This document shows, one piece after another, positions 1-64,000 of a stretch of DNA of 64,000 nt. The position numbers and the translations under genes are program-made. Positions within the stretch are counted from its first letter, which is position 1; each line of letters begins with the position of its first letter. Location of the stretch: the IMG/VR virus record IMGVR_UViG_3300030110_002660, one strand, 5' to 3'. The notes below the pieces were generated by a model that was not told the DNA's origin, made no database searches, and was given only the letters and a program-made list of their open reading frames with translations. The DNA comes from an uncultured virus (IMG/VR IMGVR_UViG_3300030110_002660) (taxonomy: Duplodnaviria; Heunggongvirae; Uroviricota; Caudoviricetes).

Positions 1-3000
1 AGTATTGAGTTAAGAGAAACTTTAGATGATTCAGTAAACAATGGTATATATTCTTCTGGCACAACAACTGATAGTGGTAATACTGCTGATGAAAAATTTC
101 TTACTGTACACATATCAGCAGGTAGTTCATATGTAGATGGTTATAGAATAGAACAATTCGCTCCATCTTTTATTGATGTAGAAAAACCAAGAACATTTGA
201 TTATATAAATTCTGCTGTAACTACACAGGAATTAGGCAACTTTGTTACTGCTACTAATGTTTATAGTATTCCAGAATTATCGCCGGCAGATGCAGGAGAT
301 ATAGTACCATTTAAACCAGTTTTACTTTATGATACTGCAACTTCAACTCGTGGTGCAGCTTCTGGTACAAATATTGGTGTCGCAAGAGTTAGAGCAATTG
401 AACATAGTACAGGTACAGATAGTACAAACTTTATATCTGATACTGCTGGAAATAGTTCTGAAGTAAAATTTCATTTATTTGATGTTCGTTTATTTACTGT
501 TCTTACATTGAGTGGTACTCCAAGTCCAGCGATTCCCGCTGGCTCAAGAGTAACAGGTGTAACATCTGGTGCAACTGCATTTGCGTATGCCGCTACAAGT
601 GGTACAGGATTAACTTTAATATCTGTAAATGGAACTTTCTCATCTGGAGAAAAAATAACAGAAAGTGATTCAGCAGAAACCGACCAGATAGTTGAAAATT
701 CTAGTAATGCTGATTTAACTATTTCTTCTATTGTAACAAATAATTTTTCTAAAGTTAAACAATTATATAGTGATAAAACAGATAGTTCAGATGTAGATTT
801 TAGTGCAGATGTTAAACTAACAGATGAATTTACATTAAGTGGTACTTATAGAACTGAAACATCAGGTACAGATAATTTAATTGGTGTATCTGGTTTTAAT
901 ACAGGTGAAGTTATAGTTGGAGATACTGTTGTTATTCCAACAGGAACAGCAGGTGCAACTGAAGAAAGAATTGTGGATGCTGTAACAGCTACTGCAATAT
1001 CATTTAGTGCTGCTCCATCTACTGATGCAATTACAACTGCAAACATTGTTAGAAAACGTGCAAAACTAAATGAACAAACTAAAAATATTGCAATCAGAAA
1101 ATTACCAAAAAGAAGAATTAAAACTTTATTAACTGATACTAATAGTGGAGTTTCTGATACTACAATTCAAGTAAGAAGACAATTTGTTGTACAACCTAAC
1201 TCATCTGGTGTTATAACTTTAACTGCTGGTTCTAATGAAACATTTAATACAGCATCAAATGCAAATTATACAATCGCAATTGTTCAAGATGGAACAGGTG
1301 GTAGTGGAGATGCTGGTGATATTATAGATATCACAGGAACAAATGTTGCAACGAGTGGTGCTGGTAGTGGAACTTTTACTATAACATCAACAACTGTCTT
1401 TGGTACTGCTGGTGATTTCCATGTACAAGTTCTTGCATCATTAACAAGAACAGTTGTAGGTGCAAAAACAAAAACATTAAAATCATCTAAAACTGTAATT
1501 GTTGCAAATGTTGGTTCTACTGCAAACAGAACTTATGGTTGTGATGCAAGTGATGGTGAAATTTCACTTGGTCGTGCAGATTGTTTTAGACTTCGTGCTG
1601 TTTATGAATCCTTAGCTTCAGGCACAAATGCAGCTGCTCCAACTTTAACCACAGGAAGTATCACAGGTACTTTCCAAAGAGGTGAAATAATTACTGGTGG
1701 AACAAGTGGTGCAAAAGGATTTCTTATTACCACAACAAGTCCATTACAATATGTGTTAATAACTGCAACAGACTTTTCAAGCACAGACGCACTTACAGGT
1801 GCAACATCTGGTGCTACTGCAACTGCATCTGCAAAAACAGATGGCGATACAGTTGTAACAAGTGATTTTACACTTGATACTGGACAACGAGATAACTATT
1901 ATGATATTTCAAGAATAGTTAGAAAGCCAGGTGTTCCAGCACCAACTGGAAAATTACTTGTAGTTTTTGATTATTTTGAACATGGTACTGGAGATTTATT
2001 TACTGTTGATTCGTACCCTACTGCTGGTGTAGAATTTAGTTACAAAGATATACCATCATTTGGTGCATCAAGAGTCGACCCAGATGTAAGAGACCCTGCT
2101 GGTAAATATTTTTTAAGTGATTGTGTAGATTTTAGACCAAGAGTTGCTGACATTGCAGGTGCAAGTGCAACTGTTGCTGATGTAGATACGATTACAGGAT
2201 ATTCGTTTGACTTTAATTCTCGAGCATTTAATGGTACAGGTTCATCAGTTACAGATATGTGTCAAGATGGAAAAAATATTCAAGTAGATATGGATTATTA
2301 TCTTGCAAAAAAATCTTCTTTATTTTTAACATCAGCTGGCGAATTTAAAATTGTAGATGGTTCTGCTTCAGAATCACCTAGTTTTCCAGCACCACTTGAT
2401 AATTCAATGAAACTTGCTGATATTAGTTTTGATGCATATGTAAGAGATATTAAAAGTGAAACTATGGTTAATAAAACTAATAATAGAAGATATACAATGC
2501 GTGATATCGGACTTTTAGAAAATAGAATTAAAAATATTGAATATTATACTTCATTAAGTATGTTAGAAAACGAAGCACAAAGTTTTGAAATTCAAGATGA
2601 AAATGGATTGAATAGATTTAAATCTGGTTTTGTTGTAGATAATTTTTCTGGTCATAGAGTTGGAGATGTAAATCATAAAGATTATAGAGTTTCTATGGAT
2701 ATGCAATTTAATGAACTTAGACCAAAATATTTTATGAAAGGTATTGATTTAACAGAAGAAAATACTACAACTGCTGAAAGAACTTCAGATGGATATCAAA
2801 AAACTGGTGATATTGTAACATTACCTTATACTCATACTGCAAGTATTACTCAACCATATGCTACTACTACAGAAAATTTAAATCCATTTTTATCATTTAT
2901 GTGGGCAGGTATTTGTACATTAAGTCCAAGTGGTGATGAATGGTTTGAAACACAATATAATCCAGATATAATACAAGGTATGACTGAAGGAAACTTTGAT

Positions 3001-5517
3001 ACTTTTGTCGCAGAAAATCAAAATGCAATTGGAACAGTATGGAACGCATGGGAAACACAATGGAGTGGAGTAAGGGTACATGTTCAAGGTTCTCCTGGAA
3101 CACATTGGCAATTTGTATCACAAGAAAGATTTACTGCTGCTGGACTACAAGGTGCAGGTGGTAATAGTGCAGTTGTACATCAAGAAAGAGGTACAGGTAT
3201 AAGAAGTGGAATAACTTCATCAATTGTCGAACAAATTGATGCAACAGTTATAAATGATAGATTGATTTCAAGGGCTGTAGTTCCATTTGTTCGTGCAAGA
3301 AATATAACATTTAGTGCAGTTAGTATGAAACCTAATACAAAAGTTTATCCTTATTTTGATAAACAACTTGTAACAGCATATGTAACACCAACTGGTGGTG
3401 CTTTAGGTGGAACTTTAACAACAGATGCAAGTGGTGCTGTAAGTGGAACATTTGCTATTCCAAGTCCTACTGTATCTGGTAATCCTACATGGCAAACTGG
3501 TGATATTAATTTTAGATTAACATCAAGTTCTACTAATTCAACAGCAAGTAAATCAGAAACTATGGCACAAGCAAATTATGTTGCTTCTGGAATATTAGAA
3601 ACAAGAGAAAGAGATGTTGTCGGAACTAGAAATGCTAGAATAGAAACAACATCTGTAGAAGAAACAAATGAAATGATGATAAGGGAACACTTTACTGACA
3701 TCGGTTGGCGTGACCCATTAGCACAATCATTTATATCTGAAAGCACTACTGGAGAATTTATAACAAAAGTAGATGTGTTTTTCTCTACAAAAGATTCTAC
3801 AATTCCAGTAACATTACAAATAAGAGAGATGGATAATGGACTTCCTACAAGAAAAGTTGTACCATTTGGTAGTGTAACATTAAATCCATCTTCAGTAAAT
3901 GTTGATGCGAGTACAGGTGCTACTGCAACAACATTTACTTTTGACTCTCCAATTTATATTGCACCTAATGTAGAATATGCTATGGTGTTAATGTCAGATT
4001 CACAGGATTATAATGTTTGGATTTCTCGAATGGGAGAAACAGATGTAACTGCTGGAAGATTTATAAACGACCAACCATATCTTGGTGTCTTGTTTAAATC
4101 ACAAAATAATTCTACTTGGACTGCGTTTGATTTTGAAGATTTAAAATTTACTTTATATAGAGCATCATTTACAACTAATCAATCTGGTACTTTAACATTA
4201 AATAATGATGCATTATCAACACAAACTTTAAACAAAAATTCTATAGAAAGTTTTGCTTCAACTGCTCTTGTCAAAGTTAGACAAACAGACCATCATATGT
4301 ATTCAACATCAAATAATGTAACTATTGCTGGTGTATCAAGTGGATTATCAACAACATTAAATGGTGCAATTAATGATAGTACTACAAGTCCTATTTTAGA
4401 TTCTGTAACAAACTTTACAGATACAAGTGGAGTTTATAATAGAATTTCATCAAATTATTATATTAAAATTGATGATGAGATTATTTTATATACAGGTGTT
4501 TCTACTAAAACACTTACTGGTGTAACAAGAGGGGCAAGAAGTACAACTGCCGCTGCTCATGCTGATGGTGCAACGGTTGAGTTCTATCAATTCAATGGAT
4601 TAATATTAGATGAAATTAATAAAACACATACTGCAGTTGCGAATGTAGGAATTGATTCTTATACTGTTGCAACTACACTTTCAGCTGAAACTGCTGGAAC
4701 ATTTGGTGGCAGTTCTATAACTGCAACACAAAACGCATTGTTTGACACCTTTAAAGTATTACTACCAACATTAGGATTTCCAGAAACTACATTAGTTCCA
4801 ACTATTGAATCTACAACTGGAACAAGTCCAGATGGAACTCAAAGTTCATTTACTAAATCAGGTACAGGATTACAGTTTGATTTAAATGAAAATTATTATT
4901 GTGACGAACCAAAAATTATTGCATCTGGTATTAATGAAACAAATGAAATGTCTGGTGTTAAATCATTATCATTAAATTTTGTATTAAATAGTACAAGTGA
5001 ATTTGTTTCACCATATGTTGATTTAGATAAAAAATCAATCGTTTGTGTTGCAAATAGAATAACAAATATAGATAGTTCATCTGATGTTTATCCAACAACC
5101 GATTTTGTTGATGCAATCGAACCAGAAGGCGATAGTGGAGAAACAGTTTACATAACTAAAAAGGTTGGATTAGATAGTCCTGCTACTGCGTTGAGAGTTG
5201 TTCTTGATGCACATAAACCTTCTACTGCTGATATTAAGGTTATGTTTAAAATTCTAAGGTCAGATGACGCATCTAACTTTGATGATTTAGGTTGGCAATA
5301 TTTTAATACTACTGGAACTACTGATAATACAGTAAGTGCAAATACTACAAAAGATGATTTTACTGAATATCAATATACTGCAGGTAAAAAAGATGATGGT
5401 ACAGGAAGTGCATTAGATGAATTTATTTCATTTGCGATTAAGATTAAAATGCAAGGAACAAATTGCGCTGATGTACCAAGAATAAAAGATTTAAGGGCGT
5501 TAGCACTAGCAACATAA
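1..5517 (+). CDS. Very large virion structural protein, VrlC-like/DUF4815-type, 5'-truncated
   Basis: Frame 1 is open from base 1 (SIELRETLDD...), so the ORF-track start at 508 is not the true start. Thr/Ser/Gly-rich. Motifs RRYTMRDIGLLENRIKNIEYYTSLS, NRFKSGFVVDNF, DPLAQSF and C-terminal PRIKDLRALAL are typical of this family. Lies just upstream of the neck genes. Confidence 0.8.
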   Translation, partial: SIELRETLDDSVNNGIYSSGTTTDSGNTADEKFLTVHISAGSSYVDGYRIEQFAPSFIDVEKPRTFDYINSAVTTQELGNFVTATNVYSIPELSPADAGDIVPFKPVLLYDTATSTRGAASGTNIGVARVRAIEHSTGTDSTNFISDTAGNSSEVKFHLFDVRLFTVLTLSGTPSPAIPAGSRVTGVTSGATAFAYAATSGTGLTLISVNGTFSSGEKITESDSAETDQIVENSSNADLTISSIVTNNFSKVKQLYSDKTDSSDVDFSADVKLTDEFTLSGTYRTETSGTDNLIGVSGFNTGEVIVGDTVVIPTGTAGATEERIVDAVTATAISFSAAPSTDAITTANIVRKRAKLNEQTKNIAIRKLPKRRIKTLLTDTNSGVSDTTIQVRRQFVVQPNSSGVITLTAGSNETFNTASNANYTIAIVQDGTGGSGDAGDIIDITGTNVATSGAGSGTFTITSTTVFGTAGDFHVQVLASLTRTVVGAKTKTLKSSKTVIVANVGSTANRTYGCDASDGEISLGRADCFRLRAVYESLASGTNAAAPTLTTGSITGTFQRGEIITGGTSGAKGFLITTTSPLQYVLITATDFSSTDALTGATSGATATASAKTDGDTVVTSDFTLDTGQRDNYYDISRIVRKPGVPAPTGKLLVVFDYFEHGTGDLFTVDSYPTAGVEFSYKDIPSFGASRVDPDVRDPAGKYFLSDCVDFRPRVADIAGASATVADVDTITGYSFDFNSRAFNGTGSSVTDMCQDGKNIQVDMDYYLAKKSSLFLTSAGEFKIVDGSASESPSFPAPLDNSMKLADISFDAYVRDIKSETMVNKTNNRRYTMRDIGLLENRIKNIEYYTSLSMLENEAQSFEIQDENGLNRFKSGFVVDNFSGHRVGDVNHKDYRVSMDMQFNELRPKYFMKGIDLTEENTTTAERTSDGYQKTGDIVTLPYTHTASITQPYATTTENLNPFLSFMWAGICTLSPSGDEWFETQYNPDIIQGMTEGNFDTFVAENQNAIGTVWNAWETQWSGVRVHVQGSPGTHWQFVSQERFTAAGLQGAGGNSAVVHQERGTGIRSGITSSIVEQIDATVINDRLISRAVVPFVRARNITFSAVSMKPNTKVYPYFDKQLVTAYVTPTGGALGGTLTTDASGAVSGTFAIPSPTVSGNPTWQTGDINFRLTSSSTNSTASKSETMAQANYVASGILETRERDVVGTRNARIETTSVEETNEMMIREHFTDIGWRDPLAQSFISESTTGEFITKVDVFFSTKDSTIPVTLQIREMDNGLPTRKVVPFGSVTLNPSSVNVDASTGATATTFTFDSPIYIAPNVEYAMVLMSDSQDYNVWISRMGETDVTAGRFINDQPYLGVLFKSQNNSTWTAFDFEDLKFTLYRASFTTNQSGTLTLNNDALSTQTLNKNSIESFASTALVKVRQTDHHMYSTSNNVTIAGVSSGLSTTLNGAINDSTTSPILDSVTNFTDTSGVYNRISSNYYIKIDDEIILYTGVSTKTLTGVTRGARSTTAAAHADGATVEFYQFNGLILDEINKTHTAVANVGIDSYTVATTLSAETAGTFGGSSITATQNALFDTFKVLLPTLGFPETTLVPTIESTTGTSPDGTQSSFTKSGTGLQFDLNENYYCDEPKIIASGINETNEMSGVKSLSLNFVLNSTSEFVSPYVDLDKKSIVCVANRITNIDSSSDVYPTTDFVDAIEPEGDSGETVYITKKVGLDSPATALRVVLDAHKPSTADIKVMFKILRSDDASNFDDLGWQYFNTTGTTDNTVSANTTKDDFTEYQYTAGKKDDGTGSALDEFISFAIKIKMQGTNCADVPRIKDLRALALAT

Positions 5518-5521
5518 AACT

Positions 5522-5761
5522 ATGAATGAAAAAATACTTGATACAATACCAGTAAAAGATAAATCGGATTTATCAAGAGATGTTCATTCTAATGCGATTA
5601 TTAACACGAATAGAAGTGCATATGAAATGGCAGTTAAAAGGTCAAAAGATGCAAAAAAACAAAGAGATGAAATTAAAGAAGCAACTAGAGAAATAAACGC
5701 ATTAAAAACTGAAATGCAAGAAATTAAATCTCTTTTACTTAAATTAGCTAACACTCCTTAG
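5522..5761 (+). CDS. Small conserved hypothetical protein with C-terminal coiled coil
   Basis: 79-aa ORF directly after the VrlC-like gene; RDVHSNAIIN motif followed by a heptad pattern. Confidence 0.65.
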   Translation: MNEKILDTIPVKDKSDLSRDVHSNAIINTNRSAYEMAVKRSKDAKKQRDEIKEATREINALKTEMQEIKSLLLKLANTP

Positions 5762-5783
5762 TCGTTTATTAGTCCATCTTCTT

Positions 5784-5791
5784 TATAAATA
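5784..5791 (+). promoter_or_regulatory. T4-type late promoter (gp55-dependent)
   Basis: TATAAATA 19 nt upstream of the gp13 start. Confidence 0.8.
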
Positions 5792-5810
5792 TAAACAAAG
5801 GAAGAATTAA

Positions 5811-6629
5811 ATGGCAACACCAACAACAAAAGCAACATTTAAAGATTACTGTTTAAGAGCATTAGGACAACCAGTCATTGAAATTAATGTTGATGATGAC
5901 CAATGTGATGATAGAGTTGAAGAAGCACTTCAATATTTTCAAGAATATCATTACAATGGTGTAGAAAGAGTTTTTCTTAAACACGTAATAACAGCTGCAG
6001 ATTTAACAAGAGGACAAGCAAACGATAGTGCTGTAACTGCAACAGATGATAAAGATGGTTCGACAACTAGTGATTGGGTAGAAGGAAAAGGATTTATACC
6101 AGTTCCAGATACAGTTTTATCAGTTGTTAAAGTTTTTGCTTTTGATGATAGTTCAACCAATAATATATTTGATGTAAGATACCAATTAAGATTAAATGAT
6201 ATATATGATTTTTCTTCTACAGAAGTTATGCATTATAAAATGACAATGCAACATTTATCTTTTTTAAATCAAATGTTAGTTGGAGAAATTCCAATAAGAC
6301 ATAATCAACATCAAAACAGATTGTATATAGATATGGATTGGACAAATGATATTTCTGCTGGTGAATATTTAATTATTGAAGCATATAGACAACTCGACCC
6401 AGATACTTATAGTTCTATATGGAATGATTTATATTTTAAAAGATATGCAACTGCATTAATAAAAAAACAATGGGGAAACAATCTACTTAAATTCAGAGGT
6501 ATGCAAATGTTGGGTGGTGTTGAAATTAATGGTGAGACCATTCTTGCTGAAGCAAAAGAAGAACTAGAAAAACTTCAAGAAGACATAAAACTAGCATATG
6601 ATGTACCACCAATGGTACAAATAGGATAG
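5811..6629 (+). CDS. gp13: Neck protein gp13
   Basis: YCLRALGQPVIEINVDDDQ and KKQWGNNLLKF..QMLGGV motifs; synteny. Confidence 0.92.
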   Translation: MATPTTKATFKDYCLRALGQPVIEINVDDDQCDDRVEEALQYFQEYHYNGVERVFLKHVITAADLTRGQANDSAVTATDDKDGSTTSDWVEGKGFIPVPDTVLSVVKVFAFDDSSTNNIFDVRYQLRLNDIYDFSSTEVMHYKMTMQHLSFLNQMLVGEIPIRHNQHQNRLYIDMDWTNDISAGEYLIIEAYRQLDPDTYSSIWNDLYFKRYATALIKKQWGNNLLKFRGMQMLGGVEINGETILAEAKEELEKLQEDIKLAYDVPPMVQIG

Positions 6630-6633
6630 ATAA

Positions 6634-7716
6634 ATGGCGCCCACAAATGTGTATTTTGATACTGGAACTCAATCAGAACAAGACCTTTACGAAGCTATAG
6701 CTATAGAACAAATAAAAATACAAGGTCAAGAAGTATATTACTTACCAAGAACTCTTGTAAAGGAAGATAATCTTTTTGGTGAAGATACTCTTTCTAAGTT
6801 TGATGATGCCTATTTAATCGAAATGACATTTAACGAAGTTGAAGGTTTCGGTGGCGAAAAAGAATTAATGGGCAAATTCGGTTTGGAAATGAGAGAAGAA
6901 TGTTCTTTTACAGTTTCAAGAAGAAGATTCGAAGAACTAGTTGGAACTGACTCTAATCTCATAGTTTCATCAAGACCAAATGAAGGCGATGTAATTTATT
7001 TTCCAACAGTAAATAAAATGTTTGAAATAACATTTGTTGACCATGACGACCCATTCTATCAAGTACAAAATAGACCTACTTTTAGATTAAGTTGTAGAAC
7101 ATTTGAATATTCAAGTGAAATTATTGATACAGATATTAAAGAAATAGATGCTATAGAAACAACATTTACAAGAGATTCAATGCAGTATCAAGTTTCAATG
7201 GAACAAAGTGGTACATATACAGAAAGTTTCTTATTAGAAGATTCAACTGGTGGAGATAATTTAGTATTAGATGGTACAGATGGTTCTAGTACAAATGCTA
7301 ATAGTGATATTATTGGTGAAACTGAATACTTATCTGGTGCAATACTCGCAGAAGATACCGAACAATCAAGAATTGATTATTTTGATAATTTTGGTTTATC
7401 ATTTACTGTTGGAGAAAGAATTGTTGGTGCAAGTTCTGGCGCTATTGCATATGTGTTAGATACACTAGACCCAATGGCATATACTTTAATTACTGCAACA
7501 GAATTTACAGATGGCGAAACTTTTACTGGTCAAACAAGTCAAACCACAGCAAAAATAAAAGATTTACTAGGAACAAAACACTATATAGTTAAAGAGGATT
7601 ATATAGTAGGAGACCAAAGTTCAGATTATAAAGCACAAAATGAATATCTTAATACACTTGATGATACCATTTTTGATTTTTCTGAATCAAATCCATTCTC
7701 AGAAGGTGGATTATAG
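6634..7716 (+). CDS. gp14: Neck protein gp14, with C-terminal insertion
   Basis: VYYLPR, KFGLEMR, RPNEGDVIYFP and terminal DFSESNPF motifs. Confidence 0.92.
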   Translation: MAPTNVYFDTGTQSEQDLYEAIAIEQIKIQGQEVYYLPRTLVKEDNLFGEDTLSKFDDAYLIEMTFNEVEGFGGEKELMGKFGLEMREECSFTVSRRRFEELVGTDSNLIVSSRPNEGDVIYFPTVNKMFEITFVDHDDPFYQVQNRPTFRLSCRTFEYSSEIIDTDIKEIDAIETTFTRDSMQYQVSMEQSGTYTESFLLEDSTGGDNLVLDGTDGSSTNANSDIIGETEYLSGAILAEDTEQSRIDYFDNFGLSFTVGERIVGASSGAIAYVLDTLDPMAYTLITATEFTDGETFTGQTSQTTAKIKDLLGTKHYIVKEDYIVGDQSSDYKAQNEYLNTLDDTIFDFSESNPFSEGGL

Positions 7717-7728
7717 GAGTTATAAATT

Positions 7729-8532
7729 ATGTTAGGGCAATCACAATTTTATCACGAAACAATTAGAAAACTAGTAGTAGCTTTCGGAAGTATGTTTAAT
7801 GACATTCATTTAGTTCGTAAGAACAATGCTGGTGTTATTACACAAACTATGAAAGTTCCACTTGCATACGGGCCGAAACAAAAGTTTCTTGCAAGACTTA
7901 GACAAGATGCAACTTTAGATAATAAAGTTGCAGTAACTTTACCTCGTATTGGTTTTGAAATAACTGGTTTAACTTACGACCCAGCAAGAAAATTAAATCG
8001 TGTTCAAAAATATAAAAAAGTTAAAAGTGGTACTGATAAAAAATTAGATACTCAATACATGCCTGTTCCTTATAATTTAGAATTTGCATTATCTATCATG
8101 TCAAAAAATAGTGATGATGGATTACAAATACTAGAACAAATACTTCCATACTTTCAACCAGATTATACTGTAACAATTAATGATAATATTGCAATGGATT
8201 CTAAAAGAGATATTCCTATTATATTAAATAGTATTAGTTACGAAGATAGTTACGAAGGTGATTTTGCTTCAAGACGTTCTATAATATATAATCTTGCTTT
8301 CACATTGAAATTTTATTTGTATGGGCCAGTTACTTCATCAAGTGTTATCAAAACTGTACAAGTCGACCAATATGCAGACTTGCCTGATAAATCTCCTACA
8401 AGAGAACAGAGATATACAGTTACACCTGACCCAACAACAGCAGATGCTGATGATGATTTTGGATTTAATGAAACAACATCTTTCTATCAAGATGCTAAAG
8501 ATTTCAATTCAAACACAGGCGCTGACGAATAA
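7729..8532 (+). CDS. gp15: Tail sheath stabilizer/terminator gp15
   Basis: FYHETIRK, VPLAYGPKQKFLAR, QILEQILPYFQP motifs. Confidence 0.93.
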   Translation: MLGQSQFYHETIRKLVVAFGSMFNDIHLVRKNNAGVITQTMKVPLAYGPKQKFLARLRQDATLDNKVAVTLPRIGFEITGLTYDPARKLNRVQKYKKVKSGTDKKLDTQYMPVPYNLEFALSIMSKNSDDGLQILEQILPYFQPDYTVTINDNIAMDSKRDIPIILNSISYEDSYEGDFASRRSIIYNLAFTLKFYLYGPVTSSSVIKTVQVDQYADLPDKSPTREQRYTVTPDPTTADADDDFGFNETTSFYQDAKDFNSNTGADE

Positions 8533-8553
8533 ATACTTCTGTAGGACAGTATT

Positions 8554-9000
8554 ATGAGTGTTGATGAAAAAATAAACGAAGCATTGGGTATTGTTGGTGA
8601 TATAGAAACCTCTATGCCTGAAGATAATAAAGTTATTCCCCGACCATCTGGTGATGACGAAAAAGAAATTGACTATAAGTATAGTCGTGAAAATTTCTAT
8701 AACCTAATTGAAAGAGGTCAAGATGCGATTGATGGTATTATCACTCTTGCAAAAGAATCAGAACATCCAAGAACATATGAAGTTGCTGGACAATTAATTA
8801 AAAATGTTGCTGAAGTAACAGAAAAATTAATGCAACTTCAAAATGATATGAAAAAATTAAAAGAAGTTCCTAGTAATGCACCAAAAAATGTAACTAACGC
8901 ATTGTTCGTTGGTTCGACTGCTGAACTACAAAAAGCATTAACTGGAAAAGGAAGAATAATAGATGCCGACATTAGAAAGTCAGACAGTACAACTGACTAA
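8554..9000 (+). CDS. gp16: Terminase small subunit gp16
   Basis: HPRTYEVAGQLIK and NALFVGSTAELQK motifs. Confidence 0.92.
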   Translation: MSVDEKINEALGIVGDIETSMPEDNKVIPRPSGDDEKEIDYKYSRENFYNLIERGQDAIDGIITLAKESEHPRTYEVAGQLIKNVAEVTEKLMQLQNDMKKLKEVPSNAPKNVTNALFVGSTAELQKALTGKGRIIDADIRKSDSTTD

Positions 9001-9397
9001 TTTTTTATTGCCGTGGATTGGTATTTTAATTAGTGCCATTATTGCAATTATGTTTAAAGATTGGGCAACATCTTTAGCAAAAGGATTGCAATTTAAATGG
9101 AATCCTGCTTTTAATGAGGGCGATACAATTATTCTTGATGGTCAAGAAGGAATGATTGTTAAAATTGGTGCAAGAGAAACAGTCTTTAGTGTATATTCTG
9201 ATAGTGGTTTGGTATGGAGATATGTTCCTAATGAAAGAATTGCATTTTTAAAATTAGAAAAAGTAATGAATCCTAATTTACATTTAGATACTGAAGAAGA
9301 AAAAGCAAAAAAATTACAAAGCATGATTGATATGTTGCAAGATGAAAAAATTATTGAGAATAAAAAAGATATAGAGCAATTGAAAAATGGCAAGTAA
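8963..9397 (+). CDS. Minimal MscS-like (small mechanosensitive channel) membrane protein
   Basis: Hydrophobic helix, then FKDWATSLAKGL (TM3-like) and FNEGDTIILDGQEGMIVKIGARET...YVPN, matching the MscS beta-domain pattern F..GD.I...G..G.V..I..R.T...IPN. Confidence 0.65.
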   Translation: MPTLESQTVQLTNFLLPWIGILISAIIAIMFKDWATSLAKGLQFKWNPAFNEGDTIILDGQEGMIVKIGARETVFSVYSDSGLVWRYVPNERIAFLKLEKVMNPNLHLDTEEEKAKKLQSMIDMLQDEKIIENKKDIEQLKNGK

Positions 9398-11042
9398 TCA
9401 CAGTCAAACTTATTTAAATAATCCTAACTTAAAAGCTGCCAACGTACAAGAGAATTGGACACCAGAAACAGTTAAAGAATACACTAAGTGTATGAAAGAC
9501 CCACTCTACTTTATTGAAAATTATATTAAAATTATATCTCTTGATGAAGGTTTAGTACCTTTCAGTATGTATAAGTTTCAAAAGAAAATGGTTAAAACTT
9601 TTGATAAGAATCGTTTTAGTATTTGTAAACTTCCAAGACAATCTGGAAAATCTACAACCATAATATCTTATTTGTTATATTATGTTTTATTTAATTCAAC
9701 TGTTAATGTTGCTATTCTTGCAAACAAAGCTGCAACTGCAAGAGATATCTTAGGAAGATTACAACTTGCATATGAAAATTTACCTAAGTGGTTACAACAA
9801 GGTGTGTTACAATGGAACAAAGGTTCTCTTGAATTAGAAAATGGTTCTAAAATACTTGCCGCTTCTACAAGTGCTAGTGCAGTAAGAGGTGGTAGTTATA
9901 ATATTATTTTCTTAGATGAGTTTGCATATGTTCCAAGTAATATCGCAGAACAATTTTTTAATTCGGTTTATCCTACGATATCTGCTGGTACAAGTACAAA
10001 AGTAATTATAGTTTCAACTCCAAGAGGTATGAATATGTTTTATAAGTTGTGGGTTGATGCAACGAATAAAAGAAATTCGTATATACCAATAGAAGTTGGT
10101 TGGAAAGAAATTCCTGGCAGAACTGAAAAATGGAAAAAAGAAACTATACGAAATACATCAGAGGCACAATTTCAAACAGAATTTGAATGTGAGTTTTTGG
10201 GTTCTGTAAATACTTTAATATCGCCGTCTAAATTAAGACGACTTGCATATAAAAATCCAATTAAAACAAGTGCTGGATTAGATGTTCATGTAATGCCAGA
10301 AAAAGGACATAGTTATATCTTGGTTGCAGATGTATCAAGAGGACTTGCAAATGATTATTCTGCATTTTTAGTTATTGATATAACAGAACTACCATATAAA
10401 GTTGTTGCAAAATATAGAGATAACGAAATTAAACCTTTATTGTTTCCAAATAAAATACAGGATGTTGCAAAAGTTTATAACCAAGCATTTGTTCTTATAG
10501 AAGTAAATGATATTGGAGAGCAAGTTGCACATGCATTACAATTTGATTTAGAATATGATAACATGTTAATGGCGATGATGCGTGGTCGTGCTGGACAGAT
10601 ACTTGGCTCTGGTCTTGGTGGTGCTGGTAGGTCACAACTTGGTGTAAGAACAACAAAAGCTGTAAAGAGAATTGGTTGTTCCAATTTTAAAACATTACTA
10701 GAATCAGATAAATTTATTACAGAAGATTATGATTTAATAAATGAAATGTCAACTTTTATTATTCATGGAAGTTCATATGCTGCTGATGATGGTTGTAATG
10801 ATGATTTAGTAATGTGTGCTATATTATTTTCATGGTGTACTACTCAACAATTCTTTAAAGAATTAACTGATATTGATTTAAGAAAAAAAATAAGTTTAGA
10901 ATCAGCAGACCAACTTGAAAGTGATATGTTACCATTTGGGTTTGTTCAAGATGGTTTTCAAGAAGATAATGTCGGTGAAGAATTAGTAGATAATTATGGA
11001 ACTAGGTGGTCGCCTGTTGTAAGAACAACTGATGACTTTTAA
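9387..11042 (+). CDS. gp17: Terminase large subunit gp17
   Basis: Walker A PRQSGKST, Walker B IIFLDEFA, nuclease motifs ADVSRG..DYSA and NDDLVM. Confidence 0.97.
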   Translation: MASNHSQTYLNNPNLKAANVQENWTPETVKEYTKCMKDPLYFIENYIKIISLDEGLVPFSMYKFQKKMVKTFDKNRFSICKLPRQSGKSTTIISYLLYYVLFNSTVNVAILANKAATARDILGRLQLAYENLPKWLQQGVLQWNKGSLELENGSKILAASTSASAVRGGSYNIIFLDEFAYVPSNIAEQFFNSVYPTISAGTSTKVIIVSTPRGMNMFYKLWVDATNKRNSYIPIEVGWKEIPGRTEKWKKETIRNTSEAQFQTEFECEFLGSVNTLISPSKLRRLAYKNPIKTSAGLDVHVMPEKGHSYILVADVSRGLANDYSAFLVIDITELPYKVVAKYRDNEIKPLLFPNKIQDVAKVYNQAFVLIEVNDIGEQVAHALQFDLEYDNMLMAMMRGRAGQILGSGLGGAGRSQLGVRTTKAVKRIGCSNFKTLLESDKFITEDYDLINEMSTFIIHGSSYAADDGCNDDLVMCAILFSWCTTQQFFKELTDIDLRKKISLESADQLESDMLPFGFVQDGFQEDNVGEELVDNYGTRWSPVVRTTDDF

Positions 11043-11365
11043 ATAAATTCTATTAAATCATTATCTATTTTTAACCAACAATTAGAACAAACAATTTTAC
11101 ATTCAGATAATAATTCTTTAATTTCTTCTCTACTTGTTTCGTTCAGTCCTTTTCTTTTAGAAAGTTTTTTAATTTTTGCATCATGTGGATGAAATTTAAG
11201 ACATATTGATTCACTTTCACCACAATGTTTACATGCTTTACCAACTAGATATTCATTTAACCATTGAACACGTTTATAATAGTTTCTTCTTGCGACTTTT
11301 TTAATGGTATCTTTATACTTATTGTAATGATTATTACTCATAAACATATTTATATGTCTTATCAC
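11039..11365 (-). CDS. HNH-like zinc-finger protein with degenerate active site (start probably MSNNH at 11341)
   Basis: CKHCG...LKFHPH...CKIVCSNCW: two CxxC pairs spaced as in small phage HNH proteins. It has its own minus-strand late promoter. Confidence 0.65.
   Translation of the reverse strand: MIRHINMFMSNNHYNKYKDTIKKVARRNYYKRVQWLNEYLVGKACKHCGESESICLKFHPHDAKIKKLSKRKGLNETSREEIKELLSECKIVCSNCWLKIDNDLIEFI
11347..11354 (-). promoter_or_regulatory. Late promoter on the minus strand for the HNH-like gene
   Basis: Forward TATTTATA reads TATAAATA on the minus strand. Confidence 0.6.
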
Positions 11366-11397
11366 ATATAAAATGTATTTTTTAGGAACATCAATTT

Positions 11398-11405
11398 TAT
11401 AAATA
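11398..11405 (+). promoter_or_regulatory. Late promoter for gp18
   Basis: TATAAATA upstream of an AAGGAG RBS and the gp18 start. Confidence 0.8.
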
Positions 11406-11471
11406 TTAACGAAATCGAAAAGATTTTATGATATTTAAATATTATAAATTTAAATAAAAGGAGACATAGAC

Positions 11472-13466
11472 ATGGGATTTTTAGTTTCTCCAGGTGTACA
11501 AGTTAATGAAATAGATTTAACTAATGTCATTCCTGCTGTTTCTACGTCCATTGCAGCAATTTCATTGCCTGCACAAAAAGGGCCAGTAGAAGAAATAGTA
11601 GACATTACTTCTGAACAAGAACTCGTACAAACTTTTGGAAAACCAAACGGTAGTAATTTCGAACCTTTCTTCGTTGCTGCCAACTTTCTTAAATATGGAA
11701 ACGCATTAAGAGTTGTAAGACCTACATCAGCTATAGTAAATGCTGCTGTAAGTGGTACAAAAGTACTCGTTAAAAATGATGACCATTATCAAGAAAACTA
11801 TGCAAGTGGTGAAGGTAATGTCGGTGAATGGGCCGCAAGAAGTGCTGGAACATGGGGTAACTCAATAGGTGTTTCAATTTGTCCAAGTGCAACTGCATTT
11901 GAAGAAAATATAGGCTCATCTAACTTGACAATTGGTGAAGATGCTGTTGGTGCAACATCAATTCTTGTTGACGATGGTAGTGCATTTAATGTAGGTGATT
12001 TAATATCATTCTCAACTGCTGACGCATCAAGTACTGCAACTAACTTTGCTCATATTAGTGGAGATGAAGGTAATGAATATGAAATTACTGCAATTTCCTC
12101 AAATACTTTAACAGTTAGATTAGATGGTGACGCAAATGGTAGTGGTGTAAAAGCCATTGTTCCAGATAATACATTTATTCGTAGACGTTGGAGATGGTAT
12201 GATTTATTCGCTACTGCTCCAGGCACATCTGCATGGTCAACCGAAAATGGTCGTGGTTCGAATGATGAACTACATGTAGTCGTATATGACACAACTGGTG
12301 ATATTACTGGAAATGATGTTGACGTTGCTGGTCAAAGAGCAGCTTCAGTTATTGAAACTTACGCAGGGTTATCAAAAAACTCAGCTGCAAAAACAGCACA
12401 GGGTAGTACTAATTACTATCCAGATGTTATTTTTACACAATCACAATTTGTTTACTGGATGGACCACAATTCAAGTGGCTCAAACTGGGGTACAGATACA
12501 ACTACAACATATACTGCTGTAAACTCACCAACTTTAAACTCACTTACAGGTGGTACTGATGATTATTCAGTAACAGTCGGCGAACACACAATCGCTTACG
12601 ATAGATTTAAAGACGCTGAAACAGTAGATGTTAATTTAATTTTAGGTGGAAAAACACCAGATGATGCAACAAATGGTGATACATATGGTACAATGTTAAT
12701 CGACCTTGTTGAATCAAGGAAAGATTGTATTTGTTTCATCTCGCCTGCAAGAGCAGACGTAGTAAATGTATCAACTGCATTAACACAAACTAATAATGTT
12801 AAAACATATTTTGACACATTACCATCTTCATCTTACGCAGTATTTGATAGTGGTTACAAATATATGTACGACAAATACAATGATGTTTATAGACATGTTC
12901 CATTAAATGGAGATGTTGCTGGGACTTGTGCAAACACAGATATAGTGACTGACCCTTGGTTCTCACCTGCTGGATTCAACAGGGGACAAATCAGAGGTGC
13001 AGTAAAACTTGCATACGACCCAAAACAAGCACATAGAGATACTCTTTATAAAGCAAGAGTCAATCCAGTAGTTAATTTTTCTGGACAGGGTGTTCATTTA
13101 TTTGGAGATAAAACTGCATTAACAAAACCAAGTGCATTTGATAGAATCAACGTAAGAAGATTGTTTATCGTTCTTGAAAAAGCAATTGCAACTGCTTCTA
13201 AATTCCAACTCTTTGAATTCAATGATGAATTTACAAGAGCACAATTTAGAAATTTAGTTGAGCCATTTTTAAGAGACGTACAAGGTAGACGAGGAATTAC
13301 AGACTTTAGTGTAGTTTGTGATGCGTCAAATAATACAGGAGAAGTTATTGACAGAAATGAGTTTATTGCAGATATTTTCATTAAACCAGCAAGGTCAATT
13401 AACTTCATTACACTAAATTTCATAGCAACGAGAACTGGTGTCGCATTTAGCGAAGTCGGTGGTTAA
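11472..13466 (+). CDS. gp18: Tail sheath protein gp18
   Basis: SPGVQVNEID, PWFSPAGFNRG, FDRINVRRLF, KPARSINFITLNF motifs. Confidence 0.97.
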   Translation: MGFLVSPGVQVNEIDLTNVIPAVSTSIAAISLPAQKGPVEEIVDITSEQELVQTFGKPNGSNFEPFFVAANFLKYGNALRVVRPTSAIVNAAVSGTKVLVKNDDHYQENYASGEGNVGEWAARSAGTWGNSIGVSICPSATAFEENIGSSNLTIGEDAVGATSILVDDGSAFNVGDLISFSTADASSTATNFAHISGDEGNEYEITAISSNTLTVRLDGDANGSGVKAIVPDNTFIRRRWRWYDLFATAPGTSAWSTENGRGSNDELHVVVYDTTGDITGNDVDVAGQRAASVIETYAGLSKNSAAKTAQGSTNYYPDVIFTQSQFVYWMDHNSSGSNWGTDTTTTYTAVNSPTLNSLTGGTDDYSVTVGEHTIAYDRFKDAETVDVNLILGGKTPDDATNGDTYGTMLIDLVESRKDCICFISPARADVVNVSTALTQTNNVKTYFDTLPSSSYAVFDSGYKYMYDKYNDVYRHVPLNGDVAGTCANTDIVTDPWFSPAGFNRGQIRGAVKLAYDPKQAHRDTLYKARVNPVVNFSGQGVHLFGDKTALTKPSAFDRINVRRLFIVLEKAIATASKFQLFEFNDEFTRAQFRNLVEPFLRDVQGRRGITDFSVVCDASNNTGEVIDRNEFIADIFIKPARSINFITLNFIATRTGVAFSEVGG

Positions 13467-13478
13467 TAGGAGAGAACA

Positions 13479-14012
13479 ATGGCAACATTAGACGAATTTA
13501 AAGCTCAGTTAATCGGCGGCGGTGCTAGACCTAACCAGTTTAGGGTTACACTAACGCCACCATCTGGGATTGTAATAGGATTAGATGTAAGAAGAACATC
13601 TTTTCTTATTAAAGCAACCAACTTACCAACACAAAATATAGGTGAGATACCTGTACCATTTAGAGGTAGAACACTTTATATGGCAGGTGATAGAGCAGAA
13701 TTTGATGCATGGTCAACAACTATCATCAATGATACTGACTTTATGGTAAGAAATGCAATAGAAAGATGGATGAATGGTATCAATGACCTAGAACAGAATA
13801 CTGGTGTTATTGACGTAGCTGATTATCAAACAGATGCAACTGTAGAACAACTTGATAGAGATGATACTGTGTTAAAAACATACATCTTTAGAGGACTATG
13901 GCCACAAACTTTAGGTGCAATAGAATTAAGTCATGATTCTGCAAATACATTAGAAGAATTTGAATGTACATGGAGATATCAACACTTTGTAGCATCTGGA
14001 GTAAACTTCTAA
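13479..14012 (+). CDS. gp19: Tail tube protein gp19
   Basis: GGARPNQF, FRGRTLYMAGDR, VEQLDR motifs; synteny. Confidence 0.95.
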   Translation: MATLDEFKAQLIGGGARPNQFRVTLTPPSGIVIGLDVRRTSFLIKATNLPTQNIGEIPVPFRGRTLYMAGDRAEFDAWSTTIINDTDFMVRNAIERWMNGINDLEQNTGVIDVADYQTDATVEQLDRDDTVLKTYIFRGLWPQTLGAIELSHDSANTLEEFECTWRYQHFVASGVNF

Positions 14013-14065
14013 TTTAGTCTTACTAAATAATGATAGTAAGAAAAATAGAAGGCAGGTAATATACA

Positions 14066-15685
14066 ATGGCAGAACTTTTTGGGTTCAAAATTACCAGAGC
14101 TAAAGAAGAAGAAGGCAGTCGTGACGGATTCACGACTCCCTCTTCTGATGATGGGGCGATTGAAGTCTCTGGCGCTGGACATTTTGCATCAGTATTAGAC
14201 TTAGAAGGCAAAACTAAATCAGACGATGATTTAATTCGTAAATATCGTGATATCGCACAACAATCAGAGTGTGATATGGCAGTAGAAGATATTGTTAACG
14301 AAGCAATCGTCGCCGATGAAGCAGACCAATCAGTAGCACTTATTTTGGAATATGTTCCTGTTCCAGAAAATATCAAAGTAAAAATAAGAGAAGAATTTGA
14401 TAAAATTTTAAGTCTTTTGTATTTTCAAAATAAAGGACATGACATTTTTAGAAGATGGTATGTTGATGGACGACTTTATTATCATATGATAATAGATAAA
14501 TCTAATCCGAAATTAGGTATCAAAGAAGTAAGATATATCGACCCACGCAAAATTAAAAAAGTTAGACAAGTAAATAAAGAAAAAGATAAAAAGACTGGAA
14601 TCGACCATATAAAAAATGTAGATGAGTTTTATGTATATAATGACAAAGGATTACAACAAGGTGTTGGTTCGACTGGCCTTCAAATTGCCGCTGATTCAAT
14701 TGCATATTGTACATCTGGATTAGTAGACCAAAACTCTAATAGAGTGCTTTCACATCTACATAAAGCAATTAAACCTGTCAATCAATTAAGAATGATTGAA
14801 GATTCTCTTGTTATTTACAGAATATCAAGAGCGCCAGAAAGAAGAATTTTTAGAATTGATGTAGGAAACTTACCTAAAGTAAAAGCAGAACAATATCTTC
14901 GTGATGTAATGAATCGTTACAGAAACAAACTTGTATATGATGCTAGTACTGGTGAGATTCGTGATGGTAGAAATCATCAGTCAATGTTAGAAGATTTCTG
15001 GTTACCAATCAGAGAAGGTGGTAGAGGAACAGATGTTCAAACTTTACCAGGCGGACAAAATCTTGGAGAAATTGAAGATATTAAATATTTCCAAAAAAGA
15101 TTGTATCGTTCATTAAATGTTCCAGTTTCAAGACTTACTGAAGAATCGCCGGGAACAGTAGTTGGTGCTGGTAGGTCAAGTGAAGTAACAAGAGATGAAT
15201 TAAAATTTACAAAATTTGTTCAAAGATTAAGAAAGAAATTTACAGGGTTGTTCCTTGAAATGTTAAGAACACAATTAATATTAAAGGGAATAATTAATGA
15301 TGAAGATTGGCAATTAATGAAAGAACGTGTCAACTTTAATTTCTTAAAAGATGGACATTTCGCAGAATTAAAAGATGCAGAATTATTACAAAATAGAATA
15401 GATACTCTTGATAGGATGCAATCATATATCGGAACATTTTATAGTAAAACTTATGTACAAAAATATGTTTTACGAATGAGTGATACTGATATAGCAAGAA
15501 TGAAAGAAGAAATTAAACAAGAAAGTGGCGAAGGCGACCTTAATGTGCCAGATGGTAGTGATGGTGTTACAAGATATCCAACTCTGCCTCCAGGCTCTAC
15601 TCAGATTGATATGACAAAAACTGATGATGATGATGGGGAAAATGGAGATACGCAACAACCGCCAGAAGATGAAGGAGAATTATAA
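14066..15685 (+). CDS. gp20: Portal vertex protein gp20
   Basis: RWYVDGR, NQLRMIEDSLVIYRISRAPERRIF, EDFWLP, LPGGQNLG motifs. Confidence 0.97.
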   Translation: MAELFGFKITRAKEEEGSRDGFTTPSSDDGAIEVSGAGHFASVLDLEGKTKSDDDLIRKYRDIAQQSECDMAVEDIVNEAIVADEADQSVALILEYVPVPENIKVKIREEFDKILSLLYFQNKGHDIFRRWYVDGRLYYHMIIDKSNPKLGIKEVRYIDPRKIKKVRQVNKEKDKKTGIDHIKNVDEFYVYNDKGLQQGVGSTGLQIAADSIAYCTSGLVDQNSNRVLSHLHKAIKPVNQLRMIEDSLVIYRISRAPERRIFRIDVGNLPKVKAEQYLRDVMNRYRNKLVYDASTGEIRDGRNHQSMLEDFWLPIREGGRGTDVQTLPGGQNLGEIEDIKYFQKRLYRSLNVPVSRLTEESPGTVVGAGRSSEVTRDELKFTKFVQRLRKKFTGLFLEMLRTQLILKGIINDEDWQLMKERVNFNFLKDGHFAELKDAELLQNRIDTLDRMQSYIGTFYSKTYVQKYVLRMSDTDIARMKEEIKQESGEGDLNVPDGSDGVTRYPTLPPGSTQIDMTKTDDDDGENGDTQQPPEDEGEL

Positions 15686-15879
15686 TGAGTGAAGAAGTTC
15701 AAAAAATAGTTGATTCTGTTAGAACAGGAAACAACATAGAAGCACAAAAAAGTTTTAAAGATGCAATGACAGCAAAAGTTGGAGATGCACTTGAAGTTCG
15801 TAGACAGGAAGTTGCAGGTACTATAGTTAAAACAATTGTTCCTGAAGATAGTGTGGATGATAACGTAAATGAAGAATAA
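15685..15879 (+). CDS. Small prohead core protein (gp67-like position)
   Basis: 64-aa ORF overlapping the gp20 stop; synteny between gp20 and gp21. Confidence 0.55.
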   Translation: MSEEVQKIVDSVRTGNNIEAQKSFKDAMTAKVGDALEVRRQEVAGTIVKTIVPEDSVDDNVNEE

Positions 15880-16123
15880 AAACTTCGAAGTTTTTATTTC
15901 TCAGATATCTGAGAAAGATGAACATAAAAAAACTAAAGGATATAAAAAGCTTTCTCCAAAAATGAAGAATGCTGTGGATAATATTATGAAAAAAATGAAC
16001 GATAAACCACAAAATTTCCTAAATAGTTTTGATAAGAGTATAAAAGATACTGCAACAAAATTTAAAGTAACAAAAAACGAACTTATGGATTATTTTGAAA
16101 AAGAATTATTTGCAGTAATGTAA
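15869..16123 (+). CDS. Small basic protein, possible prohead core/internal protein
   Basis: 84 aa; N-terminus MKNKNFEVFISQISE resembles a capsid-targeting leader. Confidence 0.5.
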   Translation: MKNKNFEVFISQISEKDEHKKTKGYKKLSPKMKNAVDNIMKKMNDKPQNFLNSFDKSIKDTATKFKVTKNELMDYFEKELFAVM

Positions 16124-16135
16124 GGATAAAAAAAA

Positions 16136-16525
16136 ATGGCAGTAACAAATCAAACATTAATCGATACAAGTTTTAAAACTGTTATCAAAACAGTAAGCGA
16201 TAACGCAGCGAATAGTGCAGTAAGCATTTTAGATGCCTCTGCAATAAGTCTCGCAGATACCAATCCTAGAGTATCTATTGCAAAAATATGGTATTCTATT
16301 GAATCTGCAAGTGGTGGTGTTGAACTTATATGGGACGCAACATCAAATGTTCAATGCGTGATTTTAACAGGAAATGGTACTTATGGTTATAGTTCTGGAC
16401 AACCAGCATTAGTTAATAACGCTGGTAGTGGAATTACTGGAGATGTTTTAGTTACAAATGCAACTGGTACATTTACTTTAATTACAGAATTTCACAAAGT
16501 ATCTGGTTATACTAATACCATATAA
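16136..16525 (+). CDS. Hypothetical beta-rich protein, probably structural
   Basis: 129-aa ORF with AGGA RBS inside the head operon. Confidence 0.6.
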   Translation: MAVTNQTLIDTSFKTVIKTVSDNAANSAVSILDASAISLADTNPRVSIAKIWYSIESASGGVELIWDATSNVQCVILTGNGTYGYSSGQPALVNNAGSGITGDVLVTNATGTFTLITEFHKVSGYTNTI

Positions 16526-16538
16526 GAGGGATAGTTAA

Positions 16539-17192
16539 ATGGGATTAAAACTAATATCAGAAAATTTAGAAGAAGTAGAATACATTACTGAAGAAAATGA
16601 GAAAGGTGAGAAAGAATATAAAATAAAAGGTATATTCATGCAAGCTGATGTTAAAAATCGGAATGGTAGAGTATATCCATTTGATATTCTAAAGAAGGAA
16701 GTTTCTAATTATAATAAGAACTTCACAAAAGAAAAAAGAGCATTCGGTGAATTAGGACACCCAGACGGTCCGACTGTAAATCTTGAAAGAGTTTCACATA
16801 TGATTACAGATTTGTATCCAGATGGTAAGAACTTCATAGGAGAAGCGAAAATCATGGATACACCAATGGGTAAAATTGTCAAGTCGTTGATGGATGAAGG
16901 TGCTAAACTTGGAGTATCTAGTCGTGGACTGGGTTCTCTACAACAAAAAAACGGTGCATCATACGTTAAGGATGATTTTTACCTCGCAACGGCTGCTGAT
17001 ATCGTTGCCGACCCATCTGCTCCAAATGCTTTCGTAGAAGGTATTATGGAAGGAAAAGAGTGGATTTGGGATAACGGTATACTACAAGAAGCAGAAATTG
17101 CACAACATAAATTGGAAATTGAGAAAGGAATTCGTTCAAGAAACGCAAACATCAAAGCATTGGAGTTTGCAAAGTTTCTCAAAAAACTTTAA
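16539..17192 (+). CDS. gp21: Prohead core protease gp21
   Basis: NRNGRVY, GELGHP (catalytic His), GVSSRG (catalytic Ser), DIVADPSAP. Confidence 0.97.
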   Translation: MGLKLISENLEEVEYITEENEKGEKEYKIKGIFMQADVKNRNGRVYPFDILKKEVSNYNKNFTKEKRAFGELGHPDGPTVNLERVSHMITDLYPDGKNFIGEAKIMDTPMGKIVKSLMDEGAKLGVSSRGLGSLQQKNGASYVKDDFYLATAADIVADPSAPNAFVEGIMEGKEWIWDNGILQEAEIAQHKLEIEKGIRSRNANIKALEFAKFLKKL

Positions 17193-17194
17193 TT

Positions 17195-17202
17195 TATAAA
17201 TA
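17195..17202 (+). promoter_or_regulatory. Late promoter for gp22-gp23
   Basis: TATAAATA immediately after the gp21 stop. Confidence 0.8.
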
Positions 17203-17237
17203 TTAATATAAAAAAACAGGAAAAAGGAGATTTCCAA

Positions 17238-18437
17238 ATGGCTGAAATAGAAAAATCAATTGAGGAACTTGAACAAGAAGTAATGGCTGAATTACAATCC
17301 GCTGATGCTTCTGATTCTCCAGTTAATGACATTCAAGAAGAAGAAGTGATTGCTGAGAAAAAAGCTCCAAAAAATGAAACAAAAGAAGTAGAGGACTTAG
17401 GTCCTGCTGTTACATCTCCAACTGACGCTAAATCTGCATCTGCAAAATCTGGTGAAAAAACAAAACAAACAAGTACAGCGCAAACAAAAGGTGCTGCACC
17501 TGCTGATAAACCAGAAACACTAAAAGCAGAAGATATGCTAAAAGCTATATCTGATAAATTAAGTAAAGCAGATGAAAAGAAGTTGATGGCGATGTACAAT
17601 AGTATTGTCAAGGAAGCAGTTCAGAATGATGAAGATGACGAAGATGACGATATTAAAAAAGAACTTGCAAAAGCTAAAAAAGAAGCAACGGAAAAAAGAA
17701 TTAAGGAAATCAAAGTCAAAGAAGACGTTGATGCCCTAATATCTGGAGAAAACGAACTTTCAGATGAATTCAAAGACAAAGCTTCTACAATTTTTGAAGC
17801 TGCTGTAAAATCAAAAGTCAGAACAGAAATTGAAAGACTAGAAGATGAATATTCTAAGGAACTTACTGAACAATCTGATAAAGCAAAAGATGAGCTCGTT
17901 GAAAAAGTAGATTCTTATCTTGACTATGTAGTTCAAGAATGGATGAAAGAAAACGAACTTGCAATTGAAAGAGGATTAAAAGGTGAGATTTCAGAAGACT
18001 TTATTGCTGGTCTAAAACAATTATTCGAAGACCATTATATAGATGTTCCTGACGAAAAATACGATGTGTTAGAAGCTCAATCCAAGAAAATTGAAGAACT
18101 TGAAGAACAACTCAATTTACAAATTGAGAAGGACAAAGAACTTCATTCAGAAATTGGCGAACTAACAAAAGATTCTATCATAAAAGATGTATCTGACGAT
18201 TTAGTCGATACAGAGGTAGAAAAGTTCAAAGGTCTTGTTGAAGATGTTGATTACTCAGATGCTGAAAGTTATAAAACAAAACTTGAAACATTAAAAGAAT
18301 CATATTTTCCAAAAAGAGCTGAAGAACAAAGCACAAATGAAATATCAGATGACGAAGCTGTTAAAGAAGTAGAAACATCTGGTAAGATGGCTGAGTATAT
18401 GTCCGCTATCAGTAAAACTCATGAACGTGCAAAATAA
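17238..18437 (+). CDS. gp22: Prohead core scaffold protein gp22
   Basis: Acidic coiled coil; TIFEAAV, VDSYLDYVVQEWMKEN, LKESYF motifs. Confidence 0.94.
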   Translation: MAEIEKSIEELEQEVMAELQSADASDSPVNDIQEEEVIAEKKAPKNETKEVEDLGPAVTSPTDAKSASAKSGEKTKQTSTAQTKGAAPADKPETLKAEDMLKAISDKLSKADEKKLMAMYNSIVKEAVQNDEDDEDDDIKKELAKAKKEATEKRIKEIKVKEDVDALISGENELSDEFKDKASTIFEAAVKSKVRTEIERLEDEYSKELTEQSDKAKDELVEKVDSYLDYVVQEWMKENELAIERGLKGEISEDFIAGLKQLFEDHYIDVPDEKYDVLEAQSKKIEELEEQLNLQIEKDKELHSEIGELTKDSIIKDVSDDLVDTEVEKFKGLVEDVDYSDAESYKTKLETLKESYFPKRAEEQSTNEISDDEAVKEVETSGKMAEYMSAISKTHERAK

Positions 18438-18517
18438 TAATAAAGTAAGTGAAATATATTGATGGAAGTAGAGACATATACTAAAATAAAGTAAAATTTA
18501 AAAAGGAGAAACGAAAA

Positions 18518-19846
18518 ATGTTTCAATCAAACAATTTACAAGAAAAGTGGCAGCCAGTACTTGAACATCCAGATTTGGGTGTAATCAATGACCCTTATAG
18601 ACGTGCTGTTACTACTGTTATTCTCGAAAACCAAGAAAAAGCGTTAAGAGAAGATAGAAGCTTTTTGAACGAAGCTGCGCCAGCTAACTCAACTGGTACT
18701 AACGTAGATAATTGGGAGCCAATCCTAATTTCATTAGTTAGACGTGCTATGCCTAACTTGATTGCATATGACATTTGTGGTGTGCAACCAATGACAGGCC
18801 CTACTGGTCTTATTTTCGCAATGAGAAGTAGGTCAGTATCACAAACTGGTGCTGAAGCGTTAGTTAACGAAGCTGATTCTGGTTTGTCAAACGATGACGC
18901 TGCTGGTGATTTAACATCATCTGCAATGACTGGAAGCAACCCTGCAACTCTAAACGATTCACCATCTGCTGGTACATACTTGTCACCAGGCGGTATGACT
19001 ACTGCACAAGGTGAAGCATTAGGAGATGCAGCTGCAAATGCTTTCGCAGAAATGGCTTTCTCAATTGAGAAACAAACTGTTACTGCTAAATCCAGAGCAT
19101 TAAAAGCTGAATATTCTATGGAACTCGCACAAGACCTTAAAGCAATTCATGGTCTTGACGCTGAAACTGAGCTTGCAAACATTCTCTCTGCAGAAATACT
19201 TGCAGAAATAAACAGAGAAGTTGTAAGAACAATTTACATTGTTGCTAAGAAAGGTGCCCAAATTAACACTACTACTGCTGGTATCTTTGACTTAGACACA
19301 GACTCTAATGGTAGATGGTCAGTTGAAAAATTCAAAGGACTATTATTCGCTATCGAAAGAGATGCCAACGCTGTTGGTCAACAAACAAGGAGAGGAAAAG
19401 GAAACATAATTATTTGTTCTGCTGATGTTGCATCTGCACTACAAATGGCAGGTGTCCTTGATTACACTCCAGCATTAAACTCTAATCTTAATGTTGATGA
19501 TACTGCAAACACATTTGCTGGTACACTAAACGGAAGATATAAAGTTTATGTTGACCCATATGCTGCAAACGTAGCTGCATCACAATACTATGTGGTAGGT
19601 TACAGAGGTAGTTCACCTTACGATGCTGGTATCTTCTATTGTCCATACGTACCACTACAAATGGTAAGAGCAGTTGGAGAAGATACTTTCCAACCAAAAA
19701 TTGGATTTAAAACAAGATATGGTATCACAGGTAACCCATATGCTTCAGGTGTACTTGCATCTGGAACTGCTGCTGGTGATGTCGGCGCATTAGACGCAAA
19801 CGATAACGTATACTATCGTAGAGTCAAAGTCACGAATTTAATGTAG
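18518..19846 (+). CDS. gp23: Major capsid protein gp23
   Basis: LVRRAMPNLIAYDICGVQPMTGPTGLIFA, KSRALKAEY, YCPYVPL, FQPKIGFKTRYG; probable maturation site FLNE|AAP. Confidence 0.98.
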   Translation: MFQSNNLQEKWQPVLEHPDLGVINDPYRRAVTTVILENQEKALREDRSFLNEAAPANSTGTNVDNWEPILISLVRRAMPNLIAYDICGVQPMTGPTGLIFAMRSRSVSQTGAEALVNEADSGLSNDDAAGDLTSSAMTGSNPATLNDSPSAGTYLSPGGMTTAQGEALGDAAANAFAEMAFSIEKQTVTAKSRALKAEYSMELAQDLKAIHGLDAETELANILSAEILAEINREVVRTIYIVAKKGAQINTTTAGIFDLDTDSNGRWSVEKFKGLLFAIERDANAVGQQTRRGKGNIIICSADVASALQMAGVLDYTPALNSNLNVDDTANTFAGTLNGRYKVYVDPYAANVAASQYYVVGYRGSSPYDAGIFYCPYVPLQMVRAVGEDTFQPKIGFKTRYGITGNPYASGVLASGTAAGDVGALDANDNVYYRRVKVTNLM

Positions 19847-19901
19847 CTCTTAGTTACATTGATTTGTTTCTTGCGACTTACGCAAGTAATACATGCAAGA
19901 G

Positions 19902-19924
19902 AGGGAACTTTAGTTCCCTTTTTT
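19902..19924 (+). terminator. Rho-independent terminator after gp23
   Basis: AGGGAAC-TTTA-GTTCCCT followed by a T run. Confidence 0.85.
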
Positions 19925-19955
19925 GTTACCACTAAATACATGAGGTTTCTAATCT

Positions 19956-19963
19956 TATAAATA
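19956..19963 (+). promoter_or_regulatory. Late promoter
   Basis: TATAAATA upstream of an AGGAG RBS at about 19975. Confidence 0.75.
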
Positions 19964-19986
19964 GTTATAATAAGAGGAGATTTGAA

Positions 19987-20312
19987 ATGGCAAACAAAGG
20001 TAAAAAACTTACAGAAGAACACAAAGCAAAGATTGTAGGTTGGGGCAGAAAACAACCAGAAAGACAAAAAGAATTAGTTGCAGATGCAAACTCCATGAAA
20101 TGGTTAGTCCACAACTTATCTACAGGTAAAAAAGAACTTGGAACTTATGCGAGTATGGTAGAAAGAATAATCTTGGAACTGCTTGGCAAGGTAACGCTAG
20201 CAGGAACGGATATAGCAAAGGATATAAAGTAACAAGATTATCTTTAAGTAAATCAACACCTACATCGGGATACAGAACAAAAGGCAAAAACAAAAATGAA
20301 AACATTGATTAA
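19987..20312 (+). pseudogene. NUMOD3-type DNA-binding protein (homing-endonuclease-derived), frameshifted near 20130-20145
   Basis: KGKKLTEEHKAKI is a NUMOD3-like motif. The -1 frame continues NLCEYGRKNNL...GYSKGYKV to TAA at 20312, overlapping the next start. No nuclease domain is visible. Confidence 0.55.
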
Positions 20313-20787
20313 ACAACTTACTGCACTATTTGTTGCGTTTTCGCTTACTGTTTTGATTATAATTTTATTATTATCATGTACAACATCAGTTAATGCAGAA
20401 ACAAGTATTGTTATAAATGGATTATCTTGGCATGATAGTGATATAGACTTTAATGAAAAGAACTATGGTTTGGGATTAGAAACAGATTTAAATGAAAAAG
20501 TTTTTATATATGGTGGTTTTTTTAAAGATAGTTTTAATGAAACAGCAAAATATGTAGGAACGGGTTATAAAATTTTCACAAAAGAAGAATTTAGTTTTAA
20601 TGTAGTATCAGGAATAACACATAAAAATATAAATTGGAATGAAGAAAAATTGTTTCCATATATACTTCCAAGTATTTCATTTTATAATTTTAATCTTGTT
20701 GTATTATCAGAAGGCCAATATAAAGATTATGAATGGCCTACAACATTGTTTCTACAATATAAAATAAAAATCCCATATATAGAGTGA
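20296..20787 (+). CDS. PagP-like outer-membrane beta-barrel protein (lipid A acyltransferase family)
   Basis: Signal peptide (VNA|E). SWH...FNEKNYGLG...FFKDSFN aligns by eye with PagP TWH...YNERPWGGG...AFKDSWN. Confidence 0.6.
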   Translation: MKTLIKQLTALFVAFSLTVLIIILLLSCTTSVNAETSIVINGLSWHDSDIDFNEKNYGLGLETDLNEKVFIYGGFFKDSFNETAKYVGTGYKIFTKEEFSFNVVSGITHKNINWNEEKLFPYILPSISFYNFNLVVLSEGQYKDYEWPTTLFLQYKIKIPYIE

Positions 20788-20795
20788 TTTAATTT

Positions 20796-20803
20796 TATAA
20801 ATA
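20796..20803 (+). promoter_or_regulatory. Late promoter
   Basis: TATAAATA, followed by a 5'UTR hairpin CGTTTCTAT-ATCC-ATAGGAACG (20832-20853). Confidence 0.75.
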
Positions 20804-20881
20804 GTGTTATTATAGGAAAAGAAGAGAGAGACGTTTCTATATCCATAGGAACGATTTAAAAAAAAACAACAGGAGAATAAA

Positions 20882-21508
20882 ATGATTAAAAACATGTTTC
20901 TTGTTTTGTTTGCAACTTTGCTATTAACAACAGTTTCATTTGCAGACGGAACAAAAGATAACGAATTTGAAAAAATAGAAAATAACATTAGTGTAAATTT
21001 CGGTGATTTTAGTATTGGACATAGAGGATATATTGATGATGAAGAAAAACATCTTAAACTTGGTTACGATATATCAGACTCATTCAATCTTCAATACAGA
21101 AACGTAAGTGGAATTGGAGAAGACCAACACAGATTCAGAGCTACACATAATACTTTCCAAGTAGGAAATTTTTATGCAAATGCTGTTGCTGAATGGAGAA
21201 TGAAAACAGATGAGGGTGATGACATTTTGCGTCTTAGACCAGAAGTTGGTGTTGCACTTCCTCTGGGTGATAAACTTTCAGTTGGATATGTATTTAGCCC
21301 ACATTGGAACGTAGATAATGAAGATGATGGTTGGACATCGGAAGTAGACCACTACAGACACATTGCACACGTTGATTTAAAAATCAATGACCAATTTAGT
21401 GTTGGTTTGTTTGCACAGATGGACAGAGATTCCGAGAACGAAGTTGAACAGAAATTCTTAGGTACAGAAATAAGATTTAACTTCCCAGCATTTTCTGCTG
21501 CTCACTAA
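20882..21508 (+). CDS. Outer-membrane beta-barrel, porin-like protein (KdgM/NanC-like size)
   Basis: Signal peptide (SFA|D), about 12 amphipathic beta strands rich in Arg/His/aromatics, beta-signal-like GTEIRFNF near the C-terminus; AGGAG RBS. Confidence 0.6.
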   Translation: MIKNMFLVLFATLLLTTVSFADGTKDNEFEKIENNISVNFGDFSIGHRGYIDDEEKHLKLGYDISDSFNLQYRNVSGIGEDQHRFRATHNTFQVGNFYANAVAEWRMKTDEGDDILRLRPEVGVALPLGDKLSVGYVFSPHWNVDNEDDGWTSEVDHYRHIAHVDLKINDQFSVGLFAQMDRDSENEVEQKFLGTEIRFNFPAFSAAH

Positions 21509-21520
21509 TTAAAGAATAAC

Positions 21521-21548
21521 AAAAAGGGTGTTAACTTAACACCCTTTT
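21521..21548. terminator. Bidirectional intrinsic terminator
   Basis: Perfect inverted repeat AAAAGGGTGTTAA-C-TTAACACCCTTTT. Confidence 0.8.
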
Positions 21549-21560
21549 AACCTAAATCGC

Positions 21561-21610
21561 TTGCCATTTGTTTACAGTATGTTATAATTATAAGTATAAA
21601 TGTATAAATA
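21561..21610 (+). promoter_or_regulatory. Tandem sigma70-type and late promoters upstream of the candidate ncRNA
   Basis: TTGCCA-16nt-TATAAT with TGn extension (21561-21588), then TATAAATA (21603-21610). Confidence 0.7.
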
Positions 21611-21619
21611 GTTACATAC

Positions 21620-21744
21620 AGGGCAATGAGTGTTACGAAGACTTTAGGCAAGGGTAAATAGAGTCATTAGGACAAGTTAATTAACCCACGTAGAAAATCA
21701 AGAGATTGATACTAATACCTAAAGATTTCACTCATGCCTCCTTA
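21620..21744 (+). ncRNA. Candidate structured non-coding RNA, family unknown
   Basis: GGGC-A-ATGAGTG pairs with CACTCAT-GCCT and CTTTAGG pairs with CCTAAAG, enclosing two hairpins. It has its own promoters and the next gene has a separate late promoter. Confidence 0.6.
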
Positions 21745-21751
21745 AATTTCT

Positions 21752-21759
21752 TATAAATA
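21752..21759 (+). promoter_or_regulatory. Late promoter for gp3 (nearly leaderless transcript)
   Basis: TATAAATA 8 nt before the ATG; no SD visible. Confidence 0.7.
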
Positions 21760-21767
21760 TTCATAAC

Positions 21768-22367
21768 ATGGTTACTACAAATACCTTTTCAAGATTACCT
21801 ACCAAATTAGACTATGCTGCTCCAACGCAGTTTAAGTTTAGTATAGTTAATATGCCTAAAGTGGAATACTTTGTAATTACTGCTAATCTGCCAGGCATAA
21901 GTCTTGATGGAATTTCTCTTCCTACTCCACTCAAAGCAACACAGATTGTTGGAGATGGAATAACATATGATAATTTAAATATAACTTTTATTGTAGATGA
22001 AAACTATGAAAACTATCTTGAACTTCATAATTGGTTAATTGGAATTGGTTTTCCAAAATCAAGAGAACAATTTAAAGATTATAGAGATACTGAATCAACT
22101 AAATTTCCAGGCACTAAATCCAAATATACAAGCAAAGATATTGGAGATACCAAACTTGGAGCTGCAACTTCAGATAAAAGTTTGTATAGTGATGCAACCA
22201 TGACACTTCTTTCTTCTAAACACAATCCTGTTGTTGAAGTTAGATTTAAAGATGTCTTTCCATTATCAATGTCATCATTAGAATATTCCCAAGCTGATAC
22301 CGATGTAACATATTTAACATTGACAGCAGAGTTCGCTTATTCATATTATGATATTGTACCCCTATAA
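21768..22367 (+). CDS. gp3: Tail tube terminator / tail completion protein gp3
   Basis: ANLPGISL, FIVDENYENY.ELHNWL, SDATM..FKDVFP motifs; position between gp23 and uvsY. Confidence 0.85.
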   Translation: MVTTNTFSRLPTKLDYAAPTQFKFSIVNMPKVEYFVITANLPGISLDGISLPTPLKATQIVGDGITYDNLNITFIVDENYENYLELHNWLIGIGFPKSREQFKDYRDTESTKFPGTKSKYTSKDIGDTKLGAATSDKSLYSDATMTLLSSKHNPVVEVRFKDVFPLSMSSLEYSQADTDVTYLTLTAEFAYSYYDIVPL

Positions 22368-22417
22368 ATAATTGTATAAGTTAACCTATTGACTTGATTG
22401 AAAAAGTAAGGTATAAT
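22363..22417 (+). promoter_or_regulatory. Late plus sigma70-type promoters for uvsY
   Basis: TATAAATA at 22363-22370; TTGACT-17nt-TATAAT at 22389-22417. Confidence 0.75.
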
Positions 22418-22424
22418 ATATAAA

Positions 22425-22853
22425 ATGGACTTAAACACATTACAAGAAGAAGTAGACAAAGATATTAAAATTAAATCTGATTCTTTAGATATTGAATCTC
22501 TACGAATTCCTGAGATTCATAATAAGTATCTAAAATATTATAATCGTTTTCAATTAGTTCTTAGAAAAACAGAAACAGATTATAAAGAACTTTATAAAGA
22601 AAAATGGGAATACTATACTGGAAAATCTTCAGATGAAGTGTATAAAGAAAATCCGTTTGATTTTAAAATTTTAAAAGCTGACATCCCAACGTATCTTGAA
22701 AGTGATAAAGATTTGATAGAACTACAACACAAAATTAGTTACAACAAAACAATTGTAACTTATCTTGAACAGGTTTTACGTTCAATAAATAATCGTACAT
22801 TCACAATTAAGAACGCTATTGAATGGAAAAAGTTTGAAGCAGGAGTAATATAA
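22425..22853 (+). CDS. uvsY: Recombination mediator UvsY
   Basis: ESLRIPEIHNKY, KWEYYTGK, RTFTIKNAIEWKKF motifs. Confidence 0.92.
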   Translation: MDLNTLQEEVDKDIKIKSDSLDIESLRIPEIHNKYLKYYNRFQLVLRKTETDYKELYKEKWEYYTGKSSDEVYKENPFDFKILKADIPTYLESDKDLIELQHKISYNKTIVTYLEQVLRSINNRTFTIKNAIEWKKFEAGVI

Positions 22854-23431
22854 TGCCAAAAAATATACCGAAAATTATTGACTATATTCAAGAATATAAA
22901 AATATTTTATCACCTAAACTTTGTGAACAAATTATTAAATATTATAATTCTATTGATGGTTGGAATAAATCTACCTTTGGAACAAAAGATGGATTATCCC
23001 CAGAAACAAATGAAAAAGTTAATATGGATGAACAATGGATTACAAAAAAAGATAATGGTGGACTATATGGAGATTTGTTAGCAGGGTTTAAAATTGCACT
23101 TCAAAAATATACTGAGGAATATCCAGATATTGTTATTCAACATTCAACACCTTTTAGATTAAACAAATATTCTGTAGGTGGATTTATGTCAAGACATATA
23201 GATAACATACATCATAGTCATGGACAACGATATGGATTTCCACATTGTACAATGTTATTATATTTAAATGATAACTATCAAGGTGGAGAGTTTGAAATGT
23301 GTAATGGTTTAGTAAGTAAAAAACCAAAGGCGGGAACTATTATTGCATTTCCATCTAACTTTATGTATCCACATGAAGTTAAACCAGTAACAGAAGGAGA
23401 TAGGTATACTGTAATGGTATGGTTAATGTAA
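22853..23431 (+). CDS. 2OG-Fe(II) oxygenase (prolyl-4-hydroxylase-like)
   Basis: HID...YLNDNYQGGE...FPSNFMYPHEVKPVTEGDRY, giving HxD...H...R. Confidence 0.88.
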   Translation: MPKNIPKIIDYIQEYKNILSPKLCEQIIKYYNSIDGWNKSTFGTKDGLSPETNEKVNMDEQWITKKDNGGLYGDLLAGFKIALQKYTEEYPDIVIQHSTPFRLNKYSVGGFMSRHIDNIHHSHGQRYGFPHCTMLLYLNDNYQGGEFEMCNGLVSKKPKAGTIIAFPSNFMYPHEVKPVTEGDRYTVMVWLM

Positions 23432-24066
23432 AGGAGAAATTATTAATTATGGAAGATTTTAAACATTATAAACTATTTCCAACTCATGTTTTTTCATTTA
23501 AAGGTCAAGGTGTAAATGATAAAGAGATGTTGGAATATTTTGATAAGGAAATAAAAAAAACATCGGGGAATAAAAGTTTAAACTGGCAATCTAATCCCGA
23601 ATTGCATACAAATCCAGTTTTTCAAGCATTAGTAAATAATATAATGGAAGCTACTAAACTAGCTTGTGATGCGATAAAACTTGATACTAGTTACAAACTT
23701 GAAATCACAAATATGTGGGGCAATGTTTTACAACAAAACGAATGTCATCCACCACATACACATTCAAACAATGTATGGTCTGGTACATATTATATAACAG
23801 ATTCGCCAGCTCAAAGTAGTATACAATATTTTATTGGACATCAACAATCACAAGTTTTATTACCAAGAGTATCTGAACAAAATTTAGATAACGGAAATCT
23901 TATTGGTTTTCCTTCTGAAAAAGGACGAGGATATGTATTCCCAAGTTGGTTAACACATTGGGTGCCGCCTCATCCAGATAAAAAACCAAGAGTAAGTGTT
24001 GCATGGAACATAATCCTTAGAGGTGAATATGGATATGCAAATGATTTTCAATATGCTAAAATTTAA
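23419..24066 (+). CDS. 2OG-Fe(II) oxygenase-like protein (TIGR02466 type); start may be 23449
   Basis: LFPT, MWGN, HTHSNNVWSGTYY, FPSWLTHWV, RVSVAWN motifs. Confidence 0.85.
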   Translation: MVNVKEKLLIMEDFKHYKLFPTHVFSFKGQGVNDKEMLEYFDKEIKKTSGNKSLNWQSNPELHTNPVFQALVNNIMEATKLACDAIKLDTSYKLEITNMWGNVLQQNECHPPHTHSNNVWSGTYYITDSPAQSSIQYFIGHQQSQVLLPRVSEQNLDNGNLIGFPSEKGRGYVFPSWLTHWVPPHPDKKPRVSVAWNIILRGEYGYANDFQYAKI

Positions 24067-24078
24067 AATTGAAAACAT

Positions 24079-25563
24079 ATGTCTACATTTTCTCAAACCT
24101 GTATTGTAACAAATGTAAATGAAGTCTATATTAAAGTAGATTGTGAGCCTTCTTTACAAAAAGATTTAGATTCTTTTTTTCAGTTCGAAGTGCCTGGTGC
24201 TAGATTTATGCCATCAGTTCGGAATCGTTTATGGAATGGAATCATTCATTTATATTCTATAGAAACTGGACAGATATATAAGGGATTACTTCCATATATA
24301 AAAGAGTTCGCAAGAAGAAATGAAGTTGGTATAACAATTGAAGAAGGCATTGAATTAGATAGAGAAATTGATAAAACTATTGTAAAAGATTTTATTGAAT
24401 CTCTTAAACCAAAATCCAAAGGAAAACTTTTAGAAGTCAGAGATTATCAAATAGATGCTGTACATAATGCTATATCAAATAATCGTGCATTACTATTAAG
24501 TCCAACTGCGTCAGGCAAATCACTTATCATCTATTCATTAGTTCGTTATTATCAAATGATGAATTTGAAATCGTTAATAATTGTTCCTACAACAAGTCTT
24601 GTTGAACAAATGTATTCTGATTTTCTTGATTATGGTTGGAAAGAAAACTTTTTACAAAAACTATATCAAGGACATGATAAAAAAGTTATAAGTGATGTCA
24701 TGATATCAACTTGGCAATCTTTATATAAAATGCCGAAAAAATATTTTGATGACTTCGGTTGTGTCATTGGTGATGAAGCTCATTTGTATAAAGCGAAATC
24801 TCTTATAAACATTCTTACAAAATTAACTAACACCAAATATCGTTTTGGTTTAACTGGAACACTTGATGATTCACAAACTCATAAATTAGTTCTTGAAGGA
24901 TTATTTGGAAGTTTAAATAAAGTTATTAAGACTAAAGAGTTAATGGATTCTAAAACACTTGCACAATTAAGTATCAAATGTTTATTGTTACAATATTCAG
25001 ATGAAGAATGTAAATCTATAAAAGAATTTAAATATGCAGATGAAATAGATTTTCTAGTAACATCTAAAAAAAGAAATGAGTTCATTTCAAACTTAACTGT
25101 ATCTACAAAAGGAAATACTTTATGTTTATTTCAATTGGTAAAAAAACATGGTGAAGTTCTACATGAGTTAATAAAAGAAAAAGTTTCTCCAAATAGAAAA
25201 GTATTTTTTGTTTTTGGTGGTACAGATGTAGATACAAGAGAAGATATTCGTAGAATAACTGAAAAGGAAAAGAATGCTATCATTGTAGCATCTTATGGAA
25301 CATTCTCTACTGGAATTAATATTCGTAATTTACATAATGTTATTTTCGCTAGTCCATTTAAGAGTAGAGTCAGAGTATTACAATCAATTGGTAGAGGATT
25401 AAGAAAGGGTGATGATAAAGAAAGTGTAAAACTTTATGACATTGCTGATGATTTAACATATAAGAGTAGAAAGAATTTTACTTTAAAACATTTTATAGAA
25501 AGAATTAATCTTTATAATGAAGAACAATTTGAATACAATATTAAAAAGATTTTAATGGAATAA
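24079..25563 (+). CDS. uvsW: DNA helicase UvsW
   Basis: RDYQ, SPTASGKS, DEAH, GLTGT, QSIGRGLR. Confidence 0.95.
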   Translation: MSTFSQTCIVTNVNEVYIKVDCEPSLQKDLDSFFQFEVPGARFMPSVRNRLWNGIIHLYSIETGQIYKGLLPYIKEFARRNEVGITIEEGIELDREIDKTIVKDFIESLKPKSKGKLLEVRDYQIDAVHNAISNNRALLLSPTASGKSLIIYSLVRYYQMMNLKSLIIVPTTSLVEQMYSDFLDYGWKENFLQKLYQGHDKKVISDVMISTWQSLYKMPKKYFDDFGCVIGDEAHLYKAKSLINILTKLTNTKYRFGLTGTLDDSQTHKLVLEGLFGSLNKVIKTKELMDSKTLAQLSIKCLLLQYSDEECKSIKEFKYADEIDFLVTSKKRNEFISNLTVSTKGNTLCLFQLVKKHGEVLHELIKEKVSPNRKVFFVFGGTDVDTREDIRRITEKEKNAIIVASYGTFSTGINIRNLHNVIFASPFKSRVRVLQSIGRGLRKGDDKESVKLYDIADDLTYKSRKNFTLKHFIERINLYNEEQFEYNIKKILME

Positions 25564-25599
25564 ATATATACTAATATATCTCTGAAACCCCACATGGTT

Positions 25600-25627
25600 A
25601 TTATAAACAAAAAAACAAATTTGTCAA
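25600..25627 (-). promoter_or_regulatory. Divergent sigma70-type promoter pointing antisense into uvsW
   Basis: Minus strand reads TTGACA-16nt-TATAAT. Confidence 0.6.
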
Positions 25628-25660
25628 GCGTTTTAGAAAAAAAGTTTTATATAAAAATAA

Positions 25661-25689
25661 TTGACAACACGAAAAAAAAGATGTATAAT
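25661..25689 (+). promoter_or_regulatory. Consensus sigma70-type promoter for gp55
   Basis: TTGACA-17nt-TATAAT. Confidence 0.85.
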
Positions 25690-25697
25690 ATTAGATA

Positions 25698-26174
25698 ATG
25701 AAAAAAGTTACAAAAAGAAAAACAAGAAAAACTACTGATGAACATTATGTAGATAACAAAAAATTTCTACAAGCGATGGAAGAATGGCAACAAGCTTGTG
25801 GTATTGCAAAAAGTTTGAACAAACCTGTTCCGCCTGTTTCTAATTATATTGGTGAATGTTTTATGAAGATAGCTCATCACTTATCTTATCGTCCTAATTT
25901 TATTAACTATACCTATAGGGATGAAATGATTGCAGATGGTATTGAAAATTGTGTTCAATATAGTTACAATTTTAATCCAGAAAAATCTAAAAATCCTTTT
26001 GCTTATTTTACGCAAATAATTTACTATGCGTTTGTAAGAAGAATACAAAAGGAAAAGAAACAATCACATATTAAAAACAAAATGATAGAACGAGATGTAT
26101 ATGAAACTTTNNNNNNNNNNAAAGGAATAACTTTAGGATTAGAAATATTCATGGGTATTAGCGATAAAGAATAA
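25698..26174 (+). CDS. gp55: Late-transcription sigma factor gp55 (C-terminus interrupted by an assembly gap)
   Basis: HYVDNKKF, YIGECFMKIA, RPNFINYTY, NPFAYFTQI motifs. Confidence 0.93.
   Translation: MKKVTKRKTRKTTDEHYVDNKKFLQAMEEWQQACGIAKSLNKPVPPVSNYIGECFMKIAHHLSYRPNFINYTYRDEMIADGIENCVQYSYNFNPEKSKNPFAYFTQIIYYAFVRRIQKEKKQSHIKNKMIERDVYETXXXXKGITLGLEIFMGISDKE
26111..26120. other. Assembly gap (10 N)
   Basis: Run of N; true length unknown. Confidence 0.99.
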
Positions 26175-26183
26175 TTTTATAAT

Positions 26184-27254
26184 ATGAAAGTGATACTGAT
26201 TACCGACCAACATATTGGCGCAAGGAATGATAACCTATCGTTTGTAAAATATTTTAAAAAGTTTTATGACGAAGTGTTTTTTCCTTATATAGATAAACAC
26301 GACATAACAACTATAATAAACTTAGGTGATATGTTTGATAGAAGAAAGTATGTTAACTTTAATACTTTACATTTTACAAAAGAAACATGGTTAGAACCAT
26401 TAAGAAAAAGAAACATTAATGTTCATTGTCTTATAGGAAACCATGATACTTATTTTAAAAATACCAACGATATAAATTCTTGTAATCTTTTGTTTGATGA
26501 ATATGAAAACATTCATGTATATCCAGAACCAGAAGTAATTGATTTTGGTGGAGTGTCGGTATTGTTTATGCCGTGGATGAATTCAGAAAATTATTCAGAG
26601 TGTGTTAAATATCTTCAACAAGCAAAAGCTGATATATGTTTTGGACACTTAGAGTTAAGTGGATTTGAACAACACAAAGGACATTGGGCACAACAAGGTT
26701 ATGACAAAGATTTATTTAAAAGATTTGAATTAGTTTTCTCTGGACATTATCATCGTAAATCAGATGATGGTCAGATTTATTATCTTGGCTCGCCATATGA
26801 AATGACATGGAGTGATTATGAATGTCCAAAAGGGTTTCATGTTTTTGATTTAGATACAAGAGAATTAACAAGGATTCAAAACCCACACAGGATTCATAAA
26901 AAGATTTACTTTGATGATAAGAAAAATAATTATGATGAACATGATATAACACAATATAAAGAATGTTATGTGAAAATAATTGTTGTTAACAAAACAGATT
27001 TTTATAAGTTTGATAAGTTTGCCGATAAACTTATGAATGATTCTGGTGCATATGAAGTAAAAATTATAGAAGATTTTTCTGAAATAAATGCTGAAAATGT
27101 AAGTGATGAGATTATGGAGAATACAGAAGATACGATGAATTTGGTTGAAAAATATATTGATGATATAGATACAGATTTAGATAAAAATAGATTAAAAGAT
27201 ATAATGAAAAGTTTATATGTAGAGGCAAGTGATTTAGATGTCGGTAACATTTAG
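26184..27254 (+). CDS. gp47: Recombination endonuclease subunit gp47 (Mre11/SbcD-like)
   Basis: TDQH, LGDMFDRR, GNHD, GH, SGHYH metallophosphoesterase motifs. Confidence 0.95.
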   Translation: MKVILITDQHIGARNDNLSFVKYFKKFYDEVFFPYIDKHDITTIINLGDMFDRRKYVNFNTLHFTKETWLEPLRKRNINVHCLIGNHDTYFKNTNDINSCNLLFDEYENIHVYPEPEVIDFGGVSVLFMPWMNSENYSECVKYLQQAKADICFGHLELSGFEQHKGHWAQQGYDKDLFKRFELVFSGHYHRKSDDGQIYYLGSPYEMTWSDYECPKGFHVFDLDTRELTRIQNPHRIHKKIYFDDKKNNYDEHDITQYKECYVKIIVVNKTDFYKFDKFADKLMNDSGAYEVKIIEDFSEINAENVSDEIMENTEDTMNLVEKYIDDIDTDLDKNRLKDIMKSLYVEASDLDVGNI

Positions 27255-28956
27255 TAAAGTTAAGTGGAAAAATATACTTTCCACAGGTAACAATTTTACA
27301 GAAGTAGTTTTAAATTCTAAATCTAAAACATTAATTGTTGGTGAGAATGGTTCTGGTAAATCTACTATTCTTGACGCAATTTGTTTTGGACTATTCAATA
27401 GACCTTTTCGACAAATAACAAAAGGACAACTTGTTAACTCTGTAAATGAAAGAGATGCCGAAGTCGAAGTATATTTTTCTGTTGGGGGACAAGAATTTAA
27501 AATTATTCGTGGAATCAAACCAAACAAGTTTGAGATTTATTGTAACGGAACAATGATAAATCAAGATGCTGCTGCTAAAGATTATCAAAAACATCTTGAA
27601 GAAAATATACTTAAATTAAATTATCGTTCTTTTACACAAGTTGTTATCTTAGGTGCTTCTACGTTTGTTCCTTTTATGAAACTATCATCTGCACATCGTA
27701 GAGAAGTTGTTGAAGAAATTTTAGATATAAAAATCTTTTCAGTAATGAATCATCTATTAAAAACTAGATTGAAAGATGTTGCTAGCGATATTACTTCTCT
27801 TGGCAATGAATATAAATTACATGAACAGAAAATAGAACAACAACAAAGACATCTAAAAGATTTACAAGAGAATAAAGATAAAATTGTTAATGAGAATAAT
27901 AAAAAGATTGCAAGAAATGTTAAATCTATTTTATCAAAACAAGATACGGTAACTAAATTAGAAATACAAAGTGAAAAATATTTTAAAGAAATTGAAGAAC
28001 AACCTATTATTGATAAGAAATTAAAAAAATTAAATAGACTTCATAATACTATCAGCGAAAAACAAAAAAGAATTGAAACAGAAGTAGATTTTTTTAATGA
28101 CAATGAAGAATGTCCTACTTGTGAACAACATATAGATTCTGATTTTAAAACAAAAGCTATAGAAGTTAGAACAAAAAAACTTCAAGAATATATTAGTGGA
28201 CTAAAAGATATTGATAAAGATATCGATACAAACGAAAAAGAACTTAATAAGATAATAAACATTTCAGAAAAGATTAAATCGAATGATGTAGAGATTGGTA
28301 AACTAACTTCCTCTATAAAAGAATTAGAAAACTTTAATACAGAATATGAAAATGAGGTTAAAGATTTAACTGATAAAGATGTGACTGAAAAACAATTAAA
28401 TGAATTAACTTCTTTACAAGAATCTTTGGTTTCTCTTGGAAAAAGAAAAGCAGAGATGATTGAAGATAAACATTATAATGATGTTGTAAGAAACATGTTG
28501 CAGGATACTGGTATCAAAACTAAGATTGTTAAAAGATATCTTCCTATAATGAACAAACTGATAAATGGATATCTTTCATCTATGGACTTTTTTATTAATT
28601 TTACTATAGATGAAAACTTTAATGAAGTTATAAAGTCAAGATATCGTGATGAATTTAAATATTATTCTTTTAGTGAAGGTGAGAAAATGAGAATAGATTT
28701 AGCATTGCTGTTTACTTGGAGAGCTATTGCTAAAATGAAAAACTCTACGAATACGAATCTGTTGTTACTTGATGAGATATTTGATAGTTCATTAGATGGA
28801 ACAGGTACAGATGATTTTCTAAAGATATTAAACACATTCCAAAAAGAAAATGTATTTGTTATCTCCCACAAGGGTGATGTTCTATATGATAAATTTGCAC
28901 ACATATTGAAATTTGAGAAGATTCAAAACTTTTCAAAGACAATAGATGTCGCTTGA
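27238..28956 (+). CDS. gp46: Recombination ATPase gp46 (Rad50/SbcC-like)
   Basis: GENGSGKST, CPTC hook, FSEGEKMRID signature, LLLDE. Confidence 0.96.
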   Translation: MSVTFSKVKWKNILSTGNNFTEVVLNSKSKTLIVGENGSGKSTILDAICFGLFNRPFRQITKGQLVNSVNERDAEVEVYFSVGGQEFKIIRGIKPNKFEIYCNGTMINQDAAAKDYQKHLEENILKLNYRSFTQVVILGASTFVPFMKLSSAHRREVVEEILDIKIFSVMNHLLKTRLKDVASDITSLGNEYKLHEQKIEQQQRHLKDLQENKDKIVNENNKKIARNVKSILSKQDTVTKLEIQSEKYFKEIEEQPIIDKKLKKLNRLHNTISEKQKRIETEVDFFNDNEECPTCEQHIDSDFKTKAIEVRTKKLQEYISGLKDIDKDIDTNEKELNKIINISEKIKSNDVEIGKLTSSIKELENFNTEYENEVKDLTDKDVTEKQLNELTSLQESLVSLGKRKAEMIEDKHYNDVVRNMLQDTGIKTKIVKRYLPIMNKLINGYLSSMDFFINFTIDENFNEVIKSRYRDEFKYYSFSEGEKMRIDLALLFTWRAIAKMKNSTNTNLLLLDEIFDSSLDGTGTDDFLKILNTFQKENVFVISHKGDVLYDKFAHILKFEKIQNFSKTIDVA

Positions 28957-28980
28957 CATTTTAAATAGATATGTTATCAT
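28953..28980 (+). promoter_or_regulatory. Sigma70-type promoter for the tRNA
   Basis: TTGACA-16nt-TATCAT with TGn extension. Confidence 0.7.
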
Positions 28981-28987
28981 AATTAAT

Positions 28988-29064
28988 GCAGGTATAGTAT
29001 AAGTGGCAAGTACACTAGTCGTCCAGATTAGAAACGTGGGTTCGACTCCCACTTACCTGCTCCA
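28988..29064 (+). tRNA. tRNA-Gly(TCC), atypical
   Basis: Cloverleaf: acceptor GCAGGTA/TACCTGC, D stem GTAT/GTAC, anticodon stem CTAGT/ATTAG with loop CGTCCAG, T arm GTGGG-TTCGACT-CCCAC, discriminator T, encoded CCA. Confidence 0.85.
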
Positions 29065-29075
29065 AAAATAATCTC

Positions 29076-29103
29076 TTGACAATTAAAGGTTAATGGTTAT
29101 AAT
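29076..29103 (+). promoter_or_regulatory. Sigma70-type promoter for hsp20
   Basis: TTGACA-16nt-TATAAT. Confidence 0.8.
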
Positions 29104-29111
29104 ACTAATAT

Positions 29112-29155
29112 GAGATATTGCCTACGGGGATATCTTAAAACTCGCTTATAAGGAG
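29112..29155 (+). promoter_or_regulatory. ROSE-like RNA thermometer candidate in the hsp20 leader
   Basis: 5' hairpin with cUACGg tetraloop, then CUCGCU-UAUA-AGGAG pairing the SD with a bulged G. Confidence 0.55.
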
Positions 29156-29162
29156 ACACGAT

Positions 29163-29624
29163 ATGAGTTATAGATTAGTTCGCTATTCGCATAATCAGTT
29201 AGATGACCTATTTAAATTGGCACCATTTTCAGTTGGTTTTGATGGTATGTTTGACCGATTATTAACAAACACTTACAATACAAGTACCACGTATCCACCT
29301 TACGATATTGTTAAGGTAGATGCAACTAATTATGAAATTAGAGTTGCACTTGCTGGATTCACAAAAGATGATATTCAAGTCAACTATGAAGATGGTACTT
29401 TAAGTATTGAATCTGCTGGATATACTATGTTAACAGATGATAAGAATGTTTCTAAAGAAGACCATTTAGTTCATGGGATTTCAAGAAGACAATTCAAAAG
29501 AACATTCACTCTTTCAGATGATATGATAGTAAAAGATGCTGGATTTAAAGACGGCATGTTAACTGTCAAACTTGAAAAAATCATACCAGATGAAAAGAAA
29601 CCAAGAACAATAAACATTAAATAA
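29163..29624 (+). CDS. hsp20: Small heat-shock protein Hsp20 (IbpA-like)
   Basis: VGFD, YPPYDI, ALAGF, HGISRRQFKRTFTL, DGMLTVKL, P.EKKPRTI.I. Confidence 0.95.
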   Translation: MSYRLVRYSHNQLDDLFKLAPFSVGFDGMFDRLLTNTYNTSTTYPPYDIVKVDATNYEIRVALAGFTKDDIQVNYEDGTLSIESAGYTMLTDDKNVSKEDHLVHGISRRQFKRTFTLSDDMIVKDAGFKDGMLTVKLEKIIPDEKKPRTINIK

Positions 29625-29636
29625 TAATGTTATGAT

Positions 29637-29665
29637 AAGGGGTTGTTTAGACAATCCCTTTTTTT
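29637..29665 (+). terminator. Intrinsic terminator after hsp20
   Basis: AAGGGGTTGT-TTAG-ACAATCCCTT followed by a T run. Confidence 0.85.
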
Positions 29666-29674
29666 ATTTGCCTA

Positions 29675-29703
29675 TTGACAAGACATTATTATTAATGTAT
29701 AAT
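29675..29703 (+). promoter_or_regulatory. Consensus sigma70-type promoter for the gp45 operon
   Basis: TTGACA-17nt-TATAAT. Confidence 0.85.
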
Positions 29704-29734
29704 ATTAGAATACAATTAAAGGAGTATACATATT

Positions 29735-30406
29735 ATGAAAATAAGTGAACAAACAAAAGAAGTTCTAAAGAATTTCTCAAACATAAACCAGAACTTATTA
29801 GTTAAATCTGGTACAACCCTTACCACAATGTCGACAATGAAAAACATTGTTGCAAAGGCAGAAGTTAAGGAATCATTTCCAAAAGAGTTTGCGATATATG
29901 ACTTGAATGAGTTTTTATCTGCACTATCTTTATTTGGAAACCCTGATTTAGATTTTCAAGAAAATCATGTGGTTATAACAGAAGATAAAACAAAGAGTAG
30001 AAGTTTAAAATATTTTTATTCCGACCCTAGTGTTATTGTTTCGCCATCAAAAGATGTACAAATGCCTGAAGCAGAAGTATCATTTGAATTTAAACAAGAT
30101 ACATTTAACAAAGTTGCAAAGGCATCTGCTGTTCTTGGTAACCAAGACCTTCTATTAAATGGAAGTGGGGCTTTATCAGTTACGGATAAGAAAAATTCAT
30201 CTGCAAATAATTTTTCTGTTGATGTTGATGTAAAAGGAACAGGAGATTATAAGTTTTATTTTAAAGTTGAGAATCTAAAAATTATTCCTGGCGATTACGA
30301 TGTGGAAATTTCTTCAAAGAATATTTCACATTTTATAAATAAGGGCAACGACAAAACTATTCAGTATTGGATTGCACTCGAACCAGATTCTTCCTATACG
30401 GAATAG
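29735..30406 (+). CDS. gp45: Sliding clamp gp45
   Basis: LKNFSNINQ, FAIYDLNEFL, KVENLKIIPGDY, YWIALEPDS. Confidence 0.95.
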   Translation: MKISEQTKEVLKNFSNINQNLLVKSGTTLTTMSTMKNIVAKAEVKESFPKEFAIYDLNEFLSALSLFGNPDLDFQENHVVITEDKTKSRSLKYFYSDPSVIVSPSKDVQMPEAEVSFEFKQDTFNKVAKASAVLGNQDLLLNGSGALSVTDKKNSSANNFSVDVDVKGTGDYKFYFKVENLKIIPGDYDVEISSKNISHFINKGNDKTIQYWIALEPDSSYTE

Positions 30407-30425
30407 TATAGTGGAGTGATGGAAA

Positions 30426-30584
30426 TTGGAAAAATATTTAAAAATTTTTTCTACAAAGGCATGGAAACATTTTTGGGCAAAACCCGAAATGAAATCTTTA
30501 GATGAAATTGACTGGCAAGCTATTTGCAAATACAGTATGATATATTGGGGAACAGTTTTAATATGGTCAATTTGGTTATTATAA
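30426..30584 (+). CDS. Small Trp-rich membrane protein (52 aa, TTG start; not in the ORF track)
   Basis: GGAG upstream; reads MEKYLKIFSTKAWKHFW...YWGTVLIWSIWLL; fills the gp45-gp44 gap. The start is uncertain. Confidence 0.45.
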   Translation: MEKYLKIFSTKAWKHFWAKPEMKSLDEIDWQAICKYSMIYWGTVLIWSIWLL

Positions 30585-30608
30585 TATTATGAAAAAGGTG
30601 ATTACATT

Positions 30609-31547
30609 ATGGAAAATACATTTTTATTTGTTGAGAAATATAGACCAACAAAAATCAATGATTGCATATTAACAAAACAACTTAAAGAAACATTTTCTAA
30701 GTTTGTGGAACAAAAACATATACCGAATCTGTTATTAACAGGTGGCGCTGGTGTAGGGAAAACTACAGTTGCGAAAGCAATGGTAGATGAGATTGGTGCA
30801 ACTTGGTATATGATAAATGGCTCAGAGGAATCTGGAATCGATGTTCTACGAACTAAGATTAAAAACTTTGCATCTACATCTTCTTTAGAGGGTGGTAGAA
30901 AATATGTTATCATAGATGAAGCAGATTATCTTAATCCACAATCTACACAACCAGCGTTGCGTGGATTTATAGAAGAGTTTCATAAGAACTGTGGATTTAT
31001 TCTTACTTGCAATTATCGAAATAGAATTATCGAGCCATTACATTCAAGATGTAGTGTTATAGATTTTATTATTCCTGTATCAGAAAGACCAATTCTTGCA
31101 GAAAGTTTTTTTAAAAGAGTTTCAGATATATTACAAAAAGAACAAATACCTTTTGATACAAAAGTTATTGCAGAACTTATTAATACATTTTTTCCAGATT
31201 GGAGAAGAATATTAAATGAGATTCAAAGATATTCTGTATCTGGAAAAATAGATGCTGGTATCTTGGTTAATCTTTCAGATGTGAATATGAAAGATTTGGT
31301 ATCTCATATGAAAGAAAAAGATTATAAATCAGTTCGTAAGTGGGTTGTAGAAAATATGGATAACGACCCTGCTAAACTTTTTAGAAAAATATATGATTAT
31401 GCAAATGATTATATAGAACCATCTAATATTCCACACCTTGTATTAATTCTAGCAGATTATCAATACAAACAAGCATTTAGTGCTGACAGCGAGATTAATA
31501 TTCTTGCATGTCTTACAGAAATTATGGGGCAATGTAAATTTAAATGA
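30609..31547 (+). CDS. gp44: Clamp loader ATPase gp44
   Basis: VEKYRP, GGAGVGKTT, IIDEAD, PLHSRC. Confidence 0.96.
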   Translation: MENTFLFVEKYRPTKINDCILTKQLKETFSKFVEQKHIPNLLLTGGAGVGKTTVAKAMVDEIGATWYMINGSEESGIDVLRTKIKNFASTSSLEGGRKYVIIDEADYLNPQSTQPALRGFIEEFHKNCGFILTCNYRNRIIEPLHSRCSVIDFIIPVSERPILAESFFKRVSDILQKEQIPFDTKVIAELINTFFPDWRRILNEIQRYSVSGKIDAGILVNLSDVNMKDLVSHMKEKDYKSVRKWVVENMDNDPAKLFRKIYDYANDYIEPSNIPHLVLILADYQYKQAFSADSEINILACLTEIMGQCKFK

Positions 31548-31933
31548 GCTACGAATTAAAAGATTATCTTAATGCAATTAATAATACGAAACAAAAGTTG
31601 ATGGATACTGATGATAACATATGGGAAAAGAAATACCCATCTTTTATTGTTAATAAGGTGTTGTGTGCGTTTGAAGAGTGTATTTTATTGGTAAATGAAT
31701 TAAATACTAGACCACATATGGACAAGAAACTTCAATTCATGTTTTTTCTAAATACTATTAGAAAAAGGAATAGATTTTCTAAATGGTTAAGAAAATCAAA
31801 AATCAATGATTTGAATGTGTGTAAAGAATACTATGGTTATAATAATGAAAAAGCAAAGGAAGCTCTTCAAATACTTACCAAAAAACAATTACAAATCATC
31901 AAAGAAAAATTAAACAGAGGTGGAACTAAATGA
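31544..31933 (+). CDS. gp62: Clamp loader subunit gp62
   Basis: YPSFIVNK, RKRNRFSKW, KEYYGYNNEKA; synteny. Confidence 0.92.
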   Translation: MSYELKDYLNAINNTKQKLMDTDDNIWEKKYPSFIVNKVLCAFEECILLVNELNTRPHMDKKLQFMFFLNTIRKRNRFSKWLRKSKINDLNVCKEYYGYNNEKAKEALQILTKKQLQIIKEKLNRGGTK

Positions 31934-32355
31934 CAGTCGTTAAATGGGATATTGAAAACATGTTAGAAATTTCTTTAGAAGAACCAGATAATTTTTTAAA
32001 GGTTAGAGAAACACTATCAAGGATAGGAGTTGCATCAAGAAAAGAAAAAAAGTTATTTCAATCTTGTCATATATTACATAAACAAGGAAAATATTACATA
32101 GTGCATTTCAAAGAATTATTTGCACTTGACGGAAAAGAAACAAATATTAATGAGAATGATGTTGCTAGAAGGAATACTATTGCACAACTTTTAGCAGATT
32201 GGAAACTACTTTTTATTGTTGGTGACAATGAGCCGAAAGCGCCATTAAGTCAAATAAAAGTAATTTCTTTTAAAGAAAAAGGCGAATGGATATTGGAAAC
32301 TAAATACACCATTGGAAAGAGTGTTGAACAAAGACCAGTACCAGAAAGTGATTAA
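31930..32355 (+). CDS. regA: Translational repressor RegA
   Basis: FLKVRETLSRIGVAS, QSCHILHKQGKYYIVHFKELF. Confidence 0.96.
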   Translation: MTVVKWDIENMLEISLEEPDNFLKVRETLSRIGVASRKEKKLFQSCHILHKQGKYYIVHFKELFALDGKETNINENDVARRNTIAQLLADWKLLFIVGDNEPKAPLSQIKVISFKEKGEWILETKYTIGKSVEQRPVPESD

Positions 32356-32374
32356 TTAATTAAAGGAGAATATT

Positions 32375-32623
32375 ATGAACGTACATGATGAATTGATTCA
32401 TGAAAAAAATGATAATACACCACAGTTACCTGCTATAATAAATGCACTTAAATTAAAATATGAAAGTGAAATTGCTATAGCAAAAACTAACATTGATGTT
32501 TATTTAAATAACTCAGTTGGTGTCGGCGAACACCCAACTATAGTTGAAGCAGTTGAACTAGAATTAAAAAAAGTAGATGCTGCACAAGCTATGCTAGATG
32601 TTATAGAAAAACATTACGTATAA
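32375..32623 (+). CDS. Conserved hypothetical protein
   Basis: AAGGAG RBS; YLNNSVGVGEH motif. Confidence 0.7.
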   Translation: MNVHDELIHEKNDNTPQLPAIINALKLKYESEIAIAKTNIDVYLNNSVGVGEHPTIVEAVELELKKVDAAQAMLDVIEKHYV

Positions 32624-32638
32624 AATAAAAAATATTAT

Positions 32639-35137
32639 ATGATGTTCTATACCAACGTACACCAATGGGGTGATAACTTACTTGTTCGTGCAATTGAGAA
32701 CGACAAAAGAGTTGCGAAACGAGTAAGATATGAGCCTACTTTATTTGTTCCTGTACAGAAACAAACTTCGTTTACTACACTAGATGGTAAGTTTCTCACG
32801 CCAATGAAATTTACTTCTATGAAAGAATCAAAGGAATTTGTTGAACAATATAAAGACCAACCTCATTTGGTTTTTGGTCATACCCAATATGCATATACCT
32901 ATATTGCAGACAAATATCCAGAAGATATTAAATGGGATTATAGTAAGTTACTTTTGATTACGATTGATATAGAAGTTGAATGTGAAAATGGATTTCCAAA
33001 TCCTAGACAATCAATAGAGCCATTACTTTCTATCACAGTAAAAAATCATCAAACACAAGGAATTATTGTTTGGGGTATTGGTAAGTTTACAACAGATAGA
33101 GATGATGTAACTTATATTCAATGTAAAGATGAAACAGATTTGCTTGAAGAATTTATAATATTTTGGGAACAGAATACACCAGATATTGTAACTGGTTGGA
33201 ATATTGATTTCTTTGATATTCCTTATCTTATGAATCGTATTAAATTATTGTTTGGAGAAAAGAAGTTAAAAGCATTTTCGCCATGGGGTAATGTAAGTGA
33301 TAGAGAAGTTTTTATGATGGGAAGAAAACATCAGATGTATGATATTCTTGGTGTTGCGACATTAGACTATCTACAATTATATAAAAAATTTACTTATACA
33401 AATCAAGAAAATTATCGTTTAGACCACATTGCACATGTTGAACTAGATGAACAAAAACAAGAAAACCCATATGAAACTTTTAAAGAATGGTACACGAAAG
33501 ATTATCAATCATTCATAGAATATAATATTACAGATGTTGAACTTGTTGATAGACTTGAAGATAAACTAAAACTAATTGAACTTCTTATTACTATGGCATA
33601 TGATTGTAAAGTAAATTATAGTGATATGTTAGGCTCAGTAAAATATTGGGATATACTCATTTATAATTATTTGCGTAAGAAAAATATTATTGTTCCACAA
33701 AAAAGAAAACATTCATCAAAGGCAGAAAGATATGAAGGTGCATATGTTAAAGACCCACAAGTCGGTATGCATAATTGGGTTGTTAGTTTAGATTTAAATT
33801 CACTATATCCACATTTGATTATGCAATTTAATATATCTCCAGAAACTTTAATTAAACAAGTTAAAAATGTTGATGTAGATAAATTATTAAATCAAAAAGT
33901 AGATACATCTTTTCTTCCAAAGGATACTACGATTACACCGAATGGTGCAATATTCAGAACTGATAAGAAAGGATTTCTTCCAGAACTAATGGAAAAGATT
34001 TATAATGATAGAGTTATCTATAAAAGAAAAGCATTAAACGCTAGTCAACTTTATGAAGATACAAAAGATAAAAAACATCTTAATGATATGTCTCGTTATC
34101 ATACAAAACAATTAGCACAGAAAATTTCGTTGAATAGTGCTTATGGTGCTATTGGAAATGAATGGTTTCGTTATTATGATATTCGAAACGCAGAAGCGAT
34201 TACAACTTCTGGACAACTTGCAATTCGTTGGATTGAAAAAGAGGTGAATAACTATCTTAATAAATTATTTGATACAAAAGAAAAAGATTATATTATTGCA
34301 TCAGATACAGATAGTATCTATGTTACATTTGATGAACTTGTTTCGCATGTATTTAAAGATGATGTATCGCCTACAAAGATTATTAATTTTCTTGATAAAG
34401 TTATTAAAGAAAAAATAGAACCATTTATTGATGAATCATATGATAAACTAGCAAAATATTTACACGCATATGAACAAAAGATGGTAATGAAACGAGAAGT
34501 TATTGCAGATAAAGGAATATGGACTGCAAAGAAAAGATATATTTTAAATGTATGGGATAGTGAAGGTGTTAGATATAAAGAACCACATTTAAAAATAATG
34601 GGAATTGAAGCAGTAAAATCTTCAACACCTGCTTCGTGTAGACAGAAGATTAAAGAAGCACTTAAATTGATTATGAGTGGTAATGAAAAAGAATTAAATC
34701 AATTTATACAAGAGTTTCGTAAACAGTTTTTAGAATTACCACCAGAAGATGTTGCGTATCCACGTTCAGTAAATGGTGTGGGTAAATTTATGGATTCAAA
34801 TGCGTTATATAAGAAAGGAACACCGATACATGTTAAGGGTGCTATATTATACAATTATTTGTTAAAGAAAAAGAAATTGATAAACAAGTATCCTATAATT
34901 CAAGATGGAGACAAAATAAAGTTTTTTCCATTAAGACAACCAAACATATATCAATCAAATGTGATGTCTTTTATTACGGACATGCCAAAAGAATTTAATG
35001 TTAATGATATTATAGATTATGATACACAATTTGATAAGGCATTCATAGAACCACTTAACTTGATTATTGAAAGGATTGGGTGGAAAGTTGATAAGAGTTA
35101 TGGAACACAATTATCTTTGGAGGATTTTTTTGGATGA
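32639..35137 (+). CDS. gp43: Family B DNA polymerase gp43
   Basis: DIE exonuclease motif, DLNSLYP, KISLNSAYG, SDTDS, KKRY; uninterrupted. Confidence 0.98.
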   Translation: MMFYTNVHQWGDNLLVRAIENDKRVAKRVRYEPTLFVPVQKQTSFTTLDGKFLTPMKFTSMKESKEFVEQYKDQPHLVFGHTQYAYTYIADKYPEDIKWDYSKLLLITIDIEVECENGFPNPRQSIEPLLSITVKNHQTQGIIVWGIGKFTTDRDDVTYIQCKDETDLLEEFIIFWEQNTPDIVTGWNIDFFDIPYLMNRIKLLFGEKKLKAFSPWGNVSDREVFMMGRKHQMYDILGVATLDYLQLYKKFTYTNQENYRLDHIAHVELDEQKQENPYETFKEWYTKDYQSFIEYNITDVELVDRLEDKLKLIELLITMAYDCKVNYSDMLGSVKYWDILIYNYLRKKNIIVPQKRKHSSKAERYEGAYVKDPQVGMHNWVVSLDLNSLYPHLIMQFNISPETLIKQVKNVDVDKLLNQKVDTSFLPKDTTITPNGAIFRTDKKGFLPELMEKIYNDRVIYKRKALNASQLYEDTKDKKHLNDMSRYHTKQLAQKISLNSAYGAIGNEWFRYYDIRNAEAITTSGQLAIRWIEKEVNNYLNKLFDTKEKDYIIASDTDSIYVTFDELVSHVFKDDVSPTKIINFLDKVIKEKIEPFIDESYDKLAKYLHAYEQKMVMKREVIADKGIWTAKKRYILNVWDSEGVRYKEPHLKIMGIEAVKSSTPASCRQKIKEALKLIMSGNEKELNQFIQEFRKQFLELPPEDVAYPRSVNGVGKFMDSNALYKKGTPIHVKGAILYNYLLKKKKLINKYPIIQDGDKIKFFPLRQPNIYQSNVMSFITDMPKEFNVNDIIDYDTQFDKAFIEPLNLIIERIGWKVDKSYGTQLSLEDFFG

Positions 35138-36265
35138 TATTANNNNNNNNNNGAAGATTCGATTTATGCTGCTAATATTTTTGTTTCTTATTATAAGGAT
35201 TTTGGTCGTATAGATGATTATTTAAGAAAAGTTAAACTTGAAAGAATGTCGAAATATCCAACTGCATTGCCAGGCATGGGGCCTGAAGATGAATTCTTTT
35301 GTGATTTTGATATGCACCCAAACGATATGGAGTTTTCTCTTTATGAGCCTAAGACATCTGACTTTGTTAACTATCTTGAAATCACAACATCTCACGCAGT
35401 AGAATCATCTATCCCTGGCAAAAAACATTTGTGGATTGTGAAAGAAAAAAATACAAATAAGATTGTTGGATTCATTCGTTTTGGTTCTCCAACTATTAAT
35501 TCAAAACCAAGAAATCTGTTTTTAGGAAAACCATTAGATACATTAAACGCAGATGTGATGAAAAGATTTAATGATTCTTGTATTATGGGATTCATTATTG
35601 TTCCGACACAACCATTTGGATTTAATTATCTTGGTGGAAAATTACTTGCTGGAATTTGTTGTTCTCATTTAGCAAGAGAAACATTGAATAAAAAATATAA
35701 TTCAAATATTTGTATGTTTGAAACAACATCACTTTATGGTAGTGCGAAAACTACTTCAATGTATGATGGTATGAAACCTATGTTGAAATTTGTGGGATTA
35801 ACTGAATCTGATTTTGTACCACTTATAAATGATGACAATTATCTTAAACTAAATGATTGGTTTAAAGATAGGAACAACGGAGATGGATTAGTTCCAGATG
35901 ATGCGTCATCTCGTAAATTAAAAACCCAGTCGAAAATGATATCTATTATTAAGACATCTTTAAAAGAAATTGATATGAAATTATATGATAAGTTTTGTGA
36001 AGTAATAAGTGAAGCAAAAAATCTTACTCAACAAAAAAGACAATATATGTGTACATATGGATTTGATAATGTTAAAGAATATTTTAATTTAGAAACAGAT
36101 ACATTAACAAAGAGAAACAATTACGATAGATTTGAATTTGACAATATAGTTGAATGGTGGAGAAAGAAAGCTATCAATCGTTATGAGAATTTACAAAAAG
36201 ATGGCAGATTAAGAACTGAACTCGAAACTTGGAATCAAAAAAACGATATAGATATTATAAGATAA
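35134..36265 (+). CDS. DUF4338 (DruA-like) domain protein; start inferred across the gap
   Basis: ATG overlaps the gp43 stop and the frame is open from 35153. QPFGFNYLGGKLLA and ETTSLYG resemble DUF4338 motifs. Confidence 0.55.
35143..35152. other. Assembly gap (10 N)
   Basis: Run of N. Confidence 0.99.
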
Positions 36266-36271
36266 TGATAC

Positions 36272-36299
36272 TTGACAAACTGTAAAAATCGGGTATTAT
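36272..36299 (+). promoter_or_regulatory. Sigma70-type promoter
   Basis: TTGACA-16nt-TATTAT. Confidence 0.7.
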
Positions 36300-36326
36300 A
36301 TATTAACAATAAAATGGAGATACAAA

Positions 36327-36641
36327 ATGTATAAGAAAGGAGACGTTGTAACAGTTATGTTCCTAAATGGTATGGAACTAATTGGTACTTTAATTGACGA
36401 AGACGAAGAAGTATGGATTGTAATGGATAGACCTATGTTGTGTCAAGCAACTAAAAATGGTGTTTCATTTACCCCAGCGATTACCTTAACAGGAGAAGTC
36501 GTAGATGGTGAATTGAAAGTTTCAAAACGTGGTGTTATGTATGTTATAAAAACATTGGAAGAAATTTCAGATGCATACAAAAAAAGATTAAGTAATCTTG
36601 AATCAATAATTACACCAGAAGAAGCAAGGATTATTGCGTAA
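36327..36641 (+). CDS. Hypothetical protein, possible Sm/SH3-like fold
   Basis: GGAG RBS; KKGDVVTVMFLNGMELIG beta pattern. Confidence 0.6.
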   Translation: MYKKGDVVTVMFLNGMELIGTLIDEDEEVWIVMDRPMLCQATKNGVSFTPAITLTGEVVDGELKVSKRGVMYVIKTLEEISDAYKKRLSNLESIITPEEARIIA

Positions 36642-36646
36642 TTGTT

Positions 36647-37045
36647 ATGACAAATTTTGAAAAAGTAAAAACATTTATGGAATCATTTGGACAAGAGGTA
36701 AAAGATAAACCTACTGTTCCACCTGAAGACATTATACAATTAAGACTTAATTTGATAAATGAAGAATTTATTGAATTGGTTAATGCGACACAAGAAAGTA
36801 CAACAGGAGACTGTGAGTTAATTGATGTTGCAGATGCACTTGCAGATTTACTTTATGTTGTTTATGGTGCTGGACATGCATTTGGGATAGACCTTGATAA
36901 GTGTTTTCAAGAAGTACATGAAAGCAATATGTCTAAATTAGATAACAACGGGAAACCTATATATCGTTTAGATGGAAAAGTTTTGAAATCTGATACATAT
37001 AGACCACCAAATTTAAAAAAAATTCTGTTTACAGAAGGAGAATAA
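36647..37045 (+). CDS. MazG/PRA-PH-like nucleoside triphosphate pyrophosphohydrolase
   Basis: LINEEFIEL, VADALADLLYV, EVHESNMSK, DGKVLK. Confidence 0.88.
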   Translation: MTNFEKVKTFMESFGQEVKDKPTVPPEDIIQLRLNLINEEFIELVNATQESTTGDCELIDVADALADLLYVVYGAGHAFGIDLDKCFQEVHESNMSKLDNNGKPIYRLDGKVLKSDTYRPPNLKKILFTEGE

Positions 37046-37046
37046 T

Positions 37047-38602
<1,556 letters not shown>

Positions 38603-38603
<1 letters not shown>

Positions 38604-38938
38604 TGAATCAAACTCCAGAAAACATACATGAATATTTTAAATATGTTACGGACAAAGACCAAGCATGGACTGCTATTGGTTTAACTGAAAAAGCAGGGGA
38701 ATTTCAAGGTGTTGTTTATAGATATGGAACTATAGTACCACCACAAGAGCCAAGTTCAAAGGAACATCTTGATAAAGTGCCTTTTAAATTCGAATGGCAA
38801 ATTTTAGATTCGAATGGGTTGGAAAAAGAAAGATTTGATGATAAATTTTTTACCTTGATAGGTGATATTTTAGTACATATAATATTTAAGGAAGACTTAT
38901 ACAGAGAAAGAGAGAATGATAGAAAGAACAATACTTAA
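38603..38938 (+). CDS. Conserved hypothetical protein (gp40-like position)
   Basis: FQGVVYRYG...IGDILV motif; directly upstream of gp41. Confidence 0.6.
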
Positions 38939-40304
38939 AAATCTAATTTGTAATGAACAATATGTTCGAAAGGTTTTACCTTTCATAAAAACAGAATATT
39001 ATACCGATAGACATGAGAAAGTTCTTTTTGAAGAAATTTCAAAGTTTATTCAACGATATAATAATCTTCCTACTCAAACTTCATTAGAGATAGAGTTACA
39101 GAATCGAAAAGATTTAAATGGAGAAGATTATGGAAAAATTGTTGATATACTTAAAAATTTTAATATTGATGATGGTAATACTACCGATAGTGCTGATTTC
39201 GATTGGCTTGTCGATACTACGGAAAAGTTTTGTAAAGATAAAGCGATATATAATGCCATCGTAGAAGGAATTAATATTATAGATGGAAAAGATAGAGATA
39301 AAAGAACTGCATCAGTAATACCATCTATTCTTTCAGAAGCACTTTCAGTTGATTTTGATAATGCTATAGGACATGATTATCTAAGAGATGCCGAATCTCG
39401 ATATGATTTTTATAATCGTGTAGAAAGTAGAATACCATTTGATTTAGAATATTTTAACAAAATCACAAAAGGTGGATTACCTAACAAGACATTAAATATT
39501 GCACTTGCTGGAACGGGTGTTGGTAAATCATTATTCATGTGTCATATGGCTGCGAGTTGTTTAGCTCAAAATAAAAGTGTTTTATATATCACTTTAGAGA
39601 TGTCAGAAGAAAGGATTGGAGAACGAATAGATGCGAACTTAATGAATGTTACAATGGAAGATTTGCATGACTTACCAAAGACAATGTATGAAGATAGGAT
39701 TTCAAGGATTGCATCAAAGACAAATGGTAAACTGGTAATTAAAGAATATCCTACTGCATCTGCTCATGTAGGACATTTTCGTGCATTGGTAAAAGAACTT
39801 GCATTGAAAAAGAGTTTTAAACCAGATATAATCTTTATTGATTATCTCAATATCTGCACAACTTCAAGATTTAAGAATGCTGGTAATATGAATTCCTATA
39901 GTTATGTAAAAGCGATTGCTGAGGAACTTCGTGGGTTTGCAGTAGAGTTAAACTTACCTATAATGAGTGCAACACAAACAACAAGAGGTGGTTTTGCAAA
40001 TACAAATATAGATTTGACTGATACTGCCGAGAGTTTTGGATTGCCAGCGACTGCTGATTTGATGTTTGCGTTGATATCTACGGAAGAATTAGAAGAACTG
40101 AATCAAATTCTTGTTAAACAACTTAAAAATAGATACAATGACCACAACTCACATAGAAGATTTATTATTGGAATTGATAGGGCAAAGATGAAACTCTATG
40201 ATGTAGAACAAGCAGCACAGACTGACCTTGTAGATTCTACTGAACAACAAGAAACCTTTAAACCTACGATTTCACACGGTAATTACGAAGATTTTAAAGT
40301 TTAA
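38916..40304 (+). CDS. gp41: Replicative helicase gp41
   Basis: AGTGVGKS, TLEMSEE, DYLNIC, SATQTTR, ESFGLPATAD, KQLKNRY. Confidence 0.96.
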   Translation: MIERTILKNLICNEQYVRKVLPFIKTEYYTDRHEKVLFEEISKFIQRYNNLPTQTSLEIELQNRKDLNGEDYGKIVDILKNFNIDDGNTTDSADFDWLVDTTEKFCKDKAIYNAIVEGINIIDGKDRDKRTASVIPSILSEALSVDFDNAIGHDYLRDAESRYDFYNRVESRIPFDLEYFNKITKGGLPNKTLNIALAGTGVGKSLFMCHMAASCLAQNKSVLYITLEMSEERIGERIDANLMNVTMEDLHDLPKTMYEDRISRIASKTNGKLVIKEYPTASAHVGHFRALVKELALKKSFKPDIIFIDYLNICTTSRFKNAGNMNSYSYVKAIAEELRGFAVELNLPIMSATQTTRGGFANTNIDLTDTAESFGLPATADLMFALISTEELEELNQILVKQLKNRYNDHNSHRRFIIGIDRAKMKLYDVEQAAQTDLVDSTEQQETFKPTISHGNYEDFKV

Positions 40305-40308
40305 CTTA

Positions 40309-40316
40309 TATAAATA
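40309..40316 (+). promoter_or_regulatory. Late promoter heading the 40.3-49.5 kb block
   Basis: TATAAATA right after the gp41 stop. Confidence 0.8.
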
Positions 40317-40353
40317 TAAACGTAAATCTATATATCTTGAATGGAGAAATTGA

Positions 40354-41751
40354 ATGGGTCGTTTACAAAACGCAGTTCAACAGCTAAAACCAAAAAACCA
40401 ACCGATACTGAATAATGCAGATAAAGTTTTAGGATTAGTTTCTTTGAATGAAGAAATACTTGCTTTATCCGAGGCGAATCTAAAAAAGAGTGATATTGGT
40501 AAAAGAAATAATAAAAATATTTTACAAGATATAATAAACAAACAAAAACCTTTAGAAACTGATAAAGGGAATGTTTCTATTTCATGGATAGATAATTCTA
40601 ACAAAGTTGCATTTGAAAATGGTGATTTTGATAAAGCATTTCCTTCTGGTAAAGAAGTCTTTATTACATCAAAAGGTGATAAAATTAGACTTACACACAT
40701 AACAAAAACAGATATGTTTGGTGGTGGTAAGGGTTCTGGTGGTGGTTCTTCTGGAACAACTGCTGGTGAATCTGCACAATGTGTTTATTTGCAAGCAATT
40801 TGGAATAATCCCAAAACAGATTTTAATGAAGCAGAATTAACACAGGCGTTTAGTCAAACAAAAACTAATGCAACTTTTGATATGATAAAAAATTTATCAC
40901 AGGATTGGGTAGTTTCTTCAACTTTAATTGCCAAATTACTTTATAAAGTTCTTCCTAAAAGGAATTATACTTTTCATAGAGGCTCAGATGATTTTGTAAA
41001 AAATATAATTGAAAAAACATTTAAAAAAACTGGACAAAAAGATTTTACAGATATTAACAAATGGAATCCAGCTGATATATGGATAGTAGATGAATCAAAA
41101 ATAGGTAGTTATGATTTTGCGAATGTAGTAGAACTTCCATATTATAACGAATTACTTTTAAAAGCTTATACTAATAGAGATATCATTGGTGTTTCTTTAA
41201 AGAAAACAGAGAAACCAAAAATAGCTCAAATGAATTGGAAAAAACCTTTTAAAGAACCAAAATTTACAAAAACTTCTTTAGGCAAAAGAGATTTTTTCAA
41301 GTCTAAAGATGGTTATATATTTTTTGATAGTGGAGAAATACAGTTTAGAACTTTTCCAGCGTTTCAAGGTGAGATTATAGGTAAGGTTGCTAAACATGGA
41401 AAAATAAGTGGTGATGCTGGGCCAAAAGGCCCAATAGGTATCGTTATGGCAAAAGCTGGTGCAAAGCCGATTCCACCAAGAAGAGAAATTGAAACATTAA
41501 TTAAAAAAGATAAAAATAAATTTTTCAAAATGTTCTATAATGAATATTTAAGAGCTGGACAAAAAAATATATCAATAAAAGAGTTTATTAACAATTTTAA
41601 AGGAAAGAATAGTGGGTATCTGGAATCCAAATATCTAGTAACTTTAATGTTTAATGAATTAAAAGGTCGAGAACAGAAATTTTTAAGTTTAGCATATAGA
41701 TATGCAAAATCTATATCTGCTAATTCTTCTGTTCATTTAAAGGTATTTTAA
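40354..41751 (+). CDS. Hypothetical protein with PD-(D/E)xK-like nuclease motifs
   Basis: GESAQC...KWNPADIW...IGVSLKK pattern; Gly-rich linker after the N-terminal domain. Confidence 0.5.
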   Translation: MGRLQNAVQQLKPKNQPILNNADKVLGLVSLNEEILALSEANLKKSDIGKRNNKNILQDIINKQKPLETDKGNVSISWIDNSNKVAFENGDFDKAFPSGKEVFITSKGDKIRLTHITKTDMFGGGKGSGGGSSGTTAGESAQCVYLQAIWNNPKTDFNEAELTQAFSQTKTNATFDMIKNLSQDWVVSSTLIAKLLYKVLPKRNYTFHRGSDDFVKNIIEKTFKKTGQKDFTDINKWNPADIWIVDESKIGSYDFANVVELPYYNELLLKAYTNRDIIGVSLKKTEKPKIAQMNWKKPFKEPKFTKTSLGKRDFFKSKDGYIFFDSGEIQFRTFPAFQGEIIGKVAKHGKISGDAGPKGPIGIVMAKAGAKPIPPRREIETLIKKDKNKFFKMFYNEYLRAGQKNISIKEFINNFKGKNSGYLESKYLVTLMFNELKGREQKFLSLAYRYAKSISANSSVHLKVF

Positions 41752-42992
41752 TGACAATAGAATTTTTAACAGAGGATAAACAAGGAAAGAATTTACATCT
41801 CGAACATCTCGAAGATGAAATAATTAATTTCGGTGTTAAGGGTGGAAGAGCTTCTATAGAGTTTCTTCGTTCACTTCGTAATATGTTATCTGGTGCTTCT
41901 CGAAGTTCTGTTAATATGACAGTTAAGTGGGATGGTGCTCCAGCAGTATTTGCTGGTGTCGACCCAGCAGATAATAAATTTTTTGTTGCAAAGAAATCTG
42001 TGTTCAATGTAACACCAAAATTATATAAAACAAATGCAGATGTTGATGCAGATACATCTGGAGATTTAAGTACGAAGTTAAAGGTTGCTCTTAAAGAATT
42101 TTCTAAGTTAGGAATCAAAGGAGTATTGCAAGGCGATTTAATGTTCACAAAAGATAGTGTTGAAAATGATACAATAGATGGTGTCAAGTATTATACTTTT
42201 CAACCGAACACAATTGTTTATGCAGTTCCAGTTGATTCTGATTTAGGAAAAACTATTAAGAGTGCTAACATAGGTGTTGTGTGGCACACCACTTATACTG
42301 GAAAAGAACTTCAAGATATGAAAGCATCATTTGGTGTCAATATAAATTCATTAACTAAATCCTCAAAAGTATGGATGGATGATGCAAGTTATAAAGATAC
42401 ATCTGGTAAATCTACATTTACTGCAAAGGAAACAGAAGCGGTTACATCATTATTATCAAAAACAGGAGTTGCATTTCAAAAAATTAATGTGCCGACATTA
42501 AATAGATTTTTAAAATTACAGGAAAGTCTTTCTGGAAAATTTGCAAAGGTAACTATTAAGACATATAATAACAAATTTGTAAGACAAGGTGTACCTATAA
42601 CGAATCCAAGCAAACATGCACAAGGATATTTGCAGTATGTGAAAGACCAGTTTGATGATGAAACTAAAAAAATAAAAACACTAGCAAAGAAACAGGAATA
42701 CGAAACTAGAAAAACAGAATATGTTAGAGAGTTTAAAAAACAAATACCTACTTTAATACAAGTGTTTACTATGCAGAAATATTTGGTTGAAGCAAAGATT
42801 TTGATAGTTAAAAAACTAAATAGTATTAAACAATTGACCGATACATTTGTTAAAACATCTGATGGATTTAAAGTAACGAATCCTGAAGGTTATGTTGCTA
42901 TAGATAGAATAAGTGGAAACGCAGTCAAGTTAGTAGATAGAATGGAGTTTAGTTTTAATAACTTTACTGCCATAAAAAATTGGGATAAGTAA
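41751..42992 (+). CDS. Conserved T4-like protein with ligase/nucleotidyltransferase-like motifs
   Basis: HLEHLED, TVKWDGAP (KxDG), QGDLMF, PEGYV, KLVDR resemble motifs I, III, IV and V of the ATP-dependent ligase superfamily. Confidence 0.55.
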   Translation: MTIEFLTEDKQGKNLHLEHLEDEIINFGVKGGRASIEFLRSLRNMLSGASRSSVNMTVKWDGAPAVFAGVDPADNKFFVAKKSVFNVTPKLYKTNADVDADTSGDLSTKLKVALKEFSKLGIKGVLQGDLMFTKDSVENDTIDGVKYYTFQPNTIVYAVPVDSDLGKTIKSANIGVVWHTTYTGKELQDMKASFGVNINSLTKSSKVWMDDASYKDTSGKSTFTAKETEAVTSLLSKTGVAFQKINVPTLNRFLKLQESLSGKFAKVTIKTYNNKFVRQGVPITNPSKHAQGYLQYVKDQFDDETKKIKTLAKKQEYETRKTEYVREFKKQIPTLIQVFTMQKYLVEAKILIVKKLNSIKQLTDTFVKTSDGFKVTNPEGYVAIDRISGNAVKLVDRMEFSFNNFTAIKNWDK

Positions 42993-43403
42993 ATGAAATC
43001 ATTTAAAGAGATAACAGTAGATGTAGAAAAATCAAAAGGTTTGCATGATTTAGAAGAAAGAAAACCATTAAATATTGCACAACGAAGAAAACTTGCAATA
43101 AGAATGAAACGACTTTCAAAATCTGGTGCGTTTAAAAAGAAAAGAGAACTATCACTTCGTAGAGTTGCTACAGGTGATAAACTTATGAAACGTGCAATGA
43201 AACGTGCTAAAATGGTAATGATTAAAAAGTTTTATGGAAACATAGATTATAAGAATCTGCCTATTTCAGCAAAGATGAAAATAGATATGCAACTTCAAAA
43301 GAAAGCATCTATGATACCAAAGATTGCAAAGAAATTAGTAAGGATAATGAGAAAACAAGAAGTAGAAAGAGTTAGAAAATTAAAAGCAGGTGGTAACAAA
43401 TAA
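42993..43403 (+). CDS. Very basic protein, probable internal/core protein
   Basis: MKSFKE leader; Lys/Arg-rich body. Confidence 0.6.
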   Translation: MKSFKEITVDVEKSKGLHDLEERKPLNIAQRRKLAIRMKRLSKSGAFKKKRELSLRRVATGDKLMKRAMKRAKMVMIKKFYGNIDYKNLPISAKMKIDMQLQKKASMIPKIAKKLVRIMRKQEVERVRKLKAGGNK

Positions 43404-44225
43404 ATGATGAAAGGTTTTAAACAGGTTTTAACAGAAGCAAAAGAAAAAGTTGTTTTTGCGTTTGGAAGATTCAATCCGCCTACTACTGGTCACGAAAAAT
43501 TAATTAATAAAGTTGCGAGTGTTGCTGGTTCTAGTGATTATAGAATTTATCCATCTTTTACAAAAAACCCGACAAAAGACCCATTACCACATGCACTTAA
43601 AATTGCATATATGAGAAAGATGTTTCCGAAACATGCAAGAAAAATTATTGCAGACCAAGATGCAACTACAGCAATGGCGATTGCAACTAAGTTGTATGAT
43701 GAAGGTTATAAAAATCTAGTAATGGTTGCTGGTTCTGATAGAATTAAAGAATTTCAAAAATTATTAGATACTTATAATGGTGTTAAAGGAAAACGACATG
43801 GATATTATAAATTTGAAAGTATAGGTGTTGTATCTGCTGGCGAGAGAGACCCCGATGCAGAGGGTGTAACAGGAATGTCTGCTTCAAAAATGAGAAGTGC
43901 TGCCGCTAGTGGAGATATAAGTGCGTTCAAAAGTGGACTTCCAAAAGGATTTAAGGGTGCAGAAAGATTATTTAAAGATGTAAGAAAACATATGAATATT
44001 CGTGATGAAAAACAATGGATAGGAGAAATGACTGATTATGAACAATTTAGAGATGCATATCTTACAGGAAAGATATTGCGTGTAGGAGAAAAGACAAAAC
44101 TAGGTGAAATACTAAGACGTGGAACAAATTATGTAACTATTCTTACTGAAAAGAAAGGATATAAAAAAGTTTGGTTGGAAACCTTACAAGAACATATGAT
44201 TACTGAAACTTTAAATAGCAAATAA
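43404..44225 (+). CDS. HIGH-family nucleotidyltransferase (cytidylyltransferase-like)
   Basis: FGRFNPPTTGHEKL, VAGSDR, SAGERDPD, MSASKMR. Confidence 0.85.
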   Translation: MMKGFKQVLTEAKEKVVFAFGRFNPPTTGHEKLINKVASVAGSSDYRIYPSFTKNPTKDPLPHALKIAYMRKMFPKHARKIIADQDATTAMAIATKLYDEGYKNLVMVAGSDRIKEFQKLLDTYNGVKGKRHGYYKFESIGVVSAGERDPDAEGVTGMSASKMRSAAASGDISAFKSGLPKGFKGAERLFKDVRKHMNIRDEKQWIGEMTDYEQFRDAYLTGKILRVGEKTKLGEILRRGTNYVTILTEKKGYKKVWLETLQEHMITETLNSK

Positions 44226-44247
44226 GATAAATATAAAGAAAGGAAAT

Positions 44248-44754
44248 ATGGAAATGGATAAATTTTATAACGATTTTTACACAAAGTTTGGCCGAACTGT
44301 TCATGATATACGAGAACAACAAGAACGAGATATTGTTGAGTATGCTGAAAATGGATTAACCGAAGATGATATAGTTATTCTTACTGATATGGATAGACGT
44401 AGAGTTCGTGAGATTATAGGAAATATTAAACCAGTACAAGAAGAAACAGAACTTAATGAATTTCAAGGATATGATTCTATCGTAAGTAAGGATAAAACAG
44501 CAAGTGCAATATTCAAAATTGCTAGGACTAAAGGTGGTAAGGGTGTTATTGAATTTAAAGGTGGTAAACTTACTCTTGATGATAAGTCAGCACGAATTAT
44601 TTTAGATATCGTTGCTCAAGAAGAAAAGTGGCCACAAGCTCAACTTAGAGATGCTATACAAAATCCAAAATCATATACAGTAAGAGAAGTAATGAAGTTA
44701 GCTCAAGATGCTAAGAAAGCACAAGGGGATAAAAGACCACTAACATCAACATAG
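44248..44754 (+). CDS. Hypothetical protein with EETELNE linker
   Basis: AGGA RBS; GATAAATA late-promoter variant at 44226. Confidence 0.6.
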   Translation: MEMDKFYNDFYTKFGRTVHDIREQQERDIVEYAENGLTEDDIVILTDMDRRRVREIIGNIKPVQEETELNEFQGYDSIVSKDKTASAIFKIARTKGGKGVIEFKGGKLTLDDKSARIILDIVAQEEKWPQAQLRDAIQNPKSYTVREVMKLAQDAKKAQGDKRPLTST

Positions 44755-44764
44755 GACAGGAAAC

Positions 44765-46747
44765 ATGGAAAAAAATAAATTAGAACGTATGAATCTGTCG
44801 AAATATTTAAAGACAAAATATAAAGATGTTAAAGATGTCGACCCTGCTGACGTTGATGATGTTGCAACTGCAAAAGATATTGCAAGTGCAGATAAAAACA
44901 TAATGATACAACTTAAAAAACAAATTGGTTTGGGTAATTCATTCAAAGTAGAATTTGGAGATAAGAAAACAGCAAGAGTTCCAGATAAAATTGCGAAGGC
45001 AGCAATTGCACTCTATGATAAACATAAAACATCTCAACAAAAAGGTGATTATCAAAATACGATTTCTAAGTCTTATAAAGATTTACTTTCTTTTATTAGA
45101 AAAGGAAAACCAGTTGCAATGGAAGCGGTAGTTATTCAAGAACCACTCGACCCAGAAAAACATGATGTAAAAAAATATATTGATGATTTTCAAAAATCTA
45201 CTAATCCACAATTTGATGGACTATCAAAAGAAAAACGCAAGGAGATGGCGATAGCTGCTTATCTAAAAGCAAAAGATAAAAAAGAAGATATGAAAAATTC
45301 TAAAGATAAAAAAGAAGAAACATTAATACGTAGTGTCCAACAAATAATGTTGAACAAAGATACTAAAAAAGAAGTTACAGAAGCTTATCTTGACTATGTA
45401 CTTCCAAAATTAAGTTTTAATAGTACGTCTGAGTTTAAGAAAGCAGTAAAGTATTTTGAAAGTCAAGGTCTTTCGCAAGGTTATCGTGGTAATGAAATGG
45501 AGCCTGCTTTTGATTTTAATAAATTTAAAGATGAGATAACCATTTTTAATCTTGATGAACTTTCACCTAGCATTAATTCTAAAAGAGGTGTAGATAGTTT
45601 CTTGAAGAAAGGAAGATTTAAATATGAATTAAATTATATTCGTAATGAAGGTTTTGCTTCAGATGCTCAAAGAAGAGCTGCATTTGCTAGTGGTTACAAA
45701 GAAAAAGGCAAAAAGAAAAAAGAAGAAGTTGAACTTGATGAACAACCAAAACATGAAATTACTGTAGGTAATTACACAACTAAGTTTTTTCACATGTGTG
45801 GCTCTGCACAAGAAGTAATGAAAAAATACGCAGATAAAGATGGCGCAGAGGAACTTGCTAAAATGCAAGATGTATTCTTTAAAATGGAAAAAGATGCAAT
45901 GAACTCTGGTAGTGCAAGTGAAGAACAGAAAAAGAAAGCAGAAATACTATATGATAAGATTATAACTAAAGCAAAAGATGTCGGTATTGAAGATGAAGTT
46001 CAAAAGTATATGATAAACCACTTAACATCAATGACTAAAGGCGACCCTAAACTTGGATTTGGTAGAACTGATATAAATGAAGAAGTTAAACTTGATGAAA
46101 AATTAGATAAAGATGATGAAACTATTATTAAAAAAGTTATAGGTAAATTAAAGAAAGCAAGTCAAGCACACGCTGGACAATCTAAAGACTTGCAAAAAGC
46201 ACTTGATGAAGATGAACTTGGTGAAAACTTTAGAACACTTGCTACTAAGGGTATGGGTACAGAAACAAAACAACGAGCTAAAGTAGGACAGGAATTAGAT
46301 TTTTACGAACCCAAAAGAGGTGATAAGTTTTTAGGTAAGATTATAAAAATGGATAATAAAGGTTATAAGGTACAGGGTTTAGATAGACAATTTAAAGGTA
46401 AAATATTTACATTTAAATATTATGATAAAAACAAAGCAAAAAATCTTCTTCAAAAAGAAGAACATATTGATGAAAGAAGTAAAATTTCAGATGTTGTTGC
46501 AAAAACTGATGCAGAAAGACTTGCTATTGTAAAAAAACATTATCCATTTGTTGCTGATATTACAGATAAAAGAAAAAAAGAAAAAACTGTTCAAGGTTTC
46601 TTTCATTTTCTAAAAAATAAAGATAAAAAAGCAGTTGATAAATTAGATAACATAATTAAAAAATTAGGTACGAAAAAAGGAATAGCATATATTGATTCAT
46701 ATCGTCAAAATTATTTAAGAATGAGTAATTTAGAGGAAGAAAAATAA
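44765..46747 (+). CDS. Modular Lys/Glu-rich protein, probable internal head polyprotein
   Basis: Short modules separated by EEVELDE, EEVKLDE, EEHIDE, ELGE and EVTE. Confidence 0.6.
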   Translation: MEKNKLERMNLSKYLKTKYKDVKDVDPADVDDVATAKDIASADKNIMIQLKKQIGLGNSFKVEFGDKKTARVPDKIAKAAIALYDKHKTSQQKGDYQNTISKSYKDLLSFIRKGKPVAMEAVVIQEPLDPEKHDVKKYIDDFQKSTNPQFDGLSKEKRKEMAIAAYLKAKDKKEDMKNSKDKKEETLIRSVQQIMLNKDTKKEVTEAYLDYVLPKLSFNSTSEFKKAVKYFESQGLSQGYRGNEMEPAFDFNKFKDEITIFNLDELSPSINSKRGVDSFLKKGRFKYELNYIRNEGFASDAQRRAAFASGYKEKGKKKKEEVELDEQPKHEITVGNYTTKFFHMCGSAQEVMKKYADKDGAEELAKMQDVFFKMEKDAMNSGSASEEQKKKAEILYDKIITKAKDVGIEDEVQKYMINHLTSMTKGDPKLGFGRTDINEEVKLDEKLDKDDETIIKKVIGKLKKASQAHAGQSKDLQKALDEDELGENFRTLATKGMGTETKQRAKVGQELDFYEPKRGDKFLGKIIKMDNKGYKVQGLDRQFKGKIFTFKYYDKNKAKNLLQKEEHIDERSKISDVVAKTDAERLAIVKKHYPFVADITDKRKKEKTVQGFFHFLKNKDKKAVDKLDNIIKKLGTKKGIAYIDSYRQNYLRMSNLEEEK

Positions 46748-46748
46748 G

Positions 46749-47114
46749 ATGGGAAAAAAATATTTAGATACAAAAAAGAATTCTTTAGAAGAGGCTGTTC
46801 AAAAAATTTGGAATGGAGATACAATTACAGAAGCACCAGATGATTTAGAATATGTTGTATTAGATTTTGATAAGATGTCTGAGTTTAAGAAAGCAAGAAA
46901 CTATCTTGATAAAAATGGCATTAGACCACCAGGTTACGGTGGTGGTGGTGGAGCAGAGTATGATTTTGATAGGGATATGTATGGAGATGAGTTAAGCATT
47001 TTAAATATTGATGAGATACATCCACGAATTAAGATGAAGACTAAAAGAGATGTTGAAAATTTCTTGAAGAAAGGAAGATTTAAATTTAAATTAAGGTATA
47101 TAGGGCCACAATAA
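46749..47114 (+). CDS. Hypothetical protein: shared leader plus a module paralogous to part of 44765-46747
   Basis: MGKKYLDTKKNSLEEAV leader; SEFKKA...FLKKGRFK module. Confidence 0.65.
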   Translation: MGKKYLDTKKNSLEEAVQKIWNGDTITEAPDDLEYVVLDFDKMSEFKKARNYLDKNGIRPPGYGGGGGAEYDFDRDMYGDELSILNIDEIHPRIKMKTKRDVENFLKKGRFKFKLRYIGPQ

Positions 47115-47164
47115 TGGGAAAAAAATATTTAGATACCAAAAAGAATTCGTTAGAAGATGCAGTT
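46749..47164 (+). repeat. Duplicated ~50-nt gene starts (46749-46799 and 47114-47164)
   Basis: ATGGGAAAAAAATATTTAGATAC(A/C)AAAAAGAATTC(T/G)TTAGAAGA(G/T)GC(T/A)GTT; the differences fall at third codon positions. Confidence 0.9.
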
Positions 47165-47560
47165 TTGGAAGTTGTTAAATTTGAAGAAGTAGAACTTGAT
47201 GAAAAACAAAATACATACACAGTAGTTCATATTAAAAAAGGTAAAGAAATTATAAAAGCAAAAAGTTCATATGAAGCTGCAAAAAAGTTTGCACAGATGA
47301 AAAGACTTAAAAACACAGCAGGAGTTGATGCTTATATTATGGAAGAAGTAGATATGCAAGAATCAGGTCATACTGATGTGGCATCTATGAAAACACAAGT
47401 ACAGATTGCTATGGAAGCTTTACAAAAGATGAATACAGAATTAGCAAAACTAAATGATGAAGATGACCTTCCTACTTGGTGGACAAACAAAGTTGCAACA
47501 GCGGTAAATAAATTAGATGGTATGGCTGACTACATTAGTGCAAAAGGGAAAACAACATAA
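47114..47560 (+). CDS. Hypothetical modular protein with the same leader
   Basis: MGKKYLDTKKNSLEDAV...EEVELDE...EEVDMQE. Confidence 0.65.
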   Translation: MGKKYLDTKKNSLEDAVLEVVKFEEVELDEKQNTYTVVHIKKGKEIIKAKSSYEAAKKFAQMKRLKNTAGVDAYIMEEVDMQESGHTDVASMKTQVQIAMEALQKMNTELAKLNDEDDLPTWWTNKVATAVNKLDGMADYISAKGKTT

Positions 47561-47591
47561 CAGAAGAATAGGATTATAGAGGAAGAAAACA

Positions 47592-48926
47592 ATGAAAAAA
47601 CAAAATGATTACTTTAAAAAAATAGAAAAGGGAACATTGGAAGATGCTGTTGAACAAATTTGGAATCCAGATAGTAAAGAAGAACAACTTGATGAAGTTG
47701 TTACTAACTATAAACTACTTGCGAAAGATATTAAAAAAGAATTCCAACAACAATTAACAAAGAAAAAGTTTCTTACTTTAAACGATATTCAAAGTTATGT
47801 AATGTCTAATGCAGATTCTCCACATAAAGTTGAAACTGATGAGATTGTTAAAGAACTTAAAAAACTTCGTATAACAGTTGCTGGAAAGTTTCCACATACT
47901 AGAGAAGAAGTTACTTCTAAACAGTTGCAAAAAGCAATAGGTAAAGCTAAGGGGATGAAAGTAAAACACGATTGTGCTACTAAAGTAGAACATGCAGAAT
48001 GGGGTAAAGGAAATCCATTAAAAGAACAACATACACTCGATGAAGATGGTACTGTTACACATTATGATATTATGTTTGAACATGGACTAGAGAAAGACGT
48101 TTCAGTTTCTACACTAAAGATACTTGCAAGTTCAATGCATGAACATGCAATTAATCCAGATAAGAATGACCTACAAGAAATGAATCCAACTGACCATGTT
48201 AAGAAAAAGGGTGACAAGTTTTGTGTATATAATGCAGATGGTACTATTGCAAAAGAATTTGACAATAGAGAAGATGCAGAAAAGTATGCAATTGCCAACC
48301 ACGACAAGTTGATGGCAACTAAGAAAGAAGAAGTTGAAATTGATGAAGGAACGAAATATATTGGTCGTGCTGGTGAAGGAACACAATTCCAAGTTGTTTA
48401 TACAAATAAGAAAAGGCGAGATGGAATTTACAGATTAGAAAAAGATAGAACTTTAGGAAAAATCTATAATCAAAGAGAAGCAGAAAAAATGGTTAAAAAA
48501 TTATCTGCTGATAAAAGAAATAGTGACTTTGAATATAGATTTGTACCAAAAGGTAATATTAACCATAGAAGTGGAGAAGTTGTTACTCCAGTCGATTTTT
48601 ACAAAGTAGGTTTCAAAAATCGTAGAGAACAAGTAACTTCACCATCAAAATATATTGATATCTTAACTAAATTTCAAGAAGAAACAGAATATCAAAAGTT
48701 TTTTAAATCTGCAATGAAAAAGTTTGGTGTAAAAAGTCCTAGTGAATTAGATGGCGATAAAGAAAAAGAATTTTATGACTATGTAGATAAAAATTGGAAG
48801 GGTAAAAATGAGCCAAAGGAAGTTGGTGAAAAACGTAAACCTAATGGTAAAACATTAACGGGGAAACCTAAAGACAATATTGATGTAAATCCAAAAACTT
48901 CTGATATTAAAGCTGGTAAATATTAG
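47592..48926 (+). CDS. Modular protein, probable internal head polyprotein
   Basis: Related leader (KGTLEDAVEQIWN); linkers EEQLDE, DLQE, EEVEIDE; module HDCATKVEHAEWGKG. Confidence 0.6.
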   Translation: MKKQNDYFKKIEKGTLEDAVEQIWNPDSKEEQLDEVVTNYKLLAKDIKKEFQQQLTKKKFLTLNDIQSYVMSNADSPHKVETDEIVKELKKLRITVAGKFPHTREEVTSKQLQKAIGKAKGMKVKHDCATKVEHAEWGKGNPLKEQHTLDEDGTVTHYDIMFEHGLEKDVSVSTLKILASSMHEHAINPDKNDLQEMNPTDHVKKKGDKFCVYNADGTIAKEFDNREDAEKYAIANHDKLMATKKEEVEIDEGTKYIGRAGEGTQFQVVYTNKKRRDGIYRLEKDRTLGKIYNQREAEKMVKKLSADKRNSDFEYRFVPKGNINHRSGEVVTPVDFYKVGFKNRREQVTSPSKYIDILTKFQEETEYQKFFKSAMKKFGVKSPSELDGDKEKEFYDYVDKNWKGKNEPKEVGEKRKPNGKTLTGKPKDNIDVNPKTSDIKAGKY

Positions 48927-48931
48927 GAAAT

Positions 48932-49483
48932 ATGAAACAATTTTATGATGTTAGGTATGCATATCTTTCAGAACAAGAGAATTCTAAATTACCAGAGATT
49001 TATATTGATTTAGATGGTGTTTTAGTAGATTTAGAAAAGGGTGCATTAGAAACACTTCTTGATAAGTATCCTAAAATTAAAAGTTGGTTAGAAGTTCCAC
49101 AAGAAGATAGATGGAAGGTAATTAATAAAACAAAAGATTTTTGGAAAAATTTAGAATGGATGCCAAATTCAAAAAGACTTTGGAAAATGGTAAGTAAATA
49201 TCCATCACATGTATTAAGTGCATATTCATCGAGGGATGATAATTCTAAGAGGGATAAGTTGGTTTGGGTAAATAAAAATATGAGAGAATTACCCAGAAAT
49301 AGAATAAACATAGTAAAAAGACAAGATAAACAAAAATTTGCAGTTGATAAGGGAAATCCTAATGTCCTTATTGACGACCACCTTAAAAATGTAGATGAGT
49401 GGAAAAAAGCAGGTGGCATAGGAATATTACATAAAGATGTTAGTACTACTATACGACAATTAAAAAAATTAGGATATAAATAA
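48932..49483 (+). CDS. HAD-family 5'(3')-deoxyribonucleotidase-like phosphatase
   Basis: IYIDLDGVLVD (DxD), LS, K, LIDD, W..AGGIGILH. Confidence 0.88.
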   Translation: MKQFYDVRYAYLSEQENSKLPEIYIDLDGVLVDLEKGALETLLDKYPKIKSWLEVPQEDRWKVINKTKDFWKNLEWMPNSKRLWKMVSKYPSHVLSAYSSRDDNSKRDKLVWVNKNMRELPRNRINIVKRQDKQKFAVDKGNPNVLIDDHLKNVDEWKKAGGIGILHKDVSTTIRQLKKLGYK

Positions 49484-49492
49484 CTATAAATA
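49475..49492 (+). promoter_or_regulatory. Tandem late promoters
   Basis: TATAAATA at 49475 and again at 49485. Confidence 0.8.
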
Positions 49493-49523
49493 AAGTATAG
49501 AATAAAAAAAAAGGAGAACGATT

Positions 49524-50141
49524 ATGGGATTATGGGGAACAGCTCACGCTTCGGCATCAAACAAACCAAAAGATAAGCCGACAGATGAGAACTCAGATTA
49601 TAAAAAACAGACTATCTATGCAACTCAAGCGGGTTGGGTAAGACAGGCTGGAACTGCAGCTAGTGGAAATGACAATACTTCTGCACAACCTGAAGTTTTA
49701 GTTGCGATTGGCGACCTTGCTGGTTCATCTTCAAGTACTGGTTTAAGAGCACCAACAGTTACAGCATTAAGATATGTTGTTGGAACAACTGCAACAACTG
49801 ATATGACCGCTGGTGACGGAACACAAAGAATACTTGTTGAAGTTACTTGGGATGAAGAAGTTACTGTTGCTGGTAGTCCACAAATTACTGTTGTTAACGG
49901 AAACCAATCAGGTGGTGGTTATGGCAACCACGTCTTAACTTATACTGCAACTGGTTCGACTGCTAACAGAAAACGCTTTGAGAAGACAAGTGCTAGTTTA
50001 GGTAACACAGATGTGTTAACTACACCTTCTGCTATTGCACTTAATAGTGGAACAATTTCTGATACAGTAGTTGGTGGAACAACTCTTGCTGCTTCATTAG
50101 ATATTTCTGATGTGGTACAAGTACGAACAGTAACAAACTAG
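49524..50141 (+). CDS. Probable virion structural protein (Thr/Gly/Ala-rich, Ig-like C-terminus)
   Basis: MGLWG..., GWV, PEVLVAI motifs; strong RBS; late promoter. Confidence 0.6.
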   Translation: MGLWGTAHASASNKPKDKPTDENSDYKKQTIYATQAGWVRQAGTAASGNDNTSAQPEVLVAIGDLAGSSSSTGLRAPTVTALRYVVGTTATTDMTAGDGTQRILVEVTWDEEVTVAGSPQITVVNGNQSGGGYGNHVLTYTATGSTANRKRFEKTSASLGNTDVLTTPSAIALNSGTISDTVVGGTTLAASLDISDVVQVRTVTN

Positions 50142-50185
50142 TCGTAAGATATACGAAATTATATTAAGTGAGGTGATATAACAAT

Positions 50186-50413
50186 ATGATTGATAAAAAA
50201 AAGATTGAAGAAAGAAAGGTTACATTGGAAAAGGATGTTGAAACAATGTCAAACCTTATTGAAAAACTTGATAAAGAGCGAAACAATGCACTTACAAGAA
50301 TAACAGCTTTATCTGGTGCAATTCAACAATGTGACCAATTTCTTCAAGAATTAGATAACGAAAGTGATGTCGGTGATAATGCCGACAGTAGCATTCCCGA
50401 TAAGAAAAAGTAA
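50186..50413 (+). CDS. Small coiled-coil protein
   Basis: GAGGTG RBS; heptads; LSGAIQQCD. Confidence 0.65.
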   Translation: MIDKKKIEERKVTLEKDVETMSNLIEKLDKERNNALTRITALSGAIQQCDQFLQELDNESDVGDNADSSIPDKKK

Positions 50414-50440
50414 TTCTTACGGGTTTATAGGAGATAAAAA

Positions 50441-50887
50441 ATGGCTGATAAAAAAATTACAGCATTAACAGATTTAGGTACTGGAGTTGCCGCTGAAGAT
50501 TTACTTCATGTTATTGACGACCCATCAGGTACACCTGTTAATAAAAAAATTAGTATTGCTAATTTATTTAACAATTTTCCAACATGGTTGGCATTTGATT
50601 CTACACCACAGGCAATAACTTCTGCTGGTGCAGTTAATCTAACAACTGCAGTAACAACTGTTGCAACTTCTGGTGCGATTGCATTAACACTTGCAAATGG
50701 TAGCACAGGACAAGTTAAAATCATCACTATGATTACAGATGGTGGCGATGCAACATTAACACCAACTACATTAAATGGATACACAACTGTTACATTTAAT
50801 ACAGATGGTGATGCTTGTATATTATTATATACAGATTCAACAGCTGGTTGGAGTGTAATTGCTAATCAAGGTTGTACTCTTGCATAA
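50441..50887 (+). CDS. Probable structural/fiber-like protein
   Basis: [26 protein letters not shown]-terminal motif; beta-rich C-terminus. Confidence 0.6.
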
Positions 50888-50900
50888 GAGGGATTGAATT

Positions 50901-51122
50901 ATGACAGAAAAACTGATTAAATATGGTGCTGGCGGAAAACCTATGGTTGATGAAAAACAAACATTGATTGAGGTTTCTCCCGAAGCTCCTGAAATTACAT
51001 CTACTAAAAAGACAAGTAGAAAGAAAAAGAAAGTTTTAACTGAAGTAATATCTGATGAATCTTCTAATATAAAATTGGAAGATTCTAATGATGATAAGGG
51101 AAATAAAAATGAAAAGATTTAA
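50901..51122 (+). CDS. Hypothetical protein
   Basis: 73-aa ORF with GAGG RBS; contains LIE and LTE sites. Confidence 0.5.
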   Translation: MTEKLIKYGAGGKPMVDEKQTLIEVSPEAPEITSTKKTSRKKKKVLTEVISDESSNIKLEDSNDDKGNKNEKI

Positions 51123-51570
51123 AAGTTTTGTAACAGAAGAATCACGTTCAGATTTGCCAGCATCTAGTGTTGGAGTTAATCCAGGCTTTGGTGGTGAAAT
51201 GATTGGTGATAATATGAATCTTGCAGACCTTAGTAATGATATGGTTGTAAAAGAATTGAACTCATATGTTGGTTCGATTAGTGGAGAATATTTAAATCCA
51301 TACCATGCAATCAAAAAATTACGTGAAGCATTGAATTCTGTGGGTATTGATTTTAATGTACCTACTTTTTCAGGCGACAATGGTGAAATATCTGAAGTGT
51401 TGATTGTTCATGGTGGTAAATTTGGAAAAACTGGAGAAGAAGCACCAGACGAAATAACAAATGACCCAACTGGACAAGCACACATGAGAGAAAATCCAAT
51501 TAAGATTCATTTTACACACGATTTAAGTCCTGCTGGCTCAACTCTGTTGACTGCAAGACTTGGTGAATAG
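51109..51570 (+). CDS. Hypothetical protein with a capsid-targeting-like leader
   Basis: Start re-called at MKRFKSFVTEE (AAGG RBS); GGKFGKT motif. Confidence 0.65.
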   Translation: MKRFKSFVTEESRSDLPASSVGVNPGFGGEMIGDNMNLADLSNDMVVKELNSYVGSISGEYLNPYHAIKKLREALNSVGIDFNVPTFSGDNGEISEVLIVHGGKFGKTGEEAPDEITNDPTGQAHMRENPIKIHFTHDLSPAGSTLLTARLGE

Positions 51571-51603
51571 TAGATTTAGACTTTAACAAGTTGTGGTTTT
51601 ATT

Positions 51604-51966
51604 ATGTATGAAAAGATAACACAGGATAACTGGATGATGTTTGCTATTAAGCATTACAATAATCCAGAATGTGAAGGCGAACAAGAGTTTAAAGATGATT
51701 TAAAGAAATTTAAATACATTAAACGACTTCTTCGCAAATATTATGAAACAGGTAATTTAAAAAAAACCTTGTTATTGAATCATATAACACTTTTGATTAA
51801 TGTGTTTGGTGGAGAAGTAGCTGCAACTTTGTTATTGTTTAAAATAGATAGGAAATATTGGGGTGCATTAAAAGCATTTATGTTATTTTTAAATATATTA
51901 AGACCAGATGAATTACTTGATATAGAAACTGACGAGGTGCTTTTAAAAGAATTAAAAGAGTTATAA
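51604..51966 (+). CDS. Conserved T4-like hypothetical protein
   Basis: FAIKHYNNP.C...EF..DLKKFKYIKRLL...LLLNHI...NVFG. Confidence 0.75.
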   Translation: MYEKITQDNWMMFAIKHYNNPECEGEQEFKDDLKKFKYIKRLLRKYYETGNLKKTLLLNHITLLINVFGGEVAATLLLFKIDRKYWGALKAFMLFLNILRPDELLDIETDEVLLKELKEL

Positions 51967-51968
51967 AG

Positions 51969-52703
51969 ATGGAAAAAAAATTTACAACATTTAAAGAATT
52001 TACTTATTCACGACCTGATAGCACTAAGTTTCCAATAGCTAAAAAAGGTGGTGGCGTAGAAAGGTATAAAAAGCTTGGTAGTGATGCAAATTTAAAAAAA
52101 GCTATGGCTGATGCCGAAAAAATAGTTCCAATTAGACAAAGCCCAAAACAATTAAAACAATTTATTGCTATTCTTAAAAAGAAGTATAAAGAATATGGTG
52201 GTAAGGATAAAGACCTTTTAAATTCCTTTACAGAAAAATTAGAACAAAAGATATCAGAATCATTTAAAGAAGATGTATTAACAGAAACTAGAAATCCATT
52301 CAAATATGACCATTCACTTTATGCCAGAGATAAGGATACAGCGCCAAGAAAACCGGGATGGACAAGAATATCTGCTGAAAAAATGCTTGTACGAGGTGGA
52401 AGCGCACCAAAAGAACTTTTAGATTTATTTGCTAACAAAATGAATCAATCAAATAAAAGTGATAAAGAAAGTCTTGAATATGCAGTTAAGAAAGGAAATA
52501 AATCGAGTATGCTTATCAATTCTTTTAAAGAATCAATTGAAGAAGAATATAAACCAGAAGTCAAAAAGGCTGAGTTAGACCTTATAAAACAAATAAAAGC
52601 GTATGTATATCTACCAATATCTGCACAAGAACGTGCAGTAGATAAATCACTCAAACAATTAAAAGATGTAATCAAAAAATTAAAAGGTAAAACACGAACA
52701 TAA
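51969..52703 (+). CDS. Modular basic protein, probable internal protein
   Basis: Leader KKFTTFKEF; internal SFTE, SFKEDVLTE and SFKESIEE repeats. Confidence 0.55.
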   Translation: MEKKFTTFKEFTYSRPDSTKFPIAKKGGGVERYKKLGSDANLKKAMADAEKIVPIRQSPKQLKQFIAILKKKYKEYGGKDKDLLNSFTEKLEQKISESFKEDVLTETRNPFKYDHSLYARDKDTAPRKPGWTRISAEKMLVRGGSAPKELLDLFANKMNQSNKSDKESLEYAVKKGNKSSMLINSFKESIEEEYKPEVKKAELDLIKQIKAYVYLPISAQERAVDKSLKQLKDVIKKLKGKTRT

Positions 52704-52720
52704 GATAAAGGAAAATAGAA

Positions 52721-53332
52721 ATGGGCTCAGCAATTGATTTATTTGTCGCATATCGTTTTATAAGGATTCTTACAACTCCTTTTGAAAAATCAGATGCATT
52801 TAAATTAGGTATTATAGACAATAAAGGTAATAGAATTAAAAAAGAAAATTCTAGTAAACCTGCTGTTGAATTAACAACTTCCGAATTAAAAAACGCATAT
52901 ACTATTTTACATAAACTTGTTTTTAATATTAAAAAAATATTTTTGAAAGTGCCTGGCATAAAAACAAAAGTAGGTACATATGCAGCTGCATTATTTTTAC
53001 TTAAAGATACATTTAAAGAACATTTTGAAGACCCACGATTTATAGAAAAAACATTTTTGGAATATTTAAAAGAAAATTATGAAATAGATGATAGTATATC
53101 TGAAGAAGTCATTGGATTTGGAGAGATATTACCTAAAGGAGAGTATGTACTTCAAAGTGATATTTTAAGTCGACAGTCAGAAGATATAGTTGCTAAAAAA
53201 GGTGATAAAGTTTTTGCGACACAAGATACTTCTCCTACAGATACTATTTTAGGTGTAGAAATCTTTTCTGTTATTCATGAAAAATCAAAAGAAACAATAT
53301 ATATAAGCTTAGAGGATATAAAAGAGAGATGA
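52721..53332 (+). CDS. Conserved T4-like hypothetical protein
   Basis: DLFVAYRFIRILTTPF...AFKLGIID.KG...YT.LHKLVFNIK...YAAALFLLK. Confidence 0.75.
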   Translation: MGSAIDLFVAYRFIRILTTPFEKSDAFKLGIIDNKGNRIKKENSSKPAVELTTSELKNAYTILHKLVFNIKKIFLKVPGIKTKVGTYAAALFLLKDTFKEHFEDPRFIEKTFLEYLKENYEIDDSISEEVIGFGEILPKGEYVLQSDILSRQSEDIVAKKGDKVFATQDTSPTDTILGVEIFSVIHEKSKETIYISLEDIKER

Positions 53333-53619
53333 ATAAGAAACCAAAATTTGCTGAAATAATGAAACGATATTATACTGATGAAACATTAGGACTCGAAAAA
53401 CCTAAAACTGAATTGCCAGAAGAAGTACCAACAAACGCAACTGGTACAGCAGTATCAGGAACAGGTGATGATAGTTCTACTGTTCCAGTTCCACCGAGAA
53501 AGAAAAAAAAGTTTATTCAAATGGACGGTAGAATGAGAGAAGCTAAAAAATTCGTTGAACGTATCATGAAATTAAGAGCAAAAAGAGAAGAAGCAAAAAA
53601 ACAAAGACAGGTTAGTTAA
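53329..53619 (+). CDS. Hypothetical protein
   Basis: EEVPTNA motif; basic C-terminus; overlaps the previous stop. Confidence 0.6.
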   Translation: MNKKPKFAEIMKRYYTDETLGLEKPKTELPEEVPTNATGTAVSGTGDDSSTVPVPPRKKKKFIQMDGRMREAKKFVERIMKLRAKREEAKKQRQVS

Positions 53620-53621
53620 AA

Positions 53622-54227
53622 ATGAAAAAAACTTTTAAGGAATATGGTTATCCTTATCTTCCTATTGATTCATTTAAACCCGAATCCGATTTAAATGCAT
53701 CTACTCTCAATGCATATGGTTCTAGTGGTGCTAGTTATTTCGACACATATAAACCAATGGTAACAGGTCAAAAAAGAAAATTAGTATCTAAATCTCAACT
53801 AGACCAAGTTGAGAAGTATGCAGATAAAATTTTTAGGTCTTTAAAGATTGATATAGAATTTTCTAAACATTTTCTTGAAAGATTAAATGATGCAAGAAAC
53901 AAGGAACAAATAACTACTAACGAATTACTTAGTTTATTTAAAAAATCACGACAAAAACATGGTACTAAAATAAAAGATATGGGTGCAAAAGCACAAGCAG
54001 TCATTGCTGATATGAATAGTGATGTTAATATACCATTTGTATTGACTATAGATAAAAAAAATAATGAATTAGATTTGATAGCTAAAACGGTAATGAGAAA
54101 AAAAGATTTCAAAACAAGTAATCCAGTACTAAGAGTAGAGAATTTTAAAAACTTTAAAGAATTTAATGAATTGTTGGATACAGTTGATAAACTCGATAAA
54201 GCAAAGAAACCAAATAATTCCAAATAA
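53622..54227 (+). CDS. Hypothetical protein, possible RelE/BECR-like fold
   Basis: MKKTFKEY leader; IEFSKHFLERLND...KTVMRK pattern. Confidence 0.5.
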   Translation: MKKTFKEYGYPYLPIDSFKPESDLNASTLNAYGSSGASYFDTYKPMVTGQKRKLVSKSQLDQVEKYADKIFRSLKIDIEFSKHFLERLNDARNKEQITTNELLSLFKKSRQKHGTKIKDMGAKAQAVIADMNSDVNIPFVLTIDKKNNELDLIAKTVMRKKDFKTSNPVLRVENFKNFKEFNELLDTVDKLDKAKKPNNSK

Positions 54228-54234
54228 GAGATAA

Positions 54235-54242
54235 TATAAATA
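54235..54242 (+). promoter_or_regulatory. Late promoter for the lysis-like cluster
   Basis: TATAAATA. Confidence 0.75.
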
Positions 54243-54251
54243 GATAATAGT

Positions 54252-54320
54252 ATGAATAGTTATGCAATAGCAGTGTGTATCATGATATCATTATGGTATG
54301 TTTATACTGTACATAAGTAA
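54252..54320 (+). CDS. Possible 22-aa hydrophobic peptide
   Basis: MNSYAIAVCIMISLWYVYTVHK immediately after the late promoter; no SD. Confidence 0.3.
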   Translation: MNSYAIAVCIMISLWYVYTVHK

Positions 54321-54337
54321 AAGGAGTTTGAAATATA

Positions 54338-54721
54338 ATGGGATTTAAAGGAATGATTATTATGGGTGTCTTAATGGCGACTATGGCAGGTGGATTTTAT
54401 TTTTATTATAAGGATACACAAAATCGTATTCAAATATTAACAAAGAATAATGCTAAATTAGAAACAGCAGTTCAAACTCAACAAACAGCGATAGATACTT
54501 TACAACAAGATGCAGAAAAGTTTAATAAATTAAATCAAAAATTGCAAATTAATTTAGATAATGCTGAAAAGGAGAAAGACGCACTATATAAAAAATTACA
54601 AAGACATGATTTAACAAGATTAGCATTGAGAAAGCCAGGATTAATAGAGAAGGTAATAAACAAAGCGACTAAAAAAGAAAATGAATCTATAGAAGATTTA
54701 ACGAAAAGACCAACGAGGTAA
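54338..54721 (+). CDS. Inner-membrane spanin (Rz/PseT.3-like)
   Basis: N-terminal TM helix, long coiled coil, KPGLIEKVINKAT; adjacent to a lipoprotein. Confidence 0.7.
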   Translation: MGFKGMIIMGVLMATMAGGFYFYYKDTQNRIQILTKNNAKLETAVQTQQTAIDTLQQDAEKFNKLNQKLQINLDNAEKEKDALYKKLQRHDLTRLALRKPGLIEKVINKATKKENESIEDLTKRPTR

Positions 54722-54727
54722 TATATT

Positions 54728-55114
54728 ATGGAAATAAAAACAGCATTATTAGTATTAGGATTAATTTTTGGAGTAAATGGTTGTTCTTGGTTAAGCGGAA
54801 CAAAAGATTTAAATGTAAAAACTATTCAAGTTGATAGAAATATTCCTATTCAACCTTGGCCGAAACCAATATCAATGAATGGAATACATTTTTATGTAGT
54901 AACTGAGGAGAATTTAGAAGATTTTAAACAAAGATTTTTAAAGAAAAATTCAGAGTTAGTATTCATTGCGATGTCTGTAAGAGATTACGAAAATCTTGCA
55001 TTTAATGTTCAAGATGTAAAACGATACATCAAACAACAAAAGGAAATTATTATATATTATGAAATAGTAGCAGAAGGCACAAAGAAAGAAAAAATAAAAA
55101 AAGAGGAAGAATAA
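54728..55114 (+). CDS. Outer-membrane lipoprotein spanin (Rz1/PseT.2-like)
   Basis: Lipobox VNGC, Pro-rich segment, DYENLAFN.QD.KRYI.QQK.II.YY. Confidence 0.7.
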   Translation: MEIKTALLVLGLIFGVNGCSWLSGTKDLNVKTIQVDRNIPIQPWPKPISMNGIHFYVVTEENLEDFKQRFLKKNSELVFIAMSVRDYENLAFNVQDVKRYIKQQKEIIIYYEIVAEGTKKEKIKKEEE

Positions 55115-55115
55115 A

Positions 55116-55715
55116 ATGGAACTAGATATAATAGCATTAGCAATGAAATTTTGGCAATGGACAATAGTGATTGCTTTAGTAATATTAGGTTGTGTTGTTA
55201 ACCTATTTGATAAAAATAACGAAAATAGAGTCAATTTTAAATATACAGAAATGCCTCATATGAAACCATTACCTATAAAGACAAAAGGTAAAGGTTTCTG
55301 GAAAGGTATCCTAATGTGGTTACTTGGTGTAAGACATTGGGAGATTGCAAAAGATTTTACTTTCGAACTTGAAGGTAAAAAATATATCATACCTAAAGGA
55401 TTTGAATTTGATGGAGCTTCAATTCCGAAGTTTCTTCATACATTTTTATCCCCAATTGGCGTATTATTAATGGGGGGACTTGTACATGATTATGCTTACA
55501 AGTATCAAACCTTATTAATACGACCACCAAAGCCGGGTTTAAAGAAACAAACTATGGGTATCATAACTCAAAAAAGAGCAGATGAAATCTTTAGAGATAT
55601 TGGTATAGAAGTAAACGGTTTCTTTATTATGAACTACTTAGCATACTGGTCATTAAGACTAGGTGGTTTTATGGCGTGGAATAAACATCGTAAAGTCAAT
55701 GCTAAAATTAAGTAA
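55116..55715 (+). CDS. DUF1353-like membrane-anchored protein
   Basis: IPKGFEFDGASIP, LVHDYAY, ADEIF, LRLGG. Confidence 0.75.
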   Translation: MELDIIALAMKFWQWTIVIALVILGCVVNLFDKNNENRVNFKYTEMPHMKPLPIKTKGKGFWKGILMWLLGVRHWEIAKDFTFELEGKKYIIPKGFEFDGASIPKFLHTFLSPIGVLLMGGLVHDYAYKYQTLLIRPPKPGLKKQTMGIITQKRADEIFRDIGIEVNGFFIMNYLAYWSLRLGGFMAWNKHRKVNAKIK

Positions 55716-55733
55716 ACTAAAAGGAGTAACTTT

Positions 55734-55895
55734 ATGAACTGGATAAACAATAGACTTAAAGAAAGAACATCATGGGATGGCGCAACACTAATTGGATTTG
55801 GTGTTGTTGTTGTTTTTTTTAGTCCCATTGCTAAGTTATGTGCATATGGCGCTATAGCTTATGGTTTATGGACTTTGATAACTAAAGAAGACTAA
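55734..55895 (+). CDS. Small two-TM membrane protein, holin-like (53 aa; not in the ORF track)
   Basis: AAGGAG RBS; MNWINNRLKERTSWDGATLIGFGVVVVFFSPIAKLCAYGAIAYGLWTLITKED. Confidence 0.65.
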   Translation: MNWINNRLKERTSWDGATLIGFGVVVVFFSPIAKLCAYGAIAYGLWTLITKED

Positions 55896-55918
55896 ATTAA
55901 TTAAGGAGAACTGCTAAC

Positions 55919-56425
55919 ATGTCAGAAATGATTAAAGGAAATGGTAATAATGTATCATCGAATAAAAAGAATTTAGAAACAGCAATTGAATTTCTGCAAC
56001 GAGATGTTGCAGATATGCAAAATATTCATATCAGATTAGACAAAGCAATTACGAAGATTATAGATGTATCAAATTCTATTCATATCATGTTAGCAGTTCA
56101 TGAAGAAAAGATTGAAAGACAAGATGAAATTCTTAGTGATAATTCAGCACAAATAGAAAACAAAAGAAAAGAATTAGCAACCGATATTAAAGAACTTCAT
56201 AGTAGAATTAGTACAATTAATAGAGACTTATATGAAAGGATTACTAATACCGAACAACACATTATAAATGAAAACCAAAAAATTCAACAACAACTAAAAC
56301 AACATATTGAAAGTTTAAAGGTTAACTTAAATGATAGAGTTAGTCTTTTGGAAAAATGGAGATGGTTAATCATTGGTGGTGCAGTTGTAGTGGGATTTAT
56401 ATTAAATAAATTTATCAAATTTTAA
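55919..56425 (+). CDS. Coiled-coil protein with C-terminal TM (gp61.1-like position)
   Basis: MLAVHEEKI, RVSLLEKWRWLIIGGA; directly upstream of primase. Confidence 0.7.
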   Translation: MSEMIKGNGNNVSSNKKNLETAIEFLQRDVADMQNIHIRLDKAITKIIDVSNSIHIMLAVHEEKIERQDEILSDNSAQIENKRKELATDIKELHSRISTINRDLYERITNTEQHIINENQKIQQQLKQHIESLKVNLNDRVSLLEKWRWLIIGGAVVVGFILNKFIKF

Positions 56426-56427
56426 TC

Positions 56428-56456
56428 TTGACATTTTCTTTTTTTTCGTGTAGTAT
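56428..56456 (+). promoter_or_regulatory. Sigma70-type promoter for primase/nrdJ
   Basis: TTGACA-17nt-TAGTAT. Confidence 0.75.
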
Positions 56457-56474
56457 TATAAGAAACGATTTATT

Positions 56475-57491
56475 ATGTACAACCATATTGATATAGAATT
56501 CATGAGGAGATTAGCTCCTCAATTAAAACAATTTAAAGAAAAGGGAAATTATCTTTTTAATTTTAGATGTCCTTGTTGTGGCGATTCCAAAACAAGTAAA
56601 GTGAAAGCCAGAGGATATGTTTTTCAAAAAAAGAATGATTTCTTTTACAAATGTCATAACTGTGGAGTGGGAAAAACATTGTCAAATTTAATAAAATATG
56701 TTGACGCAGATTTACATAAAGAGTATGTAATGGCGAGATATACATCTGGTATTCATTCTTCTGAAAAACCAACATTTGATTTTAAACCACCAGAATTCAA
56801 TACACAAGACCAACTTATGTTTGAAGATTTTTTATATCAACTTAAAACTTTTGATGATTTAAAAACTTCATCACACCCAGCAGTAAAATTTGTAGAACAA
56901 AGAAAAATTCCAGAAAAATATTATTCTCAATTATATTTTGCACCCGAATTTTTTAAATTTACGAATACACTTTTACCTAATAAGTTTCCATCACTTAATG
57001 GAGACCACCCAAGATTAATTATTCCTTTTTTTGATAAGGAAAATGTTTTCTTTGGTTATCAAGGCAGAGCATTTGGAAAAGAAAATCCAAAATATATTAC
57101 TATAATGTTAAAAGAAAAAAATAAAATATTTGGTCTTGATAGAATTGATTCTAACCAACATGTTTTTGTTGTTGAAGGGCCGATTGATAGTCTGTTTCTT
57201 GATAATTGTCTTGCTGTTGCTGGTGCAGATTTTAAACTAGATATGGATGAAAAAGATTATACGGTTATCTATGATAATGAGCCAAGAAATGTGGAAATAA
57301 TAAAAAGAATGGAAAAATCAATTGAACAAAATCAATCAATTGTAATTTGGCCTGATAATATTGAAGAAAAAGATATTAATGATATGATACTTTCTGGGAG
57401 AACTTCTGTTGAAATTCATAGAATTATAAGTAAGAATACTTTTTCTAATTTACATGCTAAAACAAGATTAATAAACTGGAAAAAAATTTAA
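56475..57491 (+). CDS. gp61: DNA primase gp61
   Basis: FRCPCCGDS...CHNC zinc finger, QGRA, VEGPIDS, YDNEPRN, KDINDM TOPRIM motifs. Confidence 0.95.
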   Translation: MYNHIDIEFMRRLAPQLKQFKEKGNYLFNFRCPCCGDSKTSKVKARGYVFQKKNDFFYKCHNCGVGKTLSNLIKYVDADLHKEYVMARYTSGIHSSEKPTFDFKPPEFNTQDQLMFEDFLYQLKTFDDLKTSSHPAVKFVEQRKIPEKYYSQLYFAPEFFKFTNTLLPNKFPSLNGDHPRLIIPFFDKENVFFGYQGRAFGKENPKYITIMLKEKNKIFGLDRIDSNQHVFVVEGPIDSLFLDNCLAVAGADFKLDMDEKDYTVIYDNEPRNVEIIKRMEKSIEQNQSIVIWPDNIEEKDINDMILSGRTSVEIHRIISKNTFSNLHAKTRLINWKKI

Positions 57492-57505
57492 GGAGTCATA
57501 AACAA

Positions 57506-59455
57506 ATGCAAAAAAACTTACCTACTCAATATCAACAATTTATTCACCTATCAAGATATTCAAGATGGATACCTGAGCAAAATAGACGGGAAACATGGGA
57601 AGAAACAATATCAAGATATTTTACTTTTTTTGAATCCCATTTACAAAAATTACACAAATATAAAATGCCAGATAAATTGAAAAAACAATTGAAAGATTAT
57701 ATTTTAGACTTAAAAATTATGCCATCTATGAGATGTCTTATGACCGCTGGTGAAGCACTTGAAAAAGAAAACATAGCAGGATATAATTGTTCGTATGTTG
57801 CAGTAGATAGACCACAAGCATTTGACGAAATTCTTTACATTTTAATGAATGGAACTGGAGTAGGATTTTCTGTTGATAGACAATCGGTTAATAATCTTCC
57901 AGATGTCGCAGAAGAATTTCATCCTAGTGATACAAAAATAGTTGTCGCAGATTCAAAACTTGGTTGGGCAAAAGCATTCAAAGAACTTCTTGCGATGTTA
58001 TATCATGGACAAGTTCCAAAATGGGATTTAAGTAAAGTAAGACCAGCAGGGTCGCCATTAAAAACTTTTGGTGGTCGTGCATCTGGGCCAGAGCCATTAG
58101 ATGATTTATTTAAATTTTCTGTTAAGGTAATGCGTAGTGCCGCTGGTAGAAAACTTACTTCTCTTGAATGTCATGATATTATTTGTAAGATTGCAGAGGT
58201 TGTTGTTGTTGGTGGTGTAAGACGTTCTGCATTAATTTCTCTTTCTAATTTATCTGATGATAGAATGAGAGCTGCAAAGACAGGAAGATGGTGGGAAACA
58301 GAACCACAAAGAGCACTTGCAAATAATTCTGCGATATATACTGAAACTCCAGATATGGGAATATTCTTAAAAGAATGGAGGTCATTATATGATTCTAAAT
58401 CTGGTGAAAGAGGAATTTTTAATCGTGATGCTGCCACTAAGGTTGCTTCTGAAAATGGTAGAAGAGAAACTGATGGAATCGAATTTGGAACTAATCCTTG
58501 TTCTGAAATCATTTTACGTTCAAGAGAATTCTGTAATTTATCAGAAGTCGTGGTAAGAGCAGAAGATACTATGGAAACCTTAAAAGAAAAAGTAAAACTT
58601 GCAACCATTTTAGGAACTTTTCAATCTACATTAGTCAATTTTAAATATATTGCTAAAGAATGGAATAAGAATTGTAAAGAAGAAAGACTTCTTGGAGTTT
58701 CACTTACAGGTATTATGGAATGTCGTTTTACAAATGGTAAAGAAAGTGGTTTAGAAAAAAGATTACAAGAATTAAAACAAATTGCAGTTGATACAAATAA
58801 AAAGTATGCAAAAGATATTGGTATTAATCAATCAGTTGCAACTACCTGTGTTAAACCATCTGGTACAGTTTCTCAATTAGTAGATTCTGCGTCTGGTATT
58901 CATACAAGACATAATCCATTTTATATTAGGACTGTGCGTGGAGATGCGAAAGACCCATTAACACAATTAATGATTGATGCTGGATTTCCTCATGAAGAAG
59001 ATTATATGAATAAACATAGTATTGTTTTTTCTTTTCCACAAAAAGCAGATAAAGATTCTGTTTTTAGAACTGATATGAGTGCAATAGAACAACTAGCAAT
59101 TTGGAAAATATATCAAGTAAATTGGTGTGAACATAAACCATCTGTAACTATTTCTGTAAAAGAAGATGAGTGGATGGCAGTTGGTGCTTGGGTTTATGAG
59201 AATTTTGATTATATGTCTGGTGTTTCTTTTCTACCTCATAGTGACCATATCTATAAACAAGCTCCATATCAAGATTGTACCGAGAAGGAGTATAATGAGT
59301 TTGTGAAGAAGATGCCGAAAGATGTGGACTGGGGATTACTAAGTAAATATGAACTATCTGACCAGACTATCGCTAGTCAAGAATTAGCGTGTACTGGGCC
59401 AGAGGGTTGTGATGTTACTTTTAGTACCCCAACAGGAATCGGTGGTATATCTTAG
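57506..59455 (+). CDS. nrdJ: Class II (adenosylcobalamin-dependent, monomeric RTPR-type) ribonucleotide reductase
   Basis: PSMR, YNCS, GGVRRSA, TNPCSEI, CVKPSGTVSQL, EHKPS, C-terminal CTGPEGC. No class I YY motif and no adjacent nrdB. Confidence 0.88.
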   Translation: MQKNLPTQYQQFIHLSRYSRWIPEQNRRETWEETISRYFTFFESHLQKLHKYKMPDKLKKQLKDYILDLKIMPSMRCLMTAGEALEKENIAGYNCSYVAVDRPQAFDEILYILMNGTGVGFSVDRQSVNNLPDVAEEFHPSDTKIVVADSKLGWAKAFKELLAMLYHGQVPKWDLSKVRPAGSPLKTFGGRASGPEPLDDLFKFSVKVMRSAAGRKLTSLECHDIICKIAEVVVVGGVRRSALISLSNLSDDRMRAAKTGRWWETEPQRALANNSAIYTETPDMGIFLKEWRSLYDSKSGERGIFNRDAATKVASENGRRETDGIEFGTNPCSEIILRSREFCNLSEVVVRAEDTMETLKEKVKLATILGTFQSTLVNFKYIAKEWNKNCKEERLLGVSLTGIMECRFTNGKESGLEKRLQELKQIAVDTNKKYAKDIGINQSVATTCVKPSGTVSQLVDSASGIHTRHNPFYIRTVRGDAKDPLTQLMIDAGFPHEEDYMNKHSIVFSFPQKADKDSVFRTDMSAIEQLAIWKIYQVNWCEHKPSVTISVKEDEWMAVGAWVYENFDYMSGVSFLPHSDHIYKQAPYQDCTEKEYNEFVKKMPKDVDWGLLSKYELSDQTIASQELACTGPEGCDVTFSTPTGIGGIS

Positions 59456-59465
59456 TGCCAGAGCG

Positions 59466-59530
59466 ATTTTAAAGGGGCATTTGGACGCTGTTAATAGCGC
59501 CAAGGGTGTTTGTATCCCACCCCTTAAAAG
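59466..59530. other. GC-rich branched stem-loop between nrdJ and the RuvC-like gene
   Basis: AAGGGG/CCCCTT encloses TTGG-A-CGCTG-TTAA-TAGCG-CCAA and GGGTG-TTTG-TATCCC. Confidence 0.5.
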
Positions 59531-59552
59531 GTCTTAAAATGATTGATTTGAA

Positions 59553-60140
59553 ATGATACAAAATATTGAATATGGTAGTCGAGTTAATTGTGTTGGAATT
59601 GATTACTCCATGAGCAGTCCTGCTATATGTTTATCGTATGGTGAAGAAGTATCTTGGCAAACTTGTAAGATTTTTTATCTAACCGACAAGAAAAAATACT
59701 TAGGGCATTTTGCTGAAGATAAAATTATGGGACAATCTCTCTATAAAGATTGGACATCTCAACAACAAAGATTTCACGCACTTTCGAATTGGATAATGGT
59801 GCATCTGAATTTGGATAGTTCTATAAAGGTCTACTTAGAAAATTATTCTATGGGAAGCACAGGCAGAGTTTTTTCTATAGCAGAAAATACTGGCATCTTA
59901 AAATATAATCTTTATCTACAAGGCAATCCTATTATCTTATTACCACCGAGCATTATAAAAAAATATGCTACTGGAAAAGGAAATGCTGATAAAGAATTAA
60001 TGTATGAAGCATTCTATAATGAAACCAAAATTGATTTACAAAATATTTTAAATTCTTCTATATCAAACCCTTTGACTGATATAGTTGATGCTTATTTTAT
60101 TTGTAAATATGGGAAACAATATGAGCAAGAACAAAATTAA
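59553..60140 (+). CDS. RuvC-like Holliday junction resolvase
   Basis: GIDYS, LENYS, IKKYATGKGNADKELM, DIVDAY. Confidence 0.8.
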   Translation: MIQNIEYGSRVNCVGIDYSMSSPAICLSYGEEVSWQTCKIFYLTDKKKYLGHFAEDKIMGQSLYKDWTSQQQRFHALSNWIMVHLNLDSSIKVYLENYSMGSTGRVFSIAENTGILKYNLYLQGNPIILLPPSIIKKYATGKGNADKELMYEAFYNETKIDLQNILNSSISNPLTDIVDAYFICKYGKQYEQEQN

Positions 60141-60360
60141 TAATAATGATTTTATTACTACAAAAATAAATAAACTTTTATCACAATTAGAAACTCAAGT
60201 GGAACAAGTTTTTGGAGAATTCTCTGAGGAAGAACTTAAAGAATTACTTGATAATGATTTAGGTGAAATTATTTTTAATTGGAAAGGACAAGCACAAGAA
60301 GAACGAGGACGAAGAAATCAACAAAAATTAATTGATTTTACTTTAGGCAAACAACAATAA
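60121..60360 (+). CDS. Hypothetical protein
   Basis: Start re-called at MSKNK (GGGA RBS), overlapping the resolvase end. Confidence 0.5.
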   Translation: MSKNKINNNDFITTKINKLLSQLETQVEQVFGEFSEEELKELLDNDLGEIIFNWKGQAQEERGRRNQQKLIDFTLGKQQ

Positions 60361-60405
60361 TACCCAATTATTTTAACAATTTTGTTAGATAAAATTCTAT
60401 AAATT

Positions 60406-60413
60406 TATAAATA
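60406..60413 (+). promoter_or_regulatory. Late promoter
   Basis: TATAAATA upstream of a GAGG RBS. Confidence 0.75.
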
Positions 60414-60450
60414 TATGTGACTACAAAACAGAGTATTTTAGAGGTTTCAT

Positions 60451-61305
60451 ATGCATAAATTTTTATTTTTCTTCCTGATATTGACAATTACATTTACGCC
60501 ATTAAGTTTTGTTTTTGCAAACGACCAATCCACATCTAATCAAACTAATGCAAGTGGCAGTAACACTTCTATAAGTGGTGGGTATACTAGTACAACTACA
60601 AACAATAATGATGGACAAGTTAATAATACAACTAACACCACAAGCAATTCATCAACAACAAATCAAAAATCCATACCTGTTGGAAATGCAAGTGCGCCCT
60701 CTATGTCAAGTTACTCACAAGACCTTTGTACAGTTGGTGTAGGTTTTGGTATGCAAACACTTGGTCTTGGTGTATCAGGTGGAACATATTTTACCGACCA
60801 GAATTGTGAACGAATGAAATTATCAAAACTTCTTTATGATTATCAAATGAGAGTTGCATCAATAGCAATTCTTTGTCAAGATGATAGAGTATTTTCTGCT
60901 ATGGAACATGCAGGTACACCATGTCCATTCGAAGGAAATATTGGTAGTGCAGCTAACGCACAATGGAAAAAATATGATATAGAAAGACCAGATTATGATA
61001 GATACACAGACAAACTTAAAAAGAGAGAATATATCAACGAAAAATTAAGTAAAGAAGCACAAAAGAAAATTGATGCGATTAAAAAAGCAGAACAAAAGAA
61101 AGCAGAAATTGAAACTAAAAGAAAAATGAAAGAACTAGAAAAATTACAAGAGGAACTTAAAAAAGAAGAAAAAGCTAATATTCCAAAGAAAGAAAAGAGT
61201 TCTTGGTTTAACTTTGATTTTAAAATTGAACATTTAGAGACTAAACCTGTTGACTTTTCTGGACACCAAAGTGTTGGTGGAGTTAAACTTCCACATACGA
61301 ACTAA
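60451..61305 (+). CDS. Exported protein with Ser/Thr/Asn-rich tract, 4-Cys domain and coiled coil
   Basis: Signal peptide (VFA|N); QDLCTVGVGFG...DQNCERMKLS...LCQD...TPCP. Confidence 0.75.
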   Translation: MHKFLFFFLILTITFTPLSFVFANDQSTSNQTNASGSNTSISGGYTSTTTNNNDGQVNNTTNTTSNSSTTNQKSIPVGNASAPSMSSYSQDLCTVGVGFGMQTLGLGVSGGTYFTDQNCERMKLSKLLYDYQMRVASIAILCQDDRVFSAMEHAGTPCPFEGNIGSAANAQWKKYDIERPDYDRYTDKLKKREYINEKLSKEAQKKIDAIKKAEQKKAEIETKRKMKELEKLQEELKKEEKANIPKKEKSSWFNFDFKIEHLETKPVDFSGHQSVGGVKLPHTN

Positions 61306-61308
61306 TTA

Positions 61309-63786
61309 TTGGAGAATATTTTGTTCAAATACGTTAAAACTATATTAAAGTATCTTTTCATAGTTTTTATAGCATCGTGTTCTTGGACTGGAATGACTCG
61401 AGCAAATGTTACAGTTACTTCAACATCAGTAGATGTCATTCAACAAAATACACCACAACAAGGTGATACCTCAACTGTCACAACTACTACCACAAACACC
61501 ACAACCACAACAACTGTACCGGGTTATAATCAAAATGTTGTTTCAGAACAAACAACAAAAACAGGAGATGTTTTAACGAACTCTACTTTTGGTACAGGGG
61601 GAACATATTCAGATGATGGTTGGACGATGACTGGTTATGATTCCCATCATGGTGGAGAAGCAGCAAATTATGGTGGTGGTAATGCACCAGGCGGCTCTTG
61701 GGCTACTGGACTTGATTCTAAAGCAGAACAAAGTATATCTGTTAAAGATGATGGTGGATTAACTCAAGCAGAAATTAATAATGGATTTAAATCTGAATTA
61801 TCAGCAGACATATGGTATTGGCATAATTATGGAAGTAATACTACTACAATGACACAAACTATAACAGGTGCTAGTGGAAATGTAACGACACAAGAAAGAA
61901 TAATATCTGGGAAAAATGCTAGTAATACTAATAATATTTTTGTTAATTATAGCGATACTTATATTAATACTGGAAATACAGAAACAGATTATACTATTAA
62001 AGTAACTATTTTTAATGCTGGTACAGGTTATCATGGTGGGCATTGGGGGCCAGATATTGATGATGTAGAATTGGATATAGAATACAATGAGATTACTACT
62101 CAATGGGTTGCCCCTGTTACAACATCAAATACAGTTATAACAGAATCAGTTAGCACAGCAGTTGTATTTTGCTGGGAAAAAACACCATCAACTTGTCCCG
62201 ATGAAGGCATAACTGATATTACTGATGATATATTTGACGACCTTGAAACAGTTGAAGATACAATTGAGGAAAGATTTGAAGAAGAAGATGCATACTTTGA
62301 TACAGAAATAGAATTTTTTGAAGAAGAAGTTTATGTAATTGAAGATGAAGCTTTTGAAGAAACATTTGAAACAAGTATAGTAGAAGAAGATATTGAAGAT
62401 ATGTTTGCTGGTGTTTTTGATGGAATGGAAATGGGTGATATCTTTGATTTTTTTGAAACAGATAATGATATGGGAAGTGTAGATGATTTGAATATAGAAG
62501 AAGAAACATTTACTGAGATGGGATTTGAAGAACCACCAATGATGGAAGAATTTGAAGAAATGTCAACTGAACTATATGAAGAATTAGATATGCCAATGGA
62601 CATGTTTGAAGCGTTACCACCACCACCAATGATGGAAACAGAAATGGATATGGAAATGGACATGTATGAAGAACTACCACCACCACCAACAATGATAGAA
62701 ACAGAAGTGGATATGGATATTGATGAAACACAAACGACAACATTTCAAGTTATCGGTGAGAAACCAGATATGGAAACAGGAATGGATATCGAAACAGAAA
62801 TGGATATGGAGATGGATGAACAACCATCTACTATGACATTTGAAAGTAGTGTTGGTGATGATGAAATGGATATGGACATGGACGAACAACCATCTACGAT
62901 GACATTTGAAAGCAATGTTGCTTCTAATGAATCAGAAGAATTTGATAGCAATGAATCAGTTGAAACAGAAGATTTAGTTTCAGATGCATCAGAAGAAATG
63001 GGTGAAGAACCTATGGTAGAAGAAAAACCTACTACACAAACATTTACAAGTATGACAAATGAAGAAGAAGTAGTTGAAGAAAAACCTACAACAACAGAAG
63101 ATAATTTAATTGCAGAAGCAGATGAAGTAACTGAAGAAATGCCTACTGAAACTACAGAAGAATCAATTGAATCAGAACCAATTGCAAAATCAGATAGTGT
63201 TGAAGAAGAAGTAGATTCTCCAACTGAGGAAAAAGAAGAAAAGTCAACTCTTATATCTAAAAAAGAATCTAATGAAGAAGAAGATAAACCAAAAGATAAA
63301 AAATCTGATACTACAACAAGTAAAGTAAAAGTAATAGATAAAACAAAAACAAAAACAACAATTTCAAATGCAGAAGAACAAAAACAACAAAAAGTTGAAC
63401 TGAAATTAGATATTGATAAACTTACTGAAAAGATTGAGGAAAAGGTTGCAGATGTAAATAAACAATTAGTCGCTGTAAGTTATATTGTATCAGAAGTGAT
63501 GGTAAAGAATCAACCAAACATAACTGAAGCGTATAAGAATAGGAATTCTCGTTTTTTTGATAATCGGCAATTATATAAAAATCAATCAAAAATATATGAG
63601 GATAATAATGTTATGTTAGGTGAATATAATTATAGCATTTATGAAAAAGAAAATACTGTACTTGTAGCAATGAGTGGCGAAGATGGTATGTTGAAATATC
63701 AAACTAACCTAAATAATGCTGTAAACAAAAGACAACAATTAGAACGAGAATTATATATTCTCAAAACAAAAAGTTTAAAGAGGTAA
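61309..63786 (+). CDS. Large exported protein: beta-sandwich-like domain, Glu/Asp/Met-rich repeats, C-terminal coiled coil (start may be TTG 61321)
   Basis: Hydrophobic N-terminus (IASC or TRA cleavage); GGHWGPDIDDV; CWEKTPSTC; long acidic low-complexity region. GGAG at 61311 favours a start at 61321. Confidence 0.75.
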   Translation: MENILFKYVKTILKYLFIVFIASCSWTGMTRANVTVTSTSVDVIQQNTPQQGDTSTVTTTTTNTTTTTTVPGYNQNVVSEQTTKTGDVLTNSTFGTGGTYSDDGWTMTGYDSHHGGEAANYGGGNAPGGSWATGLDSKAEQSISVKDDGGLTQAEINNGFKSELSADIWYWHNYGSNTTTMTQTITGASGNVTTQERIISGKNASNTNNIFVNYSDTYINTGNTETDYTIKVTIFNAGTGYHGGHWGPDIDDVELDIEYNEITTQWVAPVTTSNTVITESVSTAVVFCWEKTPSTCPDEGITDITDDIFDDLETVEDTIEERFEEEDAYFDTEIEFFEEEVYVIEDEAFEETFETSIVEEDIEDMFAGVFDGMEMGDIFDFFETDNDMGSVDDLNIEEETFTEMGFEEPPMMEEFEEMSTELYEELDMPMDMFEALPPPPMMETEMDMEMDMYEELPPPPTMIETEVDMDIDETQTTTFQVIGEKPDMETGMDIETEMDMEMDEQPSTMTFESSVGDDEMDMDMDEQPSTMTFESNVASNESEEFDSNESVETEDLVSDASEEMGEEPMVEEKPTTQTFTSMTNEEEVVEEKPTTTEDNLIAEADEVTEEMPTETTEESIESEPIAKSDSVEEEVDSPTEEKEEKSTLISKKESNEEEDKPKDKKSDTTTSKVKVIDKTKTKTTISNAEEQKQQKVELKLDIDKLTEKIEEKVADVNKQLVAVSYIVSEVMVKNQPNITEAYKNRNSRFFDNRQLYKNQSKIYEDNNVMLGEYNYSIYEKENTVLVAMSGEDGMLKYQTNLNNAVNKRQQLERELYILKTKSLKR
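62610..63095 (+). repeat. Intragenic imperfect tandem duplications
   Basis: LPPPP(M/T)M.ETE.DM twice, EMDM(E/D)MDEQPSTMTFES twice, VEEKPTT twice. Confidence 0.85.
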
Positions 63787-63797
63787 GGTAATTAAAA

Positions 63798-64000
63798 ATG
63801 GATATATCAAAAATATCAGACAACTTTTCAAAGTATGCCGTAATACTTGGTGTAGTCATCACGCTCGGCGGTGGGTTTGTCGCCTGGGGCCAATTCAACG
63901 CAAGATTGGATGGCATAGAAAAAAGTCAAGGTAGCGATGCTGTAGAAAAACTTGAAGCAAGAGTTGCTGACTTAGAAACTAGCAATGAAGTTCTTCGAAA
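63798..64000 (+). CDS. Membrane-anchored coiled-coil protein, 3'-truncated
   Basis: MDISKISDNFSKYAVILGVVITLGGGFVAWGQFNARLDGIE...; AAGG RBS; open to the window end. Confidence 0.65.
   Translation, partial: MDISKISDNFSKYAVILGVVITLGGGFVAWGQFNARLDGIEKSQGSDAVEKLEARVADLETSNEVLR

Follow-up and report, generated by a model that had tools for sequence, protein, structure and literature searches.

Upstream of gp3 in a T4-like phage contig of 74,013 bases (~41% complete) lies a real, so far undescribed and clade-restricted element, a candidate gene for a structured RNA under a late promoter of its own. Positions below refer to the window, the whole stretch of 64,000 nucleotides that was analysed. The initial annotation had described a phage small RNA with late and sigma70-type promoters of its own; homologs, compensatory changes, promoter geometry and empty Rfam scans speak for this, and the stand-alone RNA remains a candidate. 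It is probable that the element functions as a structured RNA of one sort or another. Since T4 rnaC and rnaD, no function has been known for the stand-alone small RNAs of T4-type phages. Its compactness, predicted ends, natural compensatory variants and invariant core make this RNA suitable for in vitro synthesis, structure probing, cleavage assays and use as bait. Should a host factor prove to be its partner, marine phages related to SAR11 and OM43 phages would have in it an RNA-based tool for host takeover, a significance limited by the narrow distribution and the many comparable uncharacterised phage RNA candidates.

Predicted fold, distribution and conservation

No ORF of 40 aa or more occurs between the porin-like ORF (ends 21508) and gp3 (starts 21768), so the interval is indeed without a long ORF. 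A conserved small peptide was considered and rejected, as the window's 11-codon frame starting with ATG is disrupted by a frameshift in homolog L001 and its ATG is missing in L004 and L275. The predicted RNA is a three-way junction (Table 1). Both closing helices of the initial annotation, and its arm 1 (GGGT 21652-21655 with ACCC 21684-21687), are present in the MFE fold. In the comparison with shuffles that the same annotation had named as a check, the MFE was -30.4 kcal/mol (z -3.19, 1/200 dinucleotide shuffles as good), and the segment 21621-21739 has a z of about -3.2 to -3.7. Across the homologs z is -3.5 to -6.2 on the + strand, which folds better than the - strand in 6/6. G-U wobble occurs at 4 pairs versus A-C at 2, favouring the + strand as the folded strand.

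Table 1. Features of the element and its surroundings, in window coordinates.
Feature	Position	Strand	Remarks
gp23	18518-19846		5' of inserted ORFs
12-bp hairpin after upstream porin-like gene, terminator-like	21522..21548	.	Terminator call on - strand; 4 T on +
sigma70-type promoter match, TTGCCA-16-TATAAT with TG extension	21561..21588	+	11/12; same in L001 and L002; 11/12 in L004 and L275
T4-type late promoter TATAAATA of the RNA	21603..21610	+	Predicted start A21616; spacing calibrated on gp3 loci
Three-way-junction RNA, predicted	21621..21739	+	119 nt (96-119 nt in homologs); fold and alignment
P1, 5' strand	21621..21632	+	Pairs with 21729-21739; sequence-conserved, 8/11 pairs invariant, no two-sided change
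P2, 5' strand	21642..21648	+	Pairs with 21718-21724; two-sided changes at 2 pairs
Arm 1 (P3), variable	21652..21687	+	Loop end G-K-U-M-A-U-U-A; two-sided changes at 3 pairs
Invariant 23-nt core	21692..21714	+	A-rich junction strand plus hairpin of arm 2 (21697-21710; GAGA tetraloop likely); identical in 6/6
Separate late promoter TATAAATA of gp3	21752..21759	+	Octamer match
gp3-like tail tube/terminator gene	21768..22367	+	PHROG 45 tail tube; tail completion matches; 0-3 nt leader

The arm 2 hairpin also exists, but the register first proposed for it, AAUC-AAGA-GAUU, is less likely than the competing AUCAA-GAGA-UUGAU. The predicted pairing probability of the GAGA-loop register is 0.89-0.93 in 4/6 homologs, 0.45 vs 0.54 in the window and 0.18 vs 0.01 in L007. 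Covariation cannot choose between the registers, as neither varies. The hairpin bounding the interval upstream is there too, but its reading as a terminator for that side holds less well, with a call on the - strand only and just 4 T on the + strand; a similar hairpin is found in the L004 and L275 lineages and none in L007. Another terminator-like hairpin lies within gp3 (21816-21831) and is also called in L004 and L275, not in L007; conserved protein sequence alone may explain it.

Homologs were collected as the initial annotation had suggested, and the element was found upstream of gp3 in 7/7 close relatives with upstream DNA. Among 33 gp3 loci in viral contigs, nine are 78-98% identical; two of these start inside gp3 and the other seven all carry the element. 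It is absent upstream of gp3 in the remaining 24/33, as well as, by model search, in 72 further gp3 loci at 50-56% identity (from the best 80 of 511 relatives; 69/72 with at least 300 bases upstream). Searching metagenomes for the core produced 23 matches; nine are family members, among them one new variant (L275), which was found through the core pattern itself. The family comprises six distinct sequences from about four lineages, measuring 96-119 nt helix to helix. The element is present in single copy, and it stays in place even in L007, where a methyltransferase-like ORF stands upstream instead of the porin-like one.

A pattern scan over 51/64 parts of the collection (120 loci) returned only known members, and in further scans with the core, P1 and P1 plus promoter (14, 50, 14 and 46 loci) neither inspection nor model R1 revealed a new member. 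Two other pattern scans, in which the gap range left out the family's own spacing, gave 17 and 75 matches lacking the flanking helices, and these were discarded as chance. An intergenic match in Rhodobacteraceae (L421/L265; 22/23 core bases, 22.9 bits) is without P1 and P2 and is unconserved in 40 relatives, and was set aside as a chance match or a promoter-type site. A 15-bit match in phage Mosig sits in apparent coding sequence and was likewise rejected. Model R1 had no match in 101 SAR86-order and 101 SAR11-order genomes, sets that hold no positive control, and none of the cultured phages matches the element. Full-text searches of the literature gave no match to the core sequence, and no description of the RNA was found in listings and the opening lines of abstracts. 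The element is restricted to one clade, with no previous description found.

The six sequences were aligned to fit the proposed structure (alignment A5), and 174/180 cells are paired in this alignment, versus 27-44% in slid controls. The covariation score of this structure-fitted alignment is 0.207 vs 0.115 in shuffles, with 0/500 shuffles as high. Covariation, one of the checks originally suggested, was found at 5/30 pairs that changed on both sides (2 in P2, 3 in P3). The number of covarying pairs alone was reached by 90/500 shuffles, and the changes are inherited among related sequences rather than independent; covariation is thus supportive, not conclusive. RNAalifold recovers the same four helices unaided by the proposed structure string. 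Neither P1 nor arm 2 shows a two-sided change, so that it is energy and invariance that speak for pairing there. Between the window and L002, 82/84 fourfold sites of gp3 are identical, yet there are two full pair swaps in P3. The variant with the P3 pair swaps also occurs in contigs of runs X1, X2 and X5. One P3 pair swap, common to the L002/window contrast and to L275, may stem from recombination.

Taken over the whole element, the lineages are about as similar to one another (identity 0.76-0.81; 0.92 for L004-L007) as they are at fourfold sites of gp3 (0.67-0.82). Among the three lineages found without the core pattern, 72/96 gap-free columns are invariant, with a longest run of 24 (permutation p 0.007). 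Indels fall in unpaired columns in 33/33 cases, in an alignment that was itself fitted to the structure. The scaffold tolerates pair swaps (P2, P3), an insertion of 16 nt in the arm 1 loop, which marks the window lineage, and a 9-10 nt deletion in the internal loop.

Promoters and genomic neighbourhood

The sigma70-type promoter claimed before the element was recovered, at 11/12 with the TG extension, and recurs in homologs. The sigma70 scan is weak taken alone, as 4.0 matches at 9/12 or better turn up in the region after shuffling. The late promoters of the RNA and of gp3 both lie where they had been placed; across the contig the octamer has 19 copies on the + strand against a single one on the - strand, as would suit a late promoter. 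T4-type late promoters have been described as an 8-bp box about one turn upstream of the start (PMC2988020), and the late octamer is 8-10 nt before the closing helix in 6/6 sequences. The suggestion that the RNA could be made throughout infection holds for at most 5/6 variants, those with the 11/12 sigma70 match, L007 having only 9/12.

In distant loci lacking the RNA, the gp3 ATG is exactly 5 nt after the late octamer in 56/72 cases and 6 nt after it in two, and the other 14 have no exact match in the stretch scanned. With a spacing of 5 nt the gp3 mRNA is read as leaderless, and this was used to place the start of the RNA, which we infer to be 3-5 nt before P1, at A21616 in the window. Across the phage group, the late gp3 mRNA would appear to be leaderless (window 21752-21770 and L293-L364). 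Since gp3 keeps its own, ancestral late promoter and is nearly leaderless (0-3 nt), the RNA is unlikely to be a gp3 leader. The added promoters would serve the RNA rather than the genes, as gp3 and uvsY have their own (late and sigma70-type at 22363 and 22389 for uvsY).

Downstream of the RNA there is no terminator (the first 10 nt have a U fraction of 0.4-0.7), so transcription is expected to continue into gp3 and the 3' end would need processing. The tRNA-Gly cassette of the window (28988-29064) has the same layout, with its own promoter, no terminator and a next gene with its own promoter. This divergent tRNA-Gly(UCC) scores only 32.6 bits, and its promoter is of the sigma70 type. Contigs of RNA runs X1 and X2 cross the element into gp3 at flat depth with no joints or end pile-ups, as assembled contigs in which strand and ends are not visible; RNA runs X8, X10 and X12 have no contig over the element.

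The gene order is gp23, three inserted ORFs, the RNA element, gp3, uvsY, two 2OG-Fe(II) oxygenases, a helicase and the late sigma factor. Of the inserted ORFs, one is PagP-like and one porin-like, the latter by eye with a Pfam match that is sub-threshold only and no named relatives found. In its capsid protein the phage shares 75-76% identity with Melnitz (OM43) and Mosig (SAR11), its gp3 is 49% identical to that of Mosig, and the Hsp20 of the contig has 46-52% identity to SAR11 and SAR86 proteins. Genes for translation and RNA in the same genome are tRNA-Ala, tRNA-Gly, a two-piece tmRNA, bS21 and RegA. The phage-encoded ribosomal protein bS21 (L536:3029-3280; G000:C1:65028-65279) corresponds to PHROG 21469.

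Comparison with known RNAs

The Rfam scan proposed in the initial annotation was run on the window and three homolog loci and gave no Rfam 15 family at gathering score. Sub-threshold matches over the element, to SraG (16.2 bits, - strand) and RmaA (22.8 of 57 bits), are chance. As first noted, the element is not a tRNA or tmRNA, nor does it have a tRNA-like (Y RNA) domain: ARAGORN finds only tRNA-Gly in the window, and the GUUCRA T-arm/CCA motif is absent in 6/6. Nor is it a known ribozyme or riboswitch, there being no Rfam match and no hammerhead or glnA motif. The hammerhead has CUGANGA and GAAA core strands at a three-way junction; in the element GAAA is present and CUGANGA is absent in 6/6. 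Bacterial SRP RNA carries a CAGG/AGCA loop below a GNRA tetraloop, a motif absent from the element in 6/6, again with no Rfam match. In 6S RNA two long helices flank a large two-stranded central bubble, whereas the consensus of the element has a 5' junction strand of 1-3 nt and a 4-6 bp arm, and no Rfam match. Decoys of the CsrB/RsmZ type have several GGA motifs in loops, compared with 0-1 GGA per sequence in the element. The packaging RNA of phi29 (~120 nt) has a long helix joining its 5' and 3' ends and a three-way junction, and oligomerises via complementary arm loops. The element is like it in size (~120 nt), in the long end-joining helix and in the junction, but its loops (N-G-K-U-M-A and GAGA) are not complementary on inspection of A5. 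No use of an RNA is known for T4-type packaging.

The species 1 and 2 RNAs of T4 (rnaC and rnaD) are late, small stable RNAs without a known function (PMC9697503). They are 139 and 119 nt long, and the element would, like them, be a small late RNA of a T4-type phage without a known job. It differs in that no similarity above shuffles is seen in 12/12 comparisons and there is no model match. Also, rnaC and rnaD belong to the tRNA cluster, and the marine element has no counterpart of the T-arm-like hairpin at the end of rnaC.

The glnA, manA and wcaG motifs are structured RNAs of marine T4-like phages (PMC2864571, PMC9004378). The element resembles glnA in having a three-way junction and in occupying the same gp23-gp3 slot, which glnA does in distant relatives. 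The marks of glnA are a CGUUC/GAACG P1, an E-loop with AGUA and a place in a gene leader, and the element is without the GAACG closing strand and the AGUA element. None of the three motifs gives an Rfam match to the element, and they sit in the 5' leaders of genes, whereas the gene downstream of the marine element has its own promoter. Glutamine riboswitches were observed before short ORFs in the gp23-gp3 slot at L305:2401-2458, L333:2765-2822, L337:2464-2521 and L321:2689-2746. As far as sequence can tell, the slot takes up RNA cassettes repeatedly.

Model R1 has no match in five two-piece tmRNA loci (Melnitz, Mosig, the contig's own genome and two SAR11 genomes), so the element is not a tmRNA-spacer module as far as these show. 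The permuted two-piece tmRNA gene of the contig lies outside the window beside tRNA-Ala and has a short spacer (G000:C1:70106-70298 and 69994-70066; L536:8107-8299 and 7995-8068). It was overlooked by ARAGORN and has no blastn match among cultured phages. In Melnitz the two-piece tmRNA (L543:750-890) has a spacer of ~140 nt, far longer than that of Mosig, and by eye this spacer holds a short open frame after a Shine-Dalgarno-like GGAGA.

Fremin et al. 2023 report covarying intergenic RNA candidates of IMG/VR phages, 8,495 of them from DNA viruses (PMC10690425). These come from the same collection and are the same kind of object. No match was found in the tables of that paper that were searched, and the main table has no sequence or contig column; the motif may already be among its unnamed candidates.

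Possible roles and rival explanations

Our tentative reading, held at somewhat less than even confidence, is a small phage RNA, free-standing and specific to this clade, whose invariant core would be offered in trans to a protein of host or phage, the RNA serving as decoy or scaffold. It would be a gene with its own promoters inserted upstream of gp3, with transcription starting 3-5 nt before the closing helix from the late promoter and, in most variants, also from the sigma70-type promoter. Cleavage, with trimming up to the closing helix, would generate the 3' end in the manner proposed for the tRNA-Gly cassette, and the paired 5' and 3' ends would give the RNA stability. P2 and P3 would form a scaffold free to covary and tolerant of insertions, while the 23-nt core and P1 would be read by sequence. 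Where a protein or ligand reads an RNA, or where the core is catalytic, one would expect such a variable scaffold around invariant sequence. Binding of a protein in trans is favoured because of the RNA's own promoters, its predicted ends at the closing helix and the lack of an antisense target, a known ribozyme core and an evident expression platform. A first guess for the partner would be a translation or RNA-decay factor, given the tRNAs, two-piece tmRNA, bS21 and RegA of the same genome.

No protein partner, host or mimicked host RNA was found in the SAR86- and SAR11-order genomes, four SAR11/SAR86 genomes and two 16S rRNAs. A more specific possibility, speculative and rather unlikely, is a new class of decoy RNA in which the GAGA-capped hairpin and A-rich junction would imitate a host RNA surface and soak up a translation, RNA-decay or defence protein in streamlined marine bacteria. 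The 16S rRNA of SAR11 has a hairpin with an identical 8-nt AAGAGAUU top. For the antitoxin mimic suggested in the initial annotation nothing speaks in particular, the element being single copy without repeats.

The main rival to a trans-acting RNA, unlikely yet to be taken seriously, is a cis-acting leader (an attenuator or riboswitch-like aptamer), in which the junction would bind a ligand or protein and the closing helix and pyrimidine-rich tail would set early/late read-through into gp3, uvsY, the oxygenases and uvsW. It holds this place because the RNA always precedes gp3, directly upstream in 7/7 viral contigs, and because glutamine riboswitches use the slot in other phages (4/4 distant relatives checked). 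The lack of a terminator after the RNA also fits, and conserved junction nucleotides are typical of aptamers. However, gp3 and uvsY have their own downstream promoters, the predicted accessibility of the gp3 start is alike in long (0.42-0.55) and short (0.44-0.77) transcripts, there is no conserved alternative fold or U-run, and neither Glutamine nor any other riboswitch matches at E up to 10. A small ribozyme or self-processing RNA of an undescribed class, with the invariant junction as catalytic core, would agree with the three-way junction, the invariant A-rich core amid variable scaffold helices and the processing step that the 3' end requires. This is quite improbable given that no Rfam ribozyme matches, the hammerhead core is missing in 6/6 and the promoter already accounts for the 5' end. 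The invariant 23-nt stretch, being partly single-stranded, might instead act as a base-pairing (antisense) sRNA on phage or host mRNA or rRNA, a very improbable role: the longest perfect complement in the phage's own 74-kb contig (~41% complete) is 12 nt, equal to shuffles (mean 12.0), there is no match with up to 3 mismatches in four SAR11/SAR86 genomes, and two 16S rRNAs give no antisense match above shuffles.

Function at the DNA level is improbable as well. The element would then be a transcription-primed (R-loop) origin or a site for a DNA-bending protein, the folded strand being primer RNA or displaced DNA strand. The T4 origin oriF/ori(uvsY), of ~100 bp, has a promoter and an A+T-rich unwinding element (PMC3016281), and the present element, with its sigma70-type promoter in 5/6 variants and its position 0.7 kb upstream of uvsY, recalls it. 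The DNA after this promoter is, at a G+C of 0.34-0.38, above much of the flank and is constrained in sequence, where T4 origins of the oriF/oriG type have an A+T-rich unwinding element behind a pre-late promoter. R-loop formation in T4 is independent of specific sequence and its origins are switched off late (PMC3016281), unlike the present element, which has an invariant sequence and in which the promoter common to all variants is the late one. The IHF consensus WATCAAnnnnTTR (PMC10380432) fits the core on both strands, at 21696 and 21711 (a putative site), but such matches are not enriched in the genome (17 vs 15.0 +/- 3.8) and the four spacer bases ignored by IHF are invariant. There is no change of GC skew at the locus, and wobble pairs favour the + strand. 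A decayed inverted-repeat relic or a promoter spacer without RNA function is the least probable explanation: the narrow distribution and an overall conservation near synonymous-site level would suit it, against which stand the compensatory swaps in P2 and P3, the confinement of indels to unpaired columns of the structure-fitted alignment, the invariant run and the retention of the element while the upstream gene changes.

Some minor observations were made elsewhere. An ORF after the DNA polymerase gene of the window (35246-36265) has a Druantia DruA-like Pfam match. In unrelated viral contigs (L497, L501 and L505, ~601-720), a 120-nt stretch is closed by a perfect inverted repeat of 12 bp, which itself lies within longer inverted repeats, and another unrelated virus (L135:163-318) has a 45-85 nt repeat in three dispersed copies near the contig end.

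Follow-up and report, generated by a model that had tools for sequence, protein, structure and literature searches.

In phage T4, IPI, IPII, IPIII and Alt combine a capsid targeting sequence with processing by gp21 (PMC9026906, PMC12373910). The targeting sequence is N-terminal, has 10-19 residues and ends at a gp21 site (PMC9026906). The protease cuts after L/I-X-E and was first seen to act at a Glu-Ala bond (PMC9026906). Each IP gene encodes one small protein with one N-terminal propeptide; Alt also loses a C-terminal piece. Once injected, Ip1-3 inhibit the host defence GmrSD (PMC12373910). In SPN3US, phiKZ and 201phi2-1, many head ejection proteins are processed by a homologue of gp21 that recognises a short motif ending in Glu (x-x-Glu) and cuts behind it, with several sites per propeptide (PMC10052503). 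All cuts identified in SPN3US, except self-cleavage, remove N-terminal propeptides, and none is reported to free serial mature domains (PMC10052503). Polyvalent proteins of phages and conjugative elements join unrelated domains in varying fusions, for which co-delivery with DNA and proteolytic release were proposed; their domains are enzymatic, usually with a metallopeptidase of their own (PMC5512222). Finally, PeSL promoter-terminator repeats of T4-like phages are short exchange points between unrelated variable-region sequences. They are intergenic and regulatory (early promoter and stem-loop) and swap whole genes (PMC4122927; see also PMC2839356).

The window, the 64,000-nucleotide stretch of DNA analysed here, comes from an uncultured marine T4-like myovirus near Melnitz. 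Its cassette of module strings recalls each of these systems. As with the T4 IPs, the phage has a T4-type head and gp21, the putative cargo is small, often basic and variable, N-terminal leaders end with L/I-x-E, and modules start after an L/I-X-E (a likeness of motif only). Unlike T4 IP genes, cassette genes hold up to eight modules with internal repeated sites, and four of the five ORFs contain 2-8. Like polyvalent proteins, several unrelated domains share one chain in variable combination; unlike them, the modules span 25-110 residues without recognised enzymes, no fused peptidase was detected and the linker is repeated. As at PeSLs, unrelated sequences appear to be swapped at a short repeat, judged here by breakpoint enrichment; the cassette repeat differs in being coding, in frame inside ORFs, and in swapping domains. 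We found no description of such polyproteins in the literature searched, which covered few subscription papers.

Our preferred reading, which we consider fairly likely as a whole, is that polyproteins of small modules are made late and loaded into the prohead as head cargo. The phage gp21 would cut after the linker glutamate, freeing many proteins of 25-160 residues, and linker DNA would double as the place where modules are exchanged by in-frame crossover. If so, a single targeting leader lets T4-like phages load many kinds of small protein, and the reshuffling of these proteins takes place below the level of the gene. Within the literature searched, this polyprotein strategy would be new for tailed-phage head cargo.

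A cassette of modules and acidic linkers

The features are listed in Table 1. Module boundaries in ORF2 were drawn by hand from motifs and homology ends. The sequence-only reading confined the cassette to 44248..48926; it extends upstream to 43404 and, in relatives, to genes near 51088-54227. In relatives, the cytidylyltransferase heads the cassette and continues into long strings of modules (up to 1,267 aa) as a fusion protein. The cultured relative Melnitz has a syntenic cassette with the exact linker. Modules 5b/5c match 271 phage records, mostly cyanophages. That the modules are mostly unrelated needs one qualification: 2c and the ORF3 module are paralogues, with 71% DNA identity over 243 nt.

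Table 1. Positions of cassette, linker, head-gene and promoter features in the window
Feature	Position	Strand	Remarks
gp21-type prohead protease	16539..17192	+	PHROG 207 E 4e-80; Pfam Peptidase_S77 E 6e-35
gp23 major capsid protein	18518..19846	+	76% identical to Melnitz gp23
T4-type late promoter match	40309..40316	+	exact; next exact match 49475
Cytidylyltransferase/NMNAT-like gene	43404..44225	+	family scans; 11-residue leader ending LTE
ORF1, 168 aa	44248..44754	+	module 1a, linker, module 1b
Linker EETELNE	44440-44460	+	in ORF1
ORF2, 660 aa	44765..46747	+	eight modules, 2a-2h
Modules 2a; 2b; 2c; 2d	44786-45121; 45143-45280; 45383-45643; 45650-45721	+	in ORF2
Canonical 21-nt linker, EEVELDE	45722..45742	+	an estimated ~420 viral contig stretches hold exact copies, as does Melnitz
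Modules 2e; 2f; 2g; 2h	45743-46078; 46100-46204; 46226-46456; 46475-46726	+	in ORF2
Linker EEVKLDE	46079..46099	+	EEVELDE in L002
Degenerate linker DEDELGE	46205..46225	+	DNA homology to L003 begins inside, at 46216
Linker EEHIDE	46457..46474	+	DNA homology to relatives stops 46455-46462
ORF3, 121 aa	46749..47114	+	conserved leader and one module (46833-47111); no EE..LDE linker
51-nt leader repeat	46749..46799	+	common to ORF4 (47114-47164), 92% identical
ORF4, 148 aa	47114..47560	+	leader, linker, 4a, linker, 4b (47363-47557)
Linker EEVELDE	47183-47203	+	in ORF4
Linker EEVDMQE	47342-47362	+	in ORF4
ORF5, 444 aa	47592..48926	+	leader, linker, 5a (47697-47903), EEV remnant (47904-47912), 5b (47913-48167), 5c (48180-48326), linker, 5d (48348-48620), 5e (48681-48809)
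Linker EEQLDE	47679-47696	+	in ORF5
Linker EEVEIDE	48327-48347	+	in ORF5
C-terminal motif KTLTGK..IDVNP	48849..48893	+	last cassette gene
NT5C-like HAD gene	48932..49483	+	constant border downstream of cassette

The eight linker coordinates reported from the letters alone were all correct when re-checked on the sequence. Linkers had been ascribed to all five ORFs and occur in four; in ORF3, leader and module meet at DTITE, an ITE boundary only. The pattern EEx{1,2}[LIM][DNQ]E, composed after the sequence was seen, has eight matches in the five ORFs (1,541 aa in total) against a single one in the remaining + strand ORFs of the 74-kb contig (21,255 aa). None of 2,000 shuffles reached eight copies (mean 0.04). 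Because the pattern was defined post hoc, relatives provide the fair enrichment test. There, a near-identical pattern gave 92 matches between the cytidylyltransferase and NT5C genes (65,645 aa; maximum 4 among 100 shuffles) against 13 outside (138,745 aa), an enrichment diluted by tail-fibre-like genes inserted in a few of these loci. Bare (I/L)xE is weakly enriched in the five ORFs (23 versus a shuffle mean of 15.8, with 67 of 2,000 shuffles reaching 23).

Probable late expression, packaging and processing

Late expression of the cassette is likely. Exact matches to the T4-type late promoter consensus flank the cassette, at the two positions in Table 1, and place it in a likely late operon. 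A copy with one mismatch (44226-44233) lies directly before ORF1. In all there are 15 matches, 14 on the + strand, a number not above shuffles. Scans for sigma-70 promoters and terminators gave chance-level results, and the terminator scan found no terminator-like site at any linker.

Proteins from the cassette position have been found in cyanophage virions. The S-SM1 virion proteome contains the cytidylyltransferase and the products of genes directly after it (GC190/1454/1455); ORF154-156 of S-CREM2 and S-SZBM1_140/139 of S-SZBM1, also virion-detected, occupy the same position and likewise comprise the cytidylyltransferase and what follows it. In S-PM2 and Syn9 virions the cytidylyltransferase (GC190) went undetected, and the authors of the S-CREM2 and S-SCSM1 studies considered carry-over from infected cells possible. 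The virion-detected cyanophage proteins gave no direct BLAST match to the five ORFs; they are tied to them by position and by shared modules in third proteins. Published virion spectra exist for cyanophages.

Most cytidylyltransferase fusions begin with a short leader in which a residue at or close to position 4 is aromatic and Glu falls at 9-12. A short leader with Glu at 9-12 fits the 43404 gene and most homologues, the T4 targeting sequence being compared by description. The leaders of ORF2-5 are longer, conserved and unlike the short M-K-x-F leader. At the other end of the cassette, the strict KTLTGK..IDVNP pattern occurs in 14 of 27 distinct last-gene tails and is a possible docking signal. 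We regard packaging of the cassette products as quite probable. If true, the preferred reading would explain the hypothetical 'structural proteins' encoded after the cytidylyltransferase in cyanophage virion proteomes.

Family searches and comparison with Melnitz indicate that the phage encodes a gp21-type protease and a T4-type head. Both head-gene assignments of the sequence-only reading were borne out: PHROG 207 and Peptidase_S77 identify gp21, the proposed enzyme for linker processing, and gp23 has FLNE|AA at residue 52, where L-N-E|A is the likely maturation site. In T4, gp22 is a gp21 substrate. One near-identical group of four exact linkers lies in the C-terminal tail of a gp22 scaffold homologue. 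Among 134 exact linker copies in public viral contigs, 127 lie in an open EEVELDE frame, and the next residue is Ala in 39, Gly in 21, Lys in 19 and Val in 15. The motif fit, the often small P1' residue and the linker in a gp22 tail indirectly support cutting by gp21, and we judge cleavage at the linkers to be quite likely. Inside modules, (L/I)xE sites are not depleted relative to shuffles (85 versus 75.5), and LDE is present in 5b and 2c. Hence, selectivity of any cutting would have to come from folding.

Character and fate of the modules

The modules had been proposed as anti-defence or host-takeover effectors; the searches linked none of them to a family or fold with an assigned function. 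The five ORFs gave no function against PHROGs, Pfam and NCBIfam. For the 18 modules, searches of Pfam and PHROGs returned only PHROGs of unknown function (5b, 5e), all Pfam matches being below cut-off. A Pfam search of 60 cassette proteins from relatives, a hand-picked set taken mainly from 88 listed, also gave no function. The ORFs and these 60 proteins together yielded only DUF5824, DUF3008 and sub-threshold HNH_3 and PAP2, with none of the MPTase, ART, SWI2/SNF2, methylase or ArdC-N hub domains. Known Ip proteins were not matched by the ORFs (PHROG, Pfam, NCBIfam) or the 18 modules (Pfam, PHROGs).

Structure prediction, suggested earlier for every module, covered module 2e and whole ORF2. 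Module 2e, bounded by two linkers, is predicted to be an autonomous domain that folds alone (AF2 with a 24-row alignment; pLDDT 89, pTM 0.84). The model has a beta-hairpin and four helices, and its MCGSAQ motif is invariant. There was no PDB match at E 0.001, the best VIA match (Z 7.6) was a generic helical bundle, and the best BFVD matches (E 0.003-0.009) were uncharacterised phage proteins only, one a 924-aa cytidylyltransferase fusion. In the ESM Atlas, 5b matched unnamed viral clusters only and the ORF3 module gave no usable match. Searches for stand-alone 2e and 5b mainly brought up pieces of longer proteins and so are uninformative on free-standing forms. Single-sequence AF2 of whole ORF2 was poor (pLDDT 41, pTM 0.20), with higher-confidence patches inside 2a, 2b, 2e and 2h. 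Linkers scored under 50, as did whole modules, so this run is no test of folds spanning linkers.

Could the modules simply fill the head? Pieces cut by gp21 might be degraded, or act as basic, DNA-neutralising or core-shaping material that is inert in the host, in the manner of gp22, gp67 and gp68, or of IPIII in assembly. In T4, numerous cuts break up the core proteins, which are for the most part removed (PMC9026906). Several modules have just 24-46 residues, 12 of 20 predicted products have a pI of 8 or above, module interiors are 16% Lys, and a gp22 tail shares the linker. If the host is streamlined, defence targets may be few; restriction-modification occurs in 1 of over 100 SAR11 genomes (PMC7029224). 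However, between distant phages the modules are 60-80% conserved and have invariant motifs, and a compact domain is predicted for 2e. Wide turnover of unrelated folds and an enzyme-like fusion are also hard to explain by filling. We consider this account unlikely.

Returning to processed cargo, survival and ejection of the products seem marginally favoured. An anti-defence role rests on analogy with T4 Ip1-3; such action against host defences is conceivable, though we lean against it. Conceivable too, with the same reservation, is a combinatorial effector library kept by abundant marine T4-like phages, in which mini-effectors from a common pool of at least about 90 families, recombined at a 21-nt sequence that is both gp21 cut site and in-frame crossover, would share one tag, be cut in the head, injected and disarm defences. 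If the preferred reading is true, it gives a rule by which long hypothetical ORFs can be split into candidate injected proteins that together form a defined library.

Probable exchange at linker DNA

The linkers had also been described as conserved in DNA. Silent positions agree, and the 21-nt linker is conserved beyond coding need. Its Leu codon is CTT in 35 of 36 cases against a 25% background, and synonymous identity between loci is 86% versus 52% expected. The Leu bias is not a context effect (CTT is 23% after other Glu); the Asp bias partly is (GAT is 85% in other DE pairs). Viral contigs hold ~420 CTT versions against 72 with TTA, and in public viral contigs the linker joins 88 left to 90 right flank families. 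Within-genome concerted evolution is weak (100 of 2,000 permutations). Five cyanophage loci lack the fixed 21-mer (over 4 mismatches).

Relatives differ in the order of their modules. Of the 18 window modules, 15 recur in a set of 743 proteins from related loci, where gene, position and neighbours differ. Modules move from gene to gene, occur in duplicate and are found joined to the cytidylyltransferase-like protein upstream, and in L003 and L004 an extra module is inserted at the ORF1 linker. Hydrophobic-x-Glu precedes 22/22 matches to 4b, 5/5 to 2e and 5/5 to 5a, and Glu precedes 11/11 matches to 2d, all counts that include close relatives; both matches to 5c have no preceding Glu.

Homology breakpoints are enriched at the same places. 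Protein homology starts 1-4 residues after hydrophobic-x-Glu in 47.1% of 618 internal cases versus 7.3% at random (motif masked), a 6.4-fold enrichment against 2.3-3.6 for eight control residues. Homology ends are enriched 3.3-fold versus 1.3-2.2 for controls. For DNA, 78 of 220 starts and 83 of 232 ends lie in hydrophobic-x-Glu codons versus ~37 by chance (maxima of 54 and 57 in 1,000 random draws), and four control motifs gave no enrichment. About 65% of DNA homology ends lie away from such sites, and the L002 insertion in ORF4 stops ~10 nt before the linker. ORF3 is missing from the near-identical L002, and homology with L002 switches at the 51-nt leader repeat. By these alignments, the repeat is a second kind of exchange point. 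In metagenome contigs from 4 runs there was no reliable module-skipping variant, as joints had sides of just 20-29 letters and undefined middles. Variable order, breakpoints enriched at linkers and the conserved 21-mer support the earlier suggestion of linker microhomology in shuffling; we think exchange by recombination at the 21-mer probable.

Alternatively, the proteins are never cut; linkers would be flexible acidic spacers that recombination left behind, and whole proteins would act like polyvalent proteins, either inside the virion or inside the infected cell. The repeated peptide could follow from conservation of the 21-mer DNA, with no protease involved, the tripeptide (L/I)xE is frequent (287 in other ORFs of the contig), and N4 vRNAP and ArdC are delivered unprocessed (PMC5512222). 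However, boundaries with unrelated DNA still end with hydrophobic-x-Glu (LSE, IKE, INE, MHE, VKE). Hence, loss of the 21-mer leaves the peptide rule intact. With small residues favoured at P1' and the linker in a gp22 tail, uncut action is quite improbable.

A dedicated recombinase site in the style of a cassette array, with the protease-site reading secondary, would suit the extreme silent-site conservation across loci, the within-locus identity barely above that between loci (89% versus 86%) and the canonical copy's 5-bp inverted repeat, centred on one base, but is very improbable: the repeat is broken at 47183 and 48327, leader repeats and sites beside the linker are exchange points too, no site-specific recombinase is among 28 window proteins scanned, and ordinary recombination homogenising linkers would yield an identical codon pattern.

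Linker-joined modules in a phage cassette

The window covers the first 64 kb of a 74-kb contig from a T4-like myovirus. The major capsid protein (gp23) is 76% identical to that of Methylophilales phage Melnitz, and 71-75% identical to those of pelagimyophages HTVC008M and Mosig. DNA near-identical to the window is present in marine metagenomes from several studies. Five consecutive ORFs (ORF1 to ORF5, 44248-48926, + strand) form a cassette of short modules joined by EEVELDE-type acidic linkers. The order cytidylyltransferase, cassette, NT5C is retained in relatives, including Melnitz and HTVC008M.

Locations of features in the window and in loci of related phages (prefix L)
Location	Feature	Remark
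14066-19846	portal, protease, scaffold and capsid genes	
43404	cytidylyltransferase/NMNAT-like gene	upstream border of five-ORF cassette
48932-49483	NT5C-like gene	HAD type; other border of cassette
61309-63786	long acidic ORF	15% Glu, 14 (L/I)xE
L107:1-396 (also L119, L185, L215)	gp22 scaffold homologue	exact EEVELDE 21-mer in C-terminal tail
L028:508-4311, L041:1340-4255	HNH-like module within cytidylyltransferase fusion	L041 match to Pfam HNH_3 is below cut-off
L093:11607-12362, L033:14071-14724, L095:9926-11347	recurring acidic module with DxDxDGDxD loop	not in window

The sequence-only reading listed eight linker coordinates and all were correct on re-check. It also placed linkers in every ORF; this holds for ORF1, 2, 4 and 5 and fails for ORF3, which has no such linker. 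The five ORFs (1,541 aa in total) hold 8 copies of the pattern EEx{1,2}[LIM][DNQ]E versus one in 21,255 aa of other ORFs, and 0 of 2,000 shuffles reached 8 copies. This pattern was picked after viewing the sequence and was therefore re-tested on relatives (80 loci found by their cytidylyltransferase and further loci, minus six same-contig duplicates). Here, the cassette held 92 copies in 65,645 aa and the sequence outside it 13 in 138,745 aa, while shuffles averaged 1.6. In the five ORFs, the plain (L/I)xE tripeptide is hardly enriched: 67 of 2,000 shuffles attain its count. Hence, the signal is carried by the extended acidic form. Linker-joined module strings are a real and widespread feature.

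Exact matches to the T4 late promoter consensus lie at 40309 and next at 49475. Hence, the cassette is probably transcribed late. T4-type late promoter matches are on the + strand in 14 of 15 cases, their total not exceeding that of shuffles. DUF6267 and NMNAT/cytidylyltransferase-like genes (41751-44225) and the NT5C-like HAD gene flank the cassette, apparently within a single late operon, and may form a nucleotide or NAD kit that is packaged. The C-terminal part of the 43404 protein is a second small module, with which, in P-HM1, the following gene begins. Short M-K-x-F-type leaders open neighbouring genes at 42993, 48932, 51088, 51969 and 53622. In one related locus (L004) the ORF3 module is inserted directly after such a leader, in the homologue of the 51088 gene. 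Another (L005) has a 457-aa gene with three linkers after DUF7207. Hence, the cargo region runs beyond the five ORFs.

Module shuffling at the linker

We divided the five ORFs into 18 modules, numbered by ORF, and queried these against 743 non-identical proteins of related loci, excluding near-identical and duplicate loci. Matches were found for 15 modules; 4a, 5b and 5d had none among these proteins. Phage records matching the 5b-5c stretch number 271, the majority from cyanophages. Module order varies between relatives, as the sequence-only reading required, and an invariant order is excluded. For instance, module 2g is in ORF2 of the window but in the last cassette gene of L004. Module 2e lies inside the cytidylyltransferase fusion in both L034 and L009; in L012, a separate gene holds it. 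One module of L004 is tandemly duplicated between linkers, and at the ORF1 linker both L003 and L004 have a further module. The near-identical locus L002 is without ORF3, homology switching within a 51-nt leader repeat; its ORF4 has an extra module that ends ~10 nt upstream of the linker.

The exact 21-nt DNA encoding EEVELDE (the 21-mer; canonical copy at 45722-45742) is present in viral contigs in at least 134 copies, at at least 125 loci. Among the matches listed, flanks fall into at least 88 left and at least 90 right families, making at least 111 pairs, and, of 27 left families that recur, 14 pair with multiple partners. Comparison of relatives shows modules to be shuffled at the linker. 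Joints in metagenome contigs are too short for reliable reading of recombination.

Homology breakpoints are also enriched at linker-type sites, a check that the sequence-only reading had suggested. The protein comparison used 124 cassette proteins, dereplicated at 80% from 167, and masked the motif together with the four residues upstream of it. Of 618 internal homology starts, 47.1% fall 1-4 residues downstream of hydrophobic-x-Glu versus 7.3% at random, a 6.4-fold enrichment in a test that masking biases, with eight control residues reaching 2.3-3.6-fold. Homology ends at hydrophobic-x-Glu are enriched 3.3-fold versus 1.3-2.2-fold for controls. With DNA left unmasked, hydrophobic-x-Glu codons hold 78 of 220 homology starts and 83 of 232 ends versus ~37 by chance; four control motifs gave no enrichment in this test. 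Bases that linkers have in common can draw in an alignment end only where that end already adjoins the linker. Most DNA homology ends are outside hydrophobic-x-Glu codons, and many of these are probably plain divergence. The window itself has 14 breakpoints, of which we place 6 within or next to a linker (45130, 46216, 46455, 47674, 47686 and 47912). The peptide rule is often kept where the 21-mer has decayed. Thus, all 22 matches to module 4b are preceded by LSE, LNE, IKE, INE, MHE or similar; both matches to module 5c are exceptions.

Some further variation was seen. In each of 4 marine runs, summed contig depth at 45644-45847 exceeds that of adjacent bins several-fold to more than 20-fold, module 2d and its linker being common to many co-occurring genomes. 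Comparison of window positions 48348-48380 with L082 and metagenome run X8 revealed a variant without ~10 codons right after the 48327 linker. The DxDxDGDxD module, whose loop resembles a calcium-binding loop, is common to Melnitz, metagenomic relatives and a virion-detected S-SM1 protein.

Predicted cutting and packaging of cassette proteins

The T4 prohead protease gp21 cleaves after L/I-X-E, first observed at a Glu-Ala bond; it strips 10-19-residue targeting leaders off internal proteins and fragments core proteins (PMC9026906). As originally noted, the window encodes gp21, and gp23 has a cleavage-type motif (LNE|A at residue 52). Among the matches listed, residues following the 134 exact linkers include 39 Ala, 21 Gly, 19 Lys and 15 Val. 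Four near-identical 21-mer copies, again among the matches listed, belong to the C-terminal tail of a homologue of gp22 (39% to the gp22 encoded in the window). This scaffold tail is a possible origin of the linker. Most cytidylyltransferase fusions start M-K/R-x-F, with hydrophobic-x-Glu at residue 9-12. Leaders of the other cassette genes are also conserved but longer, and a conserved C-terminal motif closes the last gene in 14 of 27 tails. We infer, on good grounds, that gp21 would cut at the linkers.

Purified S-SM1 virions yielded 25 counts for the cytidylyltransferase, 10 for GC1454 and 7 for GC1455, the latter being the two genes that follow it; by the same account, virions of S-PM2 and Syn9 gave no detection of the cyanophage cytidylyltransferase cluster GC190 (PMC3037559). 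The S-SM1 pattern is repeated in the virion proteomes of S-CREM2 (ORF154-156; PMC10665884) and S-SZBM1 (S-SZBM1_140 and _139; PMC9146016). That of S-SCSM1 includes an NMNAT-like protein (PMC9602691). Carry-over from cells is allowed for by the authors of the S-CREM2 (PMC10665884) and S-SCSM1 (PMC9602691) studies. S-SM1_191 is homologous to Syn9 gp185, which has module 5b in common with ORF5 (45%), and SZBM1_139 has a short module in common with cassettes of relatives. Neither S-SM1_191 nor SZBM1_139 directly matches any of the five ORFs, and the fixed 21-mer is absent from the cyanophage loci examined. Hence, the link between these virion-detected genes and the window cassette is positional and indirect. 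We infer with good reason that cassette proteins would be packaged.

We think it fairly probable that the cassette encodes head-cargo polyproteins. These would be made late, and their leaders would bring them into the prohead core. There, gp21 would cleave at exposed acidic linkers, and the released mini-proteins would remain in the head and leave with DNA at ejection. In-frame gain, loss and reordering of modules would come from recombination of one linker copy with another, or of one leader repeat with another.

The foremost alternative, that the proteins are cut and the pieces are structural or degraded, is unlikely. Uncut multidomain proteins are less probable still.

Predicted products have a pI of 8 or above in 12 of 20 cases. 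In this they resemble the T4 internal proteins, which are basic, and such a charge would suit effectors as much as DNA-packing peptides. Each of T4 Ip1-3 blocks a single GmrSD variant (PMC12373910), and rapid turnover of unrelated small folds is the expected outcome of an arms race. These two points are the case that modules may, by analogy, have an anti-defence role. Against cutting by gp21, module interiors show no (L/I)xE depletion beyond composition; hence, folding must protect them from cutting. Modelled alone, module 2e is predicted to be an autonomous compact domain (pLDDT 89, pTM 0.84). It had no match of known function in structure and sequence searches, and none of the 18 window modules matched a characterised family in family scans.

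Cargo polyproteins of this kind would work like the T4 internal-protein system combined with a PeSL-like exchange repeat (PMC4122927; PMC2839356). The cassette is a member of neither. Unlike those for T4 internal proteins, its genes carry many modules each and, unlike PeSL, its repeat is coding (PMC4122927). In the SPN3US account available, identified cuts, self-cleavage excepted, all take off N-terminal propeptides (PMC10052503). Polyvalent proteins differ in having enzymatic domains and their own peptidase (PMC5512222; PMC7824862). A genomics study of pelagimyophages described as hypervariable the stretch that separates replication from structural modules; 'protease' and 'cytidyl' are absent from the available text of that paper (PMC7029224). 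In the literature searched, where subscription papers are thinly covered, we found no published account of a module-linker polyprotein architecture.

The linker as DNA

Conservation of the linkers at the DNA level, also claimed by the sequence-only reading, was upheld. In 44 linkers from 14 loci, part of them orthologous, the Leu codon is CTT in 35 of 36 (background 25%; 23% after other Glu residues) and GAA encodes the second Glu in all 44 (background 73%). Synonymous identity between loci is 86% versus 52% expected. The bias is present in separate lineages, and Melnitz carries the exact 21-mer. Viral contigs have the CTT form in an estimated ~420 stretches and the TTA form in 72, though TTA is the commoner Leu codon in cassette genes, which argues that the linker spreads or is maintained as DNA. 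Among the matches listed, 127 of 134 copies are in the open EEVELDE frame and 0 in another open frame; the 21-mer fits a frame-preserving crossover point, and it is most improbable that the linker is instead a dedicated DNA site.

The canonical 21-mer contains a 5-bp inverted repeat around one base (45724-45734), which requires the GTT and CTT codons. The repeat is broken in the copies at 47183 and 48327, and could be chance or a candidate binding site.
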